Shown here: positions 1 through 64,000 of the stretch, piece by piece | Position numbering within the stretch: the first letter of the stretch is position 1 | Layout: every line of letters starts with the position of its first letter | Origin: an uncultured Thermoplasmata archaeon | GTDB lineage: Archaea; Thermoplasmatota; Thermoplasmata; UBA10834 | Assembly: GCA_963787465.1 (NCBI GenBank) | Contig: CAWBDD010000021.1 | Span: forward strand, 80,598 to 144,597 | Reading direction: 5' to 3' | DNA length: 64,000 nt | Translations under genes and position numbers: made by a program | The notes under the pieces: model-generated | What the model saw: only the letters and a program-made list of their open reading frames with translations | Database searches by the model: none | What the model was told of the DNA's origin: nothing

Positions 1-1
1 G

Positions 2-385
2 AGGACGAAGGACCTCGACATCGTCCTGAGGAAGATCTGCGAGGACACCGAGTCCGCGGGATTGTTCTTCGTCAAGAGGCCCGAAAGGAGAGGCGACGAG
101 ATACTGTTCACGAAGGTCCCGTGCGACCCCGACGGGTACAGGCAGGCGATGGATGACACCGAGAGGCGTTTTCGCTATTGTCATTGCGATGTCGTGCGCG
201 AACTGACAAGGCACGAGGACGCAGACATACCAGAGGTCTTCTGTACCTGCGGAGGCGGATGGTATGTCACGCTGTGGGAAGGGGTCCTCGGGGAGCCCGT
301 CGAGGTCGAACTCGTCGAGTCGGTGCTCCAAGGGGCCGACTGCTGCACCTTCAGGATCAAGCTGCCGAAGAGGCCTCGTACCTGA
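2..385 (+). CDS. Partial (5'-truncated by window edge) hypothetical Cys-rich protein. The frame is open back to base 2. The C-terminal region carries CHC ... CTCGGGW ... CC motifs.
   Basis: The open frame continues upstream of the track's TTG at 62 with no stop. Composition is protein-like and there is no competing real ORF. Confidence 0.4.
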   Translation, partial: RTKDLDIVLRKICEDTESAGLFFVKRPERRGDEILFTKVPCDPDGYRQAMDDTERRFRYCHCDVVRELTRHEDADIPEVFCTCGGGWYVTLWEGVLGEPVEVELVESVLQGADCCTFRIKLPKRPRT

Positions 386-409
386 AGGAACTAATGACGC
401 GGTCTTGCA

Positions 410-877
410 TCACCTGGCAATCACGACGGCGCACTCCGCCTTCTTCGAGACCGCCAACGAGACGCTTCCCATGAGCACGCCCTTCGCGCCCGTCAGTCCC
501 CTGCCACCCATGACGATCAGGTCGGGCCTGTGCTGCGAGACGTGCCTGAGTATCTGCGCTGCGGCATGTCCCTTGAGCATGACCGTGTTCGGCGTGGCGC
601 CCAGGGATATGGCCAGCTTCGCGGCCGAGCCGAGCACCATCTGCCCGTGCTCCTCCCTCGTGCGGTCCCCTGCCTCCGCGATCAGCGTCGGGATCTCCTC
701 GACATCCACCACGTGCAGCAATGTCATCTCCGCCCCGAGCGCGACGGACATCTGCGACGCCAGGACGATGGCCCTGTCGCTCTCCTTCGACCCGTCGACC
801 GCGACGAGCATGCGCCCCACTGCATGGCCCTGGCCTCCCTGCACGGTCATCCCTCCTCCAGCTTCGGGCTGAACCAC
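410..877 (-). CDS. Universal stress protein (UspA family)
   Basis: 155 aa. It has a typical Usp fold signature, including the C-terminal ...VMGGRGLTGAKGVLMGSVSLAVSKKAECAVVIAR ATP-binding motif region. Confidence 0.85.
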   Translation of the reverse strand: MVQPEAGGGMTVQGGQGHAVGRMLVAVDGSKESDRAIVLASQMSVALGAEMTLLHVVDVEEIPTLIAEAGDRTREEHGQMVLGSAAKLAISLGATPNTVMLKGHAAAQILRHVSQHRPDLIVMGGRGLTGAKGVLMGSVSLAVSKKAECAVVIAR

Positions 878-1080
878 TTCTGTGCGATGATGGTCGGCAC
901 GATGGCCGTCAACATGACGGTCATCACCAGTATGGAGAATTGGTCCCTGTCAATAAGTCCGCTGCTGAGGCCGTACTGCGCGGAGATGGTCCCGAAGGTG
1001 AGTCCCGTGCTCATGAGCAGGGTGGTCGAGTCTATCAGGGCCTCACCTCCGGTCGGATGCGGTTGGCGGTGGGGTAGAAG
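848..1080 (-). pseudogene. Remnant C-terminal fragment (~60 aa) of a monovalent cation:proton antiporter (CPA/NhaP-Kef type). It ends directly upstream of uspA.
   Basis: The minus-strand frame reads ...STGLTFGTISAQYGLSSGLIDRDQFSILVMTVMLTAIVPTIIAQKWFSPKLEEG*, which matches the last TM helices of NhaP/Kef antiporters. No N-terminal part is present, because real genes occupy the upstream DNA. Confidence 0.35.
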
Positions 1081-1277
1081 CTATCAGCCCGCATCAGGCG
1101 GTTCAAGGTGAGCCTCATCACCTGCGGAGGGGCTGAAGCCGAGGCAGTTCATAAGCATTGCCGAGCGGAGGGGCAGACCGGTGACGGAGAGCGGCTCGCG
1201 CGCGCTCGGAGTATATCAACCCTGCCGTCGCGCGTGCATCTCAGCGCACCCGTCATGGGAAACTTATATATGCCGAG

Positions 1278-2135
1278 ATGACGAACTCCACCGTAGTCAG
1301 GCGCGCGGCGCGCGCGCTCAATAGGGGACACAATGGGGCTAGGGACCTTGACAGGGCATCTCTCCTCTTCCGTTATGATCATGGGGCGGTCGACCTGATC
1401 GCTTACTACAAGGCATCCACGACCGAGTACGTCATCCTCCACCGGAAGGGCGCGACGAGGAGGAAGGGCAAAGGGCTCGGCTTCTTCTACCTCACCCACG
1501 GGAGCGCCATCGTCTCGGTCCCGCTCAGCGCGATCGAGGCGGACTTCGACCTCTCGGAGACGACGCTCGATTTCCAGACAGTGCACATGAAGGGGAAGGC
1601 CGTCTACTGGATAACCGACCCCATTGCGGCCGCATCCAAGTTCGACTTCGGGGTCAACCCGAGGACGAGAGAATACCTGACCGACGAGCCCGAGAGGCTG
1701 AAGCAGATGGTGGTCAACCTCGTGCACGACTCCATCCGAGCTGACATACAGCGCCTCAAGCTCGAGGACTCCCTCCGCAGGAGGGCTCTGCTCTCGAAGG
1801 CCGCGCTCTCGAGGCTGAAGCAGAGGCCGGAACTTGAGGCCATCGGGGTCGAGGTCGCGAGCGTCTTCATAGGATCCGCCAAACCCGACCCGGAGATCGC
1901 CAAGGCCCTCGAGGCAGGGTACCGCGAGACGCTCCTGGCGAGGGCCGACATGGCGAGGACGAACCGGAGGACATCCACCATCGCGCGACCCGGCGCCGGG
2001 ATCGACCATGCCGGCGAGCTCGATGGGATCGAGTGCAACGACATGTGCCCGTTCGCAGCCGTCTGTGAGGACTACAGGAAGCACGTGCACGGAGGCAAGG
2101 CATGGTGCACCCTCTTCCAAGAGTTCAGCAGGTGA
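1278..2135 (+). CDS. SPFH/band-7-like domain protein with a Cys-rich C-terminal tail
   Basis: 285 aa. The pattern IVSVPLSAIEADFDLSETTLDFQTVHMKGKAVYWITDPIAAASKF resembles an SPFH core. The opposing 323-aa ORF is P/R/G-rich junk. Confidence 0.55.
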   Translation: MTNSTVVRRAARALNRGHNGARDLDRASLLFRYDHGAVDLIAYYKASTTEYVILHRKGATRRKGKGLGFFYLTHGSAIVSVPLSAIEADFDLSETTLDFQTVHMKGKAVYWITDPIAAASKFDFGVNPRTREYLTDEPERLKQMVVNLVHDSIRADIQRLKLEDSLRRRALLSKAALSRLKQRPELEAIGVEVASVFIGSAKPDPEIAKALEAGYRETLLARADMARTNRRTSTIARPGAGIDHAGELDGIECNDMCPFAAVCEDYRKHVHGGKAWCTLFQEFSR

Positions 2136-2204
2136 GCCCCGAGCGCATCATGAGAAATGGGAACCGGGAATGGTTTTCGTGAAAGGGTTTGGAATGGACG
2201 TGCC

Positions 2205-2837
2205 TCACTTCATCATTCTCTTGGCGACATCGACGGCGCCGGATGCGTCGCCGCTGTAACCCTCGGCCCCGATCTCCTTCGCGTAGGTGTCCGTGACCGG
2301 AGCGCCTCCGACGAGGGCCTTGACCTTCTTGTCCTTCCTCTTCATGGGCTCGATGACCTCCTTCATGCGCGGCATGGTGGTGGTCATGAGTGCGCTCATC
2401 GCGACGATGTGCGGCTTGTGCTCGTCGGCCTTCTTGACGAACTCCGCGCTCGGCACGTTGACGCCGAGGTCGATGACCTCGAAGCCGTTCGACGCCAGGA
2501 GGGTCGACACGAGGTTCTTGCCGATCTCGTGTATGTCGTCCTGGACCGTCCCGATGACGACCTTGCCGGCGCTCGCCCTGTGCTGTCCCTTCGGGACAGC
2601 TGGCTCGAGGACCGCGAGGGCCGACTTCATGGCCTCTGCGCCCATGACCAGCTCAGGTAGGAAGATCTCGCCCCTGCCGAACCTCTCGCCGACGGTCTTG
2701 ATCCCCTCGGCAAGGCCCTTCTCGATAGCCACGAGCGGGTCGACGCCGTCCTTCAGCGACTGCTTCGCCAGGTCAGCGATGGTCTCCATCTCGTAGTTCA
2801 TCACAGCTTCCTTAAGCCTCGCGACAGCGTCTGCCAT
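2205..2837 (-). CDS. Methyltransferase cognate corrinoid protein (MtaC/MtbC/MttC family, B12-binding)
   Basis: Cobalamin-binding D-x-H-x-x-G motif (QDDIHEIGKN) and a Rossmann B12-binding domain. The likely start is M at 2835-2837; the longer track ORF (to 3164) is an upstream extension in low-complexity sequence. Confidence 0.85.
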   Translation of the reverse strand: MADAVARLKEAVMNYEMETIADLAKQSLKDGVDPLVAIEKGLAEGIKTVGERFGRGEIFLPELVMGAEAMKSALAVLEPAVPKGQHRASAGKVVIGTVQDDIHEIGKNLVSTLLASNGFEVIDLGVNVPSAEFVKKADEHKPHIVAMSALMTTTMPRMKEVIEPMKRKDKKVKALVGGAPVTDTYAKEIGAEGYSGDASGAVDVAKRMMK

Positions 2838-2903
2838 GGTAGCAACTCCGAAGATCCCTGGGCACACGGCCTGAGGCCTGTCCCCGGACCCGGATGGCAT
2901 TCT

Positions 2904-3925
2904 TTGTATTTGACCCGAACGGATGGGGACTGGCAGGGGCGATTCAGGGCGCCCAGGACCAAACCATTCAAGATGGTGGACGACATCACCCTCGTTGACC
3001 TTAGGGGCATCCGCTGCCCAGAAGGAGACAATCGGATGGACATGGACGGTTTCCACGGGCCTGGTCCTGAAAGGGACTGGAGCGAGGAGTTCTACTTCGA
3101 CTTCTACGACAGGGAGAGGGACGTCTGCGGGCACATGCGCATCGCCATGTGGCCTAACCTCCACGAGAAGGAGTTCCAGTTCTTCCTGCTCATGCCCGAC
3201 GGGTCAGTGATCGGCGGCAGGGACACGGCTCCCGTATGACGGACAGAGGCTCGAGGCGAAGGGACTCGCGTTCACGAGGACCATGCCCCAGAGCGTCTGG
3301 CGCATCACCATGAACTCGAACATGCCAAGGATAGGCGGAAGGCTCGAGAAGCGCAGCCATGTCGAGATGGACCTGACATTCACCGGGCTCAACGAGACGA
3401 TCGCCTCAGAGGAACGCCTACCTGGCCGTCCCGGAGCAGGGATCTCCCACGCGCAGCAGTTCGGAGGCGTGGCGGGCAAGCTCTCTACCGGGGTCGAGGA
3501 GTTCGCGATCGACACGTTGGGGCACAGGGACCATTCATGGGGGACGTGCGACCTCGGGCCGCTCGACATCCAGGTTGACGCTCACATGCCAGTTCTCGAA
3601 GGACCACGCCTTCAGCGTCACCAGGTGCTCGACGGAGGGGGGAGACGCCGATTCTGGCTTCGTCCACGCCTCTGGGGCGAACCGGGCCGTGTCCTCGATG
3701 GCGATGAAGACCAACTCAGGGCCGGACGGGAGTCCCAAGTCCATGGAGGTGGCCGTGACGGACGCATCGGGCGAGGTCCACAAGGCCGTCGCGATGGTCC
3801 TGAAGGTCACGAAGACGCAGATGGCCGGGGCGAGGGACCACACCATCCACAAGATGCTCGTCCGGTGCTCGACCGAGGGAAAGGTCGGCTACGGGATGGC
3901 TGAGTTCTGGGCGATGCCTCCGTAG
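2904..3925 (+). pseudogene. Hypothetical protein broken across three successive reading frames (frame 0 -> 1 -> 2). It looks like a frameshifted gene or pseudogene.
   Basis: Three abutting ORFs (2904-3239, ~3235-3570, 3575-3925) each stop where the next frame opens. Composition is protein-like in each segment and junk beyond each shift. Confidence 0.3.
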
Positions 3926-3979
3926 GATGTTTATCCACGTAACGCAGTTATGCCAGGGCATCATCCGAGGTACCTGCCC

Positions 3980-4783
3980 ATGGCGAGCAAGATCATCGTC
4001 AGGGACATGACGGAGGAGGACATGCCCTTCGTCGGGACCTGCACACACATAGGGGAGTCGCAGGAGATAGACTCGTCCTCCCGCAGGAGGCTCACCTGGC
4101 TCAAGTGGGCCGAGGGGAAGGGGGCCAGGGTGAAGGTCGCCCTGGTCGACGGGCGACACGCTGGCTTCCTCCACCTGATGCCCGTCGAGGTATGCCCGTG
4201 CGGACCCATCGGGCTCGGGATCATGTTCATCCCGTGCCTGTACACCGTGAAGGAGTTCACGAGGAGGGGTGTGGGCCGTGCCCTGGTCCAGGCAGCTGTC
4301 CGTGAGGCCGTCCGTCAGGAGGCCGAGGCCGTCGCAACCATAGCGTACCTCCACGACAACTGGTTCATGCCCGCGGGGTTCTTCAGGGCCTGCGGCCTGT
4401 CGATATGCGACCACGGGGGCAACACTGCACTCATGTGGATGCCGCTCGCCTCGGACGCCATCCCGCCCAGGCTCGTGGAGACCTACTACGAGCACCGCCC
4501 CAGACCGGGCAAGGTCGTCGTGGAGCTCTACTGGAACAGGTTCTGCGAGACCAGCGACATCGAGGCGCAGAGGGTCAGGGAGGTGGCCGCGGAATTCGGA
4601 GGGGTCGTGGTCCTGGAGGAGCACTGCTCCGAGGACATGACCACACACTGCGGCCTCGCCATATGCAGGGCCATATTCGTCAACGGCAGGGAGGTCGGCT
4701 GGGGACACGAGGCGCCGAAGGAGGGGCTCAGGAAGGCGATCACGGAGGCACTCCAGGACATGCGCCGAGGGGGCAGGGAGTAG
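3980..4783 (+). CDS. GNAT family N-acetyltransferase with a C-terminal YoaP-like domain
   Basis: The N-terminal sequence MASKIIVRDMTEEDMPFVGTCTH is a GNAT fold start. The C-terminal half resembles the YoaP-like domain. Start chosen at ATG 3980. Confidence 0.65.
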   Translation: MASKIIVRDMTEEDMPFVGTCTHIGESQEIDSSSRRRLTWLKWAEGKGARVKVALVDGRHAGFLHLMPVEVCPCGPIGLGIMFIPCLYTVKEFTRRGVGRALVQAAVREAVRQEAEAVATIAYLHDNWFMPAGFFRACGLSICDHGGNTALMWMPLASDAIPPRLVETYYEHRPRPGKVVVELYWNRFCETSDIEAQRVREVAAEFGGVVVLEEHCSEDMTTHCGLAICRAIFVNGREVGWGHEAPKEGLRKAITEALQDMRRGGRE

Positions 4784-4785
4784 CG

Positions 4786-5568
4786 ATGGGCGAGACGAAG
4801 GGAGTGGACGCACCTGAGGTCCCGCTCAAGGACGTGCCCACGGAGGCACGCAGGATCGTCGACCGGGCCAGAGGAGCCGGCATCCAGCTGAGGCTCATGG
4901 GCGGCATCGCAGTCAGGTTCCACTGCTCTGACATCTCGTTCTGCGAGAGGCCGTACTCGGACATAGACCTCGTCGGTCTCGGATCGCAGTCGGTCGGGAT
5001 GGTGGGCCTCTTCAAACGGATCGGCTACGTCCCTGACCTCGCGTTCAATGGGCTGCACGGGGCGCAGCGTCTGAAGTTCGAGGACCATCACAACAACAGG
5101 CACGCGGAGGTGTTCCTCGACATGTTCAGGATGGACCACACGTTGGACTTCAGAGGGAGGCTGGAGATACATCCGTACACTGTCTCGCTCACCGACCTCC
5201 TGCTGACCAAGCTCCAGGTGACCAAGCTGGACCTCAAGGACTTCCACGACATGTTCTCCCTTTTCAGGGGACACAAGGTCGGCATCGACGACAGGGAGGG
5301 GGTGTTCAACGCGAGGTACATCGCCCACCTCTGCGCGCAGGACTGGGGGCTCCACCACATCGTGCTGAGGAATCTGGAGAGGATACCTGGGTTCTACGAC
5401 GACTTCGCGCTGGACGACGTGGAGCGCGAGTCCATGGATCGGAGGCTATGGGTCCTGAGGCTCATGATCATCGAGGAACCGAAGGGGCCGCTCTGGAAGG
5501 CCAGGGCGAGCCTCGGGGAGAGGCTCCCGTATCACGAGCAGGTGGAACACGTCACGGGGGACGAGTGA
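4786..5568 (+). CDS. Nucleotidyltransferase-domain protein (Pol-beta-like NTase fold)
   Basis: GG-x-AV...SDIDLVG (G[GS]-x9-13-D-x-D NTase motif). Start is ATG at 4786, immediately after the upstream stop. The 5' part of the track ORF is a shadow frame over the GNAT gene. Confidence 0.55.
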   Translation: MGETKGVDAPEVPLKDVPTEARRIVDRARGAGIQLRLMGGIAVRFHCSDISFCERPYSDIDLVGLGSQSVGMVGLFKRIGYVPDLAFNGLHGAQRLKFEDHHNNRHAEVFLDMFRMDHTLDFRGRLEIHPYTVSLTDLLLTKLQVTKLDLKDFHDMFSLFRGHKVGIDDREGVFNARYIAHLCAQDWGLHHIVLRNLERIPGFYDDFALDDVERESMDRRLWVLRLMIIEEPKGPLWKARASLGERLPYHEQVEHVTGDE

Positions 5569-5580
5569 GTCCCCAGGCGC

Positions 5581-8331
5581 TCAGCCCTTCAGGGATTGGA
5601 TGTTCTCCGTCGCTATCCTGAGGGCCGCCTGATCGTCGGAGACCTCCGCGTGCCTCGCGGCTTCCTCGTACTCCTTCACCGCGCCTTTCTCGTCGCCGCG
5701 CTTCTCGAGGATCGTTCCGAGCATGATGTGGACCGCTGCGAGTCCGCCGTGGTCCCCCAGCCCCCTCAAGACCTCGCCGGCGTCCGCGAGGCTCCCGAGG
5801 GCGGAGTCGAAATCGTCCGAGTCCTCCTGGACCATGGCGAGCTCCATCCTCGCCCTCGCCTTCAGCTGGGCGTCGCCGGTCAGGTCCGCCATCCCCGAGA
5901 GGCGGGTTGCCTGCCTCGTGGCCTCCTTGTAGTCGCCTGACCTGCGCAGCAGGTCCACCAGGGTGAGGACCAGGGCGACATCTCCGCCGTCGAACCGAGG
6001 CGCCTTCTGGAAGAGCCCCTTCCTAGGCCTCAGCTCCGGCCTATCCAGGGCGCGCCTGCAGAGATCGACGCCGTCGGCGGCCCTGCCCTGGGCGCCGAGC
6101 GACTCCGCGCACGCCGCCTGGAGCCGCTTGAATTCGTCGACCTCACCGGCCCTCCTGAACGCCTCGGAGGACTCCCAGAGGAGCGTGGTCATCTCGGTGA
6201 GCTTGAACTGGGCGCGGTAGAGCTCCGCCAGGTTCTCCAGGCCCTTGGCCTCGCCCGCATGGTCCCTGACCGCGTGGGCGAGCTTGACGCTCTCCTTCAG
6301 GTGCAGCTCGGCGTCCCTGAGCCGGCCCTCATCCCAGTCGAGCAGGCCGATGTTGTTAAGGCACGCCGCCTGGGAGGACCTGTTCTCCTCCATGGACGAG
6401 AGGGAGAGGGCGGTCGAGTATGCCTCGCGGGCCTTCACGTAGTCGCCCCGCCTCCTGTGGGCGGCCCCCATGTTAAGCCATTCCCTGGCCTGGCCGTCCC
6501 TGTCCCCAGCCTGCCCGTAGAGCTTGAGCGCCTTCTCGTGGGCGACGAACGACTCCGTCCACTGTTCAACCGTCGACTGCAACTTCGCGAGCGCCTCGAG
6601 GACCTCCGCGCGCACGGGAGCATCGACATCGGAGGCTAGCAGCGCGGCGCTCTCCTCGTAGTCCCTGATGGCCTCCCCGTGCTGCCCAAATCCCTCCTCC
6701 AGCTGCCCCCTGATGAACAGGAGGTCTGCGCGGTCCCTCACGGCCAGGGATTCCTTGGGGATCCGGCGTATGAGCGTCAGGGTCTCCTCTGGGAAGTCGC
6801 CCGCGAGGCCTGTCGCATGCGAGGACGCGACGCGCTTCGCATCTGCCCAGTCGGAGGCCTCCACGAGGTGATACAACGTCTCCAGCATCCACTCGACCCC
6901 CGGGTTGCCCTCGCAGTACGAGGCGGCCCTGATGTGATGCGCGACCTTCGCCTCCTTGGTCATGCGGTTCGAGAAGAACTCCCTGAGCAGGTCGTGAGTG
7001 TAGATCCCGTTCTCCTGCTCGGTCACGAGCGCCTTCTGCCTCAGCTGGGCGACGACGGCGTAGTCGACGCCTGGGATGGCCTCGAGCTTCACCGGGTGGC
7101 GGAAGATGGACAGGAGCTCGAGCACGCTGCGCTCCTCGGTGGAGGCGGCGGAGTAGACCTCGCGCTCGATGAATGAGATAGCGTCGCCCTTCGCCGTCAC
7201 GGCCCCGACCCTGGACATCAGCCTCAGCAGTAGCGGGTGGCCGTGGCTCTGCTCGACGGCCGCGGCCACATCGGCCACCTGGACGCTCTCGGCCATCTGC
7301 CGGGCCGAGACGGCGTCCAGCCCCGACAGCTCGATGGTTAGGTTGCCCGGACTGGAGTTCGAGAAGAAGGGTGGGACCACTCTGGACACTAGCACCACCT
7401 TCGCGGACCCAGAGGCCTTCGCGGCGTCCACGAGGATCGATAGCAGGAGGCTGAGAGGTGGGGCCGCCTTGTGGACATCGTCCACGAAGACGGTCGCCTT
7501 TGAATCGGACAGGTCGGTCACGAACGGGGCGAAGAAATCTGCCGTGGTGTGGCCGCGGCCGACGGCATCCTGTGTCGCCCCTCGCCCCATTAGGGAGAGG
7601 AAGCCGCCGAAGGCCGTGAGGAAGGACGACTCGGTGTCCCACTCCCTCAGGGTGTACCAGAACATGGGCCTCCTGCCGACGCTCTCATCGTACAGCTTCG
7701 ACGCGAGGTAGCTCTTGCCTATGCCAGGTATCCCCCAGAGCAGGACGGCGTCCGCTCCTTCCCTCGAGATGGCCAGGGTCACCTCGTTCCGTTCCGCCCC
7801 CCTGCCGAAGAATGCATCGAGCTTGGGCCTCCCGTGGGCCCTCTGGACGAACTCGGCTGGCATCTCGACCGGTTCGGCGGCCCGCCTCATGGACTCGATC
7901 CTGACGACGTCATTCTCGCGCGCGAGCTCGACGAGGTCGAGGAAACCGATGGAGAGGCCGGTGGAGGATACGGTCCTTCTCAGGGCTTCGTCGAGCGGCA
8001 GGTCCTGCGCGCGCCCACCCTCCTCGACGACGATCCGCCTCTTGCCAAGGTCGGCCTTGATGGACCCAACGGCGCGCCTCCCCTTCTCCGTCAGGAAGTA
8101 CGCCCTCCGCCTCTTCGGCGCCCCGCGCACGTGGGCCAGCCTGTCTGAGACGAGGCCGTCCGCCTGGAGCGACGAGAGGGCCCTCGAGGCGTTGTGCACC
8201 TGAGTACCCAGCCTCTTCGCTATCCCTTCCTGGCAGACGTCCATAGGGACCTCGACGTCATCCCTGCACCGCTCGTTCTCCAGGAGGTGGAGCAGGATCC
8301 GCTCGTTCTGGGACGCGACGATGCGTGCCAT
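5581..8331 (-). CDS. STAND-class NTPase with an N-terminal winged-helix DNA-binding domain and a C-terminal TPR-repeat array (AfsR/SARP-like or Avs-like architecture)
   Basis: 916 aa. An N-terminal wHTH is followed by a P-loop GIPGIGKS (Walker A) NB-ARC-like ATPase. The C-terminal ~400 aa is rich in TPR-type repeats. Confidence 0.75.
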   Translation of the reverse strand: MARIVASQNERILLHLLENERCRDDVEVPMDVCQEGIAKRLGTQVHNASRALSSLQADGLVSDRLAHVRGAPKRRRAYFLTEKGRRAVGSIKADLGKRRIVVEEGGRAQDLPLDEALRRTVSSTGLSIGFLDLVELARENDVVRIESMRRAAEPVEMPAEFVQRAHGRPKLDAFFGRGAERNEVTLAISREGADAVLLWGIPGIGKSYLASKLYDESVGRRPMFWYTLREWDTESSFLTAFGGFLSLMGRGATQDAVGRGHTTADFFAPFVTDLSDSKATVFVDDVHKAAPPLSLLLSILVDAAKASGSAKVVLVSRVVPPFFSNSSPGNLTIELSGLDAVSARQMAESVQVADVAAAVEQSHGHPLLLRLMSRVGAVTAKGDAISFIEREVYSAASTEERSVLELLSIFRHPVKLEAIPGVDYAVVAQLRQKALVTEQENGIYTHDLLREFFSNRMTKEAKVAHHIRAASYCEGNPGVEWMLETLYHLVEASDWADAKRVASSHATGLAGDFPEETLTLIRRIPKESLAVRDRADLLFIRGQLEEGFGQHGEAIRDYEESAALLASDVDAPVRAEVLEALAKLQSTVEQWTESFVAHEKALKLYGQAGDRDGQAREWLNMGAAHRRRGDYVKAREAYSTALSLSSMEENRSSQAACLNNIGLLDWDEGRLRDAELHLKESVKLAHAVRDHAGEAKGLENLAELYRAQFKLTEMTTLLWESSEAFRRAGEVDEFKRLQAACAESLGAQGRAADGVDLCRRALDRPELRPRKGLFQKAPRFDGGDVALVLTLVDLLRRSGDYKEATRQATRLSGMADLTGDAQLKARARMELAMVQEDSDDFDSALGSLADAGEVLRGLGDHGGLAAVHIMLGTILEKRGDEKGAVKEYEEAARHAEVSDDQAALRIATENIQSLKG

Positions 8332-8480
8332 CCGTGCCTCGAAGGAGCCACATGCTTAATACCCCTTTCGGACAGGAATCCAGACGCTGCAAAACCAGTG
8401 CAAAAGACCGGTCAGGGTTCATATACCCTCACGGGGGGTATCGATGTCAGAGAATCCGAAAGAACGGAGGGAAAAGAAGG

Positions 8481-9935
8481 ATGTTCGCAAACGCAAGGAA
8501 GATCTCTCTCGCGATGGCGTCCGTGCTGGTCATGCTGCTAGGGGTGCTGGCGATACCAGCCCCGGCCTCGGCCGCCACCGTGCTGACTGACGAGATCACC
8601 ACATCCGAGGGCACGACCGACATGCTCGGCGGAGGTAGCTACTTCTTCGTCAAGTTCGGTCCGGACGCGCTCTTCGGGATAGTGTGGGGCGACGATCAGA
8701 CCGAGAACAACGTGTACTTCGTGACTGTCAAGGCGAGATACCTTGGCTTCGCGCAGATCTACGACCGCGCCGGCGAGCTCGTCGAGGGCAACCACTCGGT
8801 CAAGATCTACACGATGTACGCCGTGAAGCTTGACAGCATGCTCGAGTTCAACGACGTGAACGACGACGGGGCCCTTGACTATGCCAGGGCGTACGACAAC
8901 GACACCGCCAGGTTCACGGACTACGTCGCGACGGAGCCGCTGTACAAGAAGGTCGACCTCAAGACATCTTGGAGCGACTCGCCGGTCGAGGCCACTGACG
9001 ACGGAGACGTCAAGACCTGGGAGTTCGGGCTGACGGCCTCCAACCTGAGCTACGAGCTCCTGGACGAGGGCGCTGACCAGACTGTCGGTGACGACAAGCT
9101 CAACAACCTGACGCTGACCTTCCACCTGGAGGCATCGGCGATGCAGGTCGACGCCGAGATGCCACAGTACAGGATCACCGTGACAACGGGCCCGAACGGC
9201 AAGATGTGGTTCTACGACGCCCAGAAGCTGGCCAACCTGCAGGTGAACGGCGAGGTCGCCAAGTATGACATGAAGTGGGACCAGACCATCGAGGGCTGGG
9301 ACTACGACTCGAACAACACCGACCCGATGCTCCTCATGGAGATCGGCACCTTGGCGGGGAACTTCTTCCCGATCGCCTGGATGGAGGCTAGGATGCTCCA
9401 GTACATGAACCAGGTGACCGTGATGAACTGCGCATCGGTGGAGGGCAACCTGACCGTCAACGAGACGACTGGCGACCTCGAGAAGCCGAAGCAGCTCATA
9501 CAGACGAAGCTGACCTTCAGCGCCGGCTGGACCTATGTCGGCAACCTGAGCTGGGTCGACGACGTCACTGTCGACGGAGAGCCGGAGCAGGTGAGGGCGC
9601 AGGTCATGTCCGCCCACAGGATATGGGCTGTCGGCGAGGACGGCAGGCTCTTCGCCGGGTTCGTCGCGCTGACCGGGCTAGTGTTCCCGGGCGGCGACCT
9701 GATAGTGCACGACCCGACATATTCCAGCGAGGCGCTGGTGAACATCGGCGAGGAGACCACGCAGCTGCCTAGCCTGATGCTGCTGCTCGCGGCGGGGATC
9801 ATAGTGATCGTCGTCGTCGCGGTCGCGGCGGCGTCTCTCGGCGGCAAGAAGCCCGGGGTCGGAGCGAAGAACAGCTACGAGAAGACCCAGAGCTCGCAGC
9901 CCGGGGCGTGGACCAAGTACTACCAGAAGAAGTGA
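8481..9935 (+). CDS. Cell-surface protein: signal peptide, large extracellular domain and a C-terminal TM anchor with a basic KYYQKK tail
   Basis: N-terminal MFANARKISLAMASVLVMLLGVLAIPAPASAAT signal. C-terminal hydrophobic helix plus ...TKYYQKK. A TATA-like TTCATATA lies ~60 nt upstream. Confidence 0.65.
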   Translation: MFANARKISLAMASVLVMLLGVLAIPAPASAATVLTDEITTSEGTTDMLGGGSYFFVKFGPDALFGIVWGDDQTENNVYFVTVKARYLGFAQIYDRAGELVEGNHSVKIYTMYAVKLDSMLEFNDVNDDGALDYARAYDNDTARFTDYVATEPLYKKVDLKTSWSDSPVEATDDGDVKTWEFGLTASNLSYELLDEGADQTVGDDKLNNLTLTFHLEASAMQVDAEMPQYRITVTTGPNGKMWFYDAQKLANLQVNGEVAKYDMKWDQTIEGWDYDSNNTDPMLLMEIGTLAGNFFPIAWMEARMLQYMNQVTVMNCASVEGNLTVNETTGDLEKPKQLIQTKLTFSAGWTYVGNLSWVDDVTVDGEPEQVRAQVMSAHRIWAVGEDGRLFAGFVALTGLVFPGGDLIVHDPTYSSEALVNIGEETTQLPSLMLLLAAGIIVIVVVAVAAASLGGKKPGVGAKNSYEKTQSSQPGAWTKYYQKK

Positions 9936-10241
9936 GGATAGACCAACAACAAACCCACAGCTACCTACCCAAACCCCTTACCCCTTTTCTATTCCCTTCT
10001 GATGCTCGACCATGCCATCTCGCGTGCTCATGGCCGAGGCGACCCTGGCACCTGGGCGAACGGTCCTGGCATCTGTCATGCGTCGACGGGCGCCAAGGTC
10101 ACGAACGCGCCCGCCTCAGCGCACTCCCGCCACGATGGCTTCCGCCAGGGAGTGAAGGAAATCAGAATGGTGGTCCGGGTCTACCCGGCCCACCCTGGGT
10201 AAAGGGTTTGGATGCCTGCGATGGTCCCGGTCGGTCCTCGA

Positions 10242-10973
10242 TCAGAACCCGCATGCGAACGGGATGGCCAGCTCGTCCCCGAACGGGATCTCGACCACGG
10301 TCCCATCGATGTCCGGTGTCAAGTACACCATGACCTCGATGTAGAGCGTCATCGAGCAGCCTGTGCCGGCTAGCTCCACCGGGGCGTTCGCATCGACCGC
10401 GATGCCGGTGAATGCGAGCGGTGTGACGCCGTCTTCCGCGAAGCTCTTCTCAACGGTCATCGTCACGCCACTGCGCGCGACATCCGATGTGAGCAGCGTC
10501 GGCGTGCCGTCAGCGAGGTATGTCGTCGCCGTCACGGTCAGCACCGGCGTTATGGGTGTCCAGACCACGAAGTTGGTGAACGACAGGTCGAGGTCGCCGA
10601 TCGCATCGCCTGCAAGCATCACGGAGTCGGTGTCGATGATTGCGACGTTCAGCACGTAGACGAACTTGAAGCAGTCGACATGCGCCCCGCCACCGGTGTC
10701 GATGTCATAGGCACGGGTCATGAGAGTCATTGTCCTGCTGACAGCGATGGACCCGCCCGCGTTATCGATAGTGCTCTGCTCGTGCTCGAACAGCGTCTCA
10801 GATGTCATGTACGGCGCGAACTGCGCCGACGTCACGAACGAGAACGCGGCCGTTCCGAAGAACGCGGCAGCGGAGATTATGGCGAAGGCCATGACTGCCA
10901 CCTTCTTCGTCGCCTTGCGCCGGTTCCCCTCCACGATGCTCTTGCCTAGCTCGCTTTCAAACTTCTTTTCCAT
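10242..10973 (-). CDS. Membrane-anchored hypothetical protein (N-terminal signal-anchor, extracellular domain)
   Basis: Starts MEKKFESELGKSIVEGNRRKATKKVAVMAFAIISAAAFFGTAAF (TM), followed by a Thr/Val-rich probable beta-rich domain. Confidence 0.5.
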   Translation of the reverse strand: MEKKFESELGKSIVEGNRRKATKKVAVMAFAIISAAAFFGTAAFSFVTSAQFAPYMTSETLFEHEQSTIDNAGGSIAVSRTMTLMTRAYDIDTGGGAHVDCFKFVYVLNVAIIDTDSVMLAGDAIGDLDLSFTNFVVWTPITPVLTVTATTYLADGTPTLLTSDVARSGVTMTVEKSFAEDGVTPLAFTGIAVDANAPVELAGTGCSMTLYIEVMVYLTPDIDGTVVEIPFGDELAIPFACGF

Positions 10974-11272
10974 GCTTCCACACCTCTCTTCATGGGCACG
11001 ACCTCGGCGAGCTCGTCTTGCCGCGTGCCCGGTTCGATGCGCGCAACTGCGGAGGCGACGCATATCTCCGGGGGATAGCCCCGGTGTCCCCTTTGTCGCC
11101 TCTTCCACGCGTCGACCGACGAGTGACACTTACCATCTATACCCGTTGTGGTGCAAGTATCAACCAGTGGAACAGATTTCGAATCATCTGCGGGGAAGAA
11201 AGGCTATATAGCATCGAATTGGCAGACGAATTCCGACCATGGCATAGATGAATCGCGTCTGTTAACGGACCA

Positions 11273-12589
11273 TCACCGCTTCTTCTTCGCTGCCAGCTCG
11301 TTCAGCGCGCTCAGCAGGGACAGCGCCTCCTCTGGCGTATTGTAGTGCACGAAGGTGGCACGCACCATAGTCTTCGCGTCGAACAGCGCCGGCACGCGCG
11401 AGAAATAATCCTCGGCGCCGACCGCTATCGCGTATCTGTCCCACAGGATCTTCGCCAGGACGCGGTCGTCGTATCCCTTCAGCTTGAACGAGAAGGTCGG
11501 GTCCCGGTCCTCTGCGCGAGCTGGGTCCTTCGGACCGTAGAGCGTGAGCCCTGGGATGCCGTTCAGGCCAGGTATCCTGCCCTTGCCCTCGAGCATGAGC
11601 CTGGATATCCCCTTCTCGTACTCCTCGACGGATTCGAGCCCCTTCCTGACCCGTTTCATCCTTTGCTCCCCCGCCTTGGGATAGCTCTTCGCAGACGGGT
11701 TCCCGAGCCATGCGAGGTAGTCGACCGCGCCGGTGATGGCAGCGAACATCGCCTGGTCCCTCGTCCCCCACTCCCACTTCTCTGGCCCGTGGTGCGGGGA
11801 CGCGTAGACCTTGAACGGGCAGAGGTCCTCGATGAGGTCAGGGCGCATGTACATGAAGCTGCCATGGCGCGCGAAGAGCTTGTAGCCGGAGAATACGAGC
11901 GCGTCGCACCCGATGTCCCTGGCGTCGAGAGGACCGTGGGCGACATGGTGCACGGCGTCGACGATAAAGTATGCGCCGACCTCCCTGGCCAGCTTCCCGA
12001 TGCGCTTCAGCGCGGTCTTCGAGCCGAGGCAGTTGGACGCCGCGGTGACCGTGACGACGGCCGTGTCCTCGTCGATCCTCTCCTCGAGGTCGGCGAGGTC
12101 CAGCTCTCCCGACTCCCTGTCGAACTCCGCGAACCTCAGCTCCTCTATGACGCCGTTGCTCCCGAGCTCGACCCACGGGCTCACGTTGGTGTAGTGCTCG
12201 TACCCGGTGGTGACGACGTTCTCCTTGCCGGTCAGCTCCTTCCCGATCGCGTAACTGAGGTTGAACAGCAGTGAGGTCGCCGACTCGCCTGAGACGATGG
12301 TCTCCGGCCTCCCGGCGTTGAGGAGGTCCGAGACCGCCTGCCTGCCCTCGAGGATCGTCTGCTCGGCCCCCTTCGACTCTGTGAAGTCGTTGCCGACGTT
12401 GGCACTCCACTGGACGCGGGCCGTGACCTCGCGGTCGAGGCTGCGCACGTTGACGAGGGTGCCGGCGCCGTTATCCAGGAAGGACCTCTTCCTTCCGGTC
12501 GGGTCGGACTCGGCCGTCGGGAACTCGTTGCGCACCTTCTTCAGGAACTTGCGATCGAAAGTCATGCTGCGGTATATGCGGGACGCCAT
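11273..12589 (-). CDS. Class V aminotransferase / cysteine desulfurase-like PLP enzyme
   Basis: 438 aa. The FIVDAVHHVAHGPLD and SGYKLF..HGSFMYMRP region corresponds to the PLP-lysine region of NifS/SufS/CsdA-like enzymes. Confidence 0.7.
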   Translation of the reverse strand: MASRIYRSMTFDRKFLKKVRNEFPTAESDPTGRKRSFLDNGAGTLVNVRSLDREVTARVQWSANVGNDFTESKGAEQTILEGRQAVSDLLNAGRPETIVSGESATSLLFNLSYAIGKELTGKENVVTTGYEHYTNVSPWVELGSNGVIEELRFAEFDRESGELDLADLEERIDEDTAVVTVTAASNCLGSKTALKRIGKLAREVGAYFIVDAVHHVAHGPLDARDIGCDALVFSGYKLFARHGSFMYMRPDLIEDLCPFKVYASPHHGPEKWEWGTRDQAMFAAITGAVDYLAWLGNPSAKSYPKAGEQRMKRVRKGLESVEEYEKGISRLMLEGKGRIPGLNGIPGLTLYGPKDPARAEDRDPTFSFKLKGYDDRVLAKILWDRYAIAVGAEDYFSRVPALFDAKTMVRATFVHYNTPEEALSLLSALNELAAKKKR

Positions 12590-12729
12590 TGATAAGAATT
12601 GAGATTGGAGGGAGGGTCAGGAGAAACATGGAAAGGGATTTGGAAAAGGGGTTTCAGTGGGCAGGAAGGCCCTCGTACTTGCCACAAAGCTGTTTGGGGG
12701 AGACTCTGTGTGCGAGATCCGGAATGGGC

Positions 12730-13050
12730 TCATTCCTGTCCACATGCAGACGAATAGGGAGGGTCCAGCTCAGTCTCATTGTAGAGGAACTCGTGGTCGT
12801 AGAGATAGTCGTAGTCGAGGCACGAGTCGCAGGTGGCGTCATCCGCGACGGTCTCGTCCGCGAGGGTCGCGTCGTCGGTCGTGACATCGTCCGCGCACGG
12901 GCAGTCACAGTTGTCGCCGGTGCCGTCCTTCAGCTGGTCCTGTATCTGGTCACAGTCGCCGTTCATGTTGCCGAGCGCCGATACAGTTGCGACGCCGCCG
13001 ATCATCATGGCCGCGCCGAGTGCCAGCGCAATGTATGCGTTTGCGATCAT
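12730..13050 (-). CDS. Small secreted, highly acidic Cys-rich protein (signal peptide plus ~80 aa mature peptide, 8 Cys)
   Basis: MIANAYIALALGAAMMIGGVATVSALG signal, then a D-rich, Cys-rich peptide. Composition is protein-like, in contrast to the overlapping plus-strand ORF. Confidence 0.45.
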   Translation of the reverse strand: MIANAYIALALGAAMMIGGVATVSALGNMNGDCDQIQDQLKDGTGDNCDCPCADDVTTDDATLADETVADDATCDSCLDYDYLYDHEFLYNETELDPPYSSACGQE

Positions 13051-13256
13051 GGTTTTTCACCGCTCTCTTCTCGAGGCAGGTTCGCCCGCCTCTGATTCGC
13101 AGAGTACAGGGGACTTGATAAGTGCGTTGTGGTACGAGAATCAACCAATAGCACAAGGTTCAATGTATATAGCCAGATGGTCGGAAAACACGCTCGGTCT
13201 TTTGCAGAAAATGATAACGGGGAAATGGTTTGAGATGTGCGATTCAGCGGGTGCGT

Positions 13257-14189
13257 CTATCTCCCGTGCCTGCTCATGACGGTGCCGAGCTGGCCGTTGC
13301 CGTTCCCGCCGCCGTTCATGTTGCCGCCGCCACCGTCGCCACCGCCATCGTGGTCACCGTTGTCGCCGCCGCCGGTCGATCCGCTGTCGGACTTATCGAC
13401 CAGGTCGCCGAGCTGGACCCAGGCGCCGTTGGTTCCCTCGATGAGACCGCCGTTGTCCGCCGGAATCGGGGTGAACCCGATCGGCTCAACGACAACGTCC
13501 TCGCTCAGGATGACGACCTCCTCTTCCTCCACCGGGTACTCGGTCTGCAGGGCGTAGTTGACCGTCCACAGGCCAGGTATGGTCACTTCGACTTTGTAGA
13601 TGCCAGGTATTATCCCCTCGGTGTCCCACAGGAACCCGTAGATCAGGTGCCCGGCCTTGTTTATCTCCCTGGTGACCTCGTCGGCGTCCGAGACGCCGTC
13701 GTCGAAGTCAGAGGTGAAGGTATAGGTGTATTCCGCATCTTCCACGTTGTAGATCTTGACCGTGATGTCCGAGACGGACACCATGTACGTGTCGTAGAGC
13801 ACGTACGGGTCGTACATGATCTCTGCCTGAGTGTACACCTTCGGGACCTCCACACCTGTGGCGTTGAGCATGGTGAGTCCGCTCACGCTCTGGGCGAGGT
13901 CCACCGGCAGGTCGCTCACGGCGATCGTGTCGGCGAAGTCATAGTCCCAGTCCGGGTCGAGGTTGACCACGGCGGTCTCAATCCTGATCAGGTTCCCCAC
14001 CCGCCACTGCGGCCCGAATGCCATGTTGTCCGCGAAGTAGACCGCCACAGGGACCGACCCTTGGCCATCCAACGGACCCATGATCGGAACCGGCACGGCG
14101 GGCTCCTCCTCAGCTGCGGCGAGAGAGGCGAACGATATCGCCAACATCACCGTAGCTACCGCTGTCACATACAGTTTCTTTGATCTCAT
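13257..14189 (-). CDS. Secreted protein with a C-terminal Gly/Asp/Asn-rich tail (paralog of 14406-15149)
   Basis: Signal peptide MRSKKLYVTAVATVMLAISFASLAAAEEEP. Conserved blocks FADNMAFGPQWRVGNLIRIE and INKAGHLIYGFLWDTEG are shared with the neighbouring gene. The tail is GGGDNGDHDGGGDGGGGNMNGGGNGNG. Confidence 0.6.
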   Translation of the reverse strand: MRSKKLYVTAVATVMLAISFASLAAAEEEPAVPVPIMGPLDGQGSVPVAVYFADNMAFGPQWRVGNLIRIETAVVNLDPDWDYDFADTIAVSDLPVDLAQSVSGLTMLNATGVEVPKVYTQAEIMYDPYVLYDTYMVSVSDITVKIYNVEDAEYTYTFTSDFDDGVSDADEVTREINKAGHLIYGFLWDTEGIIPGIYKVEVTIPGLWTVNYALQTEYPVEEEEVVILSEDVVVEPIGFTPIPADNGGLIEGTNGAWVQLGDLVDKSDSGSTGGGDNGDHDGGGDGGGGNMNGGGNGNGQLGTVMSRHGR

Positions 14190-14405
14190 TTGCTTCAGTC
14201 TCCCCCTTGTTGTTAGAACCCCGCAAGGAGTTCGGAGAGGGGCATCGCGAAACAGCCTAATAATCCTGCTTACTGACACGCCCCGTAAGATGCCCATCTG
14301 AGGGGCGTGTTTTCACGGCGTGAACATCGTGCAAGAAAGAGGACGAAAATGGTTTACAAGTGTCTGCCGGACGGATCCGATTGTCCGTCGACGAGACGGC
14401 GGGTC

Positions 14406-15149
14406 TCACTTCCTGCCGTTCCCGCCCCCGCCGCCGTTGCCCCCACCGCCGCCCTTGGCGATCAGCTGGCCGAGGTAGATGTGTGCAGCGTTCGCCGTCT
14501 GGTCGACCCCGCCTGTCCCGGAGACGCCGGTATCCAACGGGAGAGCTTCGTAGCCAGTCATCGTGCCGTCCTCGGCAATCAGGCTTCGGACAGCGAGATC
14601 GACGTCGTACGCGTCTGGGATGTCCACACTGACCTTGTAGACCCCTGCCGGCGCGGCGCTCGTGTCCCACTTGAGCCCGTATATCAGGTGCCCGACCTTG
14701 TTGATCTCCCTCCCGACCGTATCCGCGTCGCCGACCCCGTCGTTGAAGTCGGAGTGGAACACCGTCGAGTACCCGTTCCCGGATATCGTGACGGTGATCT
14801 CGGACACAGACACCATCCAGGTCGTCAGTATCAGGTCGGGATCGGTCACGAGGTCCGCCTGGGTGTAGCCCAGGTTCACGTTCAGCGGGATGTCCGCCGC
14901 CGTGGCGGACCCGTCACCGTCTGTGTCGTAGAGCTCGAGCACCATGATCTCGATCCTCACCAGGTTCCCGACCCTCCACTGCGGCGTGAACGCCATGTTG
15001 TCGGCGAACGCGACCGCGTAATCGATCGTCGGGTCCGGCGGCGTAATCGGTATCGGTATAGCCGGTTCCTCTGCACTCACTAACCATGCCGAAGGCACGA
15101 TTGCCATCAGCAAAGTCAACGCCAAAGCTGATGCCTTTCTTCCTCGCAC
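14406..15149 (-). CDS. Secreted protein with a C-terminal poly-Gly/Asn tail (tandem paralog of 13257-14189)
   Basis: Signal peptide MRGRKASALALTLLMAIVPSAWLVSAEEPA. Shares the FADNMAFTPQWRVGNLVRIE and INKVGHLIYGLKWDTS blocks. The tail is KGGGGGNGGGGGNGRK. Confidence 0.6.
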   Translation of the reverse strand: MRGRKASALALTLLMAIVPSAWLVSAEEPAIPIPITPPDPTIDYAVAFADNMAFTPQWRVGNLVRIEIMVLELYDTDGDGSATAADIPLNVNLGYTQADLVTDPDLILTTWMVSVSEITVTISGNGYSTVFHSDFNDGVGDADTVGREINKVGHLIYGLKWDTSAAPAGVYKVSVDIPDAYDVDLAVRSLIAEDGTMTGYEALPLDTGVSGTGGVDQTANAAHIYLGQLIAKGGGGGNGGGGGNGRK

Positions 15150-15439
15150 TTCTTATGTCCCCCTATCCTCTGTGGCCGGTGAAGGCCCATCCCATCGAAG
15201 CTGTAACGGAGTTATATTGATTACGCGACACAACCGTACATAACGATGTGATAGTGCGTGGTCAGTGCGACACCGCGGGGCGCCAAGGGATCACTCCAGA
15301 AAGCCTTACGTATGACAAATGGTCTACAGGGCGTCGGGATAGGGTGACAACGAGACCGACGGTATTGTCGACAGGGCCGTCCATGTTCTATGGCTGTACC
15401 AAATCCCTTAATAAATCCGACAGGGATGTTGTCTTCGAT

Positions 15440-16669
15440 ATGCGGGGAAACAGGGTTCTGTCCACAGTCGTGTTCCTTTCGCTCGTCCTAGCGGCAATGC
15501 TGGCCCTGCCAGGAAGAGCGGAGGCAGCAACGGCGGACGAGGGGATCACCTACACGGTCGACCCCGGAGTCGTCACCGTACAGACCCCGAACATGACCAT
15601 CCAGATATCAACCACACTCCCTGCGGTCATAGTCTGGAACTCGACCGACATCAGCGAGCCAGGGGACGGCTTCCTGTTCTCGACCATACTCGGGTACAAC
15701 ACCACGCTCCCTGACGGCCTCATCCTCGACCAGGTTCCGTATCACGCGACCTTCGACAGCACCGTCTGGACGCCGGTCGGACCGAGCCTGACGACCGACC
15801 CGGAGCTGGGCGACGTTCTGACCATGGAGATGGTCACCACCGTGGACATCAACAAGAGGCTGTCCTTTTCAGGTGGCAACCCCGAACCTGGAACGCCAGG
15901 CATAGAGGTCATCGAGGACTGGGCCACCATCACCGTCGCATTCATCGTGGCCGAGAGGTCGTACTCCGCCGAGTACGACGTGGCCGACTCACCGGCGTTC
16001 CCGGTGAACGGCTCGACGGAGGTCAAGTTCGACATCGCGATCGACATCCATGAACCCATTGACGCCGACAGCCTGGCACTGGATCTCGGGCTCATGAAGA
16101 TGGATTCGACGGTCTTCGGACCGTCGCTGACGGCAGAGTCCTACCTCTTCCGCGGGTACCAGGACACGACCATCACGACGAGCGACCCATCCGTCAACGA
16201 GACCGACGGTGAGGAGCTCATCATGCACACCTTCGATCCGAGGGACGGCTGCAAGCAGCTCTTCGAGTTCGTAGACATCAACGAGACGAGCTTCTTCGGG
16301 TGGGCCGACCAGGCCCTGATGGAATGGTCGAACACGGACCCTGACCTGGTCGATGTCACCACGTACTACAGGACCGACGGCGAGGCGCTGCGTGTATACG
16401 TCGCCACTCCCCTGGACAACGAGACGGAGCTGATTACCCACGACCCGAGCCTCGGGGCGTACATCTGGTCCAGCGGCGGAGGCTACGTGCCCCTGCCCGG
16501 CGGCGGCTCCATAGTCGGCGCGTCCGTGACCTCTCTGGCCATCGGCCTGCTCATGGGCGTCGCCGTGGCCGGCGCCACCGGCGCGTTCATCGCTGTCAGG
16601 AGTCTGTCCAAAGAGGACCCGGCGGACCTGGTCAGGCTTGAGAAGAACAGGTACTACCGCAAGAAGTGA
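15440..16669 (+). CDS. Cell-surface protein: signal peptide, extracellular domain and a C-terminal TM anchor with an NRYYRKK tail
   Basis: Start MRGNRVLSTVVFLSLVLAAMLALPGRAEAA. The C-terminal TM is ...SLAIGLLMGVAVAGATGAFIAV, followed by ...LEKNRYYRKK*. Same organisation as 8481-9935. Confidence 0.6.
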   Translation: MRGNRVLSTVVFLSLVLAAMLALPGRAEAATADEGITYTVDPGVVTVQTPNMTIQISTTLPAVIVWNSTDISEPGDGFLFSTILGYNTTLPDGLILDQVPYHATFDSTVWTPVGPSLTTDPELGDVLTMEMVTTVDINKRLSFSGGNPEPGTPGIEVIEDWATITVAFIVAERSYSAEYDVADSPAFPVNGSTEVKFDIAIDIHEPIDADSLALDLGLMKMDSTVFGPSLTAESYLFRGYQDTTITTSDPSVNETDGEELIMHTFDPRDGCKQLFEFVDINETSFFGWADQALMEWSNTDPDLVDVTTYYRTDGEALRVYVATPLDNETELITHDPSLGAYIWSSGGGYVPLPGGGSIVGASVTSLAIGLLMGVAVAGATGAFIAVRSLSKEDPADLVRLEKNRYYRKK

Positions 16670-16675
16670 CCCTGG

Positions 16676-17302
16676 TCACAGAGGTCCCTGGGCGTCGTCG
16701 GTGTTCTGATCCCTCTTCGGAGAGGCGGTGCCCATCTCGACGTACCTGGCAACGAACTCATCGACCAGCTTGTCGAGGAAGGTCCTGCGGTAGACTATCA
16801 GCAGGTCCGCGACCTTGTCTGGGTCGATGACCGTCAGGCGCGACTCGCGTCCGACCTTGTCGAGCTTGACGACCCCTTTCGACACGAGTTTCTTGAGGTG
16901 GTACGAGAGGGTGCCGCCGGAGATCGTGAAGTTCTTCAGCACGTCCCCGTGCGTCGCCCCTGGGTTCGACAGAAGGAAGAGTATGACACCCCTGGGGATC
17001 TCCTGCCTCAGCGAGGAGAGTATCCTCTGCTTGTCCTGTCCCATCAGGATGCCTGGATAGTACCTTGAGAAGCTCTCGCGCTTGTCGAGCGAGATGATCG
17101 ACCGGTCCACGAGGTAGTTCAGGTGGTACTCGAGGACCCCGATGGGCAGCGCAGTCCGGCGTTGGATCTCCCTGAAGTGCAGGCCAGGGCTCGCCCTGAT
17201 GCACTCGAATATCCTCTTGCGGTTCTCGAGCTCAAGGGGATCCTGCAATGCGCCTCCCTCCGACGAGGCCGACCATGATCGCGGCCAGCAACACTGCGGC
17301 AT
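16676..17302 (-). CDS. Transcriptional regulator with two winged-helix (ArsR/MarR-like) HTH domains
   Basis: RIFECIRASPGLHFREIQRRTALPIGVLEYHLNYLVDRSII and ILFLLSNPGATHGDVLKNFTISGGTLSYHLKKLVSKGVV are both wHTH-like. The true start may be TTG at 17246-17248. Confidence 0.65.
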   Translation of the reverse strand: MPQCCWPRSWSASSEGGALQDPLELENRKRIFECIRASPGLHFREIQRRTALPIGVLEYHLNYLVDRSIISLDKRESFSRYYPGILMGQDKQRILSSLRQEIPRGVILFLLSNPGATHGDVLKNFTISGGTLSYHLKKLVSKGVVKLDKVGRESRLTVIDPDKVADLLIVYRRTFLDKLVDEFVARYVEMGTASPKRDQNTDDAQGPL

Positions 17303-17522
17303 CCGCTACAACCACGATGATCGCGTCGACCTCGTCGAGCCAGTCCGTCGTGTAGGCCAGCGCCAGTATCGAAATGGTCAGGACGATGTGGGCCGTCAGG
17401 GCCCCCGACATGAGGAGGAGCGGGCGTACGCCGCTCCTGCGGTATGACATCACGGACAGCACGAGCAAGAAGGCTGAGACGCCTAAGAACAGCCCCAAGA
17501 CCGTGTCCAAAATCTCTACCAT
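17232..17522 (-). CDS. Small integral membrane protein (3 TM), co-oriented with and overlapping the wHTH regulator
   Basis: 96 aa, very hydrophobic, with a positively charged loop (YRRSGVRP). Confidence 0.45.
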   Translation of the reverse strand: MVEILDTVLGLFLGVSAFLLVLSVMSYRRSGVRPLLLMSGALTAHIVLTISILALAYTTDWLDEVDAIIVVVADAAVLLAAIMVGLVGGRRIAGSP

Positions 17523-17603
17523 ATCGATGTCTGGAGTCTGTATGCCTTCACGGCCTATAATACGTGCGCTGGCTGAGAATTTGAAGTGACCATGAGGAGG
17601 TGG

Positions 17604-18539
17604 TCAGAGTATGCGCTTCAGCCTCAATGCGGCCCAGAGCACAGCGACGCCGACGGCCGACAGCCCTATCACGAGGAAGAACGCCCTGGAATCCTCTGCG
17701 AAAGGCAGGGGGACGTTCATACCGTAGAGGCTCGCGAGGAGCGTCGGCAGGATGAGGATCAGGCTGATCGTGGTCAGTGTCTTCATGACCAACGACAGGT
17801 TGTTCGATATCTGTGACTCGTAGGCGTTGAGGACGTTGGACATGATCTCCCTGTAGATCGTCGTCATCTCGTACAGCTGGGCCACGTCGTTCTCGAGGTC
17901 CTCGGCCACGTCCAGCTTGTCCTTGGCCATCTTCAGTTGCTTGGACCGCGGGAGCATCGATATGGCGTTCAGGTTGGACAGGAGCGCGGTGTTCAGCAGG
18001 ATGAGGGAGTTGCTGAGGGCGAACGCGGCGTGGGCCACCTCCGCGCTCTTCGCCTTGAGGACGGTCTCCTGGATGGAGCTGATCCTCCTCTCCATGGGCC
18101 GGACCCTGCGCTCGATGTCCCTCGTGACCTTCCTGACGATGCCGAAGAACAGGTCCTCCTTGGTTTCGATGCGGGGCCTCCGCCTCATATCGGACGTGAG
18201 CTCTGGCGGGGTGAAAGTCGCCCCGAGCCTGACGGTGATCACGTTCTTCGGCGTGACGAAGATGCCTATGGGGACCGTCTGCACCTTGTCCCCCTCGGAT
18301 TCCTCGGCGGCCAGGTTCCGCAGCACGAGGAGGTCGTACCCCTCCTCGACCTCGACCCTCGCCCGCTCGTTGGGGTCGAGGCAGTCCGCGACGTCCTGGA
18401 GCGCGAGACCGAAGACGCGGTGGAGGACGTCGACCTCCTCCGGGGACGGCGCGACGAGATCCACCCAGAGGGCCGACCTGACCATGTCAGGGCTGACCTC
18501 TTCGAGGATGCCTTCCTCGGCGCAGTAGAGCCGCATCAT
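17604..18539 (-). CDS. corA: Magnesium/cobalt transporter CorA
   Basis: 311 aa. C-terminal YGMNV (GMN motif) between two TM helices. The cytoplasmic N-terminal domain is acidic. Confidence 0.85.
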   Translation of the reverse strand: MMRLYCAEEGILEEVSPDMVRSALWVDLVAPSPEEVDVLHRVFGLALQDVADCLDPNERARVEVEEGYDLLVLRNLAAEESEGDKVQTVPIGIFVTPKNVITVRLGATFTPPELTSDMRRRPRIETKEDLFFGIVRKVTRDIERRVRPMERRISSIQETVLKAKSAEVAHAAFALSNSLILLNTALLSNLNAISMLPRSKQLKMAKDKLDVAEDLENDVAQLYEMTTIYREIMSNVLNAYESQISNNLSLVMKTLTTISLILILPTLLASLYGMNVPLPFAEDSRAFFLVIGLSAVGVAVLWAALRLKRIL

Positions 18540-18629
18540 CGTTTACCACTCGTCCCGGCTCCCGATGGCCGAAGGCAGGATATATGCCTTCGCGGCGGGG
18601 CGGGACCCACTCCGTCCGCAAGAGAACGG

Positions 18630-19196
18630 TCACGCCAGGGGCTTGCCCCAGCCGTCGATGAAGAAGTTCTCGCCGACGGGTTTCCGCTCGGGCCTGGCGG
18701 CCTCCCACCCCTTCTGCTTCTCCGAGAGGAGGGAATCGTCCGTCCCGGGATAGCCGCATATGACGAGCGTGACCACCACGAACTCGTCAGGTATCCCGAG
18801 GGCCGACCGGACCTTCGCAGGATCGTACCCGGCGATCGGATGCGCGATGATGCCGAGCTCGGTCGCGCGCAGCAACAGCTGCCCCAGGGCGAGTCCGCAG
18901 TCGAAGCGGTAGTAGTCTCGACGGTCGCTCAGCTGGCAGTCATCCGTCTCCCTCGCGGCCACGACGATCACGGTGTCCGCCCTCGTCGCCCAGACGTTGC
19001 CCTTGGCCAGGGCGGCCTTGACGGATTCCAGGGCGGGCCCGCGGCGGCAGAACACCATCCGCCACGGCTGGTTGTTGAAGCACGATGCGGAAAGCCGCGC
19101 CGCTTCGACAAGCGACAGCACCTCCGCATCCTCGATGTGCTTCTCAGAAAGGGACCGCTTCGCCCTGCGCGTCCTGACGGCTTCCGCCACCTCCAA
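18630..19196 (-). CDS. Nitroreductase family protein
   Basis: 188 aa. Nitroreductase fold signatures are present (RRAKRSL...; ...GQLLLRATELGIIAHPIAGYDP). Confidence 0.75.
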   Translation of the reverse strand: MEVAEAVRTRRAKRSLSEKHIEDAEVLSLVEAARLSASCFNNQPWRMVFCRRGPALESVKAALAKGNVWATRADTVIVVAARETDDCQLSDRRDYYRFDCGLALGQLLLRATELGIIAHPIAGYDPAKVRSALGIPDEFVVVTLVICGYPGTDDSLLSEKQKGWEAARPERKPVGENFFIDGWGKPLA

Positions 19197-19258
19197 CCCG
19201 ATTCACCCCGACCGAGAATCGCACGGGGAGGATTTAGACTTGGCCCAATGTCGTCAAC

Positions 19259-20056
19259 TCAGACCCTGTAGACCTTCCACTTGACCTCGTAGCCCGAACC
19301 CGCCTTGAGCTCGTTGACGGACTCGAGCATCCGGTCCGTGGATTCCTTGTTCCCGCAGAACACGACGTCCACCCCCTTGCTCAGGGCGCTCATCGTCGCC
19401 TCCACAGGCGCGTGTATCGTGAAGAGCTCGCCGCTGGCCTTCATCATAAGGGCCGCTCCCACGAGGTCCCCTGCCACAAGCAGTCCCGGGGAGAACGACT
19501 CCAGCTCCTTGGAGACCCTCGGGACGTCGACGCCCTTCGAGCCGCCGTCGTACTCGGACGGGGCCTCGATGAGGAGCAACTTCCCAAGGTCCATCTCGAC
19601 GATGCCCTCGAGGTCGCCGACCAGCACGTCGTCGCCATCGGAGGCCCGCTCCTTGGCCACACCCATGGAGGATTCCTTCCGGCTCGGGTAGGCCATCAGC
19701 ATGCCGTCCTCCATCGTCAGTCCGACCGACTGGCCCGAGTCGATGGCCCCGCCCGCGATTGCGACGCAGGTGTCTATCACGCTGATCCTCTTGAGGGTGG
19801 TGTCGACCTCCTGCTTGAGGGCGGTGAAGTGCTCCTGGAGGAGCTGCATCCCCTTCCTGGTCGGTCGGATCATCCCCTTCTGCTCCCTGACCAGGCCCTC
19901 CTTCCTCATGATGCCTATGTACTGGCTGACCGCCTGTACGGTCACGTCCAGCCTGTCGGCGATCTCCTTGAGACGGACCGACGGCGAGTCGATGACCTCT
20001 ATGAGGATAAGCAGTTCCGTGTTCCTCTTGAGGTCCCTAAGCGGTCGGATTCTCAT
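19259..20056 (-). CDS. Winged-helix transcriptional regulator with a C-terminal putative ligand-binding domain (likely regulates the adjacent ABC importer)
   Basis: The N-terminal sequence LILIEVIDSPSVRLKEIADRLDVTVQAVSQYIGIMRKEGLV is a wHTH. It is divergent from and overlaps the start of the ABC ATPase gene. Confidence 0.6.
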   Translation of the reverse strand: MRIRPLRDLKRNTELLILIEVIDSPSVRLKEIADRLDVTVQAVSQYIGIMRKEGLVREQKGMIRPTRKGMQLLQEHFTALKQEVDTTLKRISVIDTCVAIAGGAIDSGQSVGLTMEDGMLMAYPSRKESSMGVAKERASDGDDVLVGDLEGIVEMDLGKLLLIEAPSEYDGGSKGVDVPRVSKELESFSPGLLVAGDLVGAALMMKASGELFTIHAPVEATMSALSKGVDVVFCGNKESTDRMLESVNELKAGSGYEVKWKVYRV

Positions 20057-21317
20057 CCCTGTCCCCTCGGCGGCTCCCGATCTCTGTCAGCAGCCCTTCG
20101 ACGCCATCCACCTCAATGGCGCCCGAGGTAATCAAACCCTTGATGGCGGAATCGGCCTTCCCACCAGCGAAGTCCACGGTCCTCCCCGCGTCCGGCCGGA
20201 CGATGACCACCGTCTTGCCAGCCTCCAGGGCTTCCCCCGCGGCCTCGAGGTTCCTGAGATTGCCAGGGCCTACCGGGAACGGCGCGATCACGACCGCGAC
20301 GCACTCGGCGATGAGCCTCATGTTCTCACGATGCGCGGCCTCAGTTATGGGCGAGAACGGGGCGTCCACGGCCACCGGTATCCTGAGGTCCTGGGCGCTC
20401 TCCGAGTCAGAGTCCAGGACGTTGAGCACGCCCGCAGACACGCTGTATCCGGCATCTGAAAGAGTCTTCATTACCGGACCGCCGGCGCCGCCGCCGCAGA
20501 CGACGTGCACCCTCGTCCCGTGCTTGTGCAGCAGGGAGGGGACCGACCTCGGCATGACGTACACGACGTTCGTCAGAGGGTCCTTCCTGATTGCGACATC
20601 GACGCCGTAGACCGACAGCACCGTCTCGGCGGTGAGCACATCGGCCGGAGGGCCCACTGCCTCCACGGACCCATGGCTGAGCAGCACGATCCTGTCACAG
20701 TACCGCGCGGCGAGGTTCACGTCGTGGAGGACAGCCACGACCGTCATCCCCTTCTCCCTGTTTATCCTCTTGACTAGGTCCATGACCTCTATCTGCCCGC
20801 TGATGTCCAGATAGATCGTCGGCTCGTCGAGCAGGAGCGCCTGGGGTTCCTGGGCGATTGCGCGCGCGATTATGACCCTCTGCCTCTCCCCTCCGCTCAG
20901 CGCGCCGAAGATCCGTTTCGCGAACTGCGCCGTGTTCGTCATCTCCATCGCGCCCTGGACCTTGGCCAGGTCGTGCTTGGAGTACATCCCGAACCCGCCG
21001 CCGACGTGCGGTATCCTGCCCATCATGACTATGTCGAACGCGGTGAACGGGAAATCCGTCGACGAGGTCTGGGGGACGACGGCGAACAGCCGCGCGACCT
21101 CTTTTGGCGTCCAGGTACCGATCGGTTTCGAGTCCACGAGTATCTCCCCGGACTGGGGTCTCAGGAAGTTGGTGAGGCACCTCAACAGGGTCGTCTTGCC
21201 TGAACCGTTCGGGCCCATGATCCCGATGAACTCGCCCGGCTCGACGTCCAGGGACACCGACCTGAGGACCTTCCGGTCCCTGTACGCGAAGTCGAGGCCT
21301 TTGATCTGGAGTCTCAT
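20037..21317 (-). CDS. ABC transporter ATP-binding protein (FepC/BtuD/FhuC type) with an extra ~170-aa C-terminal domain
   Basis: Walker A GPNGSGKTTLL, signature LSGGERQRV and Walker B LLLDEPT are all present. The C-terminal extension VHVVCGGGAGGPVMKT... is not part of a canonical ABC ATPase. Confidence 0.85.
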   Translation of the reverse strand: MRLQIKGLDFAYRDRKVLRSVSLDVEPGEFIGIMGPNGSGKTTLLRCLTNFLRPQSGEILVDSKPIGTWTPKEVARLFAVVPQTSSTDFPFTAFDIVMMGRIPHVGGGFGMYSKHDLAKVQGAMEMTNTAQFAKRIFGALSGGERQRVIIARAIAQEPQALLLDEPTIYLDISGQIEVMDLVKRINREKGMTVVAVLHDVNLAARYCDRIVLLSHGSVEAVGPPADVLTAETVLSVYGVDVAIRKDPLTNVVYVMPRSVPSLLHKHGTRVHVVCGGGAGGPVMKTLSDAGYSVSAGVLNVLDSDSESAQDLRIPVAVDAPFSPITEAAHRENMRLIAECVAVVIAPFPVGPGNLRNLEAAGEALEAGKTVVIVRPDAGRTVDFAGGKADSAIKGLITSGAIEVDGVEGLLTEIGSRRGDRDENPTA

Positions 21318-22348
21318 CAGGTCTCACGCTCCCTGCTGCTCCTCCTCAGGAGATATAGGAAGAACGGGCCGCCGCAGAGGGCGGTGATTATCCCCACGGG
21401 GAGCTCCGTGGGAGCGAACACACTCCGCGCGATCGTGTCCGCCCATATGAGGAATATCGCGCCCGACAGGGCCGCGGCGGGCACCAGGAGCCTGTGGTTA
21501 GACCCGACCACCAGCCTGGTCATGTGCGGGACGATCAGGCCGACGAAACCAATCACTCCGCTGAAGGCGACCGCGGCCGCGGTGACCAGAGCGGCGACCC
21601 CGAGCACCTGCTTCTTCAGCGCCTCGGGGTTCGAGCCCAGGTTGTGCGCGGTCTCCTCGCCGAGCAAGAGAGCGTCGAGGTCCCTTCCGTACCTCACTAT
21701 GACTATGACGCCGATGACGACGGGGAAGAGGAGCACGAGGACCTTGTCCCAGCTGGCGAGCGACAAGCTACCCAGGAGCCAGAAGAGTATCTGATGATAC
21801 TCCTGCCTGGCGAAGTATATCAGGAACGAGACGAGGGCACCGAGGAAAGCGGCGACCGCCACCCCCGAGAGGAGGAGGGAGTCGACGTAGACCTTGCCCT
21901 TGAAGGACCCCAGGGTGTAAACGACGAAGACGGACGCGAGAGCCGTCACGAAGGCGAGCACCGGGGATGCGAACGCCCCGAGCACCACGGTCCACCCGAT
22001 GAGGCCCGCCGCAGCGGCGCCGAGGGCCGCGCCAGAGGAGACCCCGATGACGAACGGGTCGGCCATGGAGTTCCTGAAGACCGCCTGCATCGCGGTGCCC
22101 GCGCACGCGAGCGCCGCGCCCACGAGCGCAGCCATGAGTACGCGCGGGATCCTGACATCCCAGAACACCCACTGATAGGTGGAGTCGCCAAGGAGCGCGC
22201 TGAACGCCTCTGAGAAGGTCAGCTTCACCGGGTCACCCGGGCCGATGGGGCCCAGGCTGCCGATCATGAGGGCCAGAAACGCGGAGACCACGAGGACCGA
22301 GCCTAATACGACGAGCATCAGCGCGCGGTTCTCCCTGAGGGATGTCAT
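21317..22348 (-). CDS. ABC transporter permease, FecCD/BtuC family (iron-siderophore/cobalamin)
   Basis: 343 aa with ~9-10 TM segments. Its stop overlaps the ATPase start. Confidence 0.85.
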   Translation of the reverse strand: MTSLRENRALMLVVLGSVLVVSAFLALMIGSLGPIGPGDPVKLTFSEAFSALLGDSTYQWVFWDVRIPRVLMAALVGAALACAGTAMQAVFRNSMADPFVIGVSSGAALGAAAAGLIGWTVVLGAFASPVLAFVTALASVFVVYTLGSFKGKVYVDSLLLSGVAVAAFLGALVSFLIYFARQEYHQILFWLLGSLSLASWDKVLVLLFPVVIGVIVIVRYGRDLDALLLGEETAHNLGSNPEALKKQVLGVAALVTAAAVAFSGVIGFVGLIVPHMTRLVVGSNHRLLVPAAALSGAIFLIWADTIARSVFAPTELPVGIITALCGGPFFLYLLRRSSRERET

Positions 22349-22387
22349 CCGACCCTTGCCTCCGTATCCTGAGCTCTGATGATTGCC

Positions 22388-23386
22388 TCACGGGTACAGC
22401 TCGGGGTGTATCAGGGCGGCGAGCTGCTCCAGCCCGTCGACGATCCTCGGACCGTACCTGCTCATGAGATTGTCGTCTATGGAGTATATCGCCCCTTCCT
22501 GTACCGCGGTTATCTCGTCCCAGCCCTCCCTGCTCGAGATCTCGGTGGCGTTGGTGGTCGTCATGACGCCCACCGTGTAGATGATCACATCTGGGTCGGC
22601 TGCGATGATGAACTCGGAGGTCAGCTCCGGGTACTCGCTGCTGGCGTTCTGGGCGATGTTCACGGCGCCCGCAAGCCCGATCAGGTTGTCCCCGAAGGAA
22701 CCTGGTCCGTAGGTCCAGAGCGGGTAGTACTCTATGTAGACGTTGGGCGTGGACACACCGCTGGCTAGGGTGACATCCTTGACTGCCTCGACCCTCGCCT
22801 CGAGGGACTCTGCGAGTGCGTCTGCCTCGTGGACATGGCCCGTGATGAGCCCCGCGAGCCTGACGTCCTTGTAGATGTCCTCCACGGTCCGCGCGGCGAA
22901 GATGAAGTAGGGTATGCTCTGGTTGGCGATGAGGTCCAGCTGCTGCCTCGGGACCAGGTCGCTGCAGACGACGAGGTCCGGTTCGAGGCCCACGATTGCC
23001 TCGATGTTGAGAGTGAACGATCCCACGCTCGGGAGGTCGAGCGCCTCTGCGGGGTAGTCGCTGTAGTCGTCCCTTCCGATGACATGGTCGCCCGCTCCGA
23101 CCGCGAATATGAGCTCAGTCGGCGTCGGCGCGACCGAGACGATCCGCTCAGCCACGCCGTCAAGGACGACAGTCCGGTTGTAGTCGTCCTCGAGGGTCAT
23201 GCTGATGATGTTGCCCCATTCGTCCGTGACCACGATGGCCTTCGCGTCGGCATAGTCGTCCACTGGCGCCACCTCACCATCTGGCGCCACCAGGTAGCCT
23301 GCCACGAACGCGGTCACCGATGAGACCGCCACTGCTATCGCGATGATCACGAACATGTTCGTCCTCTTGCCATTGTCCGACTGCAT
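22388..23386 (-). CDS. ABC transporter substrate-binding protein (FecB/BtuF-like cluster A-2 SBP)
   Basis: N-terminal TM/lipobox-like anchor (MFVIIAIAVAVSSVTAFVAG), then a class III SBP fold. First gene of the importer operon. Confidence 0.75.
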   Translation of the reverse strand: MQSDNGKRTNMFVIIAIAVAVSSVTAFVAGYLVAPDGEVAPVDDYADAKAIVVTDEWGNIISMTLEDDYNRTVVLDGVAERIVSVAPTPTELIFAVGAGDHVIGRDDYSDYPAEALDLPSVGSFTLNIEAIVGLEPDLVVCSDLVPRQQLDLIANQSIPYFIFAARTVEDIYKDVRLAGLITGHVHEADALAESLEARVEAVKDVTLASGVSTPNVYIEYYPLWTYGPGSFGDNLIGLAGAVNIAQNASSEYPELTSEFIIAADPDVIIYTVGVMTTTNATEISSREGWDEITAVQEGAIYSIDDNLMSRYGPRIVDGLEQLAALIHPELYP

Positions 23387-23569
23387 CTGTCTGCCTCCAA
23401 TGTGCGATGCCCGACCGGGCGCGCGCTCGATTGGCGGCGACACGGTCTAAAGCTAACTTGACATAATGAAAGTATATTTTAAAGTTTCGCGAGCAGGCAC
23501 GGCGGCAGGGGGCCTGAACACACGAAGGTGAGAAATGCGGCAGAAAGGGTTTGGGAAGTCGATGTCAGG

Positions 23570-24910
23570 CTACTTCTTCACGACCTCTCTGAAGCTGGCC
23601 TCGAGGATGTCCATGGCCTGCTCGAGGGTCTCCTTCGGCATGAGCATGGACGGGTGCAGCCTTATGACGTTGTCGTAGGTGCCGCACGTGAGGAGGACCA
23701 GCCCCCTCTTCAGGGCAGCGACCTTGATCGCCTTGGTCTCGGCGGCGGCCGGCGTCTTCGCCTTCGGGTCGCTGACGAGCTCGACGGCCATCATCGCGCC
23801 CATGCCCCTCACGTCGCCGACGATCGGGAACGCCTTCTGTATCTCCTTCAGGCGCTTGGTCATGGTCGAATTGATGCCCGCGACGTTGGGAAGTGCCTTC
23901 CCGATGATCTCGAACTGCGCGAGTGCCGCGGCGCACCCTACAGGGTTGCCTCCGAATGTCCCGCCCAGACCGCCGATCTGCGGGGCATCCATGATCTCCG
24001 GCCTTCCCGTTGTGGCAGACACCGGGAACCCTCCGCCTATCCCCTTGCCGCTGACTAGCATGTCGGGCTCGACGCCAGGCCAGTGCTGCACGCACCACAT
24101 CTTGCCGGTCCTGCCGGCACCGGTCTGGATCTCGTCATCGACGTAGACCACGCCGTGCTTCTTGCAGATCTTGGTGATCTTGGCGTAGAACTCCTTCGGG
24201 GGGACGATGAACCCGCCCTCGCCGGCTATGGGCTCGCCGATGAGGCACGCGACCTTCCCCTGGAACTGCGGTGACGACCAGGTCTCGTCGATCTTGTCGG
24301 CGCACGCGATGCCACACGAGGGGTAGGTCATGCTGAGCGGGCACCTGTAGCAGTAGGCGAACTCGACCTTGTAGGTCTCGGGGAGCGGACCGAAGCCCGC
24401 CTTGTACGGCATCTCCTTCGAGGTGAGGGCCATGGCCATCATCGTCCGCCCGTGGAACGAGTGGACGAACGAGAAGGCCGCGGGCCTCTTCGTGGACTGC
24501 CTCGATATCTTCACCGAGTTCTCCACGGCCTCGGCACCTGAATTGTACAGGACGGACTTCGAGAGCCCGCCGTGCGGCGCCACCTTCGCGAGCTTCTCGG
24601 CAAGGCGGACGTAGCCCTCGTAGGGCGTGACCTGGAAGCACGTGTGGATGAACTTCTCGGCCTGTGACTTGACGGCGTCCACGACCTCCTTCGGGCAGTG
24701 GCCGACGTTCGTCACGCCAATCCCGCTGCCCATGTCTATCAGGTCGTTGCCGTCGACGTCCGTGAGGATGGACCCCTCCGCCCTCTCGATGAAGATAGGG
24801 GCGGATATCCCGACGGACTTCGAGATGTACTTCTCCCTCAACCCCATGAGTTCCTTCGACTTCGGTCCGGGGACCTCCGCGGTCCTTATTGAAGCTTTTT
24901 TCGTTGTCAT
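23570..24910 (-). CDS. Class III PLP-dependent aminotransferase (4-aminobutyrate/ornithine aminotransferase-like)
   Basis: 446 aa. The PLP-lysine region is VSGKGIGGGFPVSA and the Gly-rich PLP-binding region is NSGAEAVENSVKI. Confidence 0.8.
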   Translation of the reverse strand: MTTKKASIRTAEVPGPKSKELMGLREKYISKSVGISAPIFIERAEGSILTDVDGNDLIDMGSGIGVTNVGHCPKEVVDAVKSQAEKFIHTCFQVTPYEGYVRLAEKLAKVAPHGGLSKSVLYNSGAEAVENSVKISRQSTKRPAAFSFVHSFHGRTMMAMALTSKEMPYKAGFGPLPETYKVEFAYCYRCPLSMTYPSCGIACADKIDETWSSPQFQGKVACLIGEPIAGEGGFIVPPKEFYAKITKICKKHGVVYVDDEIQTGAGRTGKMWCVQHWPGVEPDMLVSGKGIGGGFPVSATTGRPEIMDAPQIGGLGGTFGGNPVGCAAALAQFEIIGKALPNVAGINSTMTKRLKEIQKAFPIVGDVRGMGAMMAVELVSDPKAKTPAAAETKAIKVAALKRGLVLLTCGTYDNVIRLHPSMLMPKETLEQAMDILEASFREVVKK

Positions 24911-24987
24911 GGACGCACCTCGAATCTTGTGCGATGTCTAACGGGTTAATTCGTGCATGGTTGAAAACGTAGATATTACTTTAGGAT

Positions 24988-26203
24988 TTACTTTTTAAGA
25001 CCGTCGGGGGCGGCCTGCGGCCCCGCCCTCTCGGCCTTCCTCGCGTTCCAGCTCTCCCATACGCGCAACGACAGGAAGAGTGCAGGGACGACGAACGGGG
25101 CGAGTGTGCTCTTGACCGACACGGCCAGGAAGGCCAGCGATACCAGCAGGACCCGGTCGTTGATGCTCTTCAACCTCAGCCCTAGCAGCAGGGTGACGCC
25201 TATCGCGGCGATGCTTATCGCGGAGTAGTACGGGCTGTCTGGCATCAGCTCGCTCAGCAGCGTCCCCCCCATGGGCCGGTCCTCCCTGGTCTCGCCGCTC
25301 GAGTAGATGAACACGGTCGAATCCAGCACGTCGGAGACGCCGAACGGTGCCAGAAGAAGCAGTGCCAGAGCACCACACGCCATCGCCGCCCCGATGGTCC
25401 TCATGACTGCCCTCACGTCCCTCGCCCTGACCCGGTCCTGGAGATCGAACAGCAGCACGACAGCGAGAGGGATCGCGGCGAATATCTTCGTGAGGGTGGC
25501 GAGCCCGAGGATCACGACCGACAGCTCCTTAGGCATCACCCGTGACCTGTCACGGACGTGGAGCGCGCATACCATCAGCAGGAGGGTCAATGCGGAGTTG
25601 TCGAACGAGAGGAACAGGATCACCATGCCCGCCACGGGGGCGAACACGGTCCACTCCGAGCGGAACCTGAGGTTGAGGACGTACATCGCCCCCGCCGCGA
25701 GGACGACGTTGACGAGGACGAACCACAAGGGGGAGCCAAGGTCTCCCAGGACGCCGTAGCACGACGAATAGAAGAGGAGGTCGAGCGGGAGGTAGTTGTA
25801 CGGGCCGAACGCCCACACCACGTCACCTTCGAGCGACTCGCCTATGAGGACGAAGTGGCCCATCTCCGCGAACCGTGGCACGACCGCCTGTGAGTACGGG
25901 TTGGTGCCGTTCAGGAAGCTGTCCGCGGCCGCCTCGACGGCGTCGTCGACGTCGTGGCTCCTCTCGATGTAGTCGTACCCGTTGACATAGACCGCGGCCA
26001 CCAGCAGGAAGCATGCCCACAGCAGGGCGATGAGCAGCTTCCTGTTGGGCCTCCTCCTGAAGAGTCGGGAGAAGCTGCCGACGTACCTGGCATCGACCAG
26101 CCAGATGAGAGCTATGACTACGATCAGGATGTTGTACAGCCAATCGAACAGGCGTGCGCCCCCCCAGGGCCCTCGACGTCCGGGAAGGCACGTAGGGGTA
26201 CAA
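24988..26203 (-). CDS. Polytopic integral membrane protein (possible glycosyltransferase-like/DUF). The N-terminal segment is only in frame with a start codon if a -1 correction is made at a C7 homopolymer.
   Basis: There are ~9 TM helices downstream of the GTG at 26001. Upstream in the same frame is clearly protein-like TM sequence (GARLFDWLYNILIVVIALIWLVDARYVGSFSRLFRRRPNRKLL) with no canonical start. The only start (TTG 26203 or GTG) is in the adjacent frame, across the ccccccc run at 26156-26162. Confidence 0.5.
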
Positions 26204-26225
26204 AGCGTGTGCGATGCCCGGGACC

Positions 26226-27002
26226 TCAGTAGTATCCTGCGACTTCCTGCGTCTGCTGACCCCGGCTCTTCTTCTCGGTGTCCTTGTGCAGGACCTTCAG
26301 CTGCGCCTCGAGCCTCTCGGCCTCCTTGCAGAGCGGTTCCACGTTCAGGTTCATGTGGAGGACCATCTGATCGATGGCTGCGAGTATCAGCGCCGCCGCG
26401 CGCGCGTCGGCCATGTCCGGCCTGGCCTCGGCGAGCAGGGTGATGACATCGACGCCGCGCCTCTTGCCCTCGTTCAGCAGGACCCCGGCTGTCCCGGAGA
26501 TCACGCCTTCTACGAACGGCTCGGCGTCAGCCTGCTTGAGCAGCTCCTGAGCGGAGTCGGTGCTGCCGATGCCGTAGACCGCGATCTCGGAGGCCTCGTC
26601 CGGCTCGTCCCCGTCCTCGCCGTGCTCCACGACCAGCCCGCCCGCGGAGATCACGAGCTTGCACTTCTGGGCCTGCGCGAAGTCGATTATCGCCGTCCCG
26701 AGAGGTCTCAGGAGGTTCGCCTGAGGCTGGAGCTCGGTGGAGAACACGACGATCTGCTGGTCGCCCTCCCTCAGGAACGGGCGCGCGTACACGCGCGCGG
26801 GTCCCAGAGGTTCACCGTCTCGGATCAGCGAGATGGTGGGGAACAGGTCGGAGTCCATGGCGGCGATGTACTCCATCTTCAGAAGAGCGATCAGGTAGTT
26901 GGCGACGATGGAGCTGACGAGCCCCACACTCGGGAAACCATCGATTATGACTGCGTTCCTGAGGTCCATGCGCCTGAGCTCGAATATCTCTATGTCGCCC
27001 AT
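26226..27002 (-). CDS. Proteasome assembly chaperone family protein (PAC2/PbaA-B-like)
   Basis: 258 aa. N-terminal LRNAVIIDGFPSVGLVSSIVANYLI matches the PAC2-family pattern, and the C-terminal tail is acidic. Confidence 0.65.
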   Translation of the reverse strand: MGDIEIFELRRMDLRNAVIIDGFPSVGLVSSIVANYLIALLKMEYIAAMDSDLFPTISLIRDGEPLGPARVYARPFLREGDQQIVVFSTELQPQANLLRPLGTAIIDFAQAQKCKLVISAGGLVVEHGEDGDEPDEASEIAVYGIGSTDSAQELLKQADAEPFVEGVISGTAGVLLNEGKRRGVDVITLLAEARPDMADARAAALILAAIDQMVLHMNLNVEPLCKEAERLEAQLKVLHKDTEKKSRGQQTQEVAGYY

Positions 27003-27096
27003 GCGAAAACTGGGAGAGCTATACGGGGTGTTTATACTTAGCCCTCAGGGCACCGGGCCCGGACAGCGGAGCCGCGGACCGGGTCTAGCATATGTT

Positions 27097-27102
27097 TTAT
27101 AC
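27097..27102 (+). promoter_or_regulatory. Archaeal TATA box (TTTATA) ~30 nt upstream of tRNA-Arg
   Basis: TTTATA is at the canonical -26 to -30 spacing from the tRNA 5' end. Confidence 0.45.
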
Positions 27103-27131
27103 AGACGGGCATTATGCCTATTGTGCCAGGT

Positions 27132-27251
27132 GGGCCGGTGGCTTAGACCGGATATAGCACTGGCCTTCTAAGGGCCCGAAGGGCCCGAAGGTAGCCAGTG
27201 GTCTCGGGTTCGAAAGGTGCCCGTGTGCGCCCGGAACTCCCGACCGGCCCG
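27132..27251 (+). tRNA. tRNA-Arg(TCT) with two predicted introns: a canonical 37/38 intron of ~22 nt and a second ~23-nt insertion between the T-loop and the 3' T-stem
   Basis: Acceptor GGGCCGG/CCGGCCC+G. D-arm GCTT..G18G19..AAGC. Anticodon stem CTGGC/GCCAG with loop CTTCTAA (anticodon TCT). T-arm TCGGG-TTCGAAA...CCCGA. Confidence 0.55.
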
Positions 27252-27319
27252 CTAGGCCCATCAAAAGGCATATTAAAAGGAAGCGATATGGGCCAAAGCG
27301 GCTCAAGGGAGTCTGACTC

Positions 27320-27427
27320 ATGAAGCGAAGCTCAAGGGCCTGGAAGAAGAAGGGCAAGCAGCGCTGGAAATGGCGCAAGAAGAAGATGCGCAGAAGAAAG
27401 AGGGCCCAGAAGCTACGAAAGAAGTAG
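27320..27427 (+). CDS. rpl41e: Ribosomal protein L41e
   Basis: 35-aa ORF MKRSSRAWKKKGKQRWKWRKKKMRRRKRAQKLRKK. It is extremely basic, typical of L41e, and is missed by the >=60 aa ORF track. An A/T-rich TATA-like CATATTAAAA lies ~45 nt upstream. Confidence 0.7.
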   Translation: MKRSSRAWKKKGKQRWKWRKKKMRRRKRAQKLRKK

Positions 27428-27451
27428 GCTCCCCATAATCAAACCACTTGT

Positions 27452-27626
27452 GGGGGTATGGGGTAACCTGGTATCCTTACGGGCTCCAGTTATGGGAATG
27501 ATTAGCGTTGGGTTAGCTGACCAGTGATGAGTAACTGGAGCGATGACCCATAGTCCGTAGAACGGGCGGAGTCGCTCTCCGCCTGGTGGAAACCCGTTGA
27601 TGGGGGTTCAAATCCCTCTGCCCCCA
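27452..27626 (+). tRNA. tRNA-Trp(CCA) with a 102-nt canonical (37/38) intron
   Basis: Acceptor GGGGGTA/TGCCCCC+A. D-arm GGGT-AACCTGGT-ATCC. Anticodon stem ACGGG/CCCGT with loop CTCCAG|intron|A. T-arm GGGGG-TTCAAAT-CCCTC. Confidence 0.7.
27490..27591 (+). ncRNA. Box C/D sRNA-like element embedded in the tRNA-Trp intron. Its guide is complementary to the tRNA's own anticodon loop, predicting Cm34 formation.
   Basis: A C-like AATGATTA box, a D' CTGA box and a perfect C' GTGATGA box are present. The guide GTAACTGGAGC is the reverse complement of GCTCCAGTTAC, spanning C34-C35-A36. The nucleotide 5 nt upstream of the terminal (A/C)TGA box pairs with C34. Confidence 0.5.
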
Positions 27627-27745
27627 CTCCTAGGCATAGCCATTGCGGCCCTCTGCCCGGAGAACCCAAATCTGAGCTACATGTGGTGCTGGCTCAGTTT
27701 ACACAGGGACACATTGAATCTCTGTAGCGACCAATTGTCAGGATT

Positions 27746-28174
27746 TCATTGCGAGCGCCGTGGCCTCCCGACCTTCTCGTTGCGTACGAGCATGACCGAA
27801 GGCGAGACTCGCGGTATCGCGGACAGCACGCCGAGGGCGCATGCCGCGACTGCGAGATAGAACCCCAATCCCAACGACAGATGATTGATGGAATCGGGCC
27901 CTGAGTAAATGCCCAGACTCCCCCACGAGATATCGATGAACAATGTCAGTCCTACGGTCAGTGGCACGACTGCCAGAAAGGTGAACAGGACCGCGAACGA
28001 GCCGATGACAAGCATCCAGACCATCGTTGAATACTCGAGACCTGAATTGAAGAAGCTGTCCAGCAGGCCGATCTCTCTCACATACGTGAACTCGCCGGTG
28101 AAGTCCCAAGCCGACGCTCGCGAATAGATCAGCCATGGAAGGTACAGAGAAGCCAGGCCAACCGCACAAGCCAT
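27746..28174 (-). CDS. Integral membrane protein (4 TM). The N-terminal region is paralogous to the N-terminus of 29228-30442.
   Basis: MACAVGLASLYLPWLIYSRASAWDFTGEF... compared with ...GLASLLLPWQWTAEGFSSTDWSV... A hydrophobic protein-like frame. Confidence 0.5.
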   Translation of the reverse strand: MACAVGLASLYLPWLIYSRASAWDFTGEFTYVREIGLLDSFFNSGLEYSTMVWMLVIGSFAVLFTFLAVVPLTVGLTLFIDISWGSLGIYSGPDSINHLSLGLGFYLAVAACALGVLSAIPRVSPSVMLVRNEKVGRPRRSQ

Positions 28175-28462
28175 CGTCGATAGAGGGGATATCCTGACCA
28201 ACAGGTCACGTACTCCGTGCGGAGGGATCCCGAACCTCAATCGCAGACCGTGGTTCACCTTGACCACCCAGTTCTCACTGGTTGGTGCGATGAATCCACG
28301 CGCTATATATCCCCGTCGTCGGCCCTACTTCCCCTCCGCCTTCTCCCTCTGCATCGGCCCCGGCCGCATCATCTCGATCTTGTTCGGCGGGTTCTCCGGA
28401 AGACAATCCCTGGAAAGTGCTATAGGGAGGCACAATAGTCAGGTGATTGAGGGGGGAACGGC

Positions 28463-29065
28463 TTGGGAATCCCGGACATCACTGTCCACGGGCAGGAAGG
28501 AGCAGCGGGCGGCGACGCGCCGTCCGAGAACACGACCGGAACGGAAGGGCGGAACCGCACTCAATCGCTGGCGACATATGCGGCGGTCATCGCCCTCGGA
28601 CTGCTTCTGGCGGGCATCGCGCTGCATGTCATCTACACCCAGATGTACATCGACTTCTTCCGAGATGACCACGATTCCGGGGGAATCGAATCGGCGTTCC
28701 AGGTCGCCAAGGCGTCCATGTACGCGGAGATGTTCGGGGACTTGGCCGCAATCCTGGCGTTGGTGCTGCTGGCCCATGGGGAGCTCGGATGGCTGAGGAG
28801 CGGCGTCGGGCTCGTGGTCCCCAGCAAGGTCAACCCCGTTACAGTCGTTAGGCTGCTCCTTCTGGCGCTCGTGCTCTCCATCGTCTCGGCCGCCTTGTCT
28901 GTGACCGTGTATGAGTCGGACATTGACTGGGGGATCGAGACCAGCATGTGGTTCTCCGCCTTGATTGCCGTGCTGAGAAGCAGCATTTGGGTGGTGGGGA
29001 CCATCGTCCTCCTGATAGTGACGAACGGGCTGCGCAGGGGAGGAACCATCCTTCGTCGGACTTGA
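28463..29065 (+). CDS. Integral membrane protein (4-5 TM), hypothetical
   Basis: 200 aa with TM helices of good hydropathy. The antisense ORF is junk. Confidence 0.5.
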   Translation: MGIPDITVHGQEGAAGGDAPSENTTGTEGRNRTQSLATYAAVIALGLLLAGIALHVIYTQMYIDFFRDDHDSGGIESAFQVAKASMYAEMFGDLAAILALVLLAHGELGWLRSGVGLVVPSKVNPVTVVRLLLLALVLSIVSAALSVTVYESDIDWGIETSMWFSALIAVLRSSIWVVGTIVLLIVTNGLRRGGTILRRT

Positions 29066-29227
29066 CGGACTGAACGACGGAATGACTCGGGGCGACTGGG
29101 GAGACATGTCCATTCCCGAGAATCCATCGATGACGGGTGCGAAAGGGCGATATAGCGCAGGCGAGGTCGTTTGGTCGGGTGTTCGGGCTTGGACGGAGAC
29201 GTTCCGACGGGGCGCACGGATCGGAGA

Positions 29228-30442
29228 ATGGATAGTCCCTCGGAACGCACGCCGGCAGGTGAGTCGCAGACAATCTCCGTGAATCTCCTCTGCATCTTGG
29301 GGGCCGTCGTCGGCCTGGCGTCACTTCTCCTTCCGTGGCAGTGGACTGCAGAGGGGTTCTCAAGCACGGATTGGAGCGTCGCGGACCTGCTGAGAGACGG
29401 GGCCCATGGGCACCCAGGTATCATCTACCCCGCTCTCATAGTCTATGTCACTGGGACCATCATGGCACTGTTCGCCCCGCCAGGAGGATTCGTTCAGATC
29501 GTGGGGCTAACCATGTTCTGCTCCGAGGAGATCAAGAGAGAGGAGAATTACACCTTCATGGAAACAGGGCTATCCGTCGGCTTCTTCGTGGCGACGATAT
29601 CGACTGCGATCGTCATGGCAGCACTGATATCGCCGACGGGGCCGGGCCATGGGGCCGGAACCAAATGGTGGTCCTCACGCGCCTTCACTTTCGCGCGCAC
29701 ACGCGTAGCGAACAACCGCGTCCTGCGACTCTCCTGGGCAACACCGTGCGACATCTTCACGGTCATGAGGTTGCCGAGCAGAAAGGTCACCGTCGGGCTC
29801 GTCGCGGCATCCGTGGTCGCATTGATCGCGTTCTCGACAACCCTGCTCCATGGGGACGATGGACCAGTGAGCAAAGTCGGCGAAGGAGTCCTTCTGTCCT
29901 TCGGCGAGCTGAGGGGCGGTGGGAACTGGGACAATTCGATGATCAGAGTGAGCGACGGGGTGATCCAGGTCCAATGGAATCTCACATCCGACGTCTGGGA
30001 GGAGAGAACATGGACGGCGGTCTCATTCGAGCCCATGGACCTTGGAGGGATCGACCTCCGTCTGACCGTGGTCGACTGGGGGGGCGATGGCTACCGGACC
30101 CTCGGAGACCAGGTCGTGCTGGCACCCATCAACGGAACCGCATTCGAGAATGATGTCCCGTACGCAATAAGCATCTCGTGCCCCAGGGAAATCACCGCCA
30201 CCGACATACCCTCCGTCATGACGGTCGTCACATTCGTCCTGCAATCAGACGGAAGTGTTGATTCCACCGGGGAAACCACCATCTCCGGGGGATGGCTGAC
30301 CTATCATGAGGATCTACCCTGGATCCCCTCGATCGTCGCGGTCTCTATCGCGGTCACTCTCTCACTGACGTTCCATTACGTGCTCATCCGAGCAGTCGTC
30401 AGGCACGAGAGAAGAGCACATTACTTGGACGACCCCTACTAA
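29228..30442 (+). CDS. Membrane protein: N-terminal 4-TM domain, a central extracellular beta-rich domain and a C-terminal TM anchor
   Basis: Start MDSPSERTPAGE... TM helices at the N-terminus. Mid-protein TM is KVTVGLVAASVVALIAFS. C-terminal TM is WIPSIVAVSIAVTLSLTFHYVLI. Confidence 0.55.
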   Translation: MDSPSERTPAGESQTISVNLLCILGAVVGLASLLLPWQWTAEGFSSTDWSVADLLRDGAHGHPGIIYPALIVYVTGTIMALFAPPGGFVQIVGLTMFCSEEIKREENYTFMETGLSVGFFVATISTAIVMAALISPTGPGHGAGTKWWSSRAFTFARTRVANNRVLRLSWATPCDIFTVMRLPSRKVTVGLVAASVVALIAFSTTLLHGDDGPVSKVGEGVLLSFGELRGGGNWDNSMIRVSDGVIQVQWNLTSDVWEERTWTAVSFEPMDLGGIDLRLTVVDWGGDGYRTLGDQVVLAPINGTAFENDVPYAISISCPREITATDIPSVMTVVTFVLQSDGSVDSTGETTISGGWLTYHEDLPWIPSIVAVSIAVTLSLTFHYVLIRAVVRHERRAHYLDDPY

Positions 30443-30511
30443 GGGAGGGTCGAATCGATCAGACCGCCCGGCATCCGTCCGCATGCACGTCTTGGTCCCG
30501 GCTCGTGGGCT

Positions 30512-31183
30512 TCATCTGACGACCGTGTATCTCAACCACACGTAGCCAGACCGCAGCTTCTCGACATGCTTGATCTTCAGGTTGACCACTCCAGAGGCCG
30601 ACGACAGGTCGGGCGCAGTGAACACAGAGCTCGGGCTCGTCCCACCGACGAGGGCCGGGTGCACCAGAACACTGACCTCGTCGACCAGCCCCGCTCTCAG
30701 TAGCACGCCGTTGAGTGTTCCTCCGCTGTCTAGCCGTATGTTTCTCACGGCGTACTTCGAACTCAGCTCCTCCAGCGCCCTTCGCATGTCGATCCGGTCC
30801 TTCCCGGCCATGACCGTGTCGATCGAGTCCTTCTCCAGCCGCCTCAGGTACGGCCCTGGGGTCTTCTCCGAGCAGAGGACGACGACATCGCGCCAGTATG
30901 GCTGGTCCAGCCATGGCTTCCAGTCCCTGACCCTGCCGCGGCTGTCCGGGACGACCAGAAGCGGGCGTCTGTCCCGCGGGTCCTTGCTCCTGCGCTCGTC
31001 GGGTTCGTCGCCGGACGGTGCGGGCATGTGGTCCGCAGCGGCCATGATGGTCCCGCTCCCGGACAGGATGGCGTTGACCTTCCATCTCGAGGCGAGCTCG
31101 TAGTACAGCTCGATGTCGGCGGGCACGAAATCCAGCCGGCCGTCCACGCTCATCACGTTGTGCATCACCACCCGGGGCAGCAT
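30512..31183 (-). CDS. RibD C-terminal domain / dihydrofolate-reductase-family reductase (archaeal 2,5-diamino-6-ribosylamino-pyrimidinone 5'-phosphate reductase-like)
   Basis: Starts MLPRVVMHNVMSVDGRLD, a typical start for this family. The longer track ORF adds an R/P-rich shadow extension. Confidence 0.6.
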   Translation of the reverse strand: MLPRVVMHNVMSVDGRLDFVPADIELYYELASRWKVNAILSGSGTIMAAADHMPAPSGDEPDERRSKDPRDRRPLLVVPDSRGRVRDWKPWLDQPYWRDVVVLCSEKTPGPYLRRLEKDSIDTVMAGKDRIDMRRALEELSSKYAVRNIRLDSGGTLNGVLLRAGLVDEVSVLVHPALVGGTSPSSVFTAPDLSSASGVVNLKIKHVEKLRSGYVWLRYTVVR

Positions 31184-31307
31184 GCGGCGGTGGAGAGTGA
31201 ACCGAGAGATAAACCTGTCTGAGTGCCAAGGCGATGGAGCGAGAAGGCAGGCCGCTGGCGATGCCAGCGGCCGTGGAGTTTGAGAAGTGGTTTGGCAGGA
31301 CCAGCGA

Positions 31308-32702
31308 CTATGTCTTCTGGTCCTTGGCGTCCTTCGCATCCTTGGAGCTCTTCGAGGGCTTCATGTCCCTCAGCCCCTCGACGACGCCTCCGAACTCGGA
31401 GAACCCGAGGTCGTTCGGCCTCGCGAGACGGTTCAGGATCGAGGTCATCGCGCCCTGGTTGCTGACGCCTATCGCTGCGAGCATCTTGCCGAGGTCGAAC
31501 CCCACCTCGTCCTCGTTGCCGCCAGCGAAGACCTTGAGATCCGCGGTCGCGAGCGCCTTCGCGCCTTCGACGCCGATCGCACGGTTCATCTCGATCATCT
31601 TCTCGGCCGTCAGAGCCCTGATCGCTGAGTCGTCGAACATCTTGAGGGCCTCCTGCAGCTTCAGCTTGCCCTCGGCCTCTGCCAGGAGTGCCTCCCTGAC
31701 GGACGCGGCGTCACCCTTGGCCTTCTCGGTGAGCATCAGGTTGTCGCCCTGTCCCTCGAGGAGCTTCCTCTGCTTCCTGATCTCCTCGACGGCTCTCTCC
31801 TGCTCGGCGACGACCAGGTTCTTCTCCCTCTGGATCTCGGCCATCCTGACCTGCTCGACGCGCGTGACCTCCAGCTGCTGGATCCTGGCGAGCCTCTCCT
31901 GCTCGGCGACCATCTTGTCCTTGAGCTGGTTACGCTTGGCCACCTCTTCCATCCTCTGGATCTCCCTCATCGATGCGATCTCGTCGGTCTCTGCCTCCTT
32001 GAGCCTGGCAGCCTTGATCTGCTCCGCGTTCTTCTGCCTGGCCTCGCTGTGGATCTGAGTCTCGATGATGGACGAGATGTCCTTGATGACATGCGGCGGG
32101 GCCGTCTCGCCGTACTCGGCCGTCGTCGGGTCCTTGAAGTCTATGAGCTCCAGGTCCTTGAGGTCGATACCCCAGTGCTTGATCGCGTCCTTGAGCGGCT
32201 CGTCGATCAGCCTTATGATCATCGTCCTGTCGTTGATGATCTCCTTCACGGTCGACTTCGTGCACACATCCCTCGTCGTCGCCTGGACGATCTTGCCTAT
32301 CTGCGTCGAGAGGTCGTTCAGATCGCCAGCGAACCTCTTGGCCGCCTCGACGGGGTCCTTGATCGCGACGTATGCTATGATGTCGCAGAGGAACCTCGCC
32401 CGGTCCTTGTCGAACGACAGGAAGTTGGGCACGTCGATCGCGAGTATCCTGAGGGGTATCCTGTGCACGGTCATGCCCATGCCCATTATGAAGAACCAAC
32501 TCGGGATGCGGAAGTACGCCGATTTCCCAGTCTGGCTGTATTCAGGATGGGGTGAGTACACCCTCATCTTCCCCTTCTGAATCACGACGTCCGCGAAGTC
32601 TGCGGGGACGATCGTGTACAGGCCCGCGAGTATGATCATGAACAGCAGTATCGCCACGCCGATCATGAGCAGTATCAACGTCAGAATTTCCATGCGTTTC
32701 AC
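31308..32702 (-). CDS. Flotillin-like SPFH/band-7 family protein
   Basis: 464 aa. N-terminal TM, an SPFH domain, then a long EA/EQ-rich coiled coil (AEQERLARIQQLE...) typical of flotillin/YqiK. Confidence 0.8.
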   Translation of the reverse strand: MKRMEILTLILLMIGVAILLFMIILAGLYTIVPADFADVVIQKGKMRVYSPHPEYSQTGKSAYFRIPSWFFIMGMGMTVHRIPLRILAIDVPNFLSFDKDRARFLCDIIAYVAIKDPVEAAKRFAGDLNDLSTQIGKIVQATTRDVCTKSTVKEIINDRTMIIRLIDEPLKDAIKHWGIDLKDLELIDFKDPTTAEYGETAPPHVIKDISSIIETQIHSEARQKNAEQIKAARLKEAETDEIASMREIQRMEEVAKRNQLKDKMVAEQERLARIQQLEVTRVEQVRMAEIQREKNLVVAEQERAVEEIRKQRKLLEGQGDNLMLTEKAKGDAASVREALLAEAEGKLKLQEALKMFDDSAIRALTAEKMIEMNRAIGVEGAKALATADLKVFAGGNEDEVGFDLGKMLAAIGVSNQGAMTSILNRLARPNDLGFSEFGGVVEGLRDMKPSKSSKDAKDAKDQKT

Positions 32703-32947
32703 GCCTCCTTGTTCTCGGACGGACCGACGCGTGCGCTCAGCACTATCGTCCCGTCATAGATCTTGTTCGTCAGCATCGGCTGAAGGAGCTTGGTGACGAC
32801 ACCGTCCTTCTCGATGTAGATGTCCCTTCCGTTGTCTATGTCCTTGTATGCCTGCTCCATGTCTTCCAGCGTGGCGAAGACTATCTGGTCGAACTGACCC
32901 TTCGTCCCGATCCGGAAGCTTTCCACTCGGTATGACTTCTGCGCCAT
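32699..32947 (-). CDS. Small hypothetical protein co-transcribed upstream of the flotillin gene (stop/start overlap)
   Basis: 82 aa from MAQKSYRVESFRIGTKGQFDQIVFATLEDMEQAY... Its ATGA-type overlap with the flotillin start suggests operon coupling. Confidence 0.45.
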   Translation of the reverse strand: MAQKSYRVESFRIGTKGQFDQIVFATLEDMEQAYKDIDNGRDIYIEKDGVVTKLLQPMLTNKIYDGTIVLSARVGPSENKEA

Positions 32948-33118
32948 GGGGACCCCGCCTCCCTCCAGGGAGCGGGATGGGGATTGCCCTTCATGAACGT
33001 ATCTGGGGGATTCCGGGCAGGCGAGGAGACATGGTCCATCATCGTGCGCTGTCCGCCCCACCAGCCATAGCAGGGCTTGGGCGAAAAGGTTATTCAGGAA
33101 CGCGGTTTACCTGCACCC

Positions 33119-33769
33119 ATGCACAAGGTCGTCACCATCGACATGGAGAGGGACCTGCTCGCAGAGAACCGGCGCATCGCCAACGAGAACCGGGCGCTCC
33201 TGGAGAAGAACGATATCGTGGCGTTCGACTTCCTCGGCGGGATCGGCTCCGGCAAGACCTTGATCATCGAGAAGCTGGTCGACGCGCTGAAGGCGAAGGG
33301 GAAACGCTGCGCTGCGATAGCCGGGGACGTCTCCGGTGACGACGACTATCAGAGGTTCGTCAAGCACGGGATCCCCGCGTCCAACGTGAACACCGGCAAG
33401 GAATGCCACCTGGACGCCCACCTCGTGGACCACGCGCTCGAGGACCTCCCGCTGGCGGAACTCGATTACATATTCGTTGAGAACGTCGGGAACCTGGTGT
33501 GCCCGGTCGATTTCCCTGTCGGCTCGCACAAGAGGGTCGTCGTCATAAGCGTGACAGAGGGCGACGACATGGTCCGGAAGCACCCGCCGATCTTCGCTTT
33601 CAGCGATGTCATCATCATAAACAAGGTCGACCTGGCAGAGGCCATGGAAGTCGACCCGAAGATACTCGAGCGTGACGCCAGGCGGATCAACCCAGGCGCG
33701 AAGGTCATATTCATGGACACGCGCCGGGGAAAGGGGATGACCGAGCTCATGGATGCGCTCGGCATCTAG
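33119..33769 (+). CDS. hypB: Hydrogenase nickel-incorporation GTPase HypB
   Basis: P-loop GGIGSGKTLIIEKL and a CH...C metal-binding region. A BRE/TATA-like AAAAGGTTATTCA sits ~25 nt upstream of ATG 33119. Confidence 0.85.
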   Translation: MHKVVTIDMERDLLAENRRIANENRALLEKNDIVAFDFLGGIGSGKTLIIEKLVDALKAKGKRCAAIAGDVSGDDDYQRFVKHGIPASNVNTGKECHLDAHLVDHALEDLPLAELDYIFVENVGNLVCPVDFPVGSHKRVVVISVTEGDDMVRKHPPIFAFSDVIIINKVDLAEAMEVDPKILERDARRINPGAKVIFMDTRRGKGMTELMDALGI

Positions 33770-33778
33770 GGGCTGAAG

Positions 33779-35986
33779 ATGAAGGTCACGGTCTACGGCA
33801 TCGTCCAGGGCGTCGGCTTCAGGCCGACGGTCTACCGTGTCGCGAAGGCCATGGGGCTGAAGGGGTTCGTGCTGAACAACGGTTCGAACGTCGAGATACA
33901 CGTCGACCGCGACGTGGAGGAGTTCCTCAGACGGCTCAAAGCGGCCCTCCCCGCGCTGGCGAGGATAGACAGGGCCGACATCGAGGAGATGCGGGAGGAG
34001 CTGCAGGACTTCACGATCCACCACAGCGAGCAGGGCGCGAGGGTCTCGCTGATCCCCACGGACACCGCGATTTGCGACAGGTGCGCCTCCGACTTCCAGA
34101 GCTCGGGGGGAAAGAGGCATCTCTTCCCATTCACGAACTGCACCGAATGCGGGGCCAGGTTCACAGTGATAGCCGACCTGCCCTTCGACAGGGCCCGGAC
34201 GAGCATGACCGACTTCCCGATGTGCCCTTCGTGCACGGAGGAGTACGCCTCGCCGGAGGACAGGAGGTTCCACGCGCAGACCATCTCGTGCCCCGAGTGC
34301 GGCCCAACGTACACACTATACGATAGTGGACGTAGGGAGGTCGCCGGTGACCCGTTCAAGATCTTCGCGGACAAGATCGACGGAGGAGCCGTCGGCCTTC
34401 TGAAGGGCTGGGGGGGCATGCACATCGTCTGCGGCTTCGCCGGCGCGCCGAGGCTGAGGAAGGTCTACCGGAGGGGGGACAAGCCCTATGCCGTCATGAT
34501 GCGGGACCTCGCGACCGCCAAGAGGTATGCCCGCGTCACGTCCGAGGAGGAGAGGCTCCTGACTTCGCCTCAGAGGCCAATCGTCCTCCTCCACAAGGAG
34601 GAGACGGCGGCGAGGACCCTCGAGGAGGTCTCGCCGGGCCTCGGGAACATCGGGGTCATGCTCCCGTACTCCGGGGCGCATCTGCTACTGTTCGAGCACC
34701 TGAGGGCGGACGGGATCGTCATGACGTCCGCGAACCCTCCAGGCGAGCCCATGGTCACCGTGAACGACCACGCCTTCGATCTCGGCCTCGACTTCTACCT
34801 CATGCACGACAGGAGGATCATCCACCGCTGCGACGACAGTGTGGTCAAGGTCAACTCGGGGATGACCAACTTCACCAGGAAGTCCAGGGGGTTCGTGCCC
34901 ATGCCGGTCGAGGCGAACCACGGACACACGGTCATCGGCGTCGGGGCCCAGTGGGACGTCACGGGGTCCGTCTCGAGGACCGGCGAGATATTCCTGACGC
35001 AGTACGTGGGGGACAGCCAGCAGTACCCGACGCTCCAGTACCTCGACGACGCGATACACCACCTCGGAGGCCTGTTGGGGACGAAGAAGGTCGACGCCAT
35101 AGGCCTCGACAAGCACCCGAGGTACTCGACCAGGATAGTAGCGAAGAGGCTTGCGAAGGAGCACGGGTGCGAGCTGATCGAGACACAGCACTATCATGCG
35201 CACGCGGCGGCGCTCAAGATCGACAGGAAGGTCGACGGGCCGCTCGTCACACTCGCGTGGGACGGGACCGGGTACGGCGACGACGGGACCTCGTGGGGCG
35301 GCGAGACGCTCCTCGCCGATTTCGACAGCTACAGGAGGCTCGGGACCCTCGAGGGGATCCCGCTCCTGGGTGGGGACCGTGCGATCATCGACCCCGGAAG
35401 GGTCGTCACCGCGATCCAACTGCAGCTCGGACTCGAGCCGACGCTCGTCGCGGGGGACCAGGCGGACATCTTCTCCAAGATGATGGGGAAGAGCGTCAAG
35501 GCCTCCAGCATGGGCAGGGTGCTGGACGCCGTCTCATGTATCCTCGGCATCTGCTGCAAGCGGACCTACGAGGGTGAGCCGGCGATCAAGCTCGAGAGAT
35601 GGCTCGAGGTCGGTGAACCCGTTGTCCCGTTCGAGGTCGAGTTCTCCTCTCAAGGAGGTGTCGAAGCCGCCAGGACGCTCCCCATGTTCGAGAGACTGCT
35701 CTCCGCAGACATCTCGACGGACAGGAAGAAGGCCGACGCCGCCGCATCCTTCGTCAAGGCCCTTGTCATGGCGCTCGCGGGCCGCGCCTGCGAGCACGCG
35801 CGCGAGGAAGGGCTGAGGCACGTCGGGCTCACGGGCGGTGTCTCATACAGCGGGCCCGTCGCGGCGTGGACCAATGAGGCCGTCGAGGCGCACGGCCTGG
35901 AGTTCGTCGGGCACGAGAGGATATGCAACGGGGACGGGGGCATCTCCACCGGCCAGAACGCCATAGCTGGCGCGAGGCTCGGGTAA
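33779..35986 (+). CDS. hypF: Carbamoyltransferase HypF
   Basis: 735 aa. N-terminal acylphosphatase domain, two CxxC...CxxC zinc fingers, a YrdC domain and a Kae1-like domain. Confidence 0.9.
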   Translation: MKVTVYGIVQGVGFRPTVYRVAKAMGLKGFVLNNGSNVEIHVDRDVEEFLRRLKAALPALARIDRADIEEMREELQDFTIHHSEQGARVSLIPTDTAICDRCASDFQSSGGKRHLFPFTNCTECGARFTVIADLPFDRARTSMTDFPMCPSCTEEYASPEDRRFHAQTISCPECGPTYTLYDSGRREVAGDPFKIFADKIDGGAVGLLKGWGGMHIVCGFAGAPRLRKVYRRGDKPYAVMMRDLATAKRYARVTSEEERLLTSPQRPIVLLHKEETAARTLEEVSPGLGNIGVMLPYSGAHLLLFEHLRADGIVMTSANPPGEPMVTVNDHAFDLGLDFYLMHDRRIIHRCDDSVVKVNSGMTNFTRKSRGFVPMPVEANHGHTVIGVGAQWDVTGSVSRTGEIFLTQYVGDSQQYPTLQYLDDAIHHLGGLLGTKKVDAIGLDKHPRYSTRIVAKRLAKEHGCELIETQHYHAHAAALKIDRKVDGPLVTLAWDGTGYGDDGTSWGGETLLADFDSYRRLGTLEGIPLLGGDRAIIDPGRVVTAIQLQLGLEPTLVAGDQADIFSKMMGKSVKASSMGRVLDAVSCILGICCKRTYEGEPAIKLERWLEVGEPVVPFEVEFSSQGGVEAARTLPMFERLLSADISTDRKKADAAASFVKALVMALAGRACEHAREEGLRHVGLTGGVSYSGPVAAWTNEAVEAHGLEFVGHERICNGDGGISTGQNAIAGARLG

Positions 35987-36020
35987 ACGTTTATCAACGG
36001 CCCCCGCATTCTCACGCCAG

Positions 36021-36248
36021 ATGTGCCTAGCCGTCCCAGGTGAGGTCAAATCCGTCGATGGCGTGGTCGCCAAGGTCGATTTCGGCGGCGTCACGCGCAC
36101 TGCGAACCTGTCGCTCGTGGACGCGAAGATCGGTGACTACGTCATAGTCCACGCCGGCTACGCGATACAGGTGCTCGACAGGGAGGAAGCGGAGAAGACC
36201 CTCGAGGTCTTCAGGGAGCTCCTGGGCCAGGAGGACGCAGGGACGTAG
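36021..36248 (+). CDS. hypC: Hydrogenase maturation factor HypC
   Basis: 75 aa, beginning MCLAVP (the conserved N-terminal Cys2 motif). Confidence 0.85.
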   Translation: MCLAVPGEVKSVDGVVAKVDFGGVTRTANLSLVDAKIGDYVIVHAGYAIQVLDREEAEKTLEVFRELLGQEDAGT

Positions 36249-36254
36249 GTACCG

Positions 36255-36629
36255 ATGCACGAGTTCTCGGTCATGAGCCAGTTGGTGCAGGGCGTCCTCG
36301 AGGAGGCTAAGGGGCACAGCGCGTCCAGGGTCGAGGAGGTCGTCCTGGACCTCGGCGACTTCACGATGCTGGGCGTCGAGCAGCTCACTTTCGCGTTCGA
36401 CGTCCTCACGAAGGGGACCATCATGGAGGGCGCCGTCCTCACAGTCCACCGCATACCGGGAAGGGTGAGATGCGGCTGCGGGGTCGACAGGGAGATGGCG
36501 CCCGATGCGGATTCCCCTCACAGGGTCGTGCCCGTCCTCGAATGCCCCGGCTGCGGAAAGCTGGCCGAGTTGGTAGAGGGCAGGGAGTGCGTGGTCAGGA
36601 ACATCAGGATGGTGGTCCCTGATGCTTAG
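36255..36629 (+). CDS. hypA: Hydrogenase nickel insertion protein HypA
   Basis: Starts MHEFSV, with CGCG...CPGCG zinc-ribbon motifs. Confidence 0.85.
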   Translation: MHEFSVMSQLVQGVLEEAKGHSASRVEEVVLDLGDFTMLGVEQLTFAFDVLTKGTIMEGAVLTVHRIPGRVRCGCGVDREMAPDADSPHRVVPVLECPGCGKLAELVEGRECVVRNIRMVVPDA

Positions 36630-37707
36630 GCTAAGGGACAGGGAGATGTCGAGGAAGGTCCTCGACAGGCTGGAGGCGATGAGGCTCGACCTCACCCTCA
36701 TGCACGTCTGCGGCACGCACCAGGACACCCTCATCAGGTTCGGCCTCGACGGCGAGTTCGCGAGAGTCGGGGTCGACATCCGTCAGGGGCCAGGATGCCC
36801 CGTCTGCGTCACGACGCCCAGGGAGATCGAGGAGGTGCTCGCGCTCGCAAGGAGCGGGCTCACCGTCGCCGTCTTCGGGGACGTGATGAAGGTCCCCGGT
36901 GAGACCGGGTCTCTGCACGATGCGAAGGCCGAGGGGGCCGACGTCAGGGTCGTGTTCGGGGTCGACGACGCCGTGGCTCTGGCCAAGAGCACGCAGAAGG
37001 AGACGGTCTTCATGGGCATAGGGTTCGAGACCACCGCCCCGACGACCGCCTCCGCGCTCGTAGCCGGCATGCCGCCCAACCTCTCCGTGCTGAGCTGTCA
37101 CAGGACCGTTCCGCCCGCGCTCAAGGCGATCGCGGGGATGGGCGACATCCGGTTGCACGGGCTGATCCAGCCAGGCCATGTGAGCACGATCATCGGGACG
37201 CGGCCGTACGAGTTCCTGTCGAAGGAACATCACATACCACAGGTGGTTGCCGGCTTCGAGCCGCTGGACCTGCTGATGGGCGTGTACATGATAGCGAGGC
37301 AGGTCAAGGAGGGGAGGGCGGAGGTGGAGAACGAGTACTCGCGCATCGTCCACCCCGAGGGGAACCCTGCGGCGCTGAGGGCGATGGATGAGGCTTTCGA
37401 AGTCACCGACGTCGTCTGGAGGGGTTTCCCGGTGATCGCCGGGAGCGGGCTGGAGGTCGGGCGACGGTTCGAGGACCACGATGCCAGGAAGCGGCACGAG
37501 GCCCTCCTGAGGGACGTCCATTCACGCGAGTTCCACGAGGCCAAGGGATGCAGGTGCGGGGAGATGCTCCGCGGGATCGCGAAGAGCGAGGAGTGCACCC
37601 TCTTCGGGAAGAAGTGCACGCCGTCGACGCCGATCGGTCCGTGCATGGTCTCCCGCGAGGGGAACTGCTACATCTCGTACAGGTATCAGAGCAGGGCCAA
37701 GCGGTGA
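36622..37707 (+). CDS. hypD: Hydrogenase maturation factor HypD
   Basis: CGTHQ, GPGCPVC and C-terminal CxxC motifs are present. Its start overlaps the hypA stop. Confidence 0.85.
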   Translation: MLRLRDREMSRKVLDRLEAMRLDLTLMHVCGTHQDTLIRFGLDGEFARVGVDIRQGPGCPVCVTTPREIEEVLALARSGLTVAVFGDVMKVPGETGSLHDAKAEGADVRVVFGVDDAVALAKSTQKETVFMGIGFETTAPTTASALVAGMPPNLSVLSCHRTVPPALKAIAGMGDIRLHGLIQPGHVSTIIGTRPYEFLSKEHHIPQVVAGFEPLDLLMGVYMIARQVKEGRAEVENEYSRIVHPEGNPAALRAMDEAFEVTDVVWRGFPVIAGSGLEVGRRFEDHDARKRHEALLRDVHSREFHEAKGCRCGEMLRGIAKSEECTLFGKKCTPSTPIGPCMVSREGNCYISYRYQSRAKR

Positions 37708-37927
37708 ACGGTCAGAACGCGGGGTCCATATACCCGGGCGCTTACGTTCGGCATACGGGCCAGGCTGCGGGAACGACGGTGCCGGGCCGACCTTGCCCCG
37801 TCGAGGGAGACGCTGCGGTGCTCGTTTCCGCCCGTCGATTTATCGACGGTTTCGAGAAACGGCGATTATACGAATTTCGATTTTCGAGGACATTATCTGC
37901 AAGATAAACTAAGGTTTCATAAGGAGT

Positions 37928-37940
37928 TGCTTAACGAATG
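37928..37940 (+). promoter_or_regulatory. Conserved motif TGCTTAACGAATG (within GGAGTtGCTTAACGAATG), ~183 nt upstream of the hdrA start. An identical copy lies upstream of the second hdrA operon.
   Basis: Exact 13-mer repeat (16/17 including flanks), at 37928-37940 and 47207-47219. The two copies are nearly the same distance (183 and 181 nt) from the respective start codons. Confidence 0.4.
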
Positions 37941-38122
37941 TCGTTCGCACGGCTGCGCTTTTCGAAATCCTCGCGGCGAAACCTATATTAACGGCGTCTC
38001 AATTATCGGTCAACCGTCGGAATTGATGGACCGAGTGGACGCGCCAGACCAACCACTGGCGACGCCCGGTGGGCACTCGGACCGACGCATCTACGACTTG
38101 CACGAGTACGAGGAGGGGGAAA

Positions 38123-40204
38123 GTGACCTCGTCCGATTCGCAACACGAGAACAAGAGCAAGGATGGTCCCGCGAAGCCGAGGGTCGGGGTGTTCGTCTGC
38201 CATTGCGGCAGCAATATTGCTGGCGTCGTGGACTGCGGCAAGGTCAGGGAGGCCGCGGAGAAGATACCCGGCGTCGTCGTCGCCAAGGAGAACAAGTACA
38301 CCTGCTCCGACCTCGGCCAGGAGGAGATCGTCAAGGCGATCAAGGAGAACGGCGTCGAGCGCGTCGTCGTCGCATCCTGTTCACCGAGGCTCCACGAACC
38401 CACCTTCAGGGCATGCATCCAGAGGGCGGGCCTGAACCCATACCTCCTGCAGATGGTCAACATACGCGAGCAGTGCTCGTGGGTGCACGCGCACGAGAAG
38501 GAGAAGGCCACCGAGAAGGCGAGCGCCCTCGTGCGCATGGGCGCCTCGAAGGCGGCCATACTGGAGCCACTCGAGGCGCGCGAGGTCCCGGTCGAGCCGT
38601 CGACGCTCGTGATCGGCGGAGGGGTCTCTGGCATACAGGCCGCGCTGGACCTCGCGAACATGGGGTTCAAGGTCCATCTCGTCGAGTCGAAGCCGAGCAT
38701 AGGCGGCGTCATGGCCCAGCTCGACAAGACCTTCCCGACGGGCGACTGCGCCATCTGCATACTCGCACCGAAGATGGTGGAGCTGTCGCGTCATCCGAAC
38801 GTCACGCTCCTCTCCTACTCCGAGGTCGAGGAGGTCAAGGGCTACATCGGCAACTTCGATGTGAAGATCAGACGCAAGGCCAGATACGTGGACGAGGCGA
38901 AATGCGTCGGCTGCGGCGTATGCGCCGAGGCCTGCCCCGTCAAGGTCGAGAACGAGTTCGACGAGGGGTTCGGCCAGAGGAGAGCGATATACGTCCCGTT
39001 CCCGCAGGCCGTGCCGCTGAAGTACACCATCGACAAGGTCCACTGCCTACACTTCAAGACCGGCAAGTGCCAGCTCTGCGTGAAGGCGTGCATGAACAAC
39101 GCCATAGACCACAAGATGACCGACGAGGTGATTACCCTGAAGGTGGGGACGATCATCGTCGCGACCGGGTTCGAGACCTACGTCCCGAAGAAGAACGGGG
39201 TCTACAAGTACTGGGAGTACGAGAACGTCATAACCGCTCTCGAGCTCGAGAGGCTCCTCAACGCGTCCGGACCGACCGGAGGCCATCTCACCAGACCATC
39301 CGACGGGCTCGTCCCGAAGCGCGTGGCGTTCATCCAGTGCGTCGGATCCAGGAACAAGAAGATAGGGAACAACTACTGCTCGCGCGTCTGCTGCATGTAC
39401 GCGATGAAGAACGCGCAGATCATCAAGGAGCACTATCCAGATACCGACATCGCCGTCTATTACAACGACATCCGCGCCTTCGGGAAGGGCTTCGAGGAGC
39501 TCTACCACAGGGTCAGGGAGGACTACGGCGTCGAGTTCATCCGCGGGAGGCCGGCCAAGCTGACCCGGAACAAGGACACTAAGGGGGTCATGATCAGGGC
39601 CGAGGAGACCCTGCTCAACAAGATCACTGAGAGGGAGTTCGACCTCGTGGTCCTCTCGACCGGGCTGGTCCCATCCGAGGGGACGAAGAGGATCGCCAAG
39701 ACTCTCAGCCTCACCGTGAGCCCGGACGGCTTCCTCGCCGAAGCGCATCCGAAGCTGAGGCCCGTGGACACGGCCATGGACGGCATCTACCTCGCGGGTT
39801 GCTGCCAGTCGCCCAAGGACATACCCGACTCCGTAGCGCAGGCGAAGGCCGCCGCGTCGTCGGCCGCCCAGCCCATGGCGACCAAGAAGGTCCGCATCGA
39901 GCCGCTCACGGTCACGATAGACGAGGAGGTCTGCGTCGGCTGCGGGCTGTGCGTCGAGCTCTGCCCGTACGGCGCGCCCGAGCTCGCCCAGGGGGAGAAG
40001 GGCGGCATGAAGGCACATATCATAGAGGCGCTCTGCCACGGCTGCGGCACTTGTGCCGCATCGTGCCCGCAGAAGGCCATCACCGCGAAACAGTTCACAG
40101 ATGAGCAGATCTCGGCCGAGATAGCCTCCGCGCTGGCCTCCGATGACGAGGGGCACGCGCCCAAGGGGCATCACGGGAAGAGGGACGCCGAGGCGGGGGT
40201 GTGA
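38123..40204 (+). CDS. hdrA: Heterodisulfide reductase subunit A (canonical ~690-aa form)
   Basis: N-terminal VGVFVCHCGSNIAG Cys-cluster domain. FAD GG motif VIGGGVSGIQAALDLA. Inserted and C-terminal 4Fe-4S ferredoxin CxxCxxCxxxCP motifs. GTG start at 38123 preceded by the RBS GAGGAGGGGG. Confidence 0.9.
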   Translation: MTSSDSQHENKSKDGPAKPRVGVFVCHCGSNIAGVVDCGKVREAAEKIPGVVVAKENKYTCSDLGQEEIVKAIKENGVERVVVASCSPRLHEPTFRACIQRAGLNPYLLQMVNIREQCSWVHAHEKEKATEKASALVRMGASKAAILEPLEAREVPVEPSTLVIGGGVSGIQAALDLANMGFKVHLVESKPSIGGVMAQLDKTFPTGDCAICILAPKMVELSRHPNVTLLSYSEVEEVKGYIGNFDVKIRRKARYVDEAKCVGCGVCAEACPVKVENEFDEGFGQRRAIYVPFPQAVPLKYTIDKVHCLHFKTGKCQLCVKACMNNAIDHKMTDEVITLKVGTIIVATGFETYVPKKNGVYKYWEYENVITALELERLLNASGPTGGHLTRPSDGLVPKRVAFIQCVGSRNKKIGNNYCSRVCCMYAMKNAQIIKEHYPDTDIAVYYNDIRAFGKGFEELYHRVREDYGVEFIRGRPAKLTRNKDTKGVMIRAEETLLNKITEREFDLVVLSTGLVPSEGTKRIAKTLSLTVSPDGFLAEAHPKLRPVDTAMDGIYLAGCCQSPKDIPDSVAQAKAAASSAAQPMATKKVRIEPLTVTIDEEVCVGCGLCVELCPYGAPELAQGEKGGMKAHIIEALCHGCGTCAASCPQKAITAKQFTDEQISAEIASALASDDEGHAPKGHHGKRDAEAGV

Positions 40205-40785
40205 GCATGGGCGAGGCGGAGAAGACCTTCATAGGCGGGCTCCACGAGAAGCTCACGGAGGACAAGGTCATAGACGAGTCGCAGCTCGACCGAGACTTCG
40301 CGAAGGAGATCACGAAGTACGGCGGGAAGGACGTCATGACATGCCTCCAGTGCGGCAACTGCACCGGTGTGTGTCCCATCTCGCTCAAGATCGATTACAA
40401 GACCAGGATCATAATGAAGTACTGCCAGTTCGGGCTCAAGAAGTACACCCTGGGGACGCAATGGGTCTGCGCCACCTGCTACAGATGCTACGAGCACTGC
40501 CCCGCTGACATCAACCCCGCAGAGGTCATGATCGCCCTGAGGCACATCGCGGTCCGCGAGGGGGCCATCCCGCCGTTCGTCAAGGTCGCGGCGACCAACC
40601 TCGTCATGTACGGCCAGAGCGTCAAGCCCGACGCCGAGATCGAGAAGATACGCAAGGAGCTGGGCCTTGAGGACGTCCACTCCAAGGACCAGGAGTACAG
40701 GGTCGTCCTGAGGGAGATCAGGACGATCGTGCAGGCGACCAAGTACGACAAGCTCATAGGGATCGACGCGGAGGTGAAGCAGTGA
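40201..40785 (+). CDS. hdrC: Heterodisulfide reductase subunit C
   Basis: Two 4Fe-4S motifs: CLQCGNCTGVCP and CATCYRCYEHCP. Its start overlaps the hdrA stop. Confidence 0.85.
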   Translation: MSMGEAEKTFIGGLHEKLTEDKVIDESQLDRDFAKEITKYGGKDVMTCLQCGNCTGVCPISLKIDYKTRIIMKYCQFGLKKYTLGTQWVCATCYRCYEHCPADINPAEVMIALRHIAVREGAIPPFVKVAATNLVMYGQSVKPDAEIEKIRKELGLEDVHSKDQEYRVVLREIRTIVQATKYDKLIGIDAEVKQ

Positions 40786-41699
40786 GCGCATACGCCTACT
40801 TCTTCGGATGCGTCATCCCCAACAGATATCCAGGCATCGAGTTCGCCGTCAGATGGGTCTGCGGCAAGAACGGGTTCGACCTCGACGTCAAGGACATCAA
40901 GGAGTTCTCCTGCTGCCCCGTCCCTGGCATATTCTACTCCACCGACAAGGACACGTGGCTCGCGCTGGCGACGCGCAACCTCACCCTGGCGCAGGACGAG
41001 AGGAGGGAGATCATGACGGTCTGCAACGGCTGCCTGACCTCGCTCCTCAAGGCCACCGAGTACCTCCAGGACCCGAAGACCATGGGCAAGGTCAACAGGA
41101 CCCTGTCCCAGGTGGGGAGGAAGTACACGGGGATACCGAGGAAGGGCGAGGGGACCCGGCGGGTCTTCGAGCCGGTCAAGGTGCGCCACTACGTCGATGT
41201 CATGAGCAAGGACGTCGGGATGGACGCGGTTGCGGCCAAGGTCACCCATCCCCTGAAGAACATCAGGGTCGCGGTGCACTACGGCTGCCACTACCTGAGG
41301 CCGACCGAGCACCAGACCTTCGACGACCCTAACGACCCGAAGCTGATCGACAGGATGGTCGAGGCATGCGGGGCCACGAGCGTCGAATACGAGGACAGGC
41401 TCGACTGCTGCGGCGCGGGCGGCGGCGTCAGGTCGCACGTGGTCGAGCTGGCCAACTCGCTCACGCAGGACAAGTGCGCGAACATCAGCGCGGCCGGCGC
41501 GGACTGCATAGTCACCGGTTGCCCGTTCTGCCTCCTGCAGTTCGACAACGCGCAGAAGGCGTTCTCGAAGGACGGCATACCCGTCATGCACATCTCGCAG
41601 TTCCAGGCGCTCGCGATGGGGATAGACACCATCTCGCTGGGCTTCGACACGCACCATGTCTCCGTACACTCGTTCCTCAGGAAGCTCAGGGGGGCATAG
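40782..41699 (+). CDS. hdrB: Heterodisulfide reductase subunit B
   Basis: Two CCG domains (..SCCPVPG.., ..CCGAGGG..). Overlaps the hdrC stop. Confidence 0.9.
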   Translation: MSAYAYFFGCVIPNRYPGIEFAVRWVCGKNGFDLDVKDIKEFSCCPVPGIFYSTDKDTWLALATRNLTLAQDERREIMTVCNGCLTSLLKATEYLQDPKTMGKVNRTLSQVGRKYTGIPRKGEGTRRVFEPVKVRHYVDVMSKDVGMDAVAAKVTHPLKNIRVAVHYGCHYLRPTEHQTFDDPNDPKLIDRMVEACGATSVEYEDRLDCCGAGGGVRSHVVELANSLTQDKCANISAAGADCIVTGCPFCLLQFDNAQKAFSKDGIPVMHISQFQALAMGIDTISLGFDTHHVSVHSFLRKLRGA

Positions 41700-42159
41700 T
41701 CTGACCGAGGGGACGAAGGGCATCGACCAGGGGGAGGAGCAGGCTCCTTCCTACGAGCCGAGGATAGTGGCCTTCTGCTGCAACTGGTGCTCCTACGCGG
41801 GGGCGGACCTAGCGGGGACGACGAGGCTGCAGTACCCCACCAACGTCAAGATCATCAGGGTCATGTGCTCGGGCAGGGTCGACCCGGCGTTCGTGCTGAA
41901 GGCGTTCGCCCTCGGGGCCGACGGCGTGATAGTCGCTGGCTGCCACCCGGCGGACTGCCACTACATCAACGGGAACGAGAAGGCCGCCCTTAGGGGCGAC
42001 TTCCTCCAGCAGTTCCTCGAGGACACGGGCATCGAACCCCAGAGGTTCCGGGTCGAGTGGATCGCCGGGTCCGAGGGCTCCAAGTTCGCGTCGGTCATCA
42101 GGCAGATGGTCGCCGACCTCGAGAGGCTCGGCCCCATGGCGCAGGAGGGAGGGCAGTGA
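41656..42159 (+). CDS. mvhD: Methyl-viologen-reducing hydrogenase delta subunit MvhD. The start is ambiguous: ATG 41656 overlaps hdrB by 44 nt; the alternative is GTG 41767.
   Basis: [15 protein letters not shown]...IRVMCSGRVDP...[15 protein letters not shown] is diagnostic of MvhD. Confidence 0.75.
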   Translation: MSPYTRSSGSSGGHSLTEGTKGIDQGEEQAPSYEPRIVAFCCNWCSYAGADLAGTTRLQYPTNVKIIRVMCSGRVDPAFVLKAFALGADGVIVAGCHPADCHYINGNEKAALRGDFLQQFLEDTGIEPQRFRVEWIAGSEGSKFASVIRQMVADLERLGPMAQEGGQ

Positions 42160-45100
42160 CTGGGAGGACCGTCGGCGCGGTGCTCGTGGTCGGGGGCGGC
42201 CCGGCGGGCATGCAGGCAGCGCTGGACCTCGCCGACTCCGGGTTCAAGGTCTACCTGCTCGAATCGGGGGCCAGCATAGGCGGCACCATGGCCCAGCTCG
42301 ACAAGACATTCCCGACCAACGACTGCTCCATGTGCATCATATCCCCGAAGCTCGTCGCCACCGGGAAGCACGAGAACATCACCATGATCACCCACGGCGA
42401 GATCAAGAAGGTCGACGGGAAGGCCGGGGACTTCAAGGTCAAGATCACGAGGCACTCGAGGTACATCGAGGAGGCGAAGTGCACTGGATGCGGCGTGTGC
42501 GCCGAGCACTGCCCGGTCGAGGGGACCAACGCCTTCGACAGGGACATGGCGCCGAACAGGGCGATCTACGTGCCGTTCCCGCAGGCCATGCCACTCGTGT
42601 ACACCATAGACAGGGGACTCTGCATCGGCTGCGGTGTCTGCGAGAAGTTCTGCGAGGCGAAGGCCATCAAGTACGACGAGGCCCCTGACAAGGAGGAGAC
42701 CATCGAGGTCGGGGCCATCATCCTGGCGCCTGGCTACGAAATCTTCGAGGCGAAGAAGAAGGTCCAGTACGGCCACGGGACCTTCCCGAACGTCCTGACG
42801 AACATCGAGTTCGAGAGGATGCTCAGCGCCTCGGGGCCCACCGAGGGGCACATCATCAGGCCCTCCGACGGCGACGTGCCGAGGAGGATCGCGTTCGTAC
42901 AGTGCGTCGGCTCGAGGGATGCGCAGACCCCGAACACCTACTGCTCATCGTACTGCTGCATGGCGGCTCTCAAGCAGGCCGTGATAGGGCAGGAGCACGT
43001 GCCCGGGCTCAAGACCACGATATTCTTCATGGACACCAGGGCGTTCGGCAAGGAGTTCGAGGAGTACCTCTCGCGCGCGGAGAACGAGTACGGCGTGCGC
43101 GTGTGCAGGAACAACAGGATACCCAAGGTCGAGGAGGACGCGGAGACCAAGGAGCTCATCCTCAGCTACATCGGCGGCGCCGACATATCCGAGGAGAGGT
43201 TCGACATGGTCATCCTGTCGTGCGGCGCACGGCCGCCGGACAGCGCCGGGCACCTCGCCAAGACCCTGGGCATAAAGCTCAACAAGTTCGGGTTCGCGGA
43301 GACGGACGACCTCACACCGGTCGAGACATCGGTGCCGGGCATCTTCGTCTGCGGCGCCTTCGCCGGTCCCAAGGACATCCCCGACTCGGTCGCACAGGCG
43401 AGCGGGGCGGCGGGGAAGGCCGACGCCCTCCTGGCGGACGAGCGCGGGAAGCTCGTCTCGAAGAAGGAGTACCCCAAGGAGAAGGACGTCGCAGGGAAGG
43501 AGCCCAGGATCGGGGTCTTCGTCTGCCACTGCGGCATCAACATAGGCTCCGTCGTCGACGTGCCCGCTGTCGTGGAGTACGCGAAGACGCTCCCGGGGGT
43601 CGTGTTCGCCGACAGGAACCTGTACACGTGCTCGGGCGACACGCAGACGCGGATCAGGGAGATCATCCAGAAGCACGACCTCAACAGGGTCGTGGTCGCG
43701 AGCTGCACGCCCAGGACACACGAGCCGCTCTTCCAGAACACGGTCAAGGAGGCGGGGCTGAACAAGTACCTCTTCGAGATGGCGAACATCAGGGACCAGT
43801 GCTCATGGGTCCACAGGCTGGAACCGGGGCGCGCCACCGACAAGGCGAAGGACCTCGTGCGGATGGCGGTCGCGAAGGCCTCGACGCTCGAGCCGCTCCC
43901 GCAACCCAAGATACCCGTCACCCCCTCCGCGATGGTCATCGGTGGAGGGCTGGCAGGGATGACCGCGGCGCTGACGATCGCGAACGCTGGCTACGAGGTC
44001 CACCTCGTCGAGAGGGAGAAGGAGCTCGGGGGCCACCTGAGACGGATACACCGCACCCTGGCGGGCGTGGACCCCCAGGACACCTTCAAGGACCTGAAGA
44101 GGCAGATCTCCGAGAACAAGAACATCAAGCTGCACCTCGGGGAGACACCGAAGGAGGTCAAGGGCTACATCGGCAACTTCGAGACCACCCTGAGCGGAGG
44201 GGAGAAGTTCAAGCACGGCGCGGTCGTCGTGGCGACCGGCGCGTCGGAGTACGAGCCCAAGGAGTACCTCTTCGGGAAGAACCCCAAGGTGATGAGGCAG
44301 ACCGACCTCCAGGAGCTCCTGGCCAGCAAGCAGTTCAAGGCCAAGACAGTCGTCATGATCCAATGCGTCGGCTCGAGGAACGAGGAGCACCCCAACTGCT
44401 CCCGCATCTGCTGCTCGACGTCCATGGCCAACGCGCTCTGGATAAAGAGGGAACACCCGGACACCAGCGTGTACGTGCTGTACAGGGACATCAGGACCTT
44501 CGGGTTCGCCGAGGAGAACTACAACGAGGCGGCCAGGCTCGGTGTCATCTTCCTGAGGTACGACCCCGAGGACCCGCCCAGGGTCACCGAGGAGGGCGGG
44601 CAGCTCGTCGTCGAGATCGACGAGACTTTCATCGAGCAGGGGGTCCGCATCAGGCCCGACTACCTCGTCCTCAACGCGGCTGTGCACCCGAACCCCGACA
44701 ACAAGGAACTCGCCCAGCTGCTCAAGGTCCCTCTGAACAAGGAGGGCTTCTTCCTAGAGGCGCACATGAAGCTGCGCCCGGTGGATTTCGCCACCGACGG
44801 GATATTCCTGTGCGGCCTGGCCCACTCGCCCAGGCTCATAGACGAGAGCGTCTCGCAGGCGCTCGCCGCGGCAGCCAGGGTGAACACGGTTCTCTCCAAG
44901 GAGTTCATAGAGGCGGATGGCATGGTCAGCGTCGTCGACCAGGAGAAGTGCGTGGCTTGCGGCAGGTGCGAGGAGGTCTGCCAGTACGGCGCACCCAGGC
45001 TCGAGGAGGTCTCGCCTGGTGTCGTCAAGTCGCGCATAAACGAGGCGCTGTGCAAGGGCTGTGGCTCCTGCGCGGTCACGTGCTGCACACGCGCCATCAG

Positions 45101-45194
45101 CCCGAAGCACTTCAAGAGCGAGCAGATACTCACCATGATCGAGGCGTGCCTGCGCAAGGACCTCGATAAGGTGGACGGGGAGGTCAAGGCATGA
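42156..45194 (+). CDS. hdrA: Tandem HdrA-like protein (1,012 aa): an N-terminal HdrA-like FAD/ferredoxin module fused in front of a complete HdrA
   Basis: Two FAD GG motifs: VVGGGPAGMQAALDLA at the N-terminus and VIGGGLAGMTAALTIA at ~aa 600. An internal RIGVFVCHCGINIG Cys-cluster domain. Ferredoxin motifs in both halves. A GTGA start/stop overlap with mvhD. Confidence 0.8.
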   Translation: MTGRTVGAVLVVGGGPAGMQAALDLADSGFKVYLLESGASIGGTMAQLDKTFPTNDCSMCIISPKLVATGKHENITMITHGEIKKVDGKAGDFKVKITRHSRYIEEAKCTGCGVCAEHCPVEGTNAFDRDMAPNRAIYVPFPQAMPLVYTIDRGLCIGCGVCEKFCEAKAIKYDEAPDKEETIEVGAIILAPGYEIFEAKKKVQYGHGTFPNVLTNIEFERMLSASGPTEGHIIRPSDGDVPRRIAFVQCVGSRDAQTPNTYCSSYCCMAALKQAVIGQEHVPGLKTTIFFMDTRAFGKEFEEYLSRAENEYGVRVCRNNRIPKVEEDAETKELILSYIGGADISEERFDMVILSCGARPPDSAGHLAKTLGIKLNKFGFAETDDLTPVETSVPGIFVCGAFAGPKDIPDSVAQASGAAGKADALLADERGKLVSKKEYPKEKDVAGKEPRIGVFVCHCGINIGSVVDVPAVVEYAKTLPGVVFADRNLYTCSGDTQTRIREIIQKHDLNRVVVASCTPRTHEPLFQNTVKEAGLNKYLFEMANIRDQCSWVHRLEPGRATDKAKDLVRMAVAKASTLEPLPQPKIPVTPSAMVIGGGLAGMTAALTIANAGYEVHLVEREKELGGHLRRIHRTLAGVDPQDTFKDLKRQISENKNIKLHLGETPKEVKGYIGNFETTLSGGEKFKHGAVVVATGASEYEPKEYLFGKNPKVMRQTDLQELLASKQFKAKTVVMIQCVGSRNEEHPNCSRICCSTSMANALWIKREHPDTSVYVLYRDIRTFGFAEENYNEAARLGVIFLRYDPEDPPRVTEEGGQLVVEIDETFIEQGVRIRPDYLVLNAAVHPNPDNKELAQLLKVPLNKEGFFLEAHMKLRPVDFATDGIFLCGLAHSPRLIDESVSQALAAAARVNTVLSKEFIEADGMVSVVDQEKCVACGRCEEVCQYGAPRLEEVSPGVVKSRINEALCKGCGSCAVTCCTRAISPKHFKSEQILTMIEACLRKDLDKVDGEVKA

Positions 45195-46786
45195 CCGAGG
45201 AGAGGTTCGAGCCGAGCATAGTGGCCTTCTGCTGCAACTGGTGCTCCTACGCCGGGGCCGACCTGGCGGGCGTGAGCAGGATGCAGTACCCACCGAACGC
45301 GAGGGTCATCAGGGTCATGTGCTCCGGCAGGGTCGAGCCGTACTTCATACTCAGGGCGCTGGAGCTCGGGGCCGACGGTGTCCTGATCGCAGGGTGCCAC
45401 ATAGGCGACTGCCACTACATCTCCGGGAACGTCGAGGCCGAGAAGCGCATGGCCGCGACCAAGGAGGTCCTCGACAGGCTCGGCATAGGCAAGGACCGGA
45501 TGCGCCTGGAGTGGATCTCCGCGTCCGAGGGCCAGAAGTTCGCCCAGACGATGAAGGAGTTCACGGAGCAGATCAGGAAGCTCGGGCCCAACCCGCTGGC
45601 GGGGAAGCTCCCGGAGAAGAAGCCGTCCGCTGACCTCAAGAAGAAGGTCGACCAGCTCATAGAGGACACCGGGGCGTTCGACTGCGTGGAGTGCGGGAAG
45701 TGCACCACGGTCTGCCCTGTGGCCAAGTACGACCCCGACTTCGCCCCCAGGACCATCGTCCTGAAGTCCATGGAGGGGCAGGTGAGCGAACTGTCCAAGG
45801 GCAAGGACATCTGGACGTGCGTCACCTGCGAGCAGTGCAACTCGATGTGCCCGTACAAGGTGGACTACTCGGGCTTCATACGCGGGCTCAGGACCGAGGC
45901 GGCCGCCTGCGACAACGTGCCCGTGTGCTCCCAGGGCGGGCTCATGCAGGGGGTCATGAGGGTCCAGGCGAACGGGTCCTTCAAGCAGGACAGGCTCACG
46001 TGGCTGACCCCTGACCTGAAAGTGGCGGACAAGGGGGACTACTTCCTGTTCACGGGTTGCGCGACATACTTCGACGCCATATTCAGGGACCGCCAGGAGC
46101 TCAAGCTCGCCGACATACCCCGCGCGGCGGTCAAGATCATGAACAGGGCGGGCATCGTCCCGGTCGTCAGCAACGACGAGGTCTGCTGCGGGCACGACCT
46201 CAACTGGACCGGGGACGAGGACGGCATGATGAAGCTCATGAAGAAGAACGTGGACCTGATCAAGGCGTCGGGGGCGAAGAAGGTGGTCTTCCCGTGCCCG
46301 GAGTGCCTCAGGACCTTCAACATGGACTACCAGGACTTCCTGGGCGACTTCGACTTCGAGCTGGTGCACATATCCCAGCTCGTGGACGACCTCCTGAAGG
46401 AGGGGAAGATCAAGCTCAAGAAGGGCGTCTCCAAGGTCACGTTCCAGGACTCCTGCAGGCTCGGGAGGCACATGGGCATCTACGACGAGCCCAGGGCTGC
46501 CATCAGGGGGACCCAGGCCGAGGTGGTCGAGATGGACAACACCAGGGACAAGGCCCTGTGCTGCGGCGTCAGCGCGTGGGCGACCTGCGACGAGGTCTCG
46601 AAGAAGATGCAGGTCGACAGGCTCAAGGAGGCGAAGCGGACCGGCGCCGAGTGCCTGGTGACCGGGTGCTACAAATGCCTGATACACCTTAACTGTGCGC
46701 AGGTCAACAAGACCCAGGTTCCCAAGGAACAGATAGACATACCGATCAAGGATCTGAGCGTGTTCATCGCGGACGCGCTGGAATGA
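45191..46786 (+). CDS. MvhD-HdrC-HdrB triple-domain fusion protein
   Basis: N-terminal MvhD domain ([15 protein letters not shown]...CHIGDCHY). Two ferredoxin motifs (CVECGKCTTVCP, CVTCEQCNSMCP). C-terminal CCG domains (CCGHDL, LCCGVSAW). ATGA overlap with the upstream gene. Confidence 0.8.
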   Translation: MTEERFEPSIVAFCCNWCSYAGADLAGVSRMQYPPNARVIRVMCSGRVEPYFILRALELGADGVLIAGCHIGDCHYISGNVEAEKRMAATKEVLDRLGIGKDRMRLEWISASEGQKFAQTMKEFTEQIRKLGPNPLAGKLPEKKPSADLKKKVDQLIEDTGAFDCVECGKCTTVCPVAKYDPDFAPRTIVLKSMEGQVSELSKGKDIWTCVTCEQCNSMCPYKVDYSGFIRGLRTEAAACDNVPVCSQGGLMQGVMRVQANGSFKQDRLTWLTPDLKVADKGDYFLFTGCATYFDAIFRDRQELKLADIPRAAVKIMNRAGIVPVVSNDEVCCGHDLNWTGDEDGMMKLMKKNVDLIKASGAKKVVFPCPECLRTFNMDYQDFLGDFDFELVHISQLVDDLLKEGKIKLKKGVSKVTFQDSCRLGRHMGIYDEPRAAIRGTQAEVVEMDNTRDKALCCGVSAWATCDEVSKKMQVDRLKEAKRTGAECLVTGCYKCLIHLNCAQVNKTQVPKEQIDIPIKDLSVFIADALE

Positions 46787-47196
46787 CAACTCGAGAAAGT
46801 GATAGGATGACACCGAACAAGGCCCAACAGCAGCCGCCGAAGGCTGACGAGAGGTTCGTGCTGATAGAGCTGTCCTGCAAGGACAAGAAGTGCTCGCCTT
46901 GCACGTACCCGAACTGCCAGAGGTTCGCGACCGAGCAACCCAAGAAGAAGCCGTACGAGACGCGCTTCTCGAGGATGTTCGAGGTCAAGAAGCCCATGAC
47001 CACGCCCGAGGCACCCAGGGAACGCCTGGTGCTCGTGGAGCTGTCCTGCAAGGACAAGAAGTGCTCGCCTTGCACATACCCGAACTGCCAGAGGTTCGCC
47101 AAGGCGACCACCCAGGAGAGGAAGAAGGCGCCTTTCAAGGTGAAGATCACGGAGATCGAGAAGGGCACGGACGTCTCGAAGCTCCTCGGCAAGTAG
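46783..47196 (+). CDS. Small tandem-repeat Cys-cluster protein (2 x C-x4-C-x2-C-x4-C), last gene of the hdr module
   Basis: 137 aa. The 27-aa block ER(F/L)VL(I/V)ELSCKDKKCSPCTYPNCQRFA occurs twice. The underlying 66-nt DNA repeat (46870-46935 versus 47040-47105) differs by one base. The start overlaps the upstream stop (ATGA). Confidence 0.55.
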   Translation: MTTRESDRMTPNKAQQQPPKADERFVLIELSCKDKKCSPCTYPNCQRFATEQPKKKPYETRFSRMFEVKKPMTTPEAPRERLVLVELSCKDKKCSPCTYPNCQRFAKATTQERKKAPFKVKITEIEKGTDVSKLLGK

Positions 47197-47206
47197 CAGG
47201 CTGGAG

Positions 47207-47219
47207 TGCTTAACGAATG
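47207..47219 (+). promoter_or_regulatory. Second copy of the TGCTTAACGAATG motif, 181 nt upstream of the start of the second hdrA-like operon
   Basis: See the entry at 37928-37940. A CATATG-ACGCA-CATATG inverted repeat also lies at 47346-47362. Confidence 0.4.
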
Positions 47220-47399
47220 AGAGCATGGGCGGCAGGGGAGAGCGACCGGAATCGTCGCGTGACCAACGAAACAGATAAAGCGATGAATTGGTTACCGAAG
47301 GGCGCGCCTAGGCCACCGGGCCGGGCCTGCTTGACATCTGCCGGTCATATGACGCACATATGTGAACAGGGAGTATCTAGTAATCGTGGAGGTCTTTGA

Positions 47400-48698
47400 A
47401 TGGAGAAATCGGTCTTGGTTATAGGAGGGGGTGTCGCGGGCATACAGGCCGCGCTCGACCTCGCTGACAAGGGGATAATCGTTCACCTGGTCGAGAAGAC
47501 CCCGAGCATCGGCGGGAGGATGGCGCAGCTGGACAAGACGTTCCCCACGAACGACTGCTCGATCTGCATCCTCGCGCCTAAGATGGCGGACTGCTTCAGC
47601 CACCCGAACACCAACGTCATCACCTACGCCGAGGTCGTCGGTGTCGAAGGGAAGGTAGGGAGCTTCAAGGTCAAGGTGCTCAAGAAGGCCAGGTACGTCG
47701 ACGAGACGAAGTGCACTGGCTGCGGCGAGTGCCTCGAGAAGTGCCCGAGCAAGGTCGTCAACGACTGGGAGCAGGGGCTGACCAACAGGAAGGCCATCTA
47801 TGTCCCGTTCATGCAGGCGGTCCCGAGGGTCATGACCATCGACAAGGACAACTGCCTCATGCTCACGAAGGGCAAGTGCGGGAACTGCAAGAAGGCCTGC
47901 AAGAGGGAGGCCATCAACTACGAGATGAAGGACCAGATCCTGGAGCTCGAGGTCGGCTCCATCATAGTCGCCACCGGGTTCGATGTCTGGAACCCGACGA
48001 CATCCACCGAGTACGGCTACGGCAGGTACCCCAACGTCTTCACGGCGATGGAGTACGAGCGCATGATCAACGCCGCCGGGCCGACCCACGGGCACATCAA
48101 GAGGAGGTCCGACGGCCAGCGCCCGATGAGGATGGCGTTCATCCAGTGCGTCGGGTCGAGGAACCCGACGACCGGCCACCCGTACTGCTGCGGCGTCTGC
48201 TGCATGCACTCCACGAAGGAGTCGATGCTGGCGCGGGAGCACTACGACGACATCGAGTCGACCATATTCTACAAGGACATGAGGGCCTGCTCGAAGGGCT
48301 TCTGGGAGTACGTGGAGCGCGCGAAGCGCGACTACGGTGTCAGGTACATCAACTCGGACGCCACGGTGCAGGAGAACGCTGACAACCACAACCCGATCGT
48401 GGTCTACGACGTGGGCGGAAGACAGCAGTCGGAGGAATTCGACCTGGTCGTCCTCGCCACGACACTCGTCCCCAAGAAGGAGACCCTGGAGCTGGCGAAG
48501 CTGCTGGGAATCAAGGCCGACGAGTTCGGATTCCTGGAGAGCGCCGACAGGATACTGGCGCCAGGGACCACCATCGTGCCCGGCATATACCTGGCCGGAT
48601 ACTGCGCAGGACCGGCGGACATACCGGAGAGCGTCGCTCAGGGCTCGAGCGCGGCGGCCAAGGCTGCCGAGGCAATCGCCCAGGCCGGAGGAGGATGA
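47400..48698 (+). CDS. Truncated HdrA-like flavoprotein (FAD/thioredoxin-reductase-like core plus inserted ferredoxin; lacks the HdrA N- and C-terminal cluster domains)
   Basis: VIGGGVAGIQAALDLA, CTGCGECLEKCP, and the FIQCVGSRN...CCGVCCMHS region. It corresponds to the N-terminal half of the fused 42156-45194 protein. Confidence 0.75.
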   Translation: MEKSVLVIGGGVAGIQAALDLADKGIIVHLVEKTPSIGGRMAQLDKTFPTNDCSICILAPKMADCFSHPNTNVITYAEVVGVEGKVGSFKVKVLKKARYVDETKCTGCGECLEKCPSKVVNDWEQGLTNRKAIYVPFMQAVPRVMTIDKDNCLMLTKGKCGNCKKACKREAINYEMKDQILELEVGSIIVATGFDVWNPTTSTEYGYGRYPNVFTAMEYERMINAAGPTHGHIKRRSDGQRPMRMAFIQCVGSRNPTTGHPYCCGVCCMHSTKESMLAREHYDDIESTIFYKDMRACSKGFWEYVERAKRDYGVRYINSDATVQENADNHNPIVVYDVGGRQQSEEFDLVVLATTLVPKKETLELAKLLGIKADEFGFLESADRILAPGTTIVPGIYLAGYCAGPADIPESVAQGSSAAAKAAEAIAQAGGG

Positions 48699-48702
48699 TC
48701 CG

Positions 48703-50572
48703 ATGACCACCCATGACAAGGCGGAGAAGCCAAGGATCGGAGTGTTCGTCTGCCACTGCGGCTCGAACATCGGCGGGTTCGTCGATGTGCCGTCCGTCGC
48801 GGAGTATGCCAAGACCCTCCCCGACGTCGCGTTCGCGACCGACAACCTGTACACCTGTGCCGAGGACGGCCTCAGCAGCATCAGGGAGGCCATAAGGAAG
48901 CACAACCTCAACAGGGTCATAGTCGCCAGCTGCACGCCCAGGACCCACGCGCCCCTGTTCCAGGCCACCTGCGAGGGGGCCGGGCTGAACAAGTACCTGT
49001 TCACATTCGTGAACATCAGGGAGCACTGCTCCTGGGTCCACATGAAGGAGAAGGACCTGGCCACGAAGAAGGCCAAGGACCTCATCAGGATGGGGGTCGC
49101 GCGGGCGCGCCTGCTCATCCCCCAGGAGGAGGTCAAGGTCGACGTGGAGCCAGTCGCGCTCGTCATCGGCGGAGGAATAAGCGGCATGACCGCGGCGCTG
49201 TCGATGGCGGAGATGGGCTTCCCGGTGCACCTCGTCGAGAAGGAAGGCGAGCTCGGTGGCTTCGTCAAGATACTCAACAACCTGTACGTGACGGACAAGA
49301 CCGCCGCGGACACGATCAAGCCGCTGGTCGACAAGGTGATGAGCGCACAAGAAGATCAAGGTCTACACCGGCTCGACCGTCAAGAGCGTCGAGGGCTTCA
49401 TCGGCAACTACGAGATAGTCATAGGCAAGAAGGGAGCCGACGACGTCAAGGCCAAGGTCGGCACGATCGTCGTGGCCACCGGGGCGCTCGAGTTCATCCC
49501 CGAGGGGCTGTACGGGTACAACCAGTACCCCAACGTCGTGACGCTGACGGAGTTCGAGATGCTCTGCAGGAAGAAGACCCTGCCGAAGCTGAAGAACGTG
49601 GCGTTCATCCAGTGCGTCGGGTCCAGGGGACAGGTCAAGTCGTACTGCTCCAGGATCTGCTGCAATGTCTCGATCAAGAACGCGGTCAACATCGTCGACA
49701 ACTACGACAACATGCTCGGGGCGGCCGAGAAGCTCGGCACGGTGATCGAGAAGGTCCCGGTCGAGAAGAAGGCCACAGACGAGATACTGGAGCGCAGGCG
49801 CAGGAGGCGCGGGCGCGACGCTGGGACCGACGAGGGCGGGGCCGAGGAGGTCAAGCTCGGACCGTCGGAGAAGATCGAGGTCACCGTCTTCAACAGGGAC
49901 GTGATGGCGTACGGCGTCGAGCACGAGCTGCAGTTCAACAAGGCGAGGGAGAAGCGCGTCAAGTTCGTGAGATACACGACAGACCACCTCCCGAAGGTCT
50001 TCATGGAGGGCAACCAGCTGATGCTGACCTACTTCCACGAGACCCTGAAGCTCGAGAGGACGATGCCGGTCGACATGGTCATACTGGCGACGCCGCTAGT
50101 GGCGCAGCCGGACGCGGACCAGCTGTCGAAGCTGCTCAAGGTGCCGCTCGGCCAGGAGGGGTTCTTCCTCGAGGCGCACGTCAAGCTCAGGCCAGTGGAC
50201 TTCGCGACGGACGGCATATACTGCGCCGGCACCTGCCGCGGACCCGCGGACATAACCGAGTGCGCGTACCAGGGGAGCGCGGCGGCCTCGAGGGCCGCCA
50301 TCCCGATGGCGAAGGGGTACGTGCAGGCCGAGGCGATCACCAGCGTGGTCGACGAGACCAAGTGCACCGGGTGCGGGACCTGCATGCAGGTCTGTCCGTA
50401 CGGCGCGCTCAGGAAGAACGACAAGGGCTACGCCGAGGTCATAGTGGCCGCGTGCAAGGGATGCGGCTGCTGCGGGGCGACCTGCCCCGAGGGCGCGATA
50501 ACGATGACGAACTACACCGATGCACAGCTCCTGGCTGAGGCCAGGGCGGCCCTCGAGGAGGGATTGCAGTGA
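48703..50572 (+). CDS. hdrA: HdrA paralog with an apparent +1 frameshift near 49343-49349. As read, it is in two frames: 48703-~49347 and ~49349-50572.
   Basis: N-terminal RIGVFVCHCGSNIGG and VIGGGISGMTAAL. After ...DKVMSA the frame turns to junk, and the authentic HdrA continuation (KKIKVYTGSTVKSVEGFIGNYEIVIGKKG...) is in the +1 frame. The C-terminal ferredoxin motifs are intact. Confidence 0.6.
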
Positions 50573-51372
50573 GTGACCAGGTCAAGAAGGAGCAGAGCGG
50601 GGAGTTCGAGCCCAAGGTCATCGGGTTCCTCTGCAACTGGTGCTCCTACGCAGGGGCGGACCTCTGCGGGGTCAGCAGGTACCAGTACCCGACCAACATC
50701 CGCGCGGTGAGGGTCATGTGCTCGACCAGGATCAGCCCGCACCTCGTCCTCGACCTTTTCAGGGCTGGGGCGGACGGCATCCTGCTCGGTGGCTGCCACA
50801 TAGGCGACTGCCACTACATATCCGGGAACTACTACACCGAGAAGCGCGTCAGGCTCATGAAGAAGCTGCTCGAGGAGAGCGGCCTGGAGCCGGAGCGCCT
50901 CAGGCTGGAGTGGGTCTCGGCCTCCGAGGGCGAGAAGTTCTCGAAGGTCGTGAGCGAGTTCACGGAGCACGTGAGGAAGCTCGGCCCCAGCAAGGTCAAG
51001 AGCGACCCGGTCCAGAGGGACAAGGTCGCGGCCGCGGACGCCGCAGGCGAGACCTTCAGGCTGAGGGCGCTGGTCGGCAAGGAGCTCAACCTTGTCCAGA
51101 AGGGGAACGTGTACGACAACAAGCTGGACCCGGTCGAGCTGCAGAAGATCATCGACCACGCGACCGAGGAGGAGTTCGAGCGCGCGCTCATACTGGAGCT
51201 GAGCCGCTCGAAGCCCAGGTCGGTCAAGGAGCTCGGACAGATCATGGACGTGCCGACGGACAAGGTCCTGAGGCACATAGTGGCGCTCCGTCAGAAGAAC
51301 ATGATAACGATGGAGCACCCGGACGGGTTCACACCCACATACAAGACCATAGAGATCGGAGGTGAGCACTGA
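50569..51372 (+). CDS. MvhD domain protein fused to a C-terminal winged-helix-like domain
   Basis: N-terminal [14 protein letters not shown]...CHIGDCHY (MvhD). The C-terminal ~90 aa (ALILELSRSKPRSVKELGQIMDVPTDKVLRHIVALRQKNMI) is homologous to the free-standing protein at 54867-55257. GTGA overlap with the upstream stop. Confidence 0.75.
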   Translation: MSDQVKKEQSGEFEPKVIGFLCNWCSYAGADLCGVSRYQYPTNIRAVRVMCSTRISPHLVLDLFRAGADGILLGGCHIGDCHYISGNYYTEKRVRLMKKLLEESGLEPERLRLEWVSASEGEKFSKVVSEFTEHVRKLGPSKVKSDPVQRDKVAAADAAGETFRLRALVGKELNLVQKGNVYDNKLDPVELQKIIDHATEEEFERALILELSRSKPRSVKELGQIMDVPTDKVLRHIVALRQKNMITMEHPDGFTPTYKTIEIGGEH

Positions 51373-54300
51373 TGGCTACCACGGACAAGATCGGGGCAGT
51401 AATGGTCGTCGGTGGCGGCATCTCGGGGATGCAGTCGGCCCTGGACCTAGCGGACCAGGGGTTCAAGGTCTACCTGATCGAGAAGCAGCCGAGCATCGGC
51501 GGCGTCATGGCCCAGCTCGACAAGACCTTCCCGACCAACGATTGCTCCATGTGCATCATGGCCCCGAAGCTGGTCGCCACCGGCAGGCACCACAACATAC
51601 AGCTGATCACGAACGCCGAGATAGCGATAGTGGATGGCCAGGCAGGCAACTTCACCGTCACGGTGAAGCAGCGCGCCTTCAGGGTCGACACGACCAAGTG
51701 CACGGGCTGCGGCAGCTGCGCGCAGAAGTGCCCGATCGAGACCGCCGACGAGTACAACGAGGGCACGAAGGTGCGCAAGGCGATATTCGTGCGCTACCCG
51801 CAGGCGGTCCCGCTGGTGTACAGCATCGACCCTGAGAAGTGCATCGGTTGCGGCATCTGCGCCGAGGAGTGCAAGGCCAAGGCCGTCGCGTACGACCAGA
51901 AGGAGAGGGTCATCGAGATCAACGTCGGATCGATCATCGTCTCGCCCGGCTTCGAGGAGTTCAACGCGAGGCTGAAGAGCGAGTACGGGTACGGCGTCTA
52001 CCAGAACGTCGTGACGAGCATCGAGTTCGAGAGGATGCTCAGCGCGACCGGGCCGTACTTCGGGTCCGTGCTCAGGCCCTCGGACGGCGACATACCGGAG
52101 AAGATAGCCTTCATCCAGTGCGTCGGCTCCAGGGACGAGCATGTCGGCAACGAGTACTGCTCCAGCGTGTGCTGCATGTACTCCATCAAGGAGGCCGTCA
52201 TCGCGAAGGAGCACGGCGGGAACATCAAGCCCACCATCTTCTTCATGGACATGAGGGCCTTCGGCAAGGAGTTCGACGAGTACTACAACCGCGCCCAGAA
52301 GGAGTACGGGATCAGGTTCGTCAGGTCCAGGATCGCATCCGTGGTCGAGGACCCGAAGACCAAGAACCTGATGCTCAAGTACACCGGAGAGGGCGAGCCC
52401 AAGGAGGAGGCGTTCGACCTCGTCGTGCTGGCGGTCGGGCTGAGGCCCGCTGCGGACGCCGAGGCGCTGAGCCGGATCATGAAGTTCAGGCTCAACGACG
52501 ACGGCTTCTGCCAGACGGGGACCTTCGCCCCGGTCGAGACATCGCGTCCGGGCGTCTACGTCAGCGGCGCGTTCTCCGCGCCCAAGGACATACCGATGAC
52601 CGTCGCAGAGGCGAGCGGCGCGGCCGCGAAGGCCGCCTCCGACATCGCCGGCGCCAGGGGCACGCTCGTCACGAAGAAGGAGTACCCCAAGGAACTCGAC
52701 GTCACGGGCCAGGAGCCCAGGATCGGGGTCTTCGTCTGCCACTGCGGCATCAACATAGGCGGGGTCGTGAAGGTCCCGGAGGTCGCGGAGTACGCGAAGA
52801 CGCTGCCGAACGTGGTCTACGCCGAGCAGAACCTGTACACCTGCTCCCAGGACGCGCAGGAGCGCATCAAGGAGAAGGTCAAGGAGCACAAGCTCAACAG
52901 GGTCGTGGTCGCGAGCTGCACGCCCAGGACGCACGAGCCCCTGTTCCAGAACACCATCAGGGAGGCGGGACTGAACCCGTACCTCTTCGAGATGGCGAAC
53001 ATCAGGGACCAGTGCTCGTGGATACACATGCACGAGCCGAAGGCCGCCACGAAGAAGTCCAAGGACCTCGTGCGCATGGCCGTCGCGAAGTCGAGGCTCC
53101 TGGAGCCGCTCGAGAACCTCGAGATCAACGTCAACCAGGCCGCCATGGTCATTGGCGGCGGGCTGAGCGGGATGACCGCGGCCCTGGAGCTCGCGAAGCA
53201 GGGCTTCCAGGTCCACCTGGTCGAGAAGGAGAAGCAGCTCGGGGGCAACCTCGGAAAGCTGCACTACCTGCCGACGGGCGACGACCCGAAGGCGCACCTC
53301 GACGCGATGGTGAAGGAGGTCATGTCCAACCCGCGGATCAAGACGCACCTCGGGACGACCGTGAAGACCATCGAGGGGTACGTCGGGAACTTCAAGACCG
53401 ACCTCGTGAACGGCCAGAAGGTCGAGCACGGCGCCGTCATCGTGGCCATCGGCGGCCAGGAGTACAAGCCGGAGGGCGAGTACCTCTACGGGAAGAACAA
53501 GGGCGTCATGACCCTCCTCGAGTACAAGGACAAGTTGTCGAAGGGCGAGGTCAAGGGCGGGACGACCGTGTTCATCCAGTGCGTCGGGTCCAGGGAGGAC
53601 AAGCACCCGAACTGCTCCCGCGTCTGCTGCACCGGCACGATGACCGCGGCGATCAAGACCAAGGAGAAGGACCCAGCGTCCACGATATACGTGCTCTACC
53701 GCGACATCAGGACCTACGGCTTCAGGGAGAAGTTCTACAAGGAGGCCAGCCGGAAGGGCGTGACCTTCATCAGGTTCGAGGACGGCACCAAGCCGAAGGT
53801 GGAGGAGAAGGGCGGGAAGCTCGAGGTGACCGTGAAGGACGAGGACACCGGCAAGGATGTCATCCTCAGGCCGGACCACCTGGTCCTCGCTTCGGGGACG
53901 AGGCCGTCCCACGATATCGAGACGCTCGCGCCGATGCTGAAGGTGCCCGTCACGCAAGGAGGGATTCTTCCTCGAGGCGCACATGAAGCTCCGGCCGGTC
54001 GAGTTCGCCACCGAGGGCGTGTACCTGGCGGGCCTCGCGCACGGACCCAAGTTCGTGGACGAGAGCATCGGGCAGGCGCTCGCGGCGGTGTCGCGCGCCA
54101 TGACCGTCCTGTCGAAGACCACCCTCGAGGCGGAGGGCATAGTCGCGAGCATAGAGGAGACCCTCTGTGACGGCTGCGGCATATGCGTCCCGACCTGCGA
54201 GTACAAGGCCCTCGATGTCCTCCCGGACAAGAAGGACCCGAAGAAGAAGATCGTCGAGGTCAACGTCGGCCTGTGCAAGGGCTGCGGCGCCTGCGTGGGC

Positions 54301-54410
54301 GCCTGCCCGTCCGGCGCCCTGGACACAGAAGGGCTTCAAGGACGAGCAGATCTACGCGATGATCGATGCCGCGCTCGAGGACGACGCGCAAGAGACAGGA
54401 GGTGAAGTAA
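51372..54410 (+). CDS. hdrA: HdrA paralog (third module). It is complete in its first ~860 aa, but the C-terminal part requires at least two +1 corrections (~53958 and ~54328). It is possibly continuous with the downstream MvhD.
   Basis: VVGGGISGMQSALDLA, RIGVFVCHCGINIGG and a second GG motif MVIGGGLSGMTAAL (a tandem-type HdrA). After ...MLKVPVTQ the track frame becomes P/R/G junk, while EGFFLEAHMKLRPV... continues in +1. After ...ACPSGALDT it shifts again, to KGFKDEQIYAMIDAALEDD.... Confidence 0.6.
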
Positions 54411-54866
54411 TGAGCACTGAGGCGCACGGGCACAAGCAATGGACATGCGACTGGGGACGGGTTCGAGCCGAAGATACTCGTCTTCTGCTGCAACTGGTGC
54501 TCCTACGCCGGGGCCGACCTGGCAGGGGTCAGCAGGCTGCAGATGCCGCCGCACTTCAGGGTGATCAGGGTCATGTGCTCCGCGAGGGTCGACCCCGAGT
54601 TCGTCCTGCGGGCGTTCCAGAAGGGCGCGGACGGCGTGCTCGTCGCTGGGCTGCCACCCGGCGGACTGCCACTACATCGGAGGGAACTACAGGACCCGCA
54701 GGAGGATCGCCCTGCTGAGGATGCTGCTGCAGCAGTTCGGGTTCGACCCGGGCAGGCTGAAGCTGGAGTGGGTCTCGGCCGGGGAGGGCGAGAAGTTCCA
54801 GAAGACCATCACCGAGTTCACGAACACTATCATGGAGCTCGGACCGTCTCCGATGAGAGGTGGTGA
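54410..54866 (+). CDS. mvhD: MvhD (third module), interrupted by two apparent +1 frameshifts at G-runs (~54453 and ~54648)
   Basis: [15 protein letters not shown] | [65 protein letters not shown] | [31 protein letters not shown]...MRGGE*, reconstructed by removing one G at each site. Confidence 0.55.
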
Positions 54867-55257
54867 ATGAGGATGCCGGCGAACGAGGCCAGGATCAGGG
54901 CGGCGCTCAGGACCGTGGAAGGGGAGCGCGTCAGGTGGCTCCTGGGCAAGAAGGGGCCACTGACCACGATCGGGCAACGTGTTCGGCGAGACCATCACCG
55001 ACGCGAGGTACAGCTTCATACTGCAGAAGGCGGCAGGGGTCGAGCTGGACCGGAACCTCCTTCTCATCGAGATGGAGCGGGGACCGAGGACCGTGCACGA
55101 GCTGCACGACGCCACGAGGCTCCCGAAACCCGAGATCGTGAAGCACATCATCGCCCTGAAGAAGTGGAGGCTGGTCGAGCAGGTGGGCATGAAGGACCGG
55201 TCGCCGCAGTACATGGCCGTAGCGCGCAAGGCATCGGATGAGAGAGAGGTGAGCTGA
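54867..55257 (+). CDS. Free-standing winged-helix-like protein homologous to the C-terminal domain of the MvhD fusion at 50569-51372. It contains an apparent +1 frameshift at ~54972-54976.
   Basis: MRMPANEARIRAALRTVEGERVRWLLGKKGPLTTIG | NVFGETITDARYSFILQKAAGVELDRNLLLIEMERGPRTVHELHDATRLPKPEIVKHIIALKKWRLVEQVG... It starts directly after the mvhD stop. Confidence 0.45.
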
Positions 55258-55259
55258 AC

Positions 55260-56276
55260 ATGGCTGACAAGATCAAGATCGCACAGTACTGGGGAGCAGG
55301 ATGCGGCGGGTGCGACGTCGCGCTCCTGGACATCGACGCCAAGATACTGGACATCCACGCGATAGCGGAGGTCGTCTTCTGGCCGATCGGCTTCGACGGG
55401 AAGCTCCACGAGATCGAGGCGATGCCCGACAAGAGCATCACCGTATCGTTCTACAACGGCGCGATAAGGAACTCCGAGAACGAGCACGTCGCGAAGGTGC
55501 TGAGGCAGAAGTCCGTCATAATGATCGGGTTCGGCTCGTGCGCCTGCTTCGGCGGCACGCCCGGCCTGGCCAACGTGACGAACAGGAAGGAGGTCTTCCA
55601 GACCGTCTACAAGGACACGCAGTCGACGGACAACCCGAACTTCGTGACGCCCCAGACCCACACCAAGACCAAGGACGGCGAGCTGGAGCTGCCGGAGTTC
55701 TACGACACGGTCAAGATGCTCGACGAGGTCGTCGACGTCGACTACTTCATGCCCGGCTGCCCGCCGACGGTCAACCTGATCGCGCTGGCGGTCGACGCCG
55801 TCGTGAAGCACGTCAAGGAGGGCGCGCCGCTGCCCCCGAAGGGCACGATCATAGCCTCCGACAAGACCCTGTGCGACGAATGCAAGAGGGAGAGGGTCGA
55901 GAAGAACAGGAGGATCGAGAGGATCTACCAGGCCTACGAGATCACGCCCGACCCGAAGAAGTGCCTCCTGGACCAGGGGATCATATGCATAGGGCCAGCG
56001 ACGCGCGCCGGATGCGGCGCGATGTGCCCGAACGCGCAGATGCCCTGCAGGGGCTGCATGGGCCCGACGAGGGCCGTCACGGACCAGGGCGCGAGCATGC
56101 TCTCCGCGGTCTCGTCGCTGCTGAACATCACGGATTCGGAGTCAAAGCTAAGTGAGGAGCAGATAATGGAGCTCATGATGCAGGTCAAGGACCCGCTCGG
56201 GACCTTCTACGCTTTCACGCTGCCGAAGTCCCCGATCAAGCGCGTCGTGACCGAGAGAGGCAAGAGGAAGGTGTGA
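55260..56276 (+). CDS. mvhG: [NiFe] hydrogenase small subunit MvhG (F420-non-reducing hydrogenase)
   Basis: N-terminal WGAGCGGC cluster motif, plus medial and distal Fe-S cluster Cys patterns (GSCACFGG, CxxC...CRGC). Confidence 0.85.
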   Translation: MADKIKIAQYWGAGCGGCDVALLDIDAKILDIHAIAEVVFWPIGFDGKLHEIEAMPDKSITVSFYNGAIRNSENEHVAKVLRQKSVIMIGFGSCACFGGTPGLANVTNRKEVFQTVYKDTQSTDNPNFVTPQTHTKTKDGELELPEFYDTVKMLDEVVDVDYFMPGCPPTVNLIALAVDAVVKHVKEGAPLPPKGTIIASDKTLCDECKRERVEKNRRIERIYQAYEITPDPKKCLLDQGIICIGPATRAGCGAMCPNAQMPCRGCMGPTRAVTDQGASMLSAVSSLLNITDSESKLSEEQIMELMMQVKDPLGTFYAFTLPKSPIKRVVTERGKRKV

Positions 56277-57796
56277 TCACCGTGGCTGGACCTATCATCA
56301 ACGACACCACTGTCAAGACAAAGGAGAGGAAGATCACCATCGACCCGATCACGAGGCTCGAGGGCCACGGCAAGATCGAGATATTCCTGGACGAGGCCGG
56401 CGATGTCGCCGACGCGTACCTCCAGGTGCCCGAGCTCAGGGGCTTCGAGAGGTTCTGCATAGGCAGGCACGTGCAGGAGCTGCCGGTCCTGACCAACAGG
56501 CTCTGCGGCGTCTGCCCGGCGGCGCACCACCTGGCGTCGACGAAGGCCCTGGACGCGGTCTTCAACGCCGAGCCACCGCCCACGGCGAAGAAGCTGAGGG
56601 AGCTCTTCTACATGGGCCAGTACACGCACAGCCACATCGCGCACTTCTACGCCCTCGCGGCGCCGGACTTCGTGCTCGGGCCGTCCGCCCCGGCCAACAA
56701 GAGGAACGTCCTCGGCGTGGTAGACGCCGTCGGCGTGCCGATCGGGGCCGAGGTCATAAAGCACAGGTCTTACGGTCAGAAGGTGCAGGAGATCGTGGGC
56801 GGCAGGGCGACACACCCCGTGTTCGGCCTCCCCGGAGGCGTGAGCAAGCAGATCAGCGAGGAGGAGCGCGCCCAGATGGAGGAGATGGCCAAGAGCTGCG
56901 TCGAATTCGGAAAGTTCACGGTCAAGCTCTTCCACGACGTCGTCCTCGCGAACAAGGACTACCTGGGACTCATACTCAACCAGGACGCGTACTACCTGGA
57001 GACCTACTACATGGGCATGGTCGACAAGAACAACAAGAGCAACTTCTACGACGGCGATATCCGCGTGGTCGACCAGACAGGTAAGGAGTTCGTGAGATTC
57101 AAGCCGAGCCAGTACCTCGACGTCATCTCAGAGCACGTCGAGCCCTGGACATACATGAAGATGCCCTTCCTGAAGAAGGTCGGCTGGAAGGGGTTCGTCA
57201 CCGGACCGTCGAGCGGCATATACAGGGTCGGGCCCCTGGCCAGGATCAACGTCTGCACCGGGTACACGACACCGCTGGCGCAGGCCGAGTACGAGGCCTT
57301 CAGGAAGACCATGAAGGACCTGGGAGTGACAGGGCCGGTGCACCACACCCTGGCGTTCCACTGGGCGAGGGTCATCGAACTGCAGCACGCGGCGGAGCGC
57401 ATGCTCGAGCTCGCGAGCGACAAGACCATCACGAGCGCCGACATCAGGGGCAAGTTCAACCCGCCCACGGAGGGCGTCGGCATCGTCGAGGCCCCGAGGG
57501 GCACGCTCATCCACCACTACGCCTCGGACAAGGACGGCATCTGCACCAAGATCAACATGGTCGTCGCCACGACCAACAACTACGCGGCCATCAACACCAG
57601 CGTGAAGCAGGCGGCGAAGGCGCTGATCAAGGGCGGCATGGTGTCCCAGGGCCTCCTGAACAAGGTCGAGATGGCCTTCAGGTGCTACGACCCGTGCAAC
57701 TCCTGTGGCACGCACGCGCTGAACGGCGGGCCCGCGCTCGAGGTCACCGTCAAGAGGAAGGACGGCACCGTCGTCGAGAGGCAGAGAAACTTCTGA
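56273..57796 (+). CDS. mvhA: [NiFe] hydrogenase large subunit MvhA
   Basis: N-terminal RLCGVCP and C-terminal DPCNSCGTH Ni-Fe ligand motifs. GTG start overlapping the mvhG stop. Confidence 0.9.
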   Translation: MITVAGPIINDTTVKTKERKITIDPITRLEGHGKIEIFLDEAGDVADAYLQVPELRGFERFCIGRHVQELPVLTNRLCGVCPAAHHLASTKALDAVFNAEPPPTAKKLRELFYMGQYTHSHIAHFYALAAPDFVLGPSAPANKRNVLGVVDAVGVPIGAEVIKHRSYGQKVQEIVGGRATHPVFGLPGGVSKQISEEERAQMEEMAKSCVEFGKFTVKLFHDVVLANKDYLGLILNQDAYYLETYYMGMVDKNNKSNFYDGDIRVVDQTGKEFVRFKPSQYLDVISEHVEPWTYMKMPFLKKVGWKGFVTGPSSGIYRVGPLARINVCTGYTTPLAQAEYEAFRKTMKDLGVTGPVHHTLAFHWARVIELQHAAERMLELASDKTITSADIRGKFNPPTEGVGIVEAPRGTLIHHYASDKDGICTKINMVVATTNNYAAINTSVKQAAKALIKGGMVSQGLLNKVEMAFRCYDPCNSCGTHALNGGPALEVTVKRKDGTVVERQRNF

Positions 57797-57859
57797 ATGG
57801 AGCTTACGTGAGGGAGACCCCCTCACGGAATCACACTTTTCCCAGCCCAGGCAAGACCC

Positions 57860-58348
57860 ATGACACAACCGCTTCAGGCATGCACGCGCGCGCTCGTTCT
57901 GGGCGTCGGCAACCCCATACTCTCGGACGACGGGGTCGGCATACACGTCGCCAGGGAGCTCGGCGCCAGGGGCCTGCCAGGCGTCACGGTGGAGGAGCTG
58001 CCCGCGGGTGGGCTGGAACTCCTCGACCTGGTCCTCGACCACGACGTCGTCGTGATAGTCGACGCGATACAGACATCCGGGGGCAAGCCGGGCCAGATAC
58101 ACGAGCTCGAGGAGAGGGATTTCGAGAGGGCGGTCCACGGGTCGTCCCCGCACGGGGTGAACATCGCCACGGCACTTGCGCTCGGCAGGAAACTCGTCCC
58201 CGAGAGGATGCCTCACACTGTCAGGTATGTCGCGATAGAGGCGGCGGACCTGGTCAACGTCTGTGAGAAGCTCACGCCCCCGGTCCAGGAGGCGCTGCCG
58301 AAGGCGGTGGCGCTCGTCGAGAGGATCCTGGGGCTCAGCAGATCCTAG
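57860..58348 (+). CDS. Hydrogenase maturation endopeptidase (HycI/HyaD/FrhD family)
   Basis: LVLGVGNPILSDDGVGIHVAREL motif and ...HGSSPHG..., 162 aa. Confidence 0.8.
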   Translation: MTQPLQACTRALVLGVGNPILSDDGVGIHVARELGARGLPGVTVEELPAGGLELLDLVLDHDVVVIVDAIQTSGGKPGQIHELEERDFERAVHGSSPHGVNIATALALGRKLVPERMPHTVRYVAIEAADLVNVCEKLTPPVQEALPKAVALVERILGLSRS

Positions 58349-59390
58349 GCACCGGGTCCCCGATCGGGGGCTCCACCACCCTCTTCCCGCCGGTGTGCGT
58401 CTCCATCATTACCCCGTTGATCTCCTTGGACGCCTCGCCGACTATCGCGGCCCTGGCCCCCTCAGGGGTGGACCTCAGGGCCTTGAGGACCGACTCCGCC
58501 TGGTCCGGCACGACCGCGAGGACCGCCTTGCCCTCGTTGCCGATCTCCAGGGGGTCGATGCCCAGCATCTCGCACGCGGAGATGACCGCGTCGTCCATCG
58601 GGAGCCGCTCCTCGGCGATCCTGATCCCGACGCCCGACTTCTCGGCCCATTCGTTCAGCAGGTTGGCCACGCCCCCCCTCGTCGGGTCCTTCATGGCGGT
58701 GACCCCGCCCGCCTGCAACGCCTTTGCCAGCATCTTGTTGAGCGGGGCGGCATCGCTCCTGACGGTCGTCTCGAACCCGTAGCCCTCCCTGAAGGACAGG
58801 AGCGCGACGCCGTGGTTGCCTATCGGACCTGAGACGATGATCACGTCGCCCTCGGCGACGGCGGAGTCGTTCGGCCAGTTGAAAGCGAACTTCCTGGAGG
58901 CGCGGACCATCTGGAGGTTGTGGTCGAGGTGCGGGGACCTGCGCCCGATCCCGCTCGTGTTGATGAAAAGGCCGTCCACCGCGCCCTTCTCCACGACCTT
59001 CGTGTCACCGGTGACTATGTTCACGCCAGCCCCCTTGGCGGTGGTGGAGATGCTCTTCATGATCCGGTGGAGGTCCTCAGTGGCGAACCCCTCCTGGATG
59101 ATCATCGCGCAGGAGAGAGCCCGCGGCTCTGCCCCCATCATGGAGACGTCGTTGACGGTGCCTGCGACGCTCAGGACGCCGATGTCGCCTCCTGGGAAGA
59201 ACAGCGGCTTGACGGTGTACGAATCGGTGGTGAAAGCGATCCCATCGACTATGGCGGCATCGTCGAGGGCACCGAGAGGTATCTCACCGAACTGGTGGTC
59301 CAGCTCGTTGAGGACGAACTCGCGTATGAACTCCTGCATGCGCTCGCCCCCGGCCCCCTGCGCCAAAGTCACCTTGGCCATTCTCGACAC
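58335..59390 (-). CDS. hypE: Hydrogenase maturation factor HypE
   Basis: PurM-like AIR-synthase-related fold. The C-terminus ends ...PVPRIC, the HypE PRIC signature with the terminal Cys. Confidence 0.85.
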   Translation of the reverse strand: MSRMAKVTLAQGAGGERMQEFIREFVLNELDHQFGEIPLGALDDAAIVDGIAFTTDSYTVKPLFFPGGDIGVLSVAGTVNDVSMMGAEPRALSCAMIIQEGFATEDLHRIMKSISTTAKGAGVNIVTGDTKVVEKGAVDGLFINTSGIGRRSPHLDHNLQMVRASRKFAFNWPNDSAVAEGDVIIVSGPIGNHGVALLSFREGYGFETTVRSDAAPLNKMLAKALQAGGVTAMKDPTRGGVANLLNEWAEKSGVGIRIAEERLPMDDAVISACEMLGIDPLEIGNEGKAVLAVVPDQAESVLKALRSTPEGARAAIVGEASKEINGVMMETHTGGKRVVEPPIGDPVPRIC

Positions 59391-59494
59391 CAGCTGGCCT
59401 TCGAAATGGCTACAGCTAATAATACCTTTGTCCCGTCACGCGGGGTGGCGCTTCCGAGGGATATCTTGATTACGACGCATGGGGCTCGGAGTGC

Positions 59495-60101
59495 GATGCT
59501 CTCGGCGGTCGTCCTATCGGGCGGATCGGGAACGCGAATGGGGGCGGAGAAGGGACTCCTAAGGCTGGGAGGGAGGCCGCTCGTATCGATTGTGGTCGGT
59601 ACGATGTGGTCGTTGGCAGATGAGGTCGTGGTGGCGGTCGCGCCCGGCATGTCGTCTGAGTACAGAGCGACACTGGGGAGTCGACCGTCGATTATCGAGG
59701 ACCGGGCTTCCGGGATAGGCCCCCTGGAAGGGCTCGCTGCCTCTTTCGCTGTTGCGAAGGGGGATATCGTCGTCACGAGCCCCTGCGACACACCGTTCCT
59801 CAGTAGGGAACTCATCCAGCTCATCGCGGGCAGCATAGGCGACGCGGACATGGCCGTGCCGAGGGTCGGTGGACTTCTCGAACCCCTGCACGCAGCCTAC
59901 AGGAGGGAGAGATGCCTCCGCGCGTTCGAGGAGACCATGGCGAGAGGCGAGCGCAAGATAGTCACGGCGTTCTCCGGGCTCGACGCAGTCATGGTCGACG
60001 AGGAGTTGCTAAGGACCGTCGACCCTGAGTTACGGAGCTTCTGGAACCTGAACACGAGGAACGACCTTGCACGTGCAGAGAGGATGGCCGAACCGGGGTG
60101 A
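59495..60101 (+). CDS. mobA: Molybdenum cofactor guanylyltransferase MobA
   Basis: LSGGSGTRMGAEKGLL (MobA LAGGxSxRMG motif), ~200 aa. Confidence 0.7.
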
Positions 60102-60111
60102 CCTGCGCGCG

Positions 60112-60753
60112 TCATCCACCTTCGAGCTTCTTCCTCATATCCTTGAGATTCTCCGTGGCGCCTCCAATGTTCATCTCTTCGATGAAGTGATCGGGCGACG
60201 TCGTCCTCAGGTAGTAAGTGCCCGCGGCGGCGACGGCGAGACCGGCGAACGAATCGAAGAAGAGGTCCAGCATGGTGTCGTCAAGCGAGTATTGCAGGTG
60301 CGTGCCCGTGAGCGCATCCATGGCATACTCGATCACCTCCCAGAACACGCCTATTGCCATGGTGAACATCACGATGAAGACGGCGAGGAATGCTGGTGGG
60401 AGACGGATGCTGACAACGTACTTGTCGATGGAGACGACGACCACGAACCCGAGGGCTGCCATGAGCGACGATGTCATCGCGTGGGTCAGATGGTCCCACC
60501 CTGCGACATCATCGTAGAAGCCAGAGTATCCACCGACCACGTGCAGGAATAGAGCGAGGACAAGCCAGAAGTTCAGTCCGGCAGGCAGCACCATCCTGAG
60601 ATCGCGCCTCAGTATGCTCGGGACCCCGCTTATGAAAAGGGAGAACAGAGCAGCTAGCAGCCATGTCATGTTGCCGGTGAGAGGCCCCGCGATGGCGACA
60701 CCCAGCATGCCCAGCTGCATAGCTCGCGAGATGATCTTCAGCCTCTTCTTCAT
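60112..60753 (-). CDS. Integral membrane protein (5-6 TM), tandem paralog of 60750-61415
   Basis: Shared blocks FWEVIEYAMDALTG (here) versus FWKVFEYVGGLVTG (neighbour). Confidence 0.55.
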   Translation of the reverse strand: MKKRLKIISRAMQLGMLGVAIAGPLTGNMTWLLAALFSLFISGVPSILRRDLRMVLPAGLNFWLVLALFLHVVGGYSGFYDDVAGWDHLTHAMTSSLMAALGFVVVVSIDKYVVSIRLPPAFLAVFIVMFTMAIGVFWEVIEYAMDALTGTHLQYSLDDTMLDLFFDSFAGLAVAAAGTYYLRTTSPDHFIEEMNIGGATENLKDMRKKLEGG

Positions 60754-61415
60754 TCTATCACCTTTCGCGGACGCGTGAAACCGAGGGCTCGTTTGCGAGA
60801 ATCAGACAGCGCCTTCATGTACTGGCCGTACACGACCCCCATCAGCGCACCGCCTACAAATGTCCACACGAAGAAGATCATGACATCGGCGTTGTCCCCG
60901 ATCGTCGGGTCCCCGGTCACTAGACCCCCGACATACTCGAACACCTTCCAGAAACCGGCCGCGGCGACCGTGAACATGAAGACGAAGAACAAGGCGAACG
61001 ACCTGTTCATCCTGACGTCCGTGTACAATTGGAGCTCGACGGTGAGAAGGAAACCGACGGTCGCGAACGCCAGGGAGAATGCGATCGCGGTCAGGTCGTC
61101 CCACCACATCGGGGCACCCTCCGCAGGGTCCCATGCAGAGGAGATGTGCAGGAACACGGGGATGACCAGGATCAGCGCCATCTCCCAGGGGAGCGCCTTG
61201 AACGGGTCCCTCGTCATGATGACCGGCAGGATCAGCAGGCAAAGGGCAGAGACGCCGAAAGCCGCCCACATGATGTCCAGCCTGACAACGAGATAGACCG
61301 TCGAGAAGAACAGTGCAAGGCTCGATATCCAGGACAGCTCGGCCTCGAGGACCCTTCGTGGACTTCGGACCGTTGGCCCGTCGCCCGAGGGCGACGGACC
61401 GGCATCACCCTGCAT
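60750..61415 (-). CDS. Integral membrane protein, tandem paralog of 60112-60753
   Basis: Same topology and conserved blocks as the neighbour. Its stop overlaps the neighbour's start. Confidence 0.55.
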   Translation of the reverse strand: MQGDAGPSPSGDGPTVRSPRRVLEAELSWISSLALFFSTVYLVVRLDIMWAAFGVSALCLLILPVIMTRDPFKALPWEMALILVIPVFLHISSAWDPAEGAPMWWDDLTAIAFSLAFATVGFLLTVELQLYTDVRMNRSFALFFVFMFTVAAAGFWKVFEYVGGLVTGDPTIGDNADVMIFFVWTFVGGALMGVVYGQYMKALSDSRKRALGFTRPRKVIE

Positions 61416-61462
61416 ATCCGGGCTTCGAAGGACTTGGACACTATTAATCGCTGACGGAGGGG

Positions 61463-63319
61463 TCAGGCGATCCGGAAGGAGTTCTCAGGCACAGTAATCT
61501 CGAAACGGGCGCCGCTTCCAGGCGTGCCGGTCTCCCTGATCGTCATCCCTGTGATCCCCAGGACCTCCCTCACGAAGTAGAGGCCGTAGCCGGTGTTCCG
61601 GCCGTATCCCCTTTCGAACACCCGCTCCTTCTCCTCCGGCGGTATCCCGGCGCCGTCGTCCTGGACTACCACGACGACCGACCCGTTGTCCCTCCTGAAC
61701 GAGAATTCCAGGCGCGTGACCTGGGAGTTGTGCCTTATGGAGTTATCGACGAGGCTGGAGAACGCTCGGCCCATCATCGGGTCCGCGAGGACGGACAGCC
61801 CGTGCACTCTCACATCGACCTTCATGCCGTCGAGGACATGTGTGTTGAGGCCCGCATGGATGGCCTGGCCGACATCGATCCACTCCGCACGGGACACACC
61901 CATGTCCCTGTAGTCGCTGGTGAGTTCGAGGAGCGTGCGCATCTTATCAACGGATTCCTTCGCGAGGGAGATGTGGTCCCTCACCAAGCCCTCGGTCGAT
62001 GTATCGGCGGCCATTTCAAGGCCCGCTGACATCACGGACAGCTGGTTCAGGAGGTCGTGCCTCGTTATGCTCCCGAGGAGCACCAACCTCCTGTTCGCCT
62101 GCAGCAAGGCCTGCTCGGTGAGCCTGCGCTTCGTGATGTCCCGCGCGATCCCCTCGATGGCCACAATCTCCCCGTTGTCGTCCTTGATCGGGTGGATGAT
62201 CTGCTCCGTCCAGACCGTGCTGCCGTCCTTCCTGACCCACCTCACCTCGAACGGCGCCCCGAACCTCGATGGGTCGGACCTCACGGCGCTCAGGGTCTCG
62301 CGGTCCTCTGGATGGATCAGCTTGAAGCCCAGGGACGGATCCTGGTAGTGCTCCTCCGGGGTGTATCCCACCATGGCGGTGCTCGTGGGGCTCACATACT
62401 CGAACTTGAAATCCGGCTTCAGACTCATCCGGTACAGGATGTCACCGCATTCCTCCGCTAGCACGCGGAAATGCGGCCCTCCGGCCCTGCCGGGAGTACC
62501 GACCGGAGCGAACCTGGAGATATCCACGAACGATGCGACCATGATGTCGGCATCCGGGACCTTCCTGATCGAGGCGGAGACCCGCCTCTTGTTGCCCCGT
62601 TTGTCGGCAATCATCATCTCGTGGATGTGCGGGCCCGACAGACCCTCGTCCGTCTTGGACGTGTGTGCGCCGACAATCCTCTCGCGGTCCTCGGAGGCGA
62701 TGAAGTCGAAGCCACTCATCCTCCCCTCGACCTCGCTCCGGGAGTACCCTGTCATCCTCTCGAACTCGGCGTTGACATGGGCTATGGTCCCGTCCGCTCC
62801 GAAGACCGCCATCGCGGTGCCCGTGTTCTCGAAGAGGGTCCTGTAGATCATGTCGCTCTGCTTGAGCCGTCTCTCGGCATCTGCCTTCTCGACCAGCAGC
62901 CTGACGGTCCTCGCGACCTCCGTGAAGTGCGCCTTCGGGTCGCGGCTCTTATACACGTAGAAATCAGCACCTTCCCGGAGAGCGAGCGAGGCGACATCCT
63001 CCCTCCCGGGGTCCGTCACGAGGATGAAAGGCACCGTGTTCCCCTGCACCCGCATGGTCTTCAGAAGACCGATGGAGTCAACCACTGGCGGTGAGTAGTC
63101 GGCTATGATGGCATCGAACTTCTGGGCATGGAGCGCGGCGGCCGCGCCCTCGGTCGTCCCTGCGCTCTCGACGGATATGCCTTCGTTGGCAAGAAGCGTC
63201 CTCGCTACTTCGAGATATGCCGAGTCGCTGTCCAAGTGAAGGACCTGGATGCCTATGGTTCCACCTGGGTGATGCCCCGATGGGACAGGGCACGGGCCTC
63301 TATTTATTCGTAGCCCCAC
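61463..63319 (-). CDS. Hybrid sensor histidine kinase: N-terminal receiver domain, two PAS domains, HisKA and HATPase_c
   Basis: Receiver IQVLHLDSD...AIIADYSPP...FILVT. PAS domains YRTLFENTGTAMAVFGADGTIAHVN and FRVLAEECGDILYR. H-box ITRHDLLNQLS. ATPase DDGAGIPPEE...GYGLYFVREV. The proposed start, GTG 63317-63319, is the first start that does not overlap tRNA-Ser. Confidence 0.8.
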   Translation of the reverse strand: MGLRINRGPCPVPSGHHPGGTIGIQVLHLDSDSAYLEVARTLLANEGISVESAGTTEGAAAALHAQKFDAIIADYSPPVVDSIGLLKTMRVQGNTVPFILVTDPGREDVASLALREGADFYVYKSRDPKAHFTEVARTVRLLVEKADAERRLKQSDMIYRTLFENTGTAMAVFGADGTIAHVNAEFERMTGYSRSEVEGRMSGFDFIASEDRERIVGAHTSKTDEGLSGPHIHEMMIADKRGNKRRVSASIRKVPDADIMVASFVDISRFAPVGTPGRAGGPHFRVLAEECGDILYRMSLKPDFKFEYVSPTSTAMVGYTPEEHYQDPSLGFKLIHPEDRETLSAVRSDPSRFGAPFEVRWVRKDGSTVWTEQIIHPIKDDNGEIVAIEGIARDITKRRLTEQALLQANRRLVLLGSITRHDLLNQLSVMSAGLEMAADTSTEGLVRDHISLAKESVDKMRTLLELTSDYRDMGVSRAEWIDVGQAIHAGLNTHVLDGMKVDVRVHGLSVLADPMMGRAFSSLVDNSIRHNSQVTRLEFSFRRDNGSVVVVVQDDGAGIPPEEKERVFERGYGRNTGYGLYFVREVLGITGMTIRETGTPGSGARFEITVPENSFRIA

Positions 63320-63342
63320 CGCGGGTGATGTGTGAGAACGAG

Positions 63343-63448
63343 CGCTGAGGGGGAGATTTGAACTCCCGAGGCGCAAAGCGCCACGAGCTTGCTAGCATGG
63401 CAACCTGAGTTTCCAGGCTCGCGCCTTACCGGGCTGGGCCACCTCAGC
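63343..63448 (-). tRNA. tRNA-Ser(GGA), class II, with a ~21-nt canonical intron
   Basis: Acceptor GCTGAGG/CCTCAGC+G. Anticodon stem CGAGC/GCTCG with loop CTGGAA|intron|A. Long variable arm GGCGC-TTT-GCGCC. T-arm GGGAG-TTCAAAT-CTCCC. A TTTAAATA TATA box lies 25 nt upstream (63471-63480 on minus). Confidence 0.65.
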
Positions 63449-63513
63449 TCGGCTACCACCAAAAGACTGTCCGTATTTAAACGTGTCCGCTGTCGATCCC
63501 TGATGCCAGGGGG

Positions 63514-64000
63514 TCATGAACCGTCTTCGCCGTGTCCGGTCCCATATCCAGCCGCGAGGAGGCTCATCTCGGCCAGCACATCCGACCTCGTGTCCTTGAG
63601 GAGCGGCCTGAACCTGCGGGCGACCTCGATCTCCGTCAGATCGATCTCGTGGTGGACCACGTCCTCGTCCAGGTCCTTCGCCTTGACGATGATGTCCCCC
63701 TTCGGCCCGTACACGGCGCTGCCCCCGCTGAAGACCAGGGACCCATGGACCCCGACCAGGTTGCAGAAGGCGAGGAACGCCCCGTTCTCGACAGCGCGGG
63801 CAGGCATGACCTTGTCGAAGTTCGGCCTGGAGGTCGTCGGAGAGGCCGAGAGGTCGACCAGGACCTGGGCCCCCATGAGGGCCTCCAGCTTGGCCAGTTC
63901 GGGGAAGAACAGGTCATAGCAGACCATCAAGCCGTACCTCGCGTGGAGCCCCTGGGCGACGACCGCCTTCCTCCCAGGGGCGAAGAAGACGCGCTCCTCG
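63514..64000 (-). CDS. Carbon-nitrogen hydrolase (nitrilase superfamily), 3' portion. The gene continues beyond the window end.
   Basis: ...LMVCYDLFFPE... (the catalytic Cys region of the nitrilase superfamily). The frame is open to base 64000. Confidence 0.7.
   Translation of the reverse strand, partial: EERVFFAPGRKAVVAQGLHARYGLMVCYDLFFPELAKLEALMGAQVLVDLSASPTTSRPNFDKVMPARAVENGAFLAFCNLVGVHGSLVFSGGSAVYGPKGDIIVKAKDLDEDVVHHEIDLTEIEVARRFRPLLKDTRSDVLAEMSLLAAGYGTGHGEDGS

Follow-up and report, generated by a model that had tools for sequence, protein, structure and literature searches.

Comparative sequence analysis indicates, with a probability of about 0.93, that positions 27132–27251 (forward strand) of the window, the whole 64-kb stretch of DNA analysed here, are a functional gene for tRNA-Arg(UCU) of an uncultured Thermoplasmata archaeon, and that two short introns of the archaeal, protein-spliced type divide this gene. 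The gene parts and the putative promoter are the following.

27095–27101, forward strand: TATA box TTTTATA, putative promoter of the tRNA-Arg gene, 31–37 nt upstream of the mature 5′ end, proposed from its position and conservation
27132–27170, forward strand: exon 1, positions 1–37, with the acceptor 5′ strand, the D-arm with G18 G19 A20, the anticodon stem 5′ strand and the loop CTTCTA with anticodon TCT, as placed by the ARAGORN cloverleaf of the spliced sequence
27171–27192, forward strand: intron 1, 22 nt, AGGGCCCGAAGGGCCCGAAGGT, canonical position 37/38, strict BHB by scan
27193–27214, forward strand: exon 2, positions 38–59, with A38, the anticodon stem 3′ strand GCCAG, the variable loop TGGTC, the T-stem 5′ strand TCGGG and the T-loop part TTCGAA
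27215–27237, forward strand: intron 2, 23 nt, AGGTGCCCGTGTGCGCCCGGAAC, non-canonical position 59/60 in the T-loop, strict BHB by scan
27238–27251, forward strand: exon 3, positions 60–73, with T60, the T-stem 3′ strand CCCGA, the acceptor 3′ strand CCGGCCC and the discriminator G

Written out, the gene reads GGGCCGG TG GCTT AGACCGGATA TAGC A CTGGC CTTCTA (22 nt) A GCCAG TGGTC TCGGG TTCGAA (23 nt) T CCCGA CCGGCCC G. Excision of both introns in silico left a perfect 75-nt cloverleaf with stems of 7/3+1/5/5 bp, called as tRNA-Arg(tct) by ARAGORN. CCA is absent from the encoded 3′ end. The sequence and the ARAGORN drawing display the hallmarks of tRNA-Arg(UCU): the anticodon TCT in a CT-NNN-AA loop, A20 following G18 G19, and a class I structure with a variable loop of 5 nt. 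A20 is an identity element for arginine. The three exons are colinear and contiguous within 120 nt, so the gene is neither split nor permuted. Group I and group II introns measure some hundreds of nucleotides and contain a ribozyme core. The inserts found here are only 22 and 23 nt long and no Rfam intron matched in the region, which speaks against self-splicing elements of either group. AGA represents 73 of the 1154 arginine codons (6.3%) in the genes of the window, and a tRNA-Arg(UCU) is therefore probably needed by the host.

A tRNA-Trp(CCA) gene is located 200 nt downstream, at 27452–27627, with a BHB-bounded intron of 102 nt at the canonical position. In Haloferax volcanii and other Euryarchaeota, the tRNA-Trp(CCA) intron contains a box C/D guide RNA for 2′-O-methylation (PMC4090602). 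The two tRNA-Arg introns resemble it in being bounded by BHB motifs and would be removed by the same machinery, but they are too short to encode anything comparable.

The strings on which the initial annotation had built its cloverleaf (GGGCCGG/CCGGCCC, CTGGC/GCCAG, CTTCTA..A, TCGGG/CCCGA and inserts of 22 and 23 nt) were all present at 27132–27251 on the forward strand. It had also pointed to a direct repeat, GGGCCCGAAG, in the anticodon-loop insert. This repeat does occur twice, with copies overlapping by one G, and the underlying unit is a doubled GGCCCGAAG. The repeat is a by-product of the hairpin GGGCC/GGCCC together with the pairing of GAAG to CTTC of the anticodon loop, and it was not found in the orthologs described below.

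The intron borders were determined with a custom BHB scanner, in which the motif was defined as an exon–exon helix, a central helix of 4 bp, two 3-nt bulges each cut after the second base, and an intron-internal helix. A BHB search had been proposed with the initial annotation, and it returned a strict motif at each of the two introns. For intron 1, the outer, central and inner helices measure 7/4/6 bp, with the 5′ bulge TA|A, the central helix CTTC/GAAG, the 3′ bulge GT|A and the inner hairpin GGGCC/GGCCC. The values for intron 2 are 5/4/5 bp. Here the T-stem forms the outer helix, T54–G57 (TTCG) pairs with CGGA, the bulges are AA|A (5′) and AC|T (3′), and the inner hairpin is GGTGC/GCGCC. 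The central helix is fully paired (4/4) in both introns, with one G-U pair in intron 2, and the 3-nt bulges lie at the predicted borders. Both introns have flanking helices h and h′ of at least 2 bp and are thus strict. After cleavage at 59/60, the mature T-loop is an ordinary TTCGAAT.

Since long introns produce much noise in a relaxed BHB scan, statistics were derived from the strict short-intron setting only, with introns of 15–30 nt, a central helix of 4 bp and at least 5 bp in each flanking helix. In 20 dinucleotide shuffles, the chance frequency of such motifs was about 1.95 per window, counting both strands, versus three in the real window. Two of these three lie 22 nt apart, exactly at the sites where the cloverleaf requires an excision, and a pair so close together goes far beyond what this frequency would give. 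A signature combining the T-arm with the 59/60 BHB was scanned as well. In the window and the collected loci (about 330 kb, both strands), 40 out of 40 matches were this gene or its orthologs, with zero false positives, and the same intron was not seen in any other tRNA within these 330 kb.

Standard tools passed over the gene in its unspliced form. ARAGORN with default settings called no tRNA at all in the window; with the option for anticodon-loop introns it called two tRNAs, both at other sites. The gene was likewise absent from the Rfam results at the gathering threshold. In permissive mode, the Rfam tRNA model (RF00005) gave the unspliced gene 18.6 bits (threshold 29) and mis-paired the acceptor and the T-arm, versus 67.3 bits for the one intron-less ortholog tested, L040. 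This covariance-model search, named beforehand as a check on the two-intron reading, offered no better single-intron or alternative model. When only the T-loop insert was removed, ARAGORN proposed a ‘tRNA-Pyl(cta)’ with a long variable arm. This call is spurious, as the BHB motif and the orthologs place the 37/38 intron there. Across the orthologs, ARAGORN including its intron mode missed the gene in 38 of 38 intron-bearing genomes and found tRNA-Arg(tct) in all six intron-less contigs. That the raw gene is not called reflects the limits of the tools and not the absence of the gene. MFE folding returned no cloverleaf for the precursor or for the spliced tRNA. For the precursor, the BHB cloverleaf was calculated at −52.7 kcal/mol versus −63.2 kcal/mol for the MFE structure, a difference of little weight given that the spliced tRNA was likewise not folded into a cloverleaf.

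Orthologs were searched for with an exon pattern in one genome per prokaryotic species, allowing 0–30 nt at both intron sites. The scan yielded 38 loci, all of them in uncultured Thermoplasmata or Thermoplasmatota MAGs, and no cultured species matched. The 59/60 intron was present in 38/38 of these genomes with a length of 21–23 nt, a figure which, given the strict exon pattern, describes one clade with identical exons and not all Thermoplasmata. The 37/38 intron was found in 32 of the 38, with a length of 20–27 nt and unrelated sequences. In the remaining six (L011, L015, L018, L021, L023 and L024) this insert is precisely absent and the sequence reads CTTCTA|AGCCAG. The exons are identical across the 38 orthologs save for 1–3 D-loop bases, and this includes the 5′ part outside the search pattern, while the intron sequences diverge widely.

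On the basis of their synteny, the 38 loci are orthologous. A PAC2 proteasome-chaperone gene adjoins the tRNA gene in 37 of them, with 52–85% identity to the copy in the window; in the 38th, L009, only about 85 nt lie upstream of the tRNA, leaving no upstream flank for PAC2. The tRNA-Trp gene follows tRNA-Arg in 31 of the 38 loci, and most loci also have a GABA aminotransferase gene close by. In a search for PAC2 homologs, the matches listed were all from close relatives with 73% identity or more, and cultured Methanomassiliicoccales were not among these matches. A TTT(T/A)ATA element is located at a constant distance upstream of the gene in 38/38 loci, preceded in most by CCAAGG (BRE/TATA-like).

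Metagenome contigs were also scanned for these exons joined by a continuous T-loop, with position 60 left free, and this yielded six syntenic contigs without an intron at either site. They read CTTCTA|AGCCAG and TTCGAA|TCCCGA at the former junctions. Their sequence, ...CTTCTAAGCCAG...GGGTTCGAATCCCGACCGGCCCG, is the product predicted from the BHB motifs and differs from the spliced sequence of the window only at two D-loop bases. The PAC2 gene on these contigs shows 77–79% identity, with 82% over a partial match in L045, and is lacking on the 1.2-kb contig L041. The aminotransferase gene is present in three of the six and the tRNA-Trp gene is adjacent in four. In a neighbour-joining tree of PAC2, the two-intron state occupies all deep branches, and the states with one intron or none are nested inside a single subclade. 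This suggests that the two-intron state is ancestral for the clade and that precise losses followed in one subclade, although the polarity of loss versus gain, read from a rough tree of a single gene, is a hint.

The proposed structure was compared with the variation among the orthologs. In an alignment of the T-arm with intron 2 (37 distinct sequences), 99.4% of the cells pair, and this value fell to 12–60% in a control where the 3′ partners were slid by 1–3 columns. Double-sided changes were found at four of the five pairs of the inner helix of intron 2, for example GGCGC/GCGCC, GCATG/CATGC, GATGC/GCATC and GCGCCC/GGGCGC. For the anticodon arm with intron 1 (28 distinct sequences), 94.9% of the cells pair versus 28–49% when slid, and 38 cells carry double-sided changes. 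For both introns, pairing of the central helix reaches 100% of the cells. The inner helix of intron 2 measures 4–6 bp in 39/39 sequences and all 39 have a strict BHB. A one-base bulge or a mismatch shifts the inner helix of intron 1 in some orthologs, with the central helix and both bulges always intact. Mean column identity was 87% for the 59/60 intron versus 72% for the 37/38 intron. The original proposal of a tRNA-Arg(TCT) with two introns, one of them at a non-canonical site in the T-loop, thus stands on the cloverleaf obtained after splicing, the strict BHB motifs, the covariation in 38 species and the intron-less orthologs.

The silence of the standard finders and the Rfam score under the threshold could also be taken as signs of a decaying pseudogene or tRNA-like remnant, in which the two inserts are random insertions. 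Such decay is scarcely conceivable for exons that are invariant in 38 species while the inserts diverge with covariation preserving the BHB, for a gene with conserved promoter and synteny, and for a sequence that gives a flawless cloverleaf once the inserts are removed. It is very improbable, too, that only the anticodon-loop intron is spliced and the 23-nt T-arm segment is kept in the mature tRNA as an expansion. Apart from the circumstance that alpha′2-type endonucleases are usually described at 37/38, nothing positive speaks for retention, with which the universal 7-nt T-loop as well as the D/T elbow would be lost. The segment is moreover bounded by a strict BHB in 39/39 sequences, with compensatory changes, orthologs lacking it have the normal TTCGAAT loop, and archaeal EndA recognises the BHB independently of its position in the RNA (PMC6379350). 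As to where the T-loop intron is cut, the initial annotation rightly saw 23 nt inserted in the T-arm, but its segment GGTGCCCGTGTGCGCCCGGAACT (27216–27238) has borders that are one base off. By BHB geometry and the intron-less orthologs, the intron is AGGTGCCCGTGTGCGCCCGGAAC (27215–27237). The 60/61 cut that follows from the earlier borders (intron GGTGCC...GGAACT, loop TTCGAAA) likewise produces a cloverleaf with a 7-nt T-loop, which ARAGORN accepted. By inspection, however, the four bases then lying ahead of the 3′ bulge, GGAA, are unable to pair with T55–A58, so that no BHB is formed, and the scan returned the 59/60 register only. Because position 60, free in the search pattern, is T in 6/6 intron-less orthologs, the comparison of alleles puts the junction at 59/60 and leaves the 60/61 cut with a negligible chance.

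If both introns are spliced, the T-loop intron might still be kept by selection, either because it disrupts an integrase attachment site in the gene's 3′ part or because it delays folding and modification of the T-loop until after splicing. Its presence in 38/38 genome orthologs, as opposed to the absence of the 37/38 intron in six, and its higher sequence conservation could be read in this sense, and Randau and Soll, as cited in PMC4090602, have proposed that archaeal tRNA introns protect against integration. On the other hand, the existence of intron-less alleles in the same clade means that the intron is dispensable, and the higher conservation can be explained by its pairing with the invariant T54–G57. 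A second copy of the 3′ exon, as an att-like repeat, was not present in any of the 8-kb loci, and among the viral contigs of IMG/VR neither the intron-containing nor the intron-less form of the 3′ part had a match. A selected function is accordingly considered unlikely, and neutral persistence of an efficiently spliced intron is favoured.

For the two-intron gene, the following course of maturation is proposed. Transcription from the conserved TATA promoter would yield a precursor of about 130 nt. In this precursor, the anticodon stem would be lengthened by a 4-bp helix between C32–C35 and GAAG of intron 1, and the T-stem by a 4-bp helix between T54–G57 and CGGA of intron 2. With two flanking 3-nt bulges and a cap formed by the intron hairpin, each 4-bp helix would become a strict hBHBh′ motif. 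EndA is expected to measure the 4-bp helix and to cut each bulge behind its second base, which places the cuts at 37/38 and 59/60. Archaeal EndA cuts both bulges to leave a 2′,3′-cyclic phosphate and a 5′-OH, and RtcB then ligates the exons and closes the intron into a circle (PMC4090602, PMC6379350). In the present case an RtcB-type ligase would join three exons and circularise both introns. The T-loop TTCGAAT and, with it, the D/T elbow could take shape only after splicing, and CCA, not being encoded, would be added after splicing.

The endonuclease is probably of the homodimeric alpha′2 type, which is typical of this part of the Euryarchaeota. This assignment follows what the literature describes for related orders, because no EndA or RtcB gene is located in the 64-kb window or the collected loci. 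A Pfam scan of the 50 proteins of the window found neither gene, and tblastn with EndA of M. jannaschii (query checked against PDB 1A79) and of A. fulgidus gave no match for EndA in the window and the collected loci. The strict BHB is the substrate of alpha4 and alpha′2 enzymes, the homotetrameric and homodimeric euryarchaeal enzymes need strict motifs, and ‘Cluster II’ Euryarchaeota including the Thermoplasmata are reported to encode only alpha′2 EndA (PMC5829648). The strict hBHBh′ structure predicted for both introns, for the T-loop intron in 39/39 sequences, is consistent with an alpha′2 EndA. We infer the enzymes, the cleavage chemistry and the order of events in this scheme, as well as the view that the introns are tolerated and otherwise without a function.

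A gene of this kind is already known elsewhere but rare in this branch of the archaea. Position 59/60 is a listed site for non-canonical introns (PMC4090602). According to a review of 2014, tRNAs with multiple introns occur in Crenarchaeota, Nanoarchaeum, Korarchaeum, ARMAN and the euryarchaea Methanopyrus and Methanothermobacter (PMC4033280). The gene described here resembles those of Thermoproteales and other Crenarchaeota, Thaumarchaeota and Nanoarchaeota in combining a 37/38 intron with a second one elsewhere (Marck & Grosjean 2003; Sugahara et al. 2007/2008, as summarised in the reviews PMC4090602 and PMC4033280), in having short introns (about 12–25 nt) bounded by BHB motifs, and in the use of 59/60, which is among their sites. 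It differs in its host, a clade of uncultured Thermoplasmata (Euryarchaeota) outside the TACK group and outside the classic intron-rich lineages (Thermoproteales, Thaumarchaeota, DPANN). Both motifs are strict hBHBh′, unlike the relaxed hBH and HBh′ forms common in Crenarchaeota, and there is no sign in the 330 kb scanned of the same intron spreading to other tRNAs.

An intron at exactly 59/60 has also been described in pre-tRNA-Cys(GCA) and pre-tRNA-Pro(GGG) of ARMAN-2 (Ca. Micrarchaeum) by Fujishima et al. 2011 (PMC3239211). The motif of the ARMAN-2 tRNA-Pro is a strict hBHBh′ as in the present gene, while that of tRNA-Cys is a relaxed hBH. The organism belongs to another phylum, other tRNAs are concerned, and ARMAN-2 has a dedicated epsilon2 endonuclease of broad specificity with a specific loop (PMC3239211). 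Closer to the present clade, Table S7 of tRNAscan-SE 2.0 gives 25 non-canonical introns and seven two-intron genes among 6970 tRNA genes of Euryarchaeota. Six of these introns and one two-intron gene are from three genomes of Methanomassiliicoccales, and one intron is from five genomes of Thermoplasmatales (PMC8450103). These genes are from the same class-level neighbourhood, and the presence of such introns in the class is at least numerically recorded, but the table consists of counts in which tRNAs and positions are not given, and the present clade consists of uncultured MAGs. A literature search on tRNA introns in Thermoplasmata or Methanomassiliicoccales gave nothing specific beyond these counts, and no description was found of this gene, of its conservation over dozens of uncultured Thermoplasmata species or of the three-state series of alleles.

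A further reading goes beyond the gene itself. It holds that the 59/60 intron is ancient, fixed across a large clade of uncultured Thermoplasmata (with PAC2 identities down to 52%), and cut by an ordinary alpha′2 endonuclease without the ‘specific loop’. We regard this reading as doubtful. If true, it would supply a conserved natural counter-example to the textbook view that the euryarchaeal alpha4 and alpha′2 enzymes go together with single canonical introns only. No other non-canonical tRNA intron known from Euryarchaeota would then be as stable as this one, which might be kept for protection of the 3′ half against integration or for gating of T-loop maturation.

No new mechanism is revealed by this gene. 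It offers a clean example, validated by comparative genomics, of strict BHB introns persisting at non-canonical sites in a euryarchaeal lineage. The alleles with two introns, one intron and none form a natural three-state series, which lends itself to work on how introns are lost and on the range of substrates accepted by alpha′2-type endonucleases. For genome annotation, Thermoplasmata MAGs of this clade will appear to be without tRNA-Arg(UCU) when ARAGORN or generic covariance models are used, and this apparent absence affects quality criteria based on tRNA counts as well as inferences on codon capacity.

The introns of the two-intron tRNA-Arg(TCT) gene, at positions 37/38 and 59/60, were compared among its orthologs. 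Both introns were present in 32 genomes as well as in the window, six genomes carried the 59/60 intron only and six metagenome contigs carried neither. An allele with the 37/38 intron and no 59/60 intron was not found among these orthologs; the pattern used for the metagenome search was able to match such an allele. One metagenome-assembled genome contained two copies of the locus formed by tRNA-Arg and the adjoining proteasome-chaperone gene PAC2 (JAOTTD010000010 and JAOTTD010000063). The intron sequences differ between the two; either the bin mixes two strains or the locus is truly duplicated.

Downstream of tRNA-Arg, three further features were located.

27320-27427 (+), a 35-codon ORF, MKRSSRAWKKKGKQRWKWRKKKMRRRKRAQKLRKK, between the tRNA-Arg and tRNA-Trp genes
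27452-27627 (+), tRNA-Trp(CCA), interrupted at 37/38 by a 102-nt intron
27494-27549, a box C/D small RNA (Rfam sR3) inside the tRNA-Trp intron

In 31 of the 38 genome loci and four of the six metagenome contigs, tRNA-Arg is followed by the tRNA-Trp gene. The central helix of its intron bulge-helix-bulge (BHB) motif is paired at three of four positions. The C/D RNA scores 28.8 bits, below the sR3 threshold of 41. Upon pairing by hand, the D guide of this RNA, ACTGGAGC, base-pairs with the tRNA-Trp anticodon loop, with C34 opposite the base five positions upstream of box D, and its D' guide lies opposite position 39, in agreement with the known Haloferax tRNA-Trp system. The small ORF looks like ribosomal protein eL41. 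An AT-rich element, ATATTAAAA, is located about 30 nt upstream of it and the DNA of this region is conserved in several orthologous loci.

Besides the two tRNA-Arg introns, a single strict short BHB-like motif was found in the window.

60475-60500 (-), a 26-nt motif with an outer helix of 8 bp and an inner helix of 5 bp

It lies within an intact 213-aa ORF without a Pfam match, the frame of which would be shifted by excision. Roughly two motifs of this type should turn up in each window through chance alone, so this is probably a chance occurrence.

Another intron-containing tRNA was found near the end of the window, overlapping a predicted kinase ORF.

63343-63448 (-), a probable tRNA-Ser(GGA), interrupted at 37/38 by an intron of 21 nt, its long variable arm being GGCGCTTTGCGCC
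61463-63376, a predicted 637-aa PAS/histidine-kinase ORF

ARAGORN called this tRNA (Rfam score 42.7 bits) as tRNA Ala(GGC), with the intron placed within the anticodon, but a tRNA-Ser(GGA) is the better reading. The G3:U70 pair that is a requirement for tRNA-Ala is absent. In the tRNA-Ser reading, the intron has a central helix of 4 bp and a weak inner helix. The start of the kinase ORF overlaps the tRNA by about 34 nt, so its predicted start codon is probably wrong.

The remaining features are a riboswitch and a large gene cluster.

1068-1131 (-), a fluoride riboswitch (RF01734, 45.5 bits, E = 2e-9)
33077-59390, a cluster of hydrogenase and Hdr-type genes

The reading frame downstream of the riboswitch, from about 1014 down to 410, is not crcB; in it, a short hydrophobic stretch similar to the last part of a cation/proton antiporter is apparently fused with a domain of the universal stress protein family (Pfam Usp). 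The cluster encodes the small and large subunits of a [NiFe] hydrogenase, maturation proteins (hypB-like, hypF, hypA, hypD, hypE-like and a hycI-like protease), several HdrA-like flavoproteins, HdrB/C-like CCG and 4Fe-4S proteins and two MvhD (FlpD) domains. No methanogenesis marker genes were seen within the 64-kb window. The cluster forms an electron-bifurcation module of the Hdr/Mvh type within a Thermoplasmata genome.

Follow-up and report, generated by a model that had tools for sequence, protein, structure and literature searches.

The tRNA-Trp intron of an uncultured Thermoplasmata archaeon contains a box C/D sRNA with predicted guides to positions 34 and 39 of its pre-tRNA

Background

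The tRNA-Trp gene in a 64-kb stretch of DNA from an uncultured Thermoplasmata archaeon (the window) raises the question of whether its long intron is a guide RNA for 2'-O-methylation, and if so, which nucleotides of the pre-tRNA it would select and how it relates to the tRNA-Trp introns known from other archaea. According to an earlier note, made from the letters of the window alone, the intron carries a C' box, a D' box, a terminal ATGA motif and one guide complementary to the anticodon loop of its own pre-tRNA, and it was proposed to direct methylation of C34 as in halophiles.

As described in the passages on this intron in reviews (PMC7994747, PMC4090602, PMC7714728), archaeal tRNA-Trp introns have a median length of 65 nt and nest a box C/D sRNA. 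According to the same passages, the intron sRNA of Haloferax volcanii selects C34 and U39 for 2'-O-methylation in trans, and splicing releases the Haloferax intron of 103 nt in circular form, the cells remaining viable without it; the guide work on Haloferax pre-tRNATrp (Omer 2000; Clouet d'Orval 2001; Singh 2004) is cited here through these reviews. For the tRNA-Trp of Pyrococcus furiosus, C34 and C39 are named as predicted targets in the review text that covers this organism. The tRNA-Trp intron sRNAs of about 27 archaea were listed by Grosjean et al. (2008, BMC Genomics 9:470, Additional File 4; PMC2584109), the groups included being Halobacteria, Methanosarcinales, Methanomicrobiales, Thermococcales, Archaeoglobus, Methanobacteriales, a Pyrobaculum and four Thermoplasmatales.

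Results

The tRNA-Trp(CCA) gene extends from 27452 to 27626 on the forward strand, as do all its parts described below; its exons were joined by hand. The 5' exon of 38 nt (27452-27489) ends with G37 and contains C34 at 27486, and the 3' exon of 35 nt (27592-27626) begins with A38, contains C39 at 27593 and ends with the discriminator A at 27626. Between G37 and A38, at the canonical 37/38 site, lies an intron (27490-27591) of 102 nt, the length also given in the earlier note. The spliced tRNA has a length of 73 nt, with the acceptor stem GGGGGUA/UGCCCCC and the anticodon arm ACGGG/CUCCAGA/CCCGU, CUCCAGA being the anticodon loop. Folded alone, the intron reaches a minimum free energy of -41.2 kcal/mol, which corresponds to a z-score of -3.8 relative to shuffled sequences.

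Relatives of this locus were collected in two ways. A genome scan, for which an alignment of close homologues of the adjacent PAC2-family protein served as query, yielded 37 loci, all of them in MAGs of uncultured Thermoplasmata. A full-length pre-tRNA-Trp is located at the same position in 29 loci, and further partial copies end at contig ends. Across the 29 syntenic MAG loci the pre-tRNA-Trp is 90-96% identical over 175 nt, intron included; in the same genomes, identities are 73-85% for the PAC2 protein, 78-91% for the DNA of a small upstream ORF resembling eL41 and 71-87% for a neighbouring tRNA-Arg. The variation of the intron among these 29 relatives is concentrated in a linker downstream of the sRNA, and the boxes and the cores of both guides are invariant or nearly so. 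A metagenome scan with the pattern TGATTW-N12-13-CTGA-N3-6-TGATGA-N5-TGGA-N3-ATGA, which fixes positions 4 to 7 (p4-p7) of the D guide, matched at least 120 stretches, and 120 of the 120 matches listed are located inside tRNA-Trp genes, directly after CTCCAG. The matches listed and the MAG loci together comprise 99 unique sequences, whose introns are either short (66-70 nt) or long (97-104 nt). The distribution among named taxa outside the host clade was taken from the literature list (PMC2584109).

Every element of an archaeal box C/D sRNA can be recognized in the intron. Its terminal stem is formed by UUAUGGG at 27490-27496 (39-45, if nucleotides of the pre-tRNA are counted from 27452 as 1) and CCCAUAG at 27547-27553 (96-102); the first three to four nucleotides of the 5' strand double as target of the D guide. 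The stem is followed by a bulge of three nucleotides (A46, A47, U48) and by box C, AUGAUUA (consensus RUGAUGA), at 27498-27504 (47-53), which is conserved in 29 of 29 relatives. Box C, which together with the preceding nucleotide reads AATGATTA (27497-27504), had previously been overlooked. Downstream are the 12-nt D' guide GCGUUGGGUUAG (27505-27516; 54-65), box D' CUGA (27517-27520; 66-69), the 3-nt spacer CCA (27521-27523; 70-72) and box C' GUGAUGA (27524-27530; 73-79), and these are followed by the 12-nt D guide GUAACUGGAGCG (27531-27542; 80-91) and box D, AUGA (consensus CUGA), at 27543-27546 (92-95). Boxes D' and C' are invariant among the relatives. The GTGATGA, CTGA and terminal ATGA motifs reported earlier as boxes C' and D' and as the reference for counting are thus all present. 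As aligned, the sRNA reads GGGA A UGAUUA GCGUUGGGUUAG CUGA CCAG UGAUGA GUAACUGGAGCG AUGA CCC, with spacers of exactly 12 nt each between boxes C and D' and between boxes C' and D.

The layout permits the standard pairs of a K-turn, namely sheared G49.A95 and A50.G94, then U51.U93 and U52:A92. Judged by rule, as nearest-neighbour folding cannot represent K-turns, the intron combines a canonical stem, a 3-nt bulge, tandem G.A pairs, a U.U pair and a Watson-Crick pair. The departures of boxes C and D from their consensus compensate each other: the sixth nucleotide of box C (U52) pairs with the first nucleotide of box D (A92), which replaces the usual G:C pair. Box D' (CUGA) and the UGAUGA of box C', with the CCA spacer between them, can form the internal K-loop. 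Pairs -1 to -5 of the terminal stem are kept in 99, 99, 94, 79 and 81 of the 99 unique sequences (matches listed and MAG loci), and the exchanges seen in the family are G:C with A:U, U:A with A:U, and C:G. By the sequence features that define the class, the tRNA-Trp intron is thus confirmed to contain a complete archaeal box C/D sRNA.

Standard annotation tools passed over this locus. ARAGORN, as run on the 64-kb window, reported no tRNA and thus missed the tRNA-Trp gene, and Rfam at gathering threshold gave nothing at this position of the window. In a permissive Rfam scan of the region 27050-27750, archaeal box C/D models matched 27494-27549, every score being under the gathering threshold. 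The top match was sR3 (RF01133) with 28.8 bits and an E-value of 2.5e-5 (gathering threshold 41), followed by snoPyro_CD (RF00095) with 25.5 bits (gathering threshold 45). These low scores are explained by the departure of boxes C and D from consensus and by the different flanks of the guides, and since the Rfam C/D models are species-level families, a score below gathering is no defining failure for the C/D class. Over the whole window, the Rfam search at gathering threshold returned solely a fluoride riboswitch and a tRNA at 63343-63448.

The D guide is complementary to the anticodon loop and the adjoining 5' exon-intron junction. Positions 27532-27541 of the guide are the exact reverse complement of 27483-27492, that is of G31 to intron nucleotide 3, and a G.U pair (G80.U42, the latter being intron nucleotide 4) extends the ten Watson-Crick pairs by one. 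The guide stretch is GTAACTGGAGC (27531-27541) and its target in the pre-tRNA is GCTCCAGTTAT (27483-27493). The complementarity noticed in the earlier note is therefore real, but the target given there, GCTCCAGTTAC, has to be replaced by GCTCCAGTTAT, and the duplex consists of ten Watson-Crick pairs and a terminal G.U rather than of eleven Watson-Crick pairs. C34 (27486) is opposite the guide nucleotide that is fifth from box D; here the earlier N+5 count from the terminal ATGA was correct. The exact 10-mer of the D guide occurs twice in 64 kb, once in the target and once in the guide, and a Watson-Crick run of at least 10 anywhere in the pre-tRNA was obtained with 0.045% of 20,000 shuffled guides (4.5e-4). 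Positions p2, p8, p9, p10 and p11 of the D guide, which were left free by the search pattern, are paired in 98 to 99 of the 99 unique sequences (matches listed and MAG loci), in which p10 also covaries with intron nucleotide 2 (A:U 91, G:C 5, G:U 3; counts of sequences, not of independent events). In the same set, the mean number of paired positions is 9.93 in register 0, compared to at most 4.64 after sliding the guide by 1 to 5 nt. C34 as predicted 2'-O-methylation target of the D guide is thus supported by sequence comparison.

The earlier note had considered a second antisense element, directed to U39. Such an element exists in the form of the D' guide, which had not been noticed then, and its predicted target is C39 instead of U39. 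Nucleotides U63, U62, G61, G60, G59 and U58 of the D' guide pair with A102 (the last nucleotide of the intron), A38, C39, C40, C41 and G42, so that a duplex of five Watson-Crick pairs and one G.U pair spans the 3' intron-exon junction and N+5 falls on C39 (27593). In the window sequence alone, a run of five Watson-Crick pairs is not above chance, as 75% of shuffled guides reach the same, and elsewhere in the pre-tRNA longer pairings that include G.U are available to this G/U-rich guide. The D' pairing hence rests on comparative data. Positions p3-p7 of the D' guide are paired in 98 to 99 of the 99 unique sequences (matches listed and MAG loci), and p3, paired in all 99, covaries with the last intron nucleotide (C:G 62, U:A 37, again counting sequences and not independent events). 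Register 0 gives a mean of 7.05 paired positions in this set versus at most 4.87 after slides of 1 to 5 nt. Positions p8-p12 vary freely in the family, without compensation.

Downstream of the sRNA, the intron continues with a variable linker (27554-27562), the sole part that shows indels and free substitution among the relatives, and with an accessory hairpin (27563-27585) with a 9-bp stem and the loop UCGCU, which is confined to the long-intron subclass. RNAalifold analysis of 16 diverse long introns recovered the nine pairs of this hairpin, four of them with compensatory double changes, and exchanges between G:C and C:G and between C:G and U:A are found in relatives. The 3' strand of the putative bulge-helix-bulge motif (27586-27592) comprises GUGG, opposite C35, C34, U33 and C32, and the bulge formed by A, A and, beyond the splice site, A38; the 3' end of the intron, GUGGAA, thus lies opposite C35-C32 and contributes the 3' bulge. 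The geometry was taken from the drawing of H. volcanii pre-tRNATrp, which has a stem 27-31/39-43, a central helix 32-35, a 3' bulge and a 5' bulge made of 36, 37 and, across the splice site, i1. In the window, the bulges are A36, G37 and U on the 5' side and A, A and A38 on the 3' side, and the Haloferax geometry is matched at three of the four positions of the central helix: C32:G (C:G in 99 of the 99 unique sequences from matches listed and MAG loci), U33.G (U:A or U.G in 99 of 99 of this set) and C35:G (C:G in 97 of 99, same set). C34, however, faces U, and it is mismatched in 97 of these 99 sequences (C.A 77, C.U 20). Registers in which C32-A36 or C34-G37 pair with UGG(A/U)G are thermodynamically better, but were rejected because of the 8-nt anticodon loop.

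The splicing motif is non-canonical also in a second respect. In introns of the short class, h' is formed by the terminal stem of the sRNA itself; long introns have the linker and the hairpin inserted at this junction, so that the h' side is interrupted and the accessory hairpin is flanked directly by the sRNA terminal stem on one side and by the 3' strand of the splicing helix on the other. The D target shares C32-C35 with the central helix of the putative splicing motif, and it also overlaps the sRNA terminal stem in its outer part. Because of the nucleotides shared with the splicing helix, the guiding and the splicing conformation would be mutually exclusive.

Discussion

Taken together, these features make it highly probable that the intron encodes a dual-guide box C/D sRNA homologous to the intron guides of Haloferax, of Pyrococcus (sR50) and, especially, of the Thermoplasmatales. 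Thermoplasma acidophilum, T. volcanium, F. acidarmanus and P. torridus (PMC2584109) share with the window the location of the sRNA in the tRNA-Trp intron, the order of box C, D' guide, box D', box C', D guide and box D, the odd UGAUUA/AUGA boxes, a short D'-C' spacer and two guide cores: ACUGGA in the D guide, by which C34 comes to lie at N+5, and GGGU in the D' guide, which does the same for position 39. Given the identical box order, the same odd boxes C and D and the same two guide cores, the locus belongs to a documented family and bears its class-level signature. The Thermoplasmatales introns are short (listed sRNAs of about 58 nt), whereas the intron in the window has 102 nt, the difference being due to the linker and the 9-bp hairpin that follow the sRNA. 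The D guides differ as well, with UGGAAC (A at p3) in the Thermoplasmatales and UGGAGC, whose G pairs with C32, in the window. Six metagenomic sequences among the matches listed contain the UGGAAC guide, with the p3 A opposite C32; the idea that this A reflects covariation with U32 was dropped, as these sequences show C32 and thus an A.C mismatch. Finally, the host of the window belongs to an uncultured Thermoplasmata clade outside the Thermoplasmatales.

With Haloferax, the window has in common an intron of nearly the same length at 37/38 (103 and 102 nt) and two guides that each span a splice junction, the D guide the 5' junction to reach C34 and the D' guide the 3' junction to reach position 39. 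Guide pairing and the bulge-helix-bulge motif exclude each other in Haloferax, and would do so in the window. In contrast to the window, the Haloferax guide is experimentally proven; position 39 is U (Um39) in Haloferax and C in the window, as in Pyrococcus; the Haloferax boxes GGACGA/UGACGA/CCGA are unlike those found here; the additional length is accounted for by a hairpin between boxes D' and C' in Haloferax, but by a hairpin after box D in the window; and the central helix is fully paired in Haloferax, including C34:G, whereas C34 faces U in the window and A in most of its relatives. Pyrococcus sR50 and the C/D sRNAs of the Rfam type (sR3, snoPyro_CD) resemble the window in being compact dual guides with 12-nt spacers, and the sR3 consensus has the same guide cores, GGGU and UGGAGC. 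The assumption of the earlier note that the intron guides methylation of its pre-tRNA as in halophiles thus holds with respect to Haloferax, yet the arrangement is by no means specific for halophiles (PMC2584109). Neither is it new for the lineage at class level, as had been claimed, for four Thermoplasmatales have already been listed (PMC2584109). Guides of this kind in tRNA-Trp introns have been known for 25 years from many archaea, including relatives of the same class, and the window is an ordinary example. What it adds to the known family are minor differences, namely the host clade, C39, the p3 G opposite C32, and the linker and hairpin behind the sRNA.

By analogy with the family, L7Ae would bind to the K-turn of boxes C and D and to the K-loop of boxes C' and D', followed by assembly of Nop5 and fibrillarin. 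A motif search of the 64-kb window for fibrillarin, Nop5 and L7Ae found none of the three, a result that carries no information, the genome having a size of about 2 Mb. Paired with G31 to intron nucleotide 3 or 4, the D guide places C34 at N+5, and the D' guide, paired with the last intron nucleotide to C41 or G42, places C39 there. Both duplexes include intron nucleotides, which means that only the unspliced pre-tRNA would be a substrate. By the same analogy, 2'-O-methylation would yield Cm34 and Cm39 before splicing; the splicing endonuclease would then cut the bulge-helix-bulge-like motif after G37 and before A38, and the excised intron might persist as an sRNP. Since nothing separates the 3' end of the D target from the terminal stem of the sRNA, action in trans seems more plausible than action strictly in cis, and the guide may thus act mainly on other pre-tRNA molecules than its own, as it reportedly does in Haloferax. 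For the host lineage, we infer methylation, the order of these events and the stability of the intron from the related systems. Deletion of the intron is not lethal in Haloferax, and the physiological weight of the guide may therefore be small.

An unlikely alternative to two working guides is that only the D guide, directed to C34, is functional, and that the D' region represents a structural spacer or has another target, for example in rRNA, leaving position 39 unmethylated. This would be consistent with the shortness of the D' duplex in the window, whose five contiguous Watson-Crick pairs are matched by shuffled guides, with the availability of other, G.U-rich pairings, and with the uncompensated variation of p8-p12. 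It does not account for the nearly universal pairing of p3-p7 in the 99 unique sequences (matches listed and MAG loci) with C39 exactly at N+5, nor for the covariation of p3 with the last intron nucleotide in this set, nor for the superiority of the N+5 register over every slid register. Moreover, the D'-to-39 layout is listed for about 27 archaea (PMC2584109) and, according to the reviews, was tested in Haloferax.

It is also conceivable, though very improbable, that the C/D element is a relic which no longer directs methylation, and that its complementarity to the anticodon arm merely shapes the folding of the pre-tRNA or the timing of splicing. Pairing of the D guide would necessarily affect the splicing conformation, as its target overlaps the splicing helix; in addition, the boxes are non-consensus (AUGAUUA, AUGA), the Rfam scores are sub-threshold, and the Haloferax intron is described as dispensable for viability in the passages of the reviews that treat it (PMC7994747, PMC4090602, PMC7714728). 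Yet the deviations of the boxes compensate each other and the G.A tandem is kept, and a role in folding would need neither the 12-nt spacers nor the exact N+5 registers, both of which are conserved in the 99 unique sequences (matches listed and MAG loci). Least of all can the boxes and the complementarity be attributed to coincidence in a long intron. CTGA and ATGA are indeed common short motifs, and if one mismatch is allowed, the number of occurrences of the 10-mer in the window equals the chance expectation. However, the low frequency of 10-bp runs among shuffled guides (4.5e-4), the location of all 120 matches listed inside tRNA-Trp genes, the covariation of guides with targets and within the stem, and a layout identical to that of the published family (PMC2584109) have to be set against this, and we regard a chance resemblance as refuted by the sequence data. 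A dual-guide sRNA hence remains the preferred interpretation.

With regard to splicing, the C34 mismatch and the accessory hairpin could form a three-way junction in place of a simple bulge-helix-bulge, and this variant splicing substrate might be a conformational switch in which the splicing fold is weakened as long as C34 and C39 lack their methyl groups, but we consider this a speculative and rather improbable suggestion. If true, the order of methylation and splicing would be hard-wired in the RNA, and the splicing endonuclease of this clade would also accept a non-canonical motif.

The window does not change our understanding of the guide mechanism. It does extend the range of archaea with a self-targeting guide in the tRNA-Trp intron by an uncultured Thermoplasmata clade that lives in soil and sediment, and the UGAUUA/AUGA box pair is conserved well beyond the cultivated Thermoplasmatales. 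As the tRNA-Trp gene was missed by standard tRNA and Rfam scans, the box pattern could help to annotate MAGs of this kind.

The genes upstream of tRNA-Trp are a PAC2-family gene on the reverse strand (26226-27002; Pfam E-value 3e-36), a tRNA-Arg(TCT) gene on the forward strand (27132-27251) with two introns at 27171-27192 (37/38) and 27215-27237 (59/60), and an eL41-like basic ORF of 35 codons (27320-27427, forward strand), which stops 24 nt upstream of tRNA-Trp. The few named homologues of the PAC2 protein are assigned to Thermoplasmata, Thermoplasmatota or 'Euryarchaeota archaeon RBG_...'. The peptide encoded by the eL41-like ORF is almost invariant among relatives despite the 78-91% identity of its DNA; searches of the peptide against Pfam and NCBIfam gave no match, and the label rpl41e used in the earlier note thus lacks support from these collections. 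As to the conserved island proposed there, tRNA-Arg(TCT) is syntenic in 36 related MAG loci, the eL41-like ORF precedes tRNA-Trp in 113 of 118 loci with sufficient upstream room, and the PAC2 gene, tRNA-Arg, the eL41-like ORF and tRNA-Trp are found together in about 35 related MAGs.

Predicted splicing motif and intron architecture of pre-tRNATrp

Within the predicted splicing motif, the central helix formed by window positions 27484-27487 and 27586-27589 leaves C34 unpaired in 97 of the 99 unique pre-tRNATrp sequences among the matches listed, with a C.A mismatch in 77 and a C.U mismatch in 20 of these 99. The three pairs flanking the mismatch are retained in the pre-tRNATrp family (loci L002-L158). 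In the splicing motif of Haloferax, C34 is paired with G.

Six metagenome loci among the matches listed (L042 and L067, both from ACXJ contigs, and L069, L120, L131 and L141) carry a D guide of the Thermoplasmatales type, UGGAAC or UGGAAU, in which the A at guide position p3 faces C32. This creates an A.C mismatch two nucleotides away from where methylation is predicted; judging from these sequences, the D guide would therefore tolerate such a mismatch opposite C32.

A 9-bp accessory hairpin (27563-27585, + strand) is located 3' of the sRNA within the tRNA-Trp intron and characterizes a subclass of long introns (97-104 nt; for example at loci L045, L050, L080, L083 and L151); short-intron relatives (66-70 nt) do not have it. 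Its pairing is preserved although the clades differ in sequence (GCGGAG/CUCCGC versus GGGGG/CCCCC).

Genomic neighborhood of tRNA-Trp

An eL41-like ORF of 35 codons (27320-27427, + strand), encoding a very basic peptide (MKRSSRAWKKKGKQRWKWRKKKMRRRKRAQKLRKK), ends 24 nt upstream of tRNA-Trp in the window. Searches in Pfam and NCBIfam gave no match for this ORF. The peptide is nearly invariant across 33 relatives, at a DNA identity of 78-91%. Among the matches listed, 113 of the 118 loci with room for it have an eL41-like ORF immediately 5' of tRNA-Trp and in the same orientation, a count that takes in the short-intron classes. This arrangement suggests that the two genes represent a widely conserved and possibly co-transcribed pair.

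The three tRNA genes recognised within the window are all interrupted by introns; none of them was reported by ARAGORN with the settings used. tRNA-Arg(TCT) (27132-27251, + strand) apparently has two introns: one of 22 nt at 37/38 (27171-27192, + strand), within which GGGCCCGAAG occurs twice as a direct repeat, and one of 23 nt in the T-loop at 59/60 (27215-27237, + strand). The unspliced gene scores just 18.6 bits with the Rfam tRNA model; joining the exons gives a 75-nt tRNA whose acceptor, anticodon and T arms are canonical. tRNA-Ser(GGA) (63343-63448, - strand; Rfam tRNA, 42.7 bits) is interrupted at 37/38 by an intron about 21 nt long.

Elsewhere in the window, two adjoining ORFs on the + strand would encode a HypB-like GTPase (33077-33769) and a HypF-like carbamoyltransferase (33779-35986), both of which we take, from their sequence features, to be putative hydrogenase maturation genes. 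At 1068-1131 on the - strand, Rfam model RF01734 identifies a fluoride riboswitch (crcB motif) with 45.5 bits and E 2e-9.

Follow-up and report, generated by a model that had tools for sequence, protein, structure and literature searches.

Why should two operons, each headed by an hdrA gene, carry the same 13 nucleotides in front of them, and what does this sequence do there? The question is posed by 64,000 nt of DNA from an uncultured Thermoplasmata archaeon (GCA_963787465.1, contig CAWBDD010000021.1, positions 80,598-144,597 of the forward strand), which is referred to below as the window. The hdrA1 and hdrA2 modules are ancient duplicates with 60-80% DNA identity. Non-methanogenic Thermoplasmata with several HdrA/MvhD/Mvh modules are uncultured and, judging by the mud, wetland and sediment metagenomes from which the related loci come, widespread in sediments and wetlands. 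A literature search found nothing on the control of HdrA/MvhD/Mvh modules in Thermoplasmata.

Sequences and conventions

The intergenic regions upstream of hdrA1 and hdrA2 were designated IGR1 and IGR2, respectively, and were compared with those of ∼30-45 related Thermoplasmata loci (∼30 for hdrA1 and ∼27-45 for hdrA2). Core promoters at hdrA1 and hdrA2 were assigned on consensus and conservation only; in both operons, a purine-rich BRE (cRnAAa) immediately precedes an A/T-rich TATA box of 8 bp, both elements are conserved in orthologues, and the GCGAAA plus TATA type is also present at other promoters of the window. Distances to upstream boxes were counted back from the BRE to the start of the CGAAT/CGAWW core. 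In archaea, the TATA box usually lies ∼25 nt ahead of the transcription start, and the starts given for hdrA1 and hdrA2 were inferred from this spacing.

The two copies of the 13-mer

The 13-mer TGCTTAACGAATG was found exactly at 37928-37940 and 47207-47219, both on the + strand, and nowhere else in the 64-kb window, as the initial annotation had reported. That annotation was also right to call the operons hdrA-led, since both genes 3′ of the copies are HdrA-type, and to place their start codons 183 nt (GTG, 38123 − 37940) and 181 nt (ATG, 47400 − 47219) away. A copy with one mismatch (58648-58660, − strand) lies within a coding gene. Allowing one indel, the identity grows to GGAGTTGCTTAACGAATG (37923-37940) versus GGAG-TGCTTAACGAATG (47203-47219), that is, GGAG(T)TGCTTAACGAATG. 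Two copies of 17-18 nt without extended similarity in the 64-kb window do not resemble a dispersed repeat or miniature mobile element, and no third copy marks a further regulon member there.

An identical 13-mer alone is unremarkable, the window containing 852 direct 13-mer pairs, mainly within paralogous genes. For this particular pair of regions, the probability of an exact match of at least 13 nt common to IGR1 and IGR2 was 0.00125 (20,000 dinucleotide shuffles), and that of a local alignment score of at least 29 was 0.0018. Over all ∼27 intergenic regions (4.6 kb), we estimate that ∼0.3 13-mer pairs would be expected, and several 12-mers are common to other intergenic regions of the window. 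For these two reasons, the window by itself should be considered moderate evidence that the 13-mer is significant, and the case for it is made by conservation in relatives rather than by window statistics.

The hdrA1 upstream region

The hdrA1 core promoter (37976..37991, + strand) consists of the BRE GCGAAAC and the TATA box CTATATTAA, and is invariant in ∼30 relatives. Transcription is predicted to start at ∼38013-38019, giving a leader of ∼105-110 nt, and a conserved CGTC(A/G)GA at ∼38015-38021 would fit an initiator region. The CGAAT core of 13-mer copy 1 (37928..37940, + strand) starts 42 nt before this BRE. Alignments of relatives extend it to a box designated Box C (GGAGTTGCTTAACGAATGTCGTTCG, 37923..37947, + strand), and the 13-mer is the left arm of this palindromic box, consensus TTAACGATTATCGCC. 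In the window, Box C contains the 5+3+5 palindrome AACGA-ATG-TCGTT (37933-37945), and in relatives its consensus is TTAACGAT(T/A)(A/G)TCGCC, with the palindrome CGAT-N-ATCG. A positional histogram placed CGAWW at 41-42 nt before the hdrA1 BRE in 20 of 30 relatives, 16 of the 30 having an exact CGAWNWTCG at Box C. Within the close clade, 4 of the 25 positions of Box C vary, versus 7 of 12 in the spacer immediately upstream.

Further boxes flank Box C on the + strand. Box A (GATTATACGAATTTCGATTTTCG, 37864..37886), conserved in relatives, contains the palindrome CGAA-T-TTCG, and its CGAWW sites lie 105/106 and 98/99 nt upstream of the BRE; variation in its ATTAWW part is limited to A and T, and the close clade differs at only 1 of its 23 positions. 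Box B (ATCTGCAAGATAAACT, consensus CTGnAAGnnAAnCT; 37895..37910) was recognized from alignments of relatives. Box D (GCGCTTTTCGAAAT, 37955..37968) contains the palindrome TTTCGAAA, which lies 14 nt before the BRE, is invariant in 30 relatives and occurs once in the window. Boxes A and D are, like Box C, palindromes built on CGA/TCG.

Farther upstream, relatives have a distal element, TT(A/G/T)ACGAA(T/C)GGAAGAA, ∼248 nt before the hdrA1 BRE and 12-137 nt past the hypD stop codon, the strong matches all being sense-oriented. The window has a degenerate copy, GCTTACGTTCGGCATAC (37740..37756, + strand), and the distal element of two relatives, L004 and L056, contains the exact 11-mer GCTTAACGAAT. 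Across genomes, match quality at Box C tends to fall as that at the distal element rises (Spearman −0.51, P = 0.004, kinship ignored), which looks like binding-site turnover. Note also that the hdrA1 5′ leader, downstream of the 13-mer and separate from it, contains a conserved nested hairpin (38031..38080, + strand) of 12 pairs, 2 of them with compensatory changes (RNAalifold, 30 sequences).

The hdrA2 upstream region

At hdrA2, the core promoter (47264..47280, + strand; BRE CAACGAAAC, TATA AGATAAAG) is invariant in those relatives that can be anchored on the promoter, and transcription is predicted to start at ∼47303, giving a leader of ∼95 nt. The core of 13-mer copy 2 (47207..47219, + strand) starts 53 nt before the BRE. 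The extended box, GGAGTGCTTAACGAATGAGAG (47203..47223, + strand), lacks dyad symmetry and is a half-site. The IGR2 of relatives contains two direct repeats, 11 nt apart, where the window has a lone half-site. In 27 IGR2 sequences, no upstream positions are better conserved than the ACG(A) columns 54-51 nt before the BRE, and CGAWW is found at 53 nt in 13 of 47 sequences. Among the window, L038 and L118, 1 of 21 positions of the box varies versus 13 of 30 flanking positions (Fisher P = 0.003, kinship ignored); only these have the prefix TGCTTA in IGR2. Box D′ (GGAATCGTCGCG, 47248..47259, + strand), with a reverse WWTCG site ∼12 nt before the BRE, is the positional counterpart of Box D. The window IGR2 is 8-15 nt shorter than in most relatives. 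The 13-mer lies 10 nt, and its core 18 nt, past the stop codon of the preceding gene, the last of module A; because there is no obvious terminator in this interval, transcription of the upstream module probably runs through copy 2 as well. As a separate observation, the BRE (ACGAAAC) resembles the core ACGAAT of the upstream boxes.

Spacing and conservation

The similar distances to the start codons had been taken as conserved spacing. This similarity is accidental: the 11-nt difference between core and BRE (42 vs 53) is offset by a 12-nt difference of opposite sense between BRE and start codon (146 vs 134), and the latter distance varies in relatives (146-193 nt at hdrA1, 102-143 nt at hdrA2). 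The positions at 42 and 53 nt are one helical turn apart. Nor are the intergenic regions otherwise dissimilar, as had been stated, because both promoters have a common architecture comprising a CAACGAAAC-type BRE with TATA, a box ∼12-14 nt before the BRE, AACGA(A/T) boxes at −42/−53 and a long leader. The boxes are built differently, the hdrA1 copy being a palindrome whereas the hdrA2 copy is a half-site or direct repeat. Family-wide, the two promoters share just ∼AACGA(A/T)T, and full identity over the 13-mer is lineage-specific.

Both 13-mer positions are conserved footprints in relatives, and the BRE/TATA downstream of each copy is invariant in ∼30 hdrA1 and ∼27-45 hdrA2 orthologous regions. 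Counting back from the BRE, forward CGAWW sites in IGR1 cluster at 14, 41-42, 98/99 and 105/106 nt and nowhere else; the only clusters in IGR2 are at 42 and 53 nt. The window copies fall exactly on the 42-nt (IGR1) and 53-nt (IGR2) clusters. As expected of an operator, the positional histogram, the information-content profile and the close clade all give a fixed register to the core promoter with diverging flanks. In the nearest relatives, the 11-mer GCTTAACGAAT does not vary at either locus while its flanks diverge. A motif search in relatives had been proposed as a check; in 1.59 Mb of fetched loci, all non-coding copies of the 11-mer are in hdrA upstream regions, at three positions: that of Box C, that in IGR2 and, in L004/L056, that of the distal element. 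Within Thermoplasmata loci, TTAACGAWT has the same restriction, with a few others in bacterial loci or at one coding site.

Interpretation and alternatives

We consider it fairly probable, on sequence comparison, that the 13-mer is one box of a multi-box protein-binding operator or upstream-activating array on double-stranded DNA, serving two paralogous hdrA operons. It would most likely be a gene switch of a credible but fairly ordinary kind. The proposal of a shared cis-regulatory element is still the best reading, as the copies lie in the control regions of both hdrA operons and both positions are phylogenetically conserved. Among the forms suggested for it, a distal (upstream) regulator site fits best because both copies are upstream of an invariant BRE/TATA, while the leader RNA and the promoter itself found no support. 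The 13-mer itself lacks a TATA-like segment and precedes the BRE by 37-48 nt.

In the proposed arrangement, a canonical archaeal BRE/TATA in each operon would be followed by an unusually long leader of ∼100 nt and preceded by boxes on an AACGA(A/T)T core. The hdrA1 array would comprise the distal element (∼248 nt before the BRE), Box A (∼105 and 98 nt), Box C (42 nt) and Box D (14 nt), and the hdrA2 array one or two direct-repeat boxes at 53 and 42 nt and Box D′ at ∼12 nt. The window lineage appears to prefer GCTTAACGAAT at 42 nt (hdrA1) and 53 nt (hdrA2), or ∼−80 and ∼−90 from the predicted starts. The symmetry of Box C points to a dimeric DNA-binding protein because a 1-nt spacer cannot make an RNA hairpin. 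We infer that a regulator with sequence specificity binds the phased boxes; it is probably a winged-helix protein acting as a dimer or oligomer, and might either aid the recruitment of TBP/TFB (activation) or nucleate a repressive oligomer reaching Box D and the BRE; either mode would co-regulate the two Hdr/MvhD modules. Some observations count against an operator. Copy 2 has no dyad partner. The A/T-only variation of Box A is TATA-like, and if Box A is a second promoter, Box C would be inside a long leader. Part of the 13-mer identity could be a lineage-specific accident or a short sequence transfer, because distant relatives share just ∼AACGA between the promoters.

The motif might instead act in a transcript, situated either in the 3′ UTR or an intercistronic stretch of the upstream operon, or else in a long leader that starts from Box A; there it might direct RNA processing, affect stability or be bound by a protein or small RNA. 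Copy 2 does start 10 nt past the module-A stop codon with no T-tract between, the distal element also follows a stop codon with its strong matches all in the sense direction, and Box A, like a BRE with a TATA-like segment, could drive a transcript containing Box C. Still, we regard an RNA-level role as rather unlikely. No conserved structure or covariation was found around Box C (RNAalifold from Box A to the TATA, 30 sequences: −1.06 kcal/mol, 0 compensatory pairs), and Rfam gave no meaningful match at E ≤ 10, the sole match being a mammalian lncRNA model at 9 bits. The Box C dyad with its 1-nt spacer is incompatible with a hairpin, the gap between the "BRE" and "TATA" of Box A exceeds that of the genome's canonical promoters by 4-5 nt, and a fixed 42/53-nt register to the BRE suits DNA and not RNA. 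A translation signal, with GGAG-N10/11-ATG serving as Shine-Dalgarno and start of small upstream ORFs (17 and 60 codons), is extremely improbable even with GGAG before an ATG in both copies, since the ATG is ATA in L001 and L002, most relatives read ...CGATTATCG..., GGAG lies farther from the ATG than is usual for a Shine-Dalgarno, both sites are upstream of the predicted transcription starts and, on our reading, the two peptides are unrelated. No conserved start codon indicative of an upstream ORF was found, the ATG being absent from most relatives.

The similarity might also be had without a common regulator, by shared ancestry of the duplicated modules or by copying of a patch of ∼18 nt between promoters, which we think unlikely. 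The age and 60-80% identity of the duplicates and their common promoter architecture favor such an origin, and the restriction of TGCTTA to the window, L038 and L118, together with the shortened IGR2, suggests a local rearrangement. However, a neutral 17/18 match would hardly persist in such old paralogues when neighboring intergenic sequence cannot be aligned, gene conversion has no supporting flanking homology, the motif has been under constraint since the close relatives split, and other lineages acquired the identical 11-mer at a third position. Chance, which would have two AT-richer intergenic regions share a 13-mer and place it at an accidentally similar distance from the start codons, is disfavored and very unlikely. 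The start-codon distances are indeed accidentally equal, unrelated intergenic regions share 12-mers, and ∼0.3 intergenic pairs are expected in a window of this size on our own estimate; against this stand the pair-specific P of ∼0.001-0.002, the coincidence of both copies with positions conserved in relatives, the invariance of the motif in close relatives with diverging flanks, and the recurrence of the 11-mer at hdrA upstream regions only (1.59 Mb).

Candidate regulators and implications

If the multi-box operator reading is correct, its regulator may be encoded nearby. The winged-helix proteins suggested earlier are encoded in the locus, although no link to the motif was found. One candidate is an MvhD fused to a C-terminal winged-helix domain (50569..51372, + strand), and the other a 127-aa winged-helix gene by mvhG (∼54875-55257, frameshifted in the window), a stand-alone paralogue of the fusion; matches for these candidates were sub-threshold or generic only. 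MvhD-type domains carry a [2Fe-2S] cluster in Mvh/Hdr complexes. As a speculation that we hold to be improbable, the boxes could be operators of a redox-sensing regulator encoded in the cluster it regulates, the MvhD-winged-helix fusion or the 127-aa paralogue, such that the modules would report their own redox or electron-flow state to their promoters via phased GCTTAACGAAT-type boxes and turnover of the 42/53/∼250-nt sites would tune each operon. Binding by the fusion would connect an iron-sulfur electron-transfer module directly to transcription, which would be unusual; if the fusion is not the binder, the boxes would be one more archaeal operator, helpful for annotation and unsurprising. 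The multi-box architecture yields DNA probes for fishing out the regulator (GCTTAACGAAT, TTTCGAAA and the Box A dyad) and a handle for predicting further co-responding operons once whole genomes are scanned.

Comparison with known systems

Ptr2 of Methanocaldococcus jannaschii is an Lrp-type activator that acts through upstream activating sites. Like Lrp-type sites, the boxes are multiple and lie upstream of the BRE/TATA with helical phasing, several of those at hdrA1 being dyad-symmetric, and they would be expected to act through recruitment of TBP/TFB; unlike those of Ptr2, the boxes are unrelated in sequence and one of the two copies is merely a half-site. No Lrp/AsnC gene was seen in the 64-kb window. 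The operators GGAA-N6-TTCC of NrpR and TATCAC-N5-GTGATA of TrmBL1 (TGM) are absent from IGR1 and IGR2.

MsvR, a redox-sensitive regulator described as unique to methanoarchaea, binds TTCG-N7-9-CGAA and TTCGTAN4TACGAA (PMC3729527). The hdrA boxes resemble its operators in their TTCG/CGAA half-sites and in having several boxes per promoter, but as CGAW-N1-WTCG or CGA-N3-TCG they differ in orientation and spacing. TTCGN7-9CGAA is absent from IGR1 and IGR2, and its sole match in the window is inside hypA. SurR of Thermococcales, an ArsR-like winged-helix redox switch with operators GTTn3AAC and GTTn3AACn5GTT, controls several hydrogenase and electron-flow operons via motifs tens of bases upstream of the genes (PMC12162507). 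The functional logic is that proposed here for the Hdr/Mvh modules, in another taxon; the SurR motif (GTTn3AAC/GTTn3ATC) is absent from IGR1 and IGR2, and no SurR homologue was identified. The generic archaeal promoter of BRE, TATA and proximal element is present at both operons and anchors the whole architecture.

Comparative sequences

Orthologous regions were collected by three routes: exact-protein look-ups (loci L001, L002, L003 and L118), species-representative genomes scanned with HdrA1 (L004–L037) and metagenomes scanned with HdrA2 (L038–L117). This gave ∼30 non-redundant sequences of IGR1 and 27–47 of IGR2, the intergenic regions preceding hdrA1 and hdrA2, from relatives whose HdrA proteins are 66–98% identical to those of the window. 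The nearest named relatives of the source are “Thermoplasmata archaeon” MAGs.

Organization of the locus

All genes around the two copies of the 13-mer lie on the + strand. A cluster of hypB-like, hypF, hypC, hypA and hypD genes (33077–37707) is followed by IGR1 (37708–38122) and then by module A, which extends to 47196 and comprises hdrA1 (GTG at 38123), hdrC, hdrB, mvhD, a long HdrA fusion, an MvhD-HdrC-HdrB fusion and a 137-aa Cys-repeat protein. Downstream of IGR2 (47197–47399) are hdrA2 (47400), more HdrA-like genes, an MvhD–winged-helix fusion, mvhG, mvhA and hycI. The 137-aa protein (46783–47196) is lysine-rich, contains an internal tandem duplication (two copies of LIELSCKDKKCSPCTYPNCQRF), matched no Pfam family above threshold and keeps the same position in relatives. 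In L078 (733–1400), hdrA1-hdrC-hdrB-mvhD has been deleted; what remains is the whole IGR1 control region with its leader, followed by a short hdrA1 remnant and then by the long HdrA-fusion gene.

Another 13-mer, GAAAGGGTTTGGA (TCCAAACCCTTTC on the minus strand), occurs at 2181–2193, 10200–10212 and 23543–23555, each time 12–30 nt 3′ of the stop codon of a different minus-strand gene. It has four matches with at most two mismatches versus 0.7 expected, and may be a 3′-end or terminator-associated motif.

Core promoters and leaders

Each intergenic region contains an archaeal core promoter (BRE/TATA) that is invariant in relatives: GCGAAAC-CTATATTAA at 37976–37991 for hdrA1 and CAACGAAAC-AGATAAAG at 47264–47280 for hdrA2. 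Judging from the usual TATA-to-start spacing, transcription probably begins near 38013–38019 (hdrA1) and near 47303 (hdrA2). Such starts would give conserved long leaders of ∼105 nt and ∼95 nt, respectively, and would put the 13-mers on the upstream side of the promoters, with centres near −80 and −90. Leaders of ∼100 nt are predicted for both hdrA operons; other window genes have short leaders, including those whose promoters also carry the GCGAAA+TATA form.

The initial annotation had correctly placed the two copies 183 and 181 nt from the start codons, but the conserved spacing it read into these distances is accidental, as the component distances differ. From box to BRE there are 42 nt at hdrA1 versus 53 nt at hdrA2, and from BRE to start codon 146 versus 134 nt; the latter distance ranges among relatives from 146 to 193 nt at hdrA1 and from 102 to 143 nt at hdrA2.

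The hdrA1 leader contains a nested hairpin (CCGAGTG...GCGCC...GGCG...CACTCGG, 38031–38080) that is kept in 30 of 30 relatives. This hairpin may have a regulatory role in the leader; of its 12 predicted pairs, only two show compensatory changes.

Conserved boxes upstream of the promoters

The repeated 13-mer, TGCTTAACGAATG, occurs exactly at 37928–37940 and 47207–47219 and, as originally noted, nowhere else in the window. If one indel is allowed, the identity of the two copies grows to GGAG(T)TGCTTAACGAATG. A one-mismatch copy at 58648–58660 was set aside because it lies inside coding sequence.

In IGR1 the 13-mer is the left arm of a conserved segment upstream of the BRE, Box C. Box A (37864–37886) and Box B (37895–37910) are also conserved in relatives, and Box D (37955–37968) holds an invariant palindrome, TTTCGAAA, found once in the window. 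The Box C consensus in relatives is TTAACGAT(T/A)(A/G)TCGCC, with a CGAT-N-ATCG dyad; exact CGAWNWTCG is present at this position in 16 of 30 sequences, and the window itself reads AACGA-ATG-TCGTT. The hdrA2 promoter also has a conserved upstream box, Box D′ (47248–47259).

Sequences were anchored on the BRE and forward CGAWW sites were counted by distance. Counted back from the BRE of IGR1, these sites cluster only at 14 nt (Box D), 41–42 nt (Box C), and 98/99 and 105/106 nt (Box A); in IGR2 the only clusters are at 42 and 53 nt. In the window, CGAAT of the IGR1 copy lies precisely 42 nt before the BRE (37935 to 37977) and that of the IGR2 copy precisely 53 nt before it (47214 to 47267), two positions that are 11 nt, or one helical turn, apart. 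The best-conserved upstream positions of IGR2 are the ACG(A) columns 54–51 nt before the BRE, and many relatives have two direct repeats 11 nt apart in this region, e.g. GACGAAAAAGG-GACGAATGCAAG.

Conservation is also seen at close range. In the IGR2 clade of the window, L038 and L118, GGAG[T/A]GCTTAACGAATGAGAG is variable at one of 21 positions and the flanks at 13 of 30 (Fisher P = 0.003), and in the IGR1 clade of the window, L001 and L002, the 11-mer GCTTAACGAAT (the inner part of the 13-mer) is invariant and the 12-nt spacer just upstream is variable at seven positions, all counts being uncorrected for phylogeny.

The initial annotation had proposed a motif search in related genomes. Among nine occurrences of GCTTAACGAAT in 1.59 Mb of fetched loci, the seven non-coding ones are without exception upstream of hdrA; the remaining two, in L095 and L096, represent one orthologous coding site in HdrA (...KLNEFG...) and were set aside. 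TTAACGAWT is likewise found upstream of hdrA in Thermoplasmata loci, even in L078, which has lost the hdrA1 operon but kept the control region, and its few matches elsewhere are in bacterial loci or at the one coding site. A promoter-anchored regulon search of the fetched loci, using an over-strict regular expression, returned 34 IGR1 sequences, three IGR2 sequences and one other.

Two of the non-coding GCTTAACGAAT occurrences belong to a third, distal element (L004 345–365 and L056 409–430) that precedes the hdrA1 BRE by ∼248 nt and comes soon after the hypD stop codon. Its consensus, TT(A/G/T)ACGAA(T/C)GGAAGAA, is kept in ∼20 lineages, and a degenerate form of it is present in the window at 37740–37756. 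Genomes with a better match at Box C tend to have a poorer one at the distal element (Spearman −0.51, P = 0.004, uncorrected for phylogeny), a pattern that turnover of binding sites would be expected to produce.

Alternative explanations and the probable reading

Window statistics by themselves are only suggestive. The window holds 852 direct identical 13-mer pairs, mostly within paralogous genes, several 12-mers are common to unrelated intergenic regions, and by our arithmetic ∼0.3 pairs of this kind are expected over all ∼27 intergenic regions. Chance is nevertheless a very improbable source of the repeat, given the pair-specific values for IGR1 and IGR2 (P = 0.00125 for a shared 13-mer or longer; P = 0.0018 for an alignment score of at least 29). 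Somewhat more credible, though still unlikely, is shared history without shared function, since the modules are old duplicates with 60–80% DNA identity. MAFFT pairwise alignment of IGR1 with IGR2 left the motif itself unaligned, so the similarity of the two regions is local only.

An RNA-level element is doubtful but deserves the most weight among the alternatives. In IGR2 the motif follows a stop codon by 10 nt without an intervening T-tract, and the variation within Box A is TATA-like, being restricted to A and T, so that a second promoter is possible. Against this, RNAalifold found no conserved fold from Box A to the TATA (−1.06 kcal/mol, no compensatory pairs), Rfam gave no meaningful match in either intergenic region, dyad spacers of 0–1 nt make hairpins impossible, and the constant distance to the BRE favours duplex DNA. 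An upstream ORF starting at the ATG of the 13-mer was rejected and has almost no probability left: the start codon is not conserved, its G (the final base of the 13-mer) being A in L001 and L002.

We retain from the original proposal a shared cis-regulatory element at the two hdrA-led operons, on the strength of its upstream position and its conservation in relatives, without the spacing to the start codon. From these sequence comparisons, the 13-mer probably represents a single box within a conserved putative regulator-binding region that comprises several helically phased boxes and is common to two paralogous hdrA promoters. The putative regulator would bind the phased boxes shared by both.

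Candidate regulators and known systems

The MvhD–winged-helix fusion (50569–51372) joins an MvhD (FlpD) domain to a ∼125-aa helical and winged-helix-like C-terminal extension. It is 73–96% identical in >100 related proteins, whose source annotation is only “hydrogenase iron-sulfur subunit”; because it is as conserved as enzyme subunits, a structural-subunit role fits equally well. Pfam and PDB sequence matches to its C-terminus were all sub-threshold (HTH_20, ArsR), the AlphaFold model of this part has a pLDDT of 69, and the matches from Foldseek (all at E > 0.2) were to generic winged-helix domains, among them PCI-type protein-interaction domains. A paralogous 127-aa winged-helix gene before mvhG is intact in L118 and frameshifted in the window. 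The fusion and its 127-aa paralogue are thus weak candidates for DNA binding. Within 54170–55257, comparison with L118 (11617–12075 and 12078–12461) reveals two frameshifts in the module-C mvhD and one in the 127-aa gene, attributable either to indel errors in the assembly or to pseudogenes. Among the genes scanned upstream of the hyp cluster, none was recognised as encoding a regulator.

The SurR and MsvR systems are described in PMC12162507 and PMC3729527, respectively. The known operator consensi of MsvR, SurR, NrpR and TGM, and the C box, are absent here; lacking the defining sequences of these four, the region is not a member of their regulons. Literature searches on Ptr2 sites, on MvhD combined with an HTH and on the control of Hdr in Thermoplasmata turned up no description of the motif. 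Ptr2-type upstream activating sites are an archaeal model for comparison. The arrangement of the boxes may work as in archaeal upstream operator or UAS systems of the Ptr2, SurR and MsvR types.
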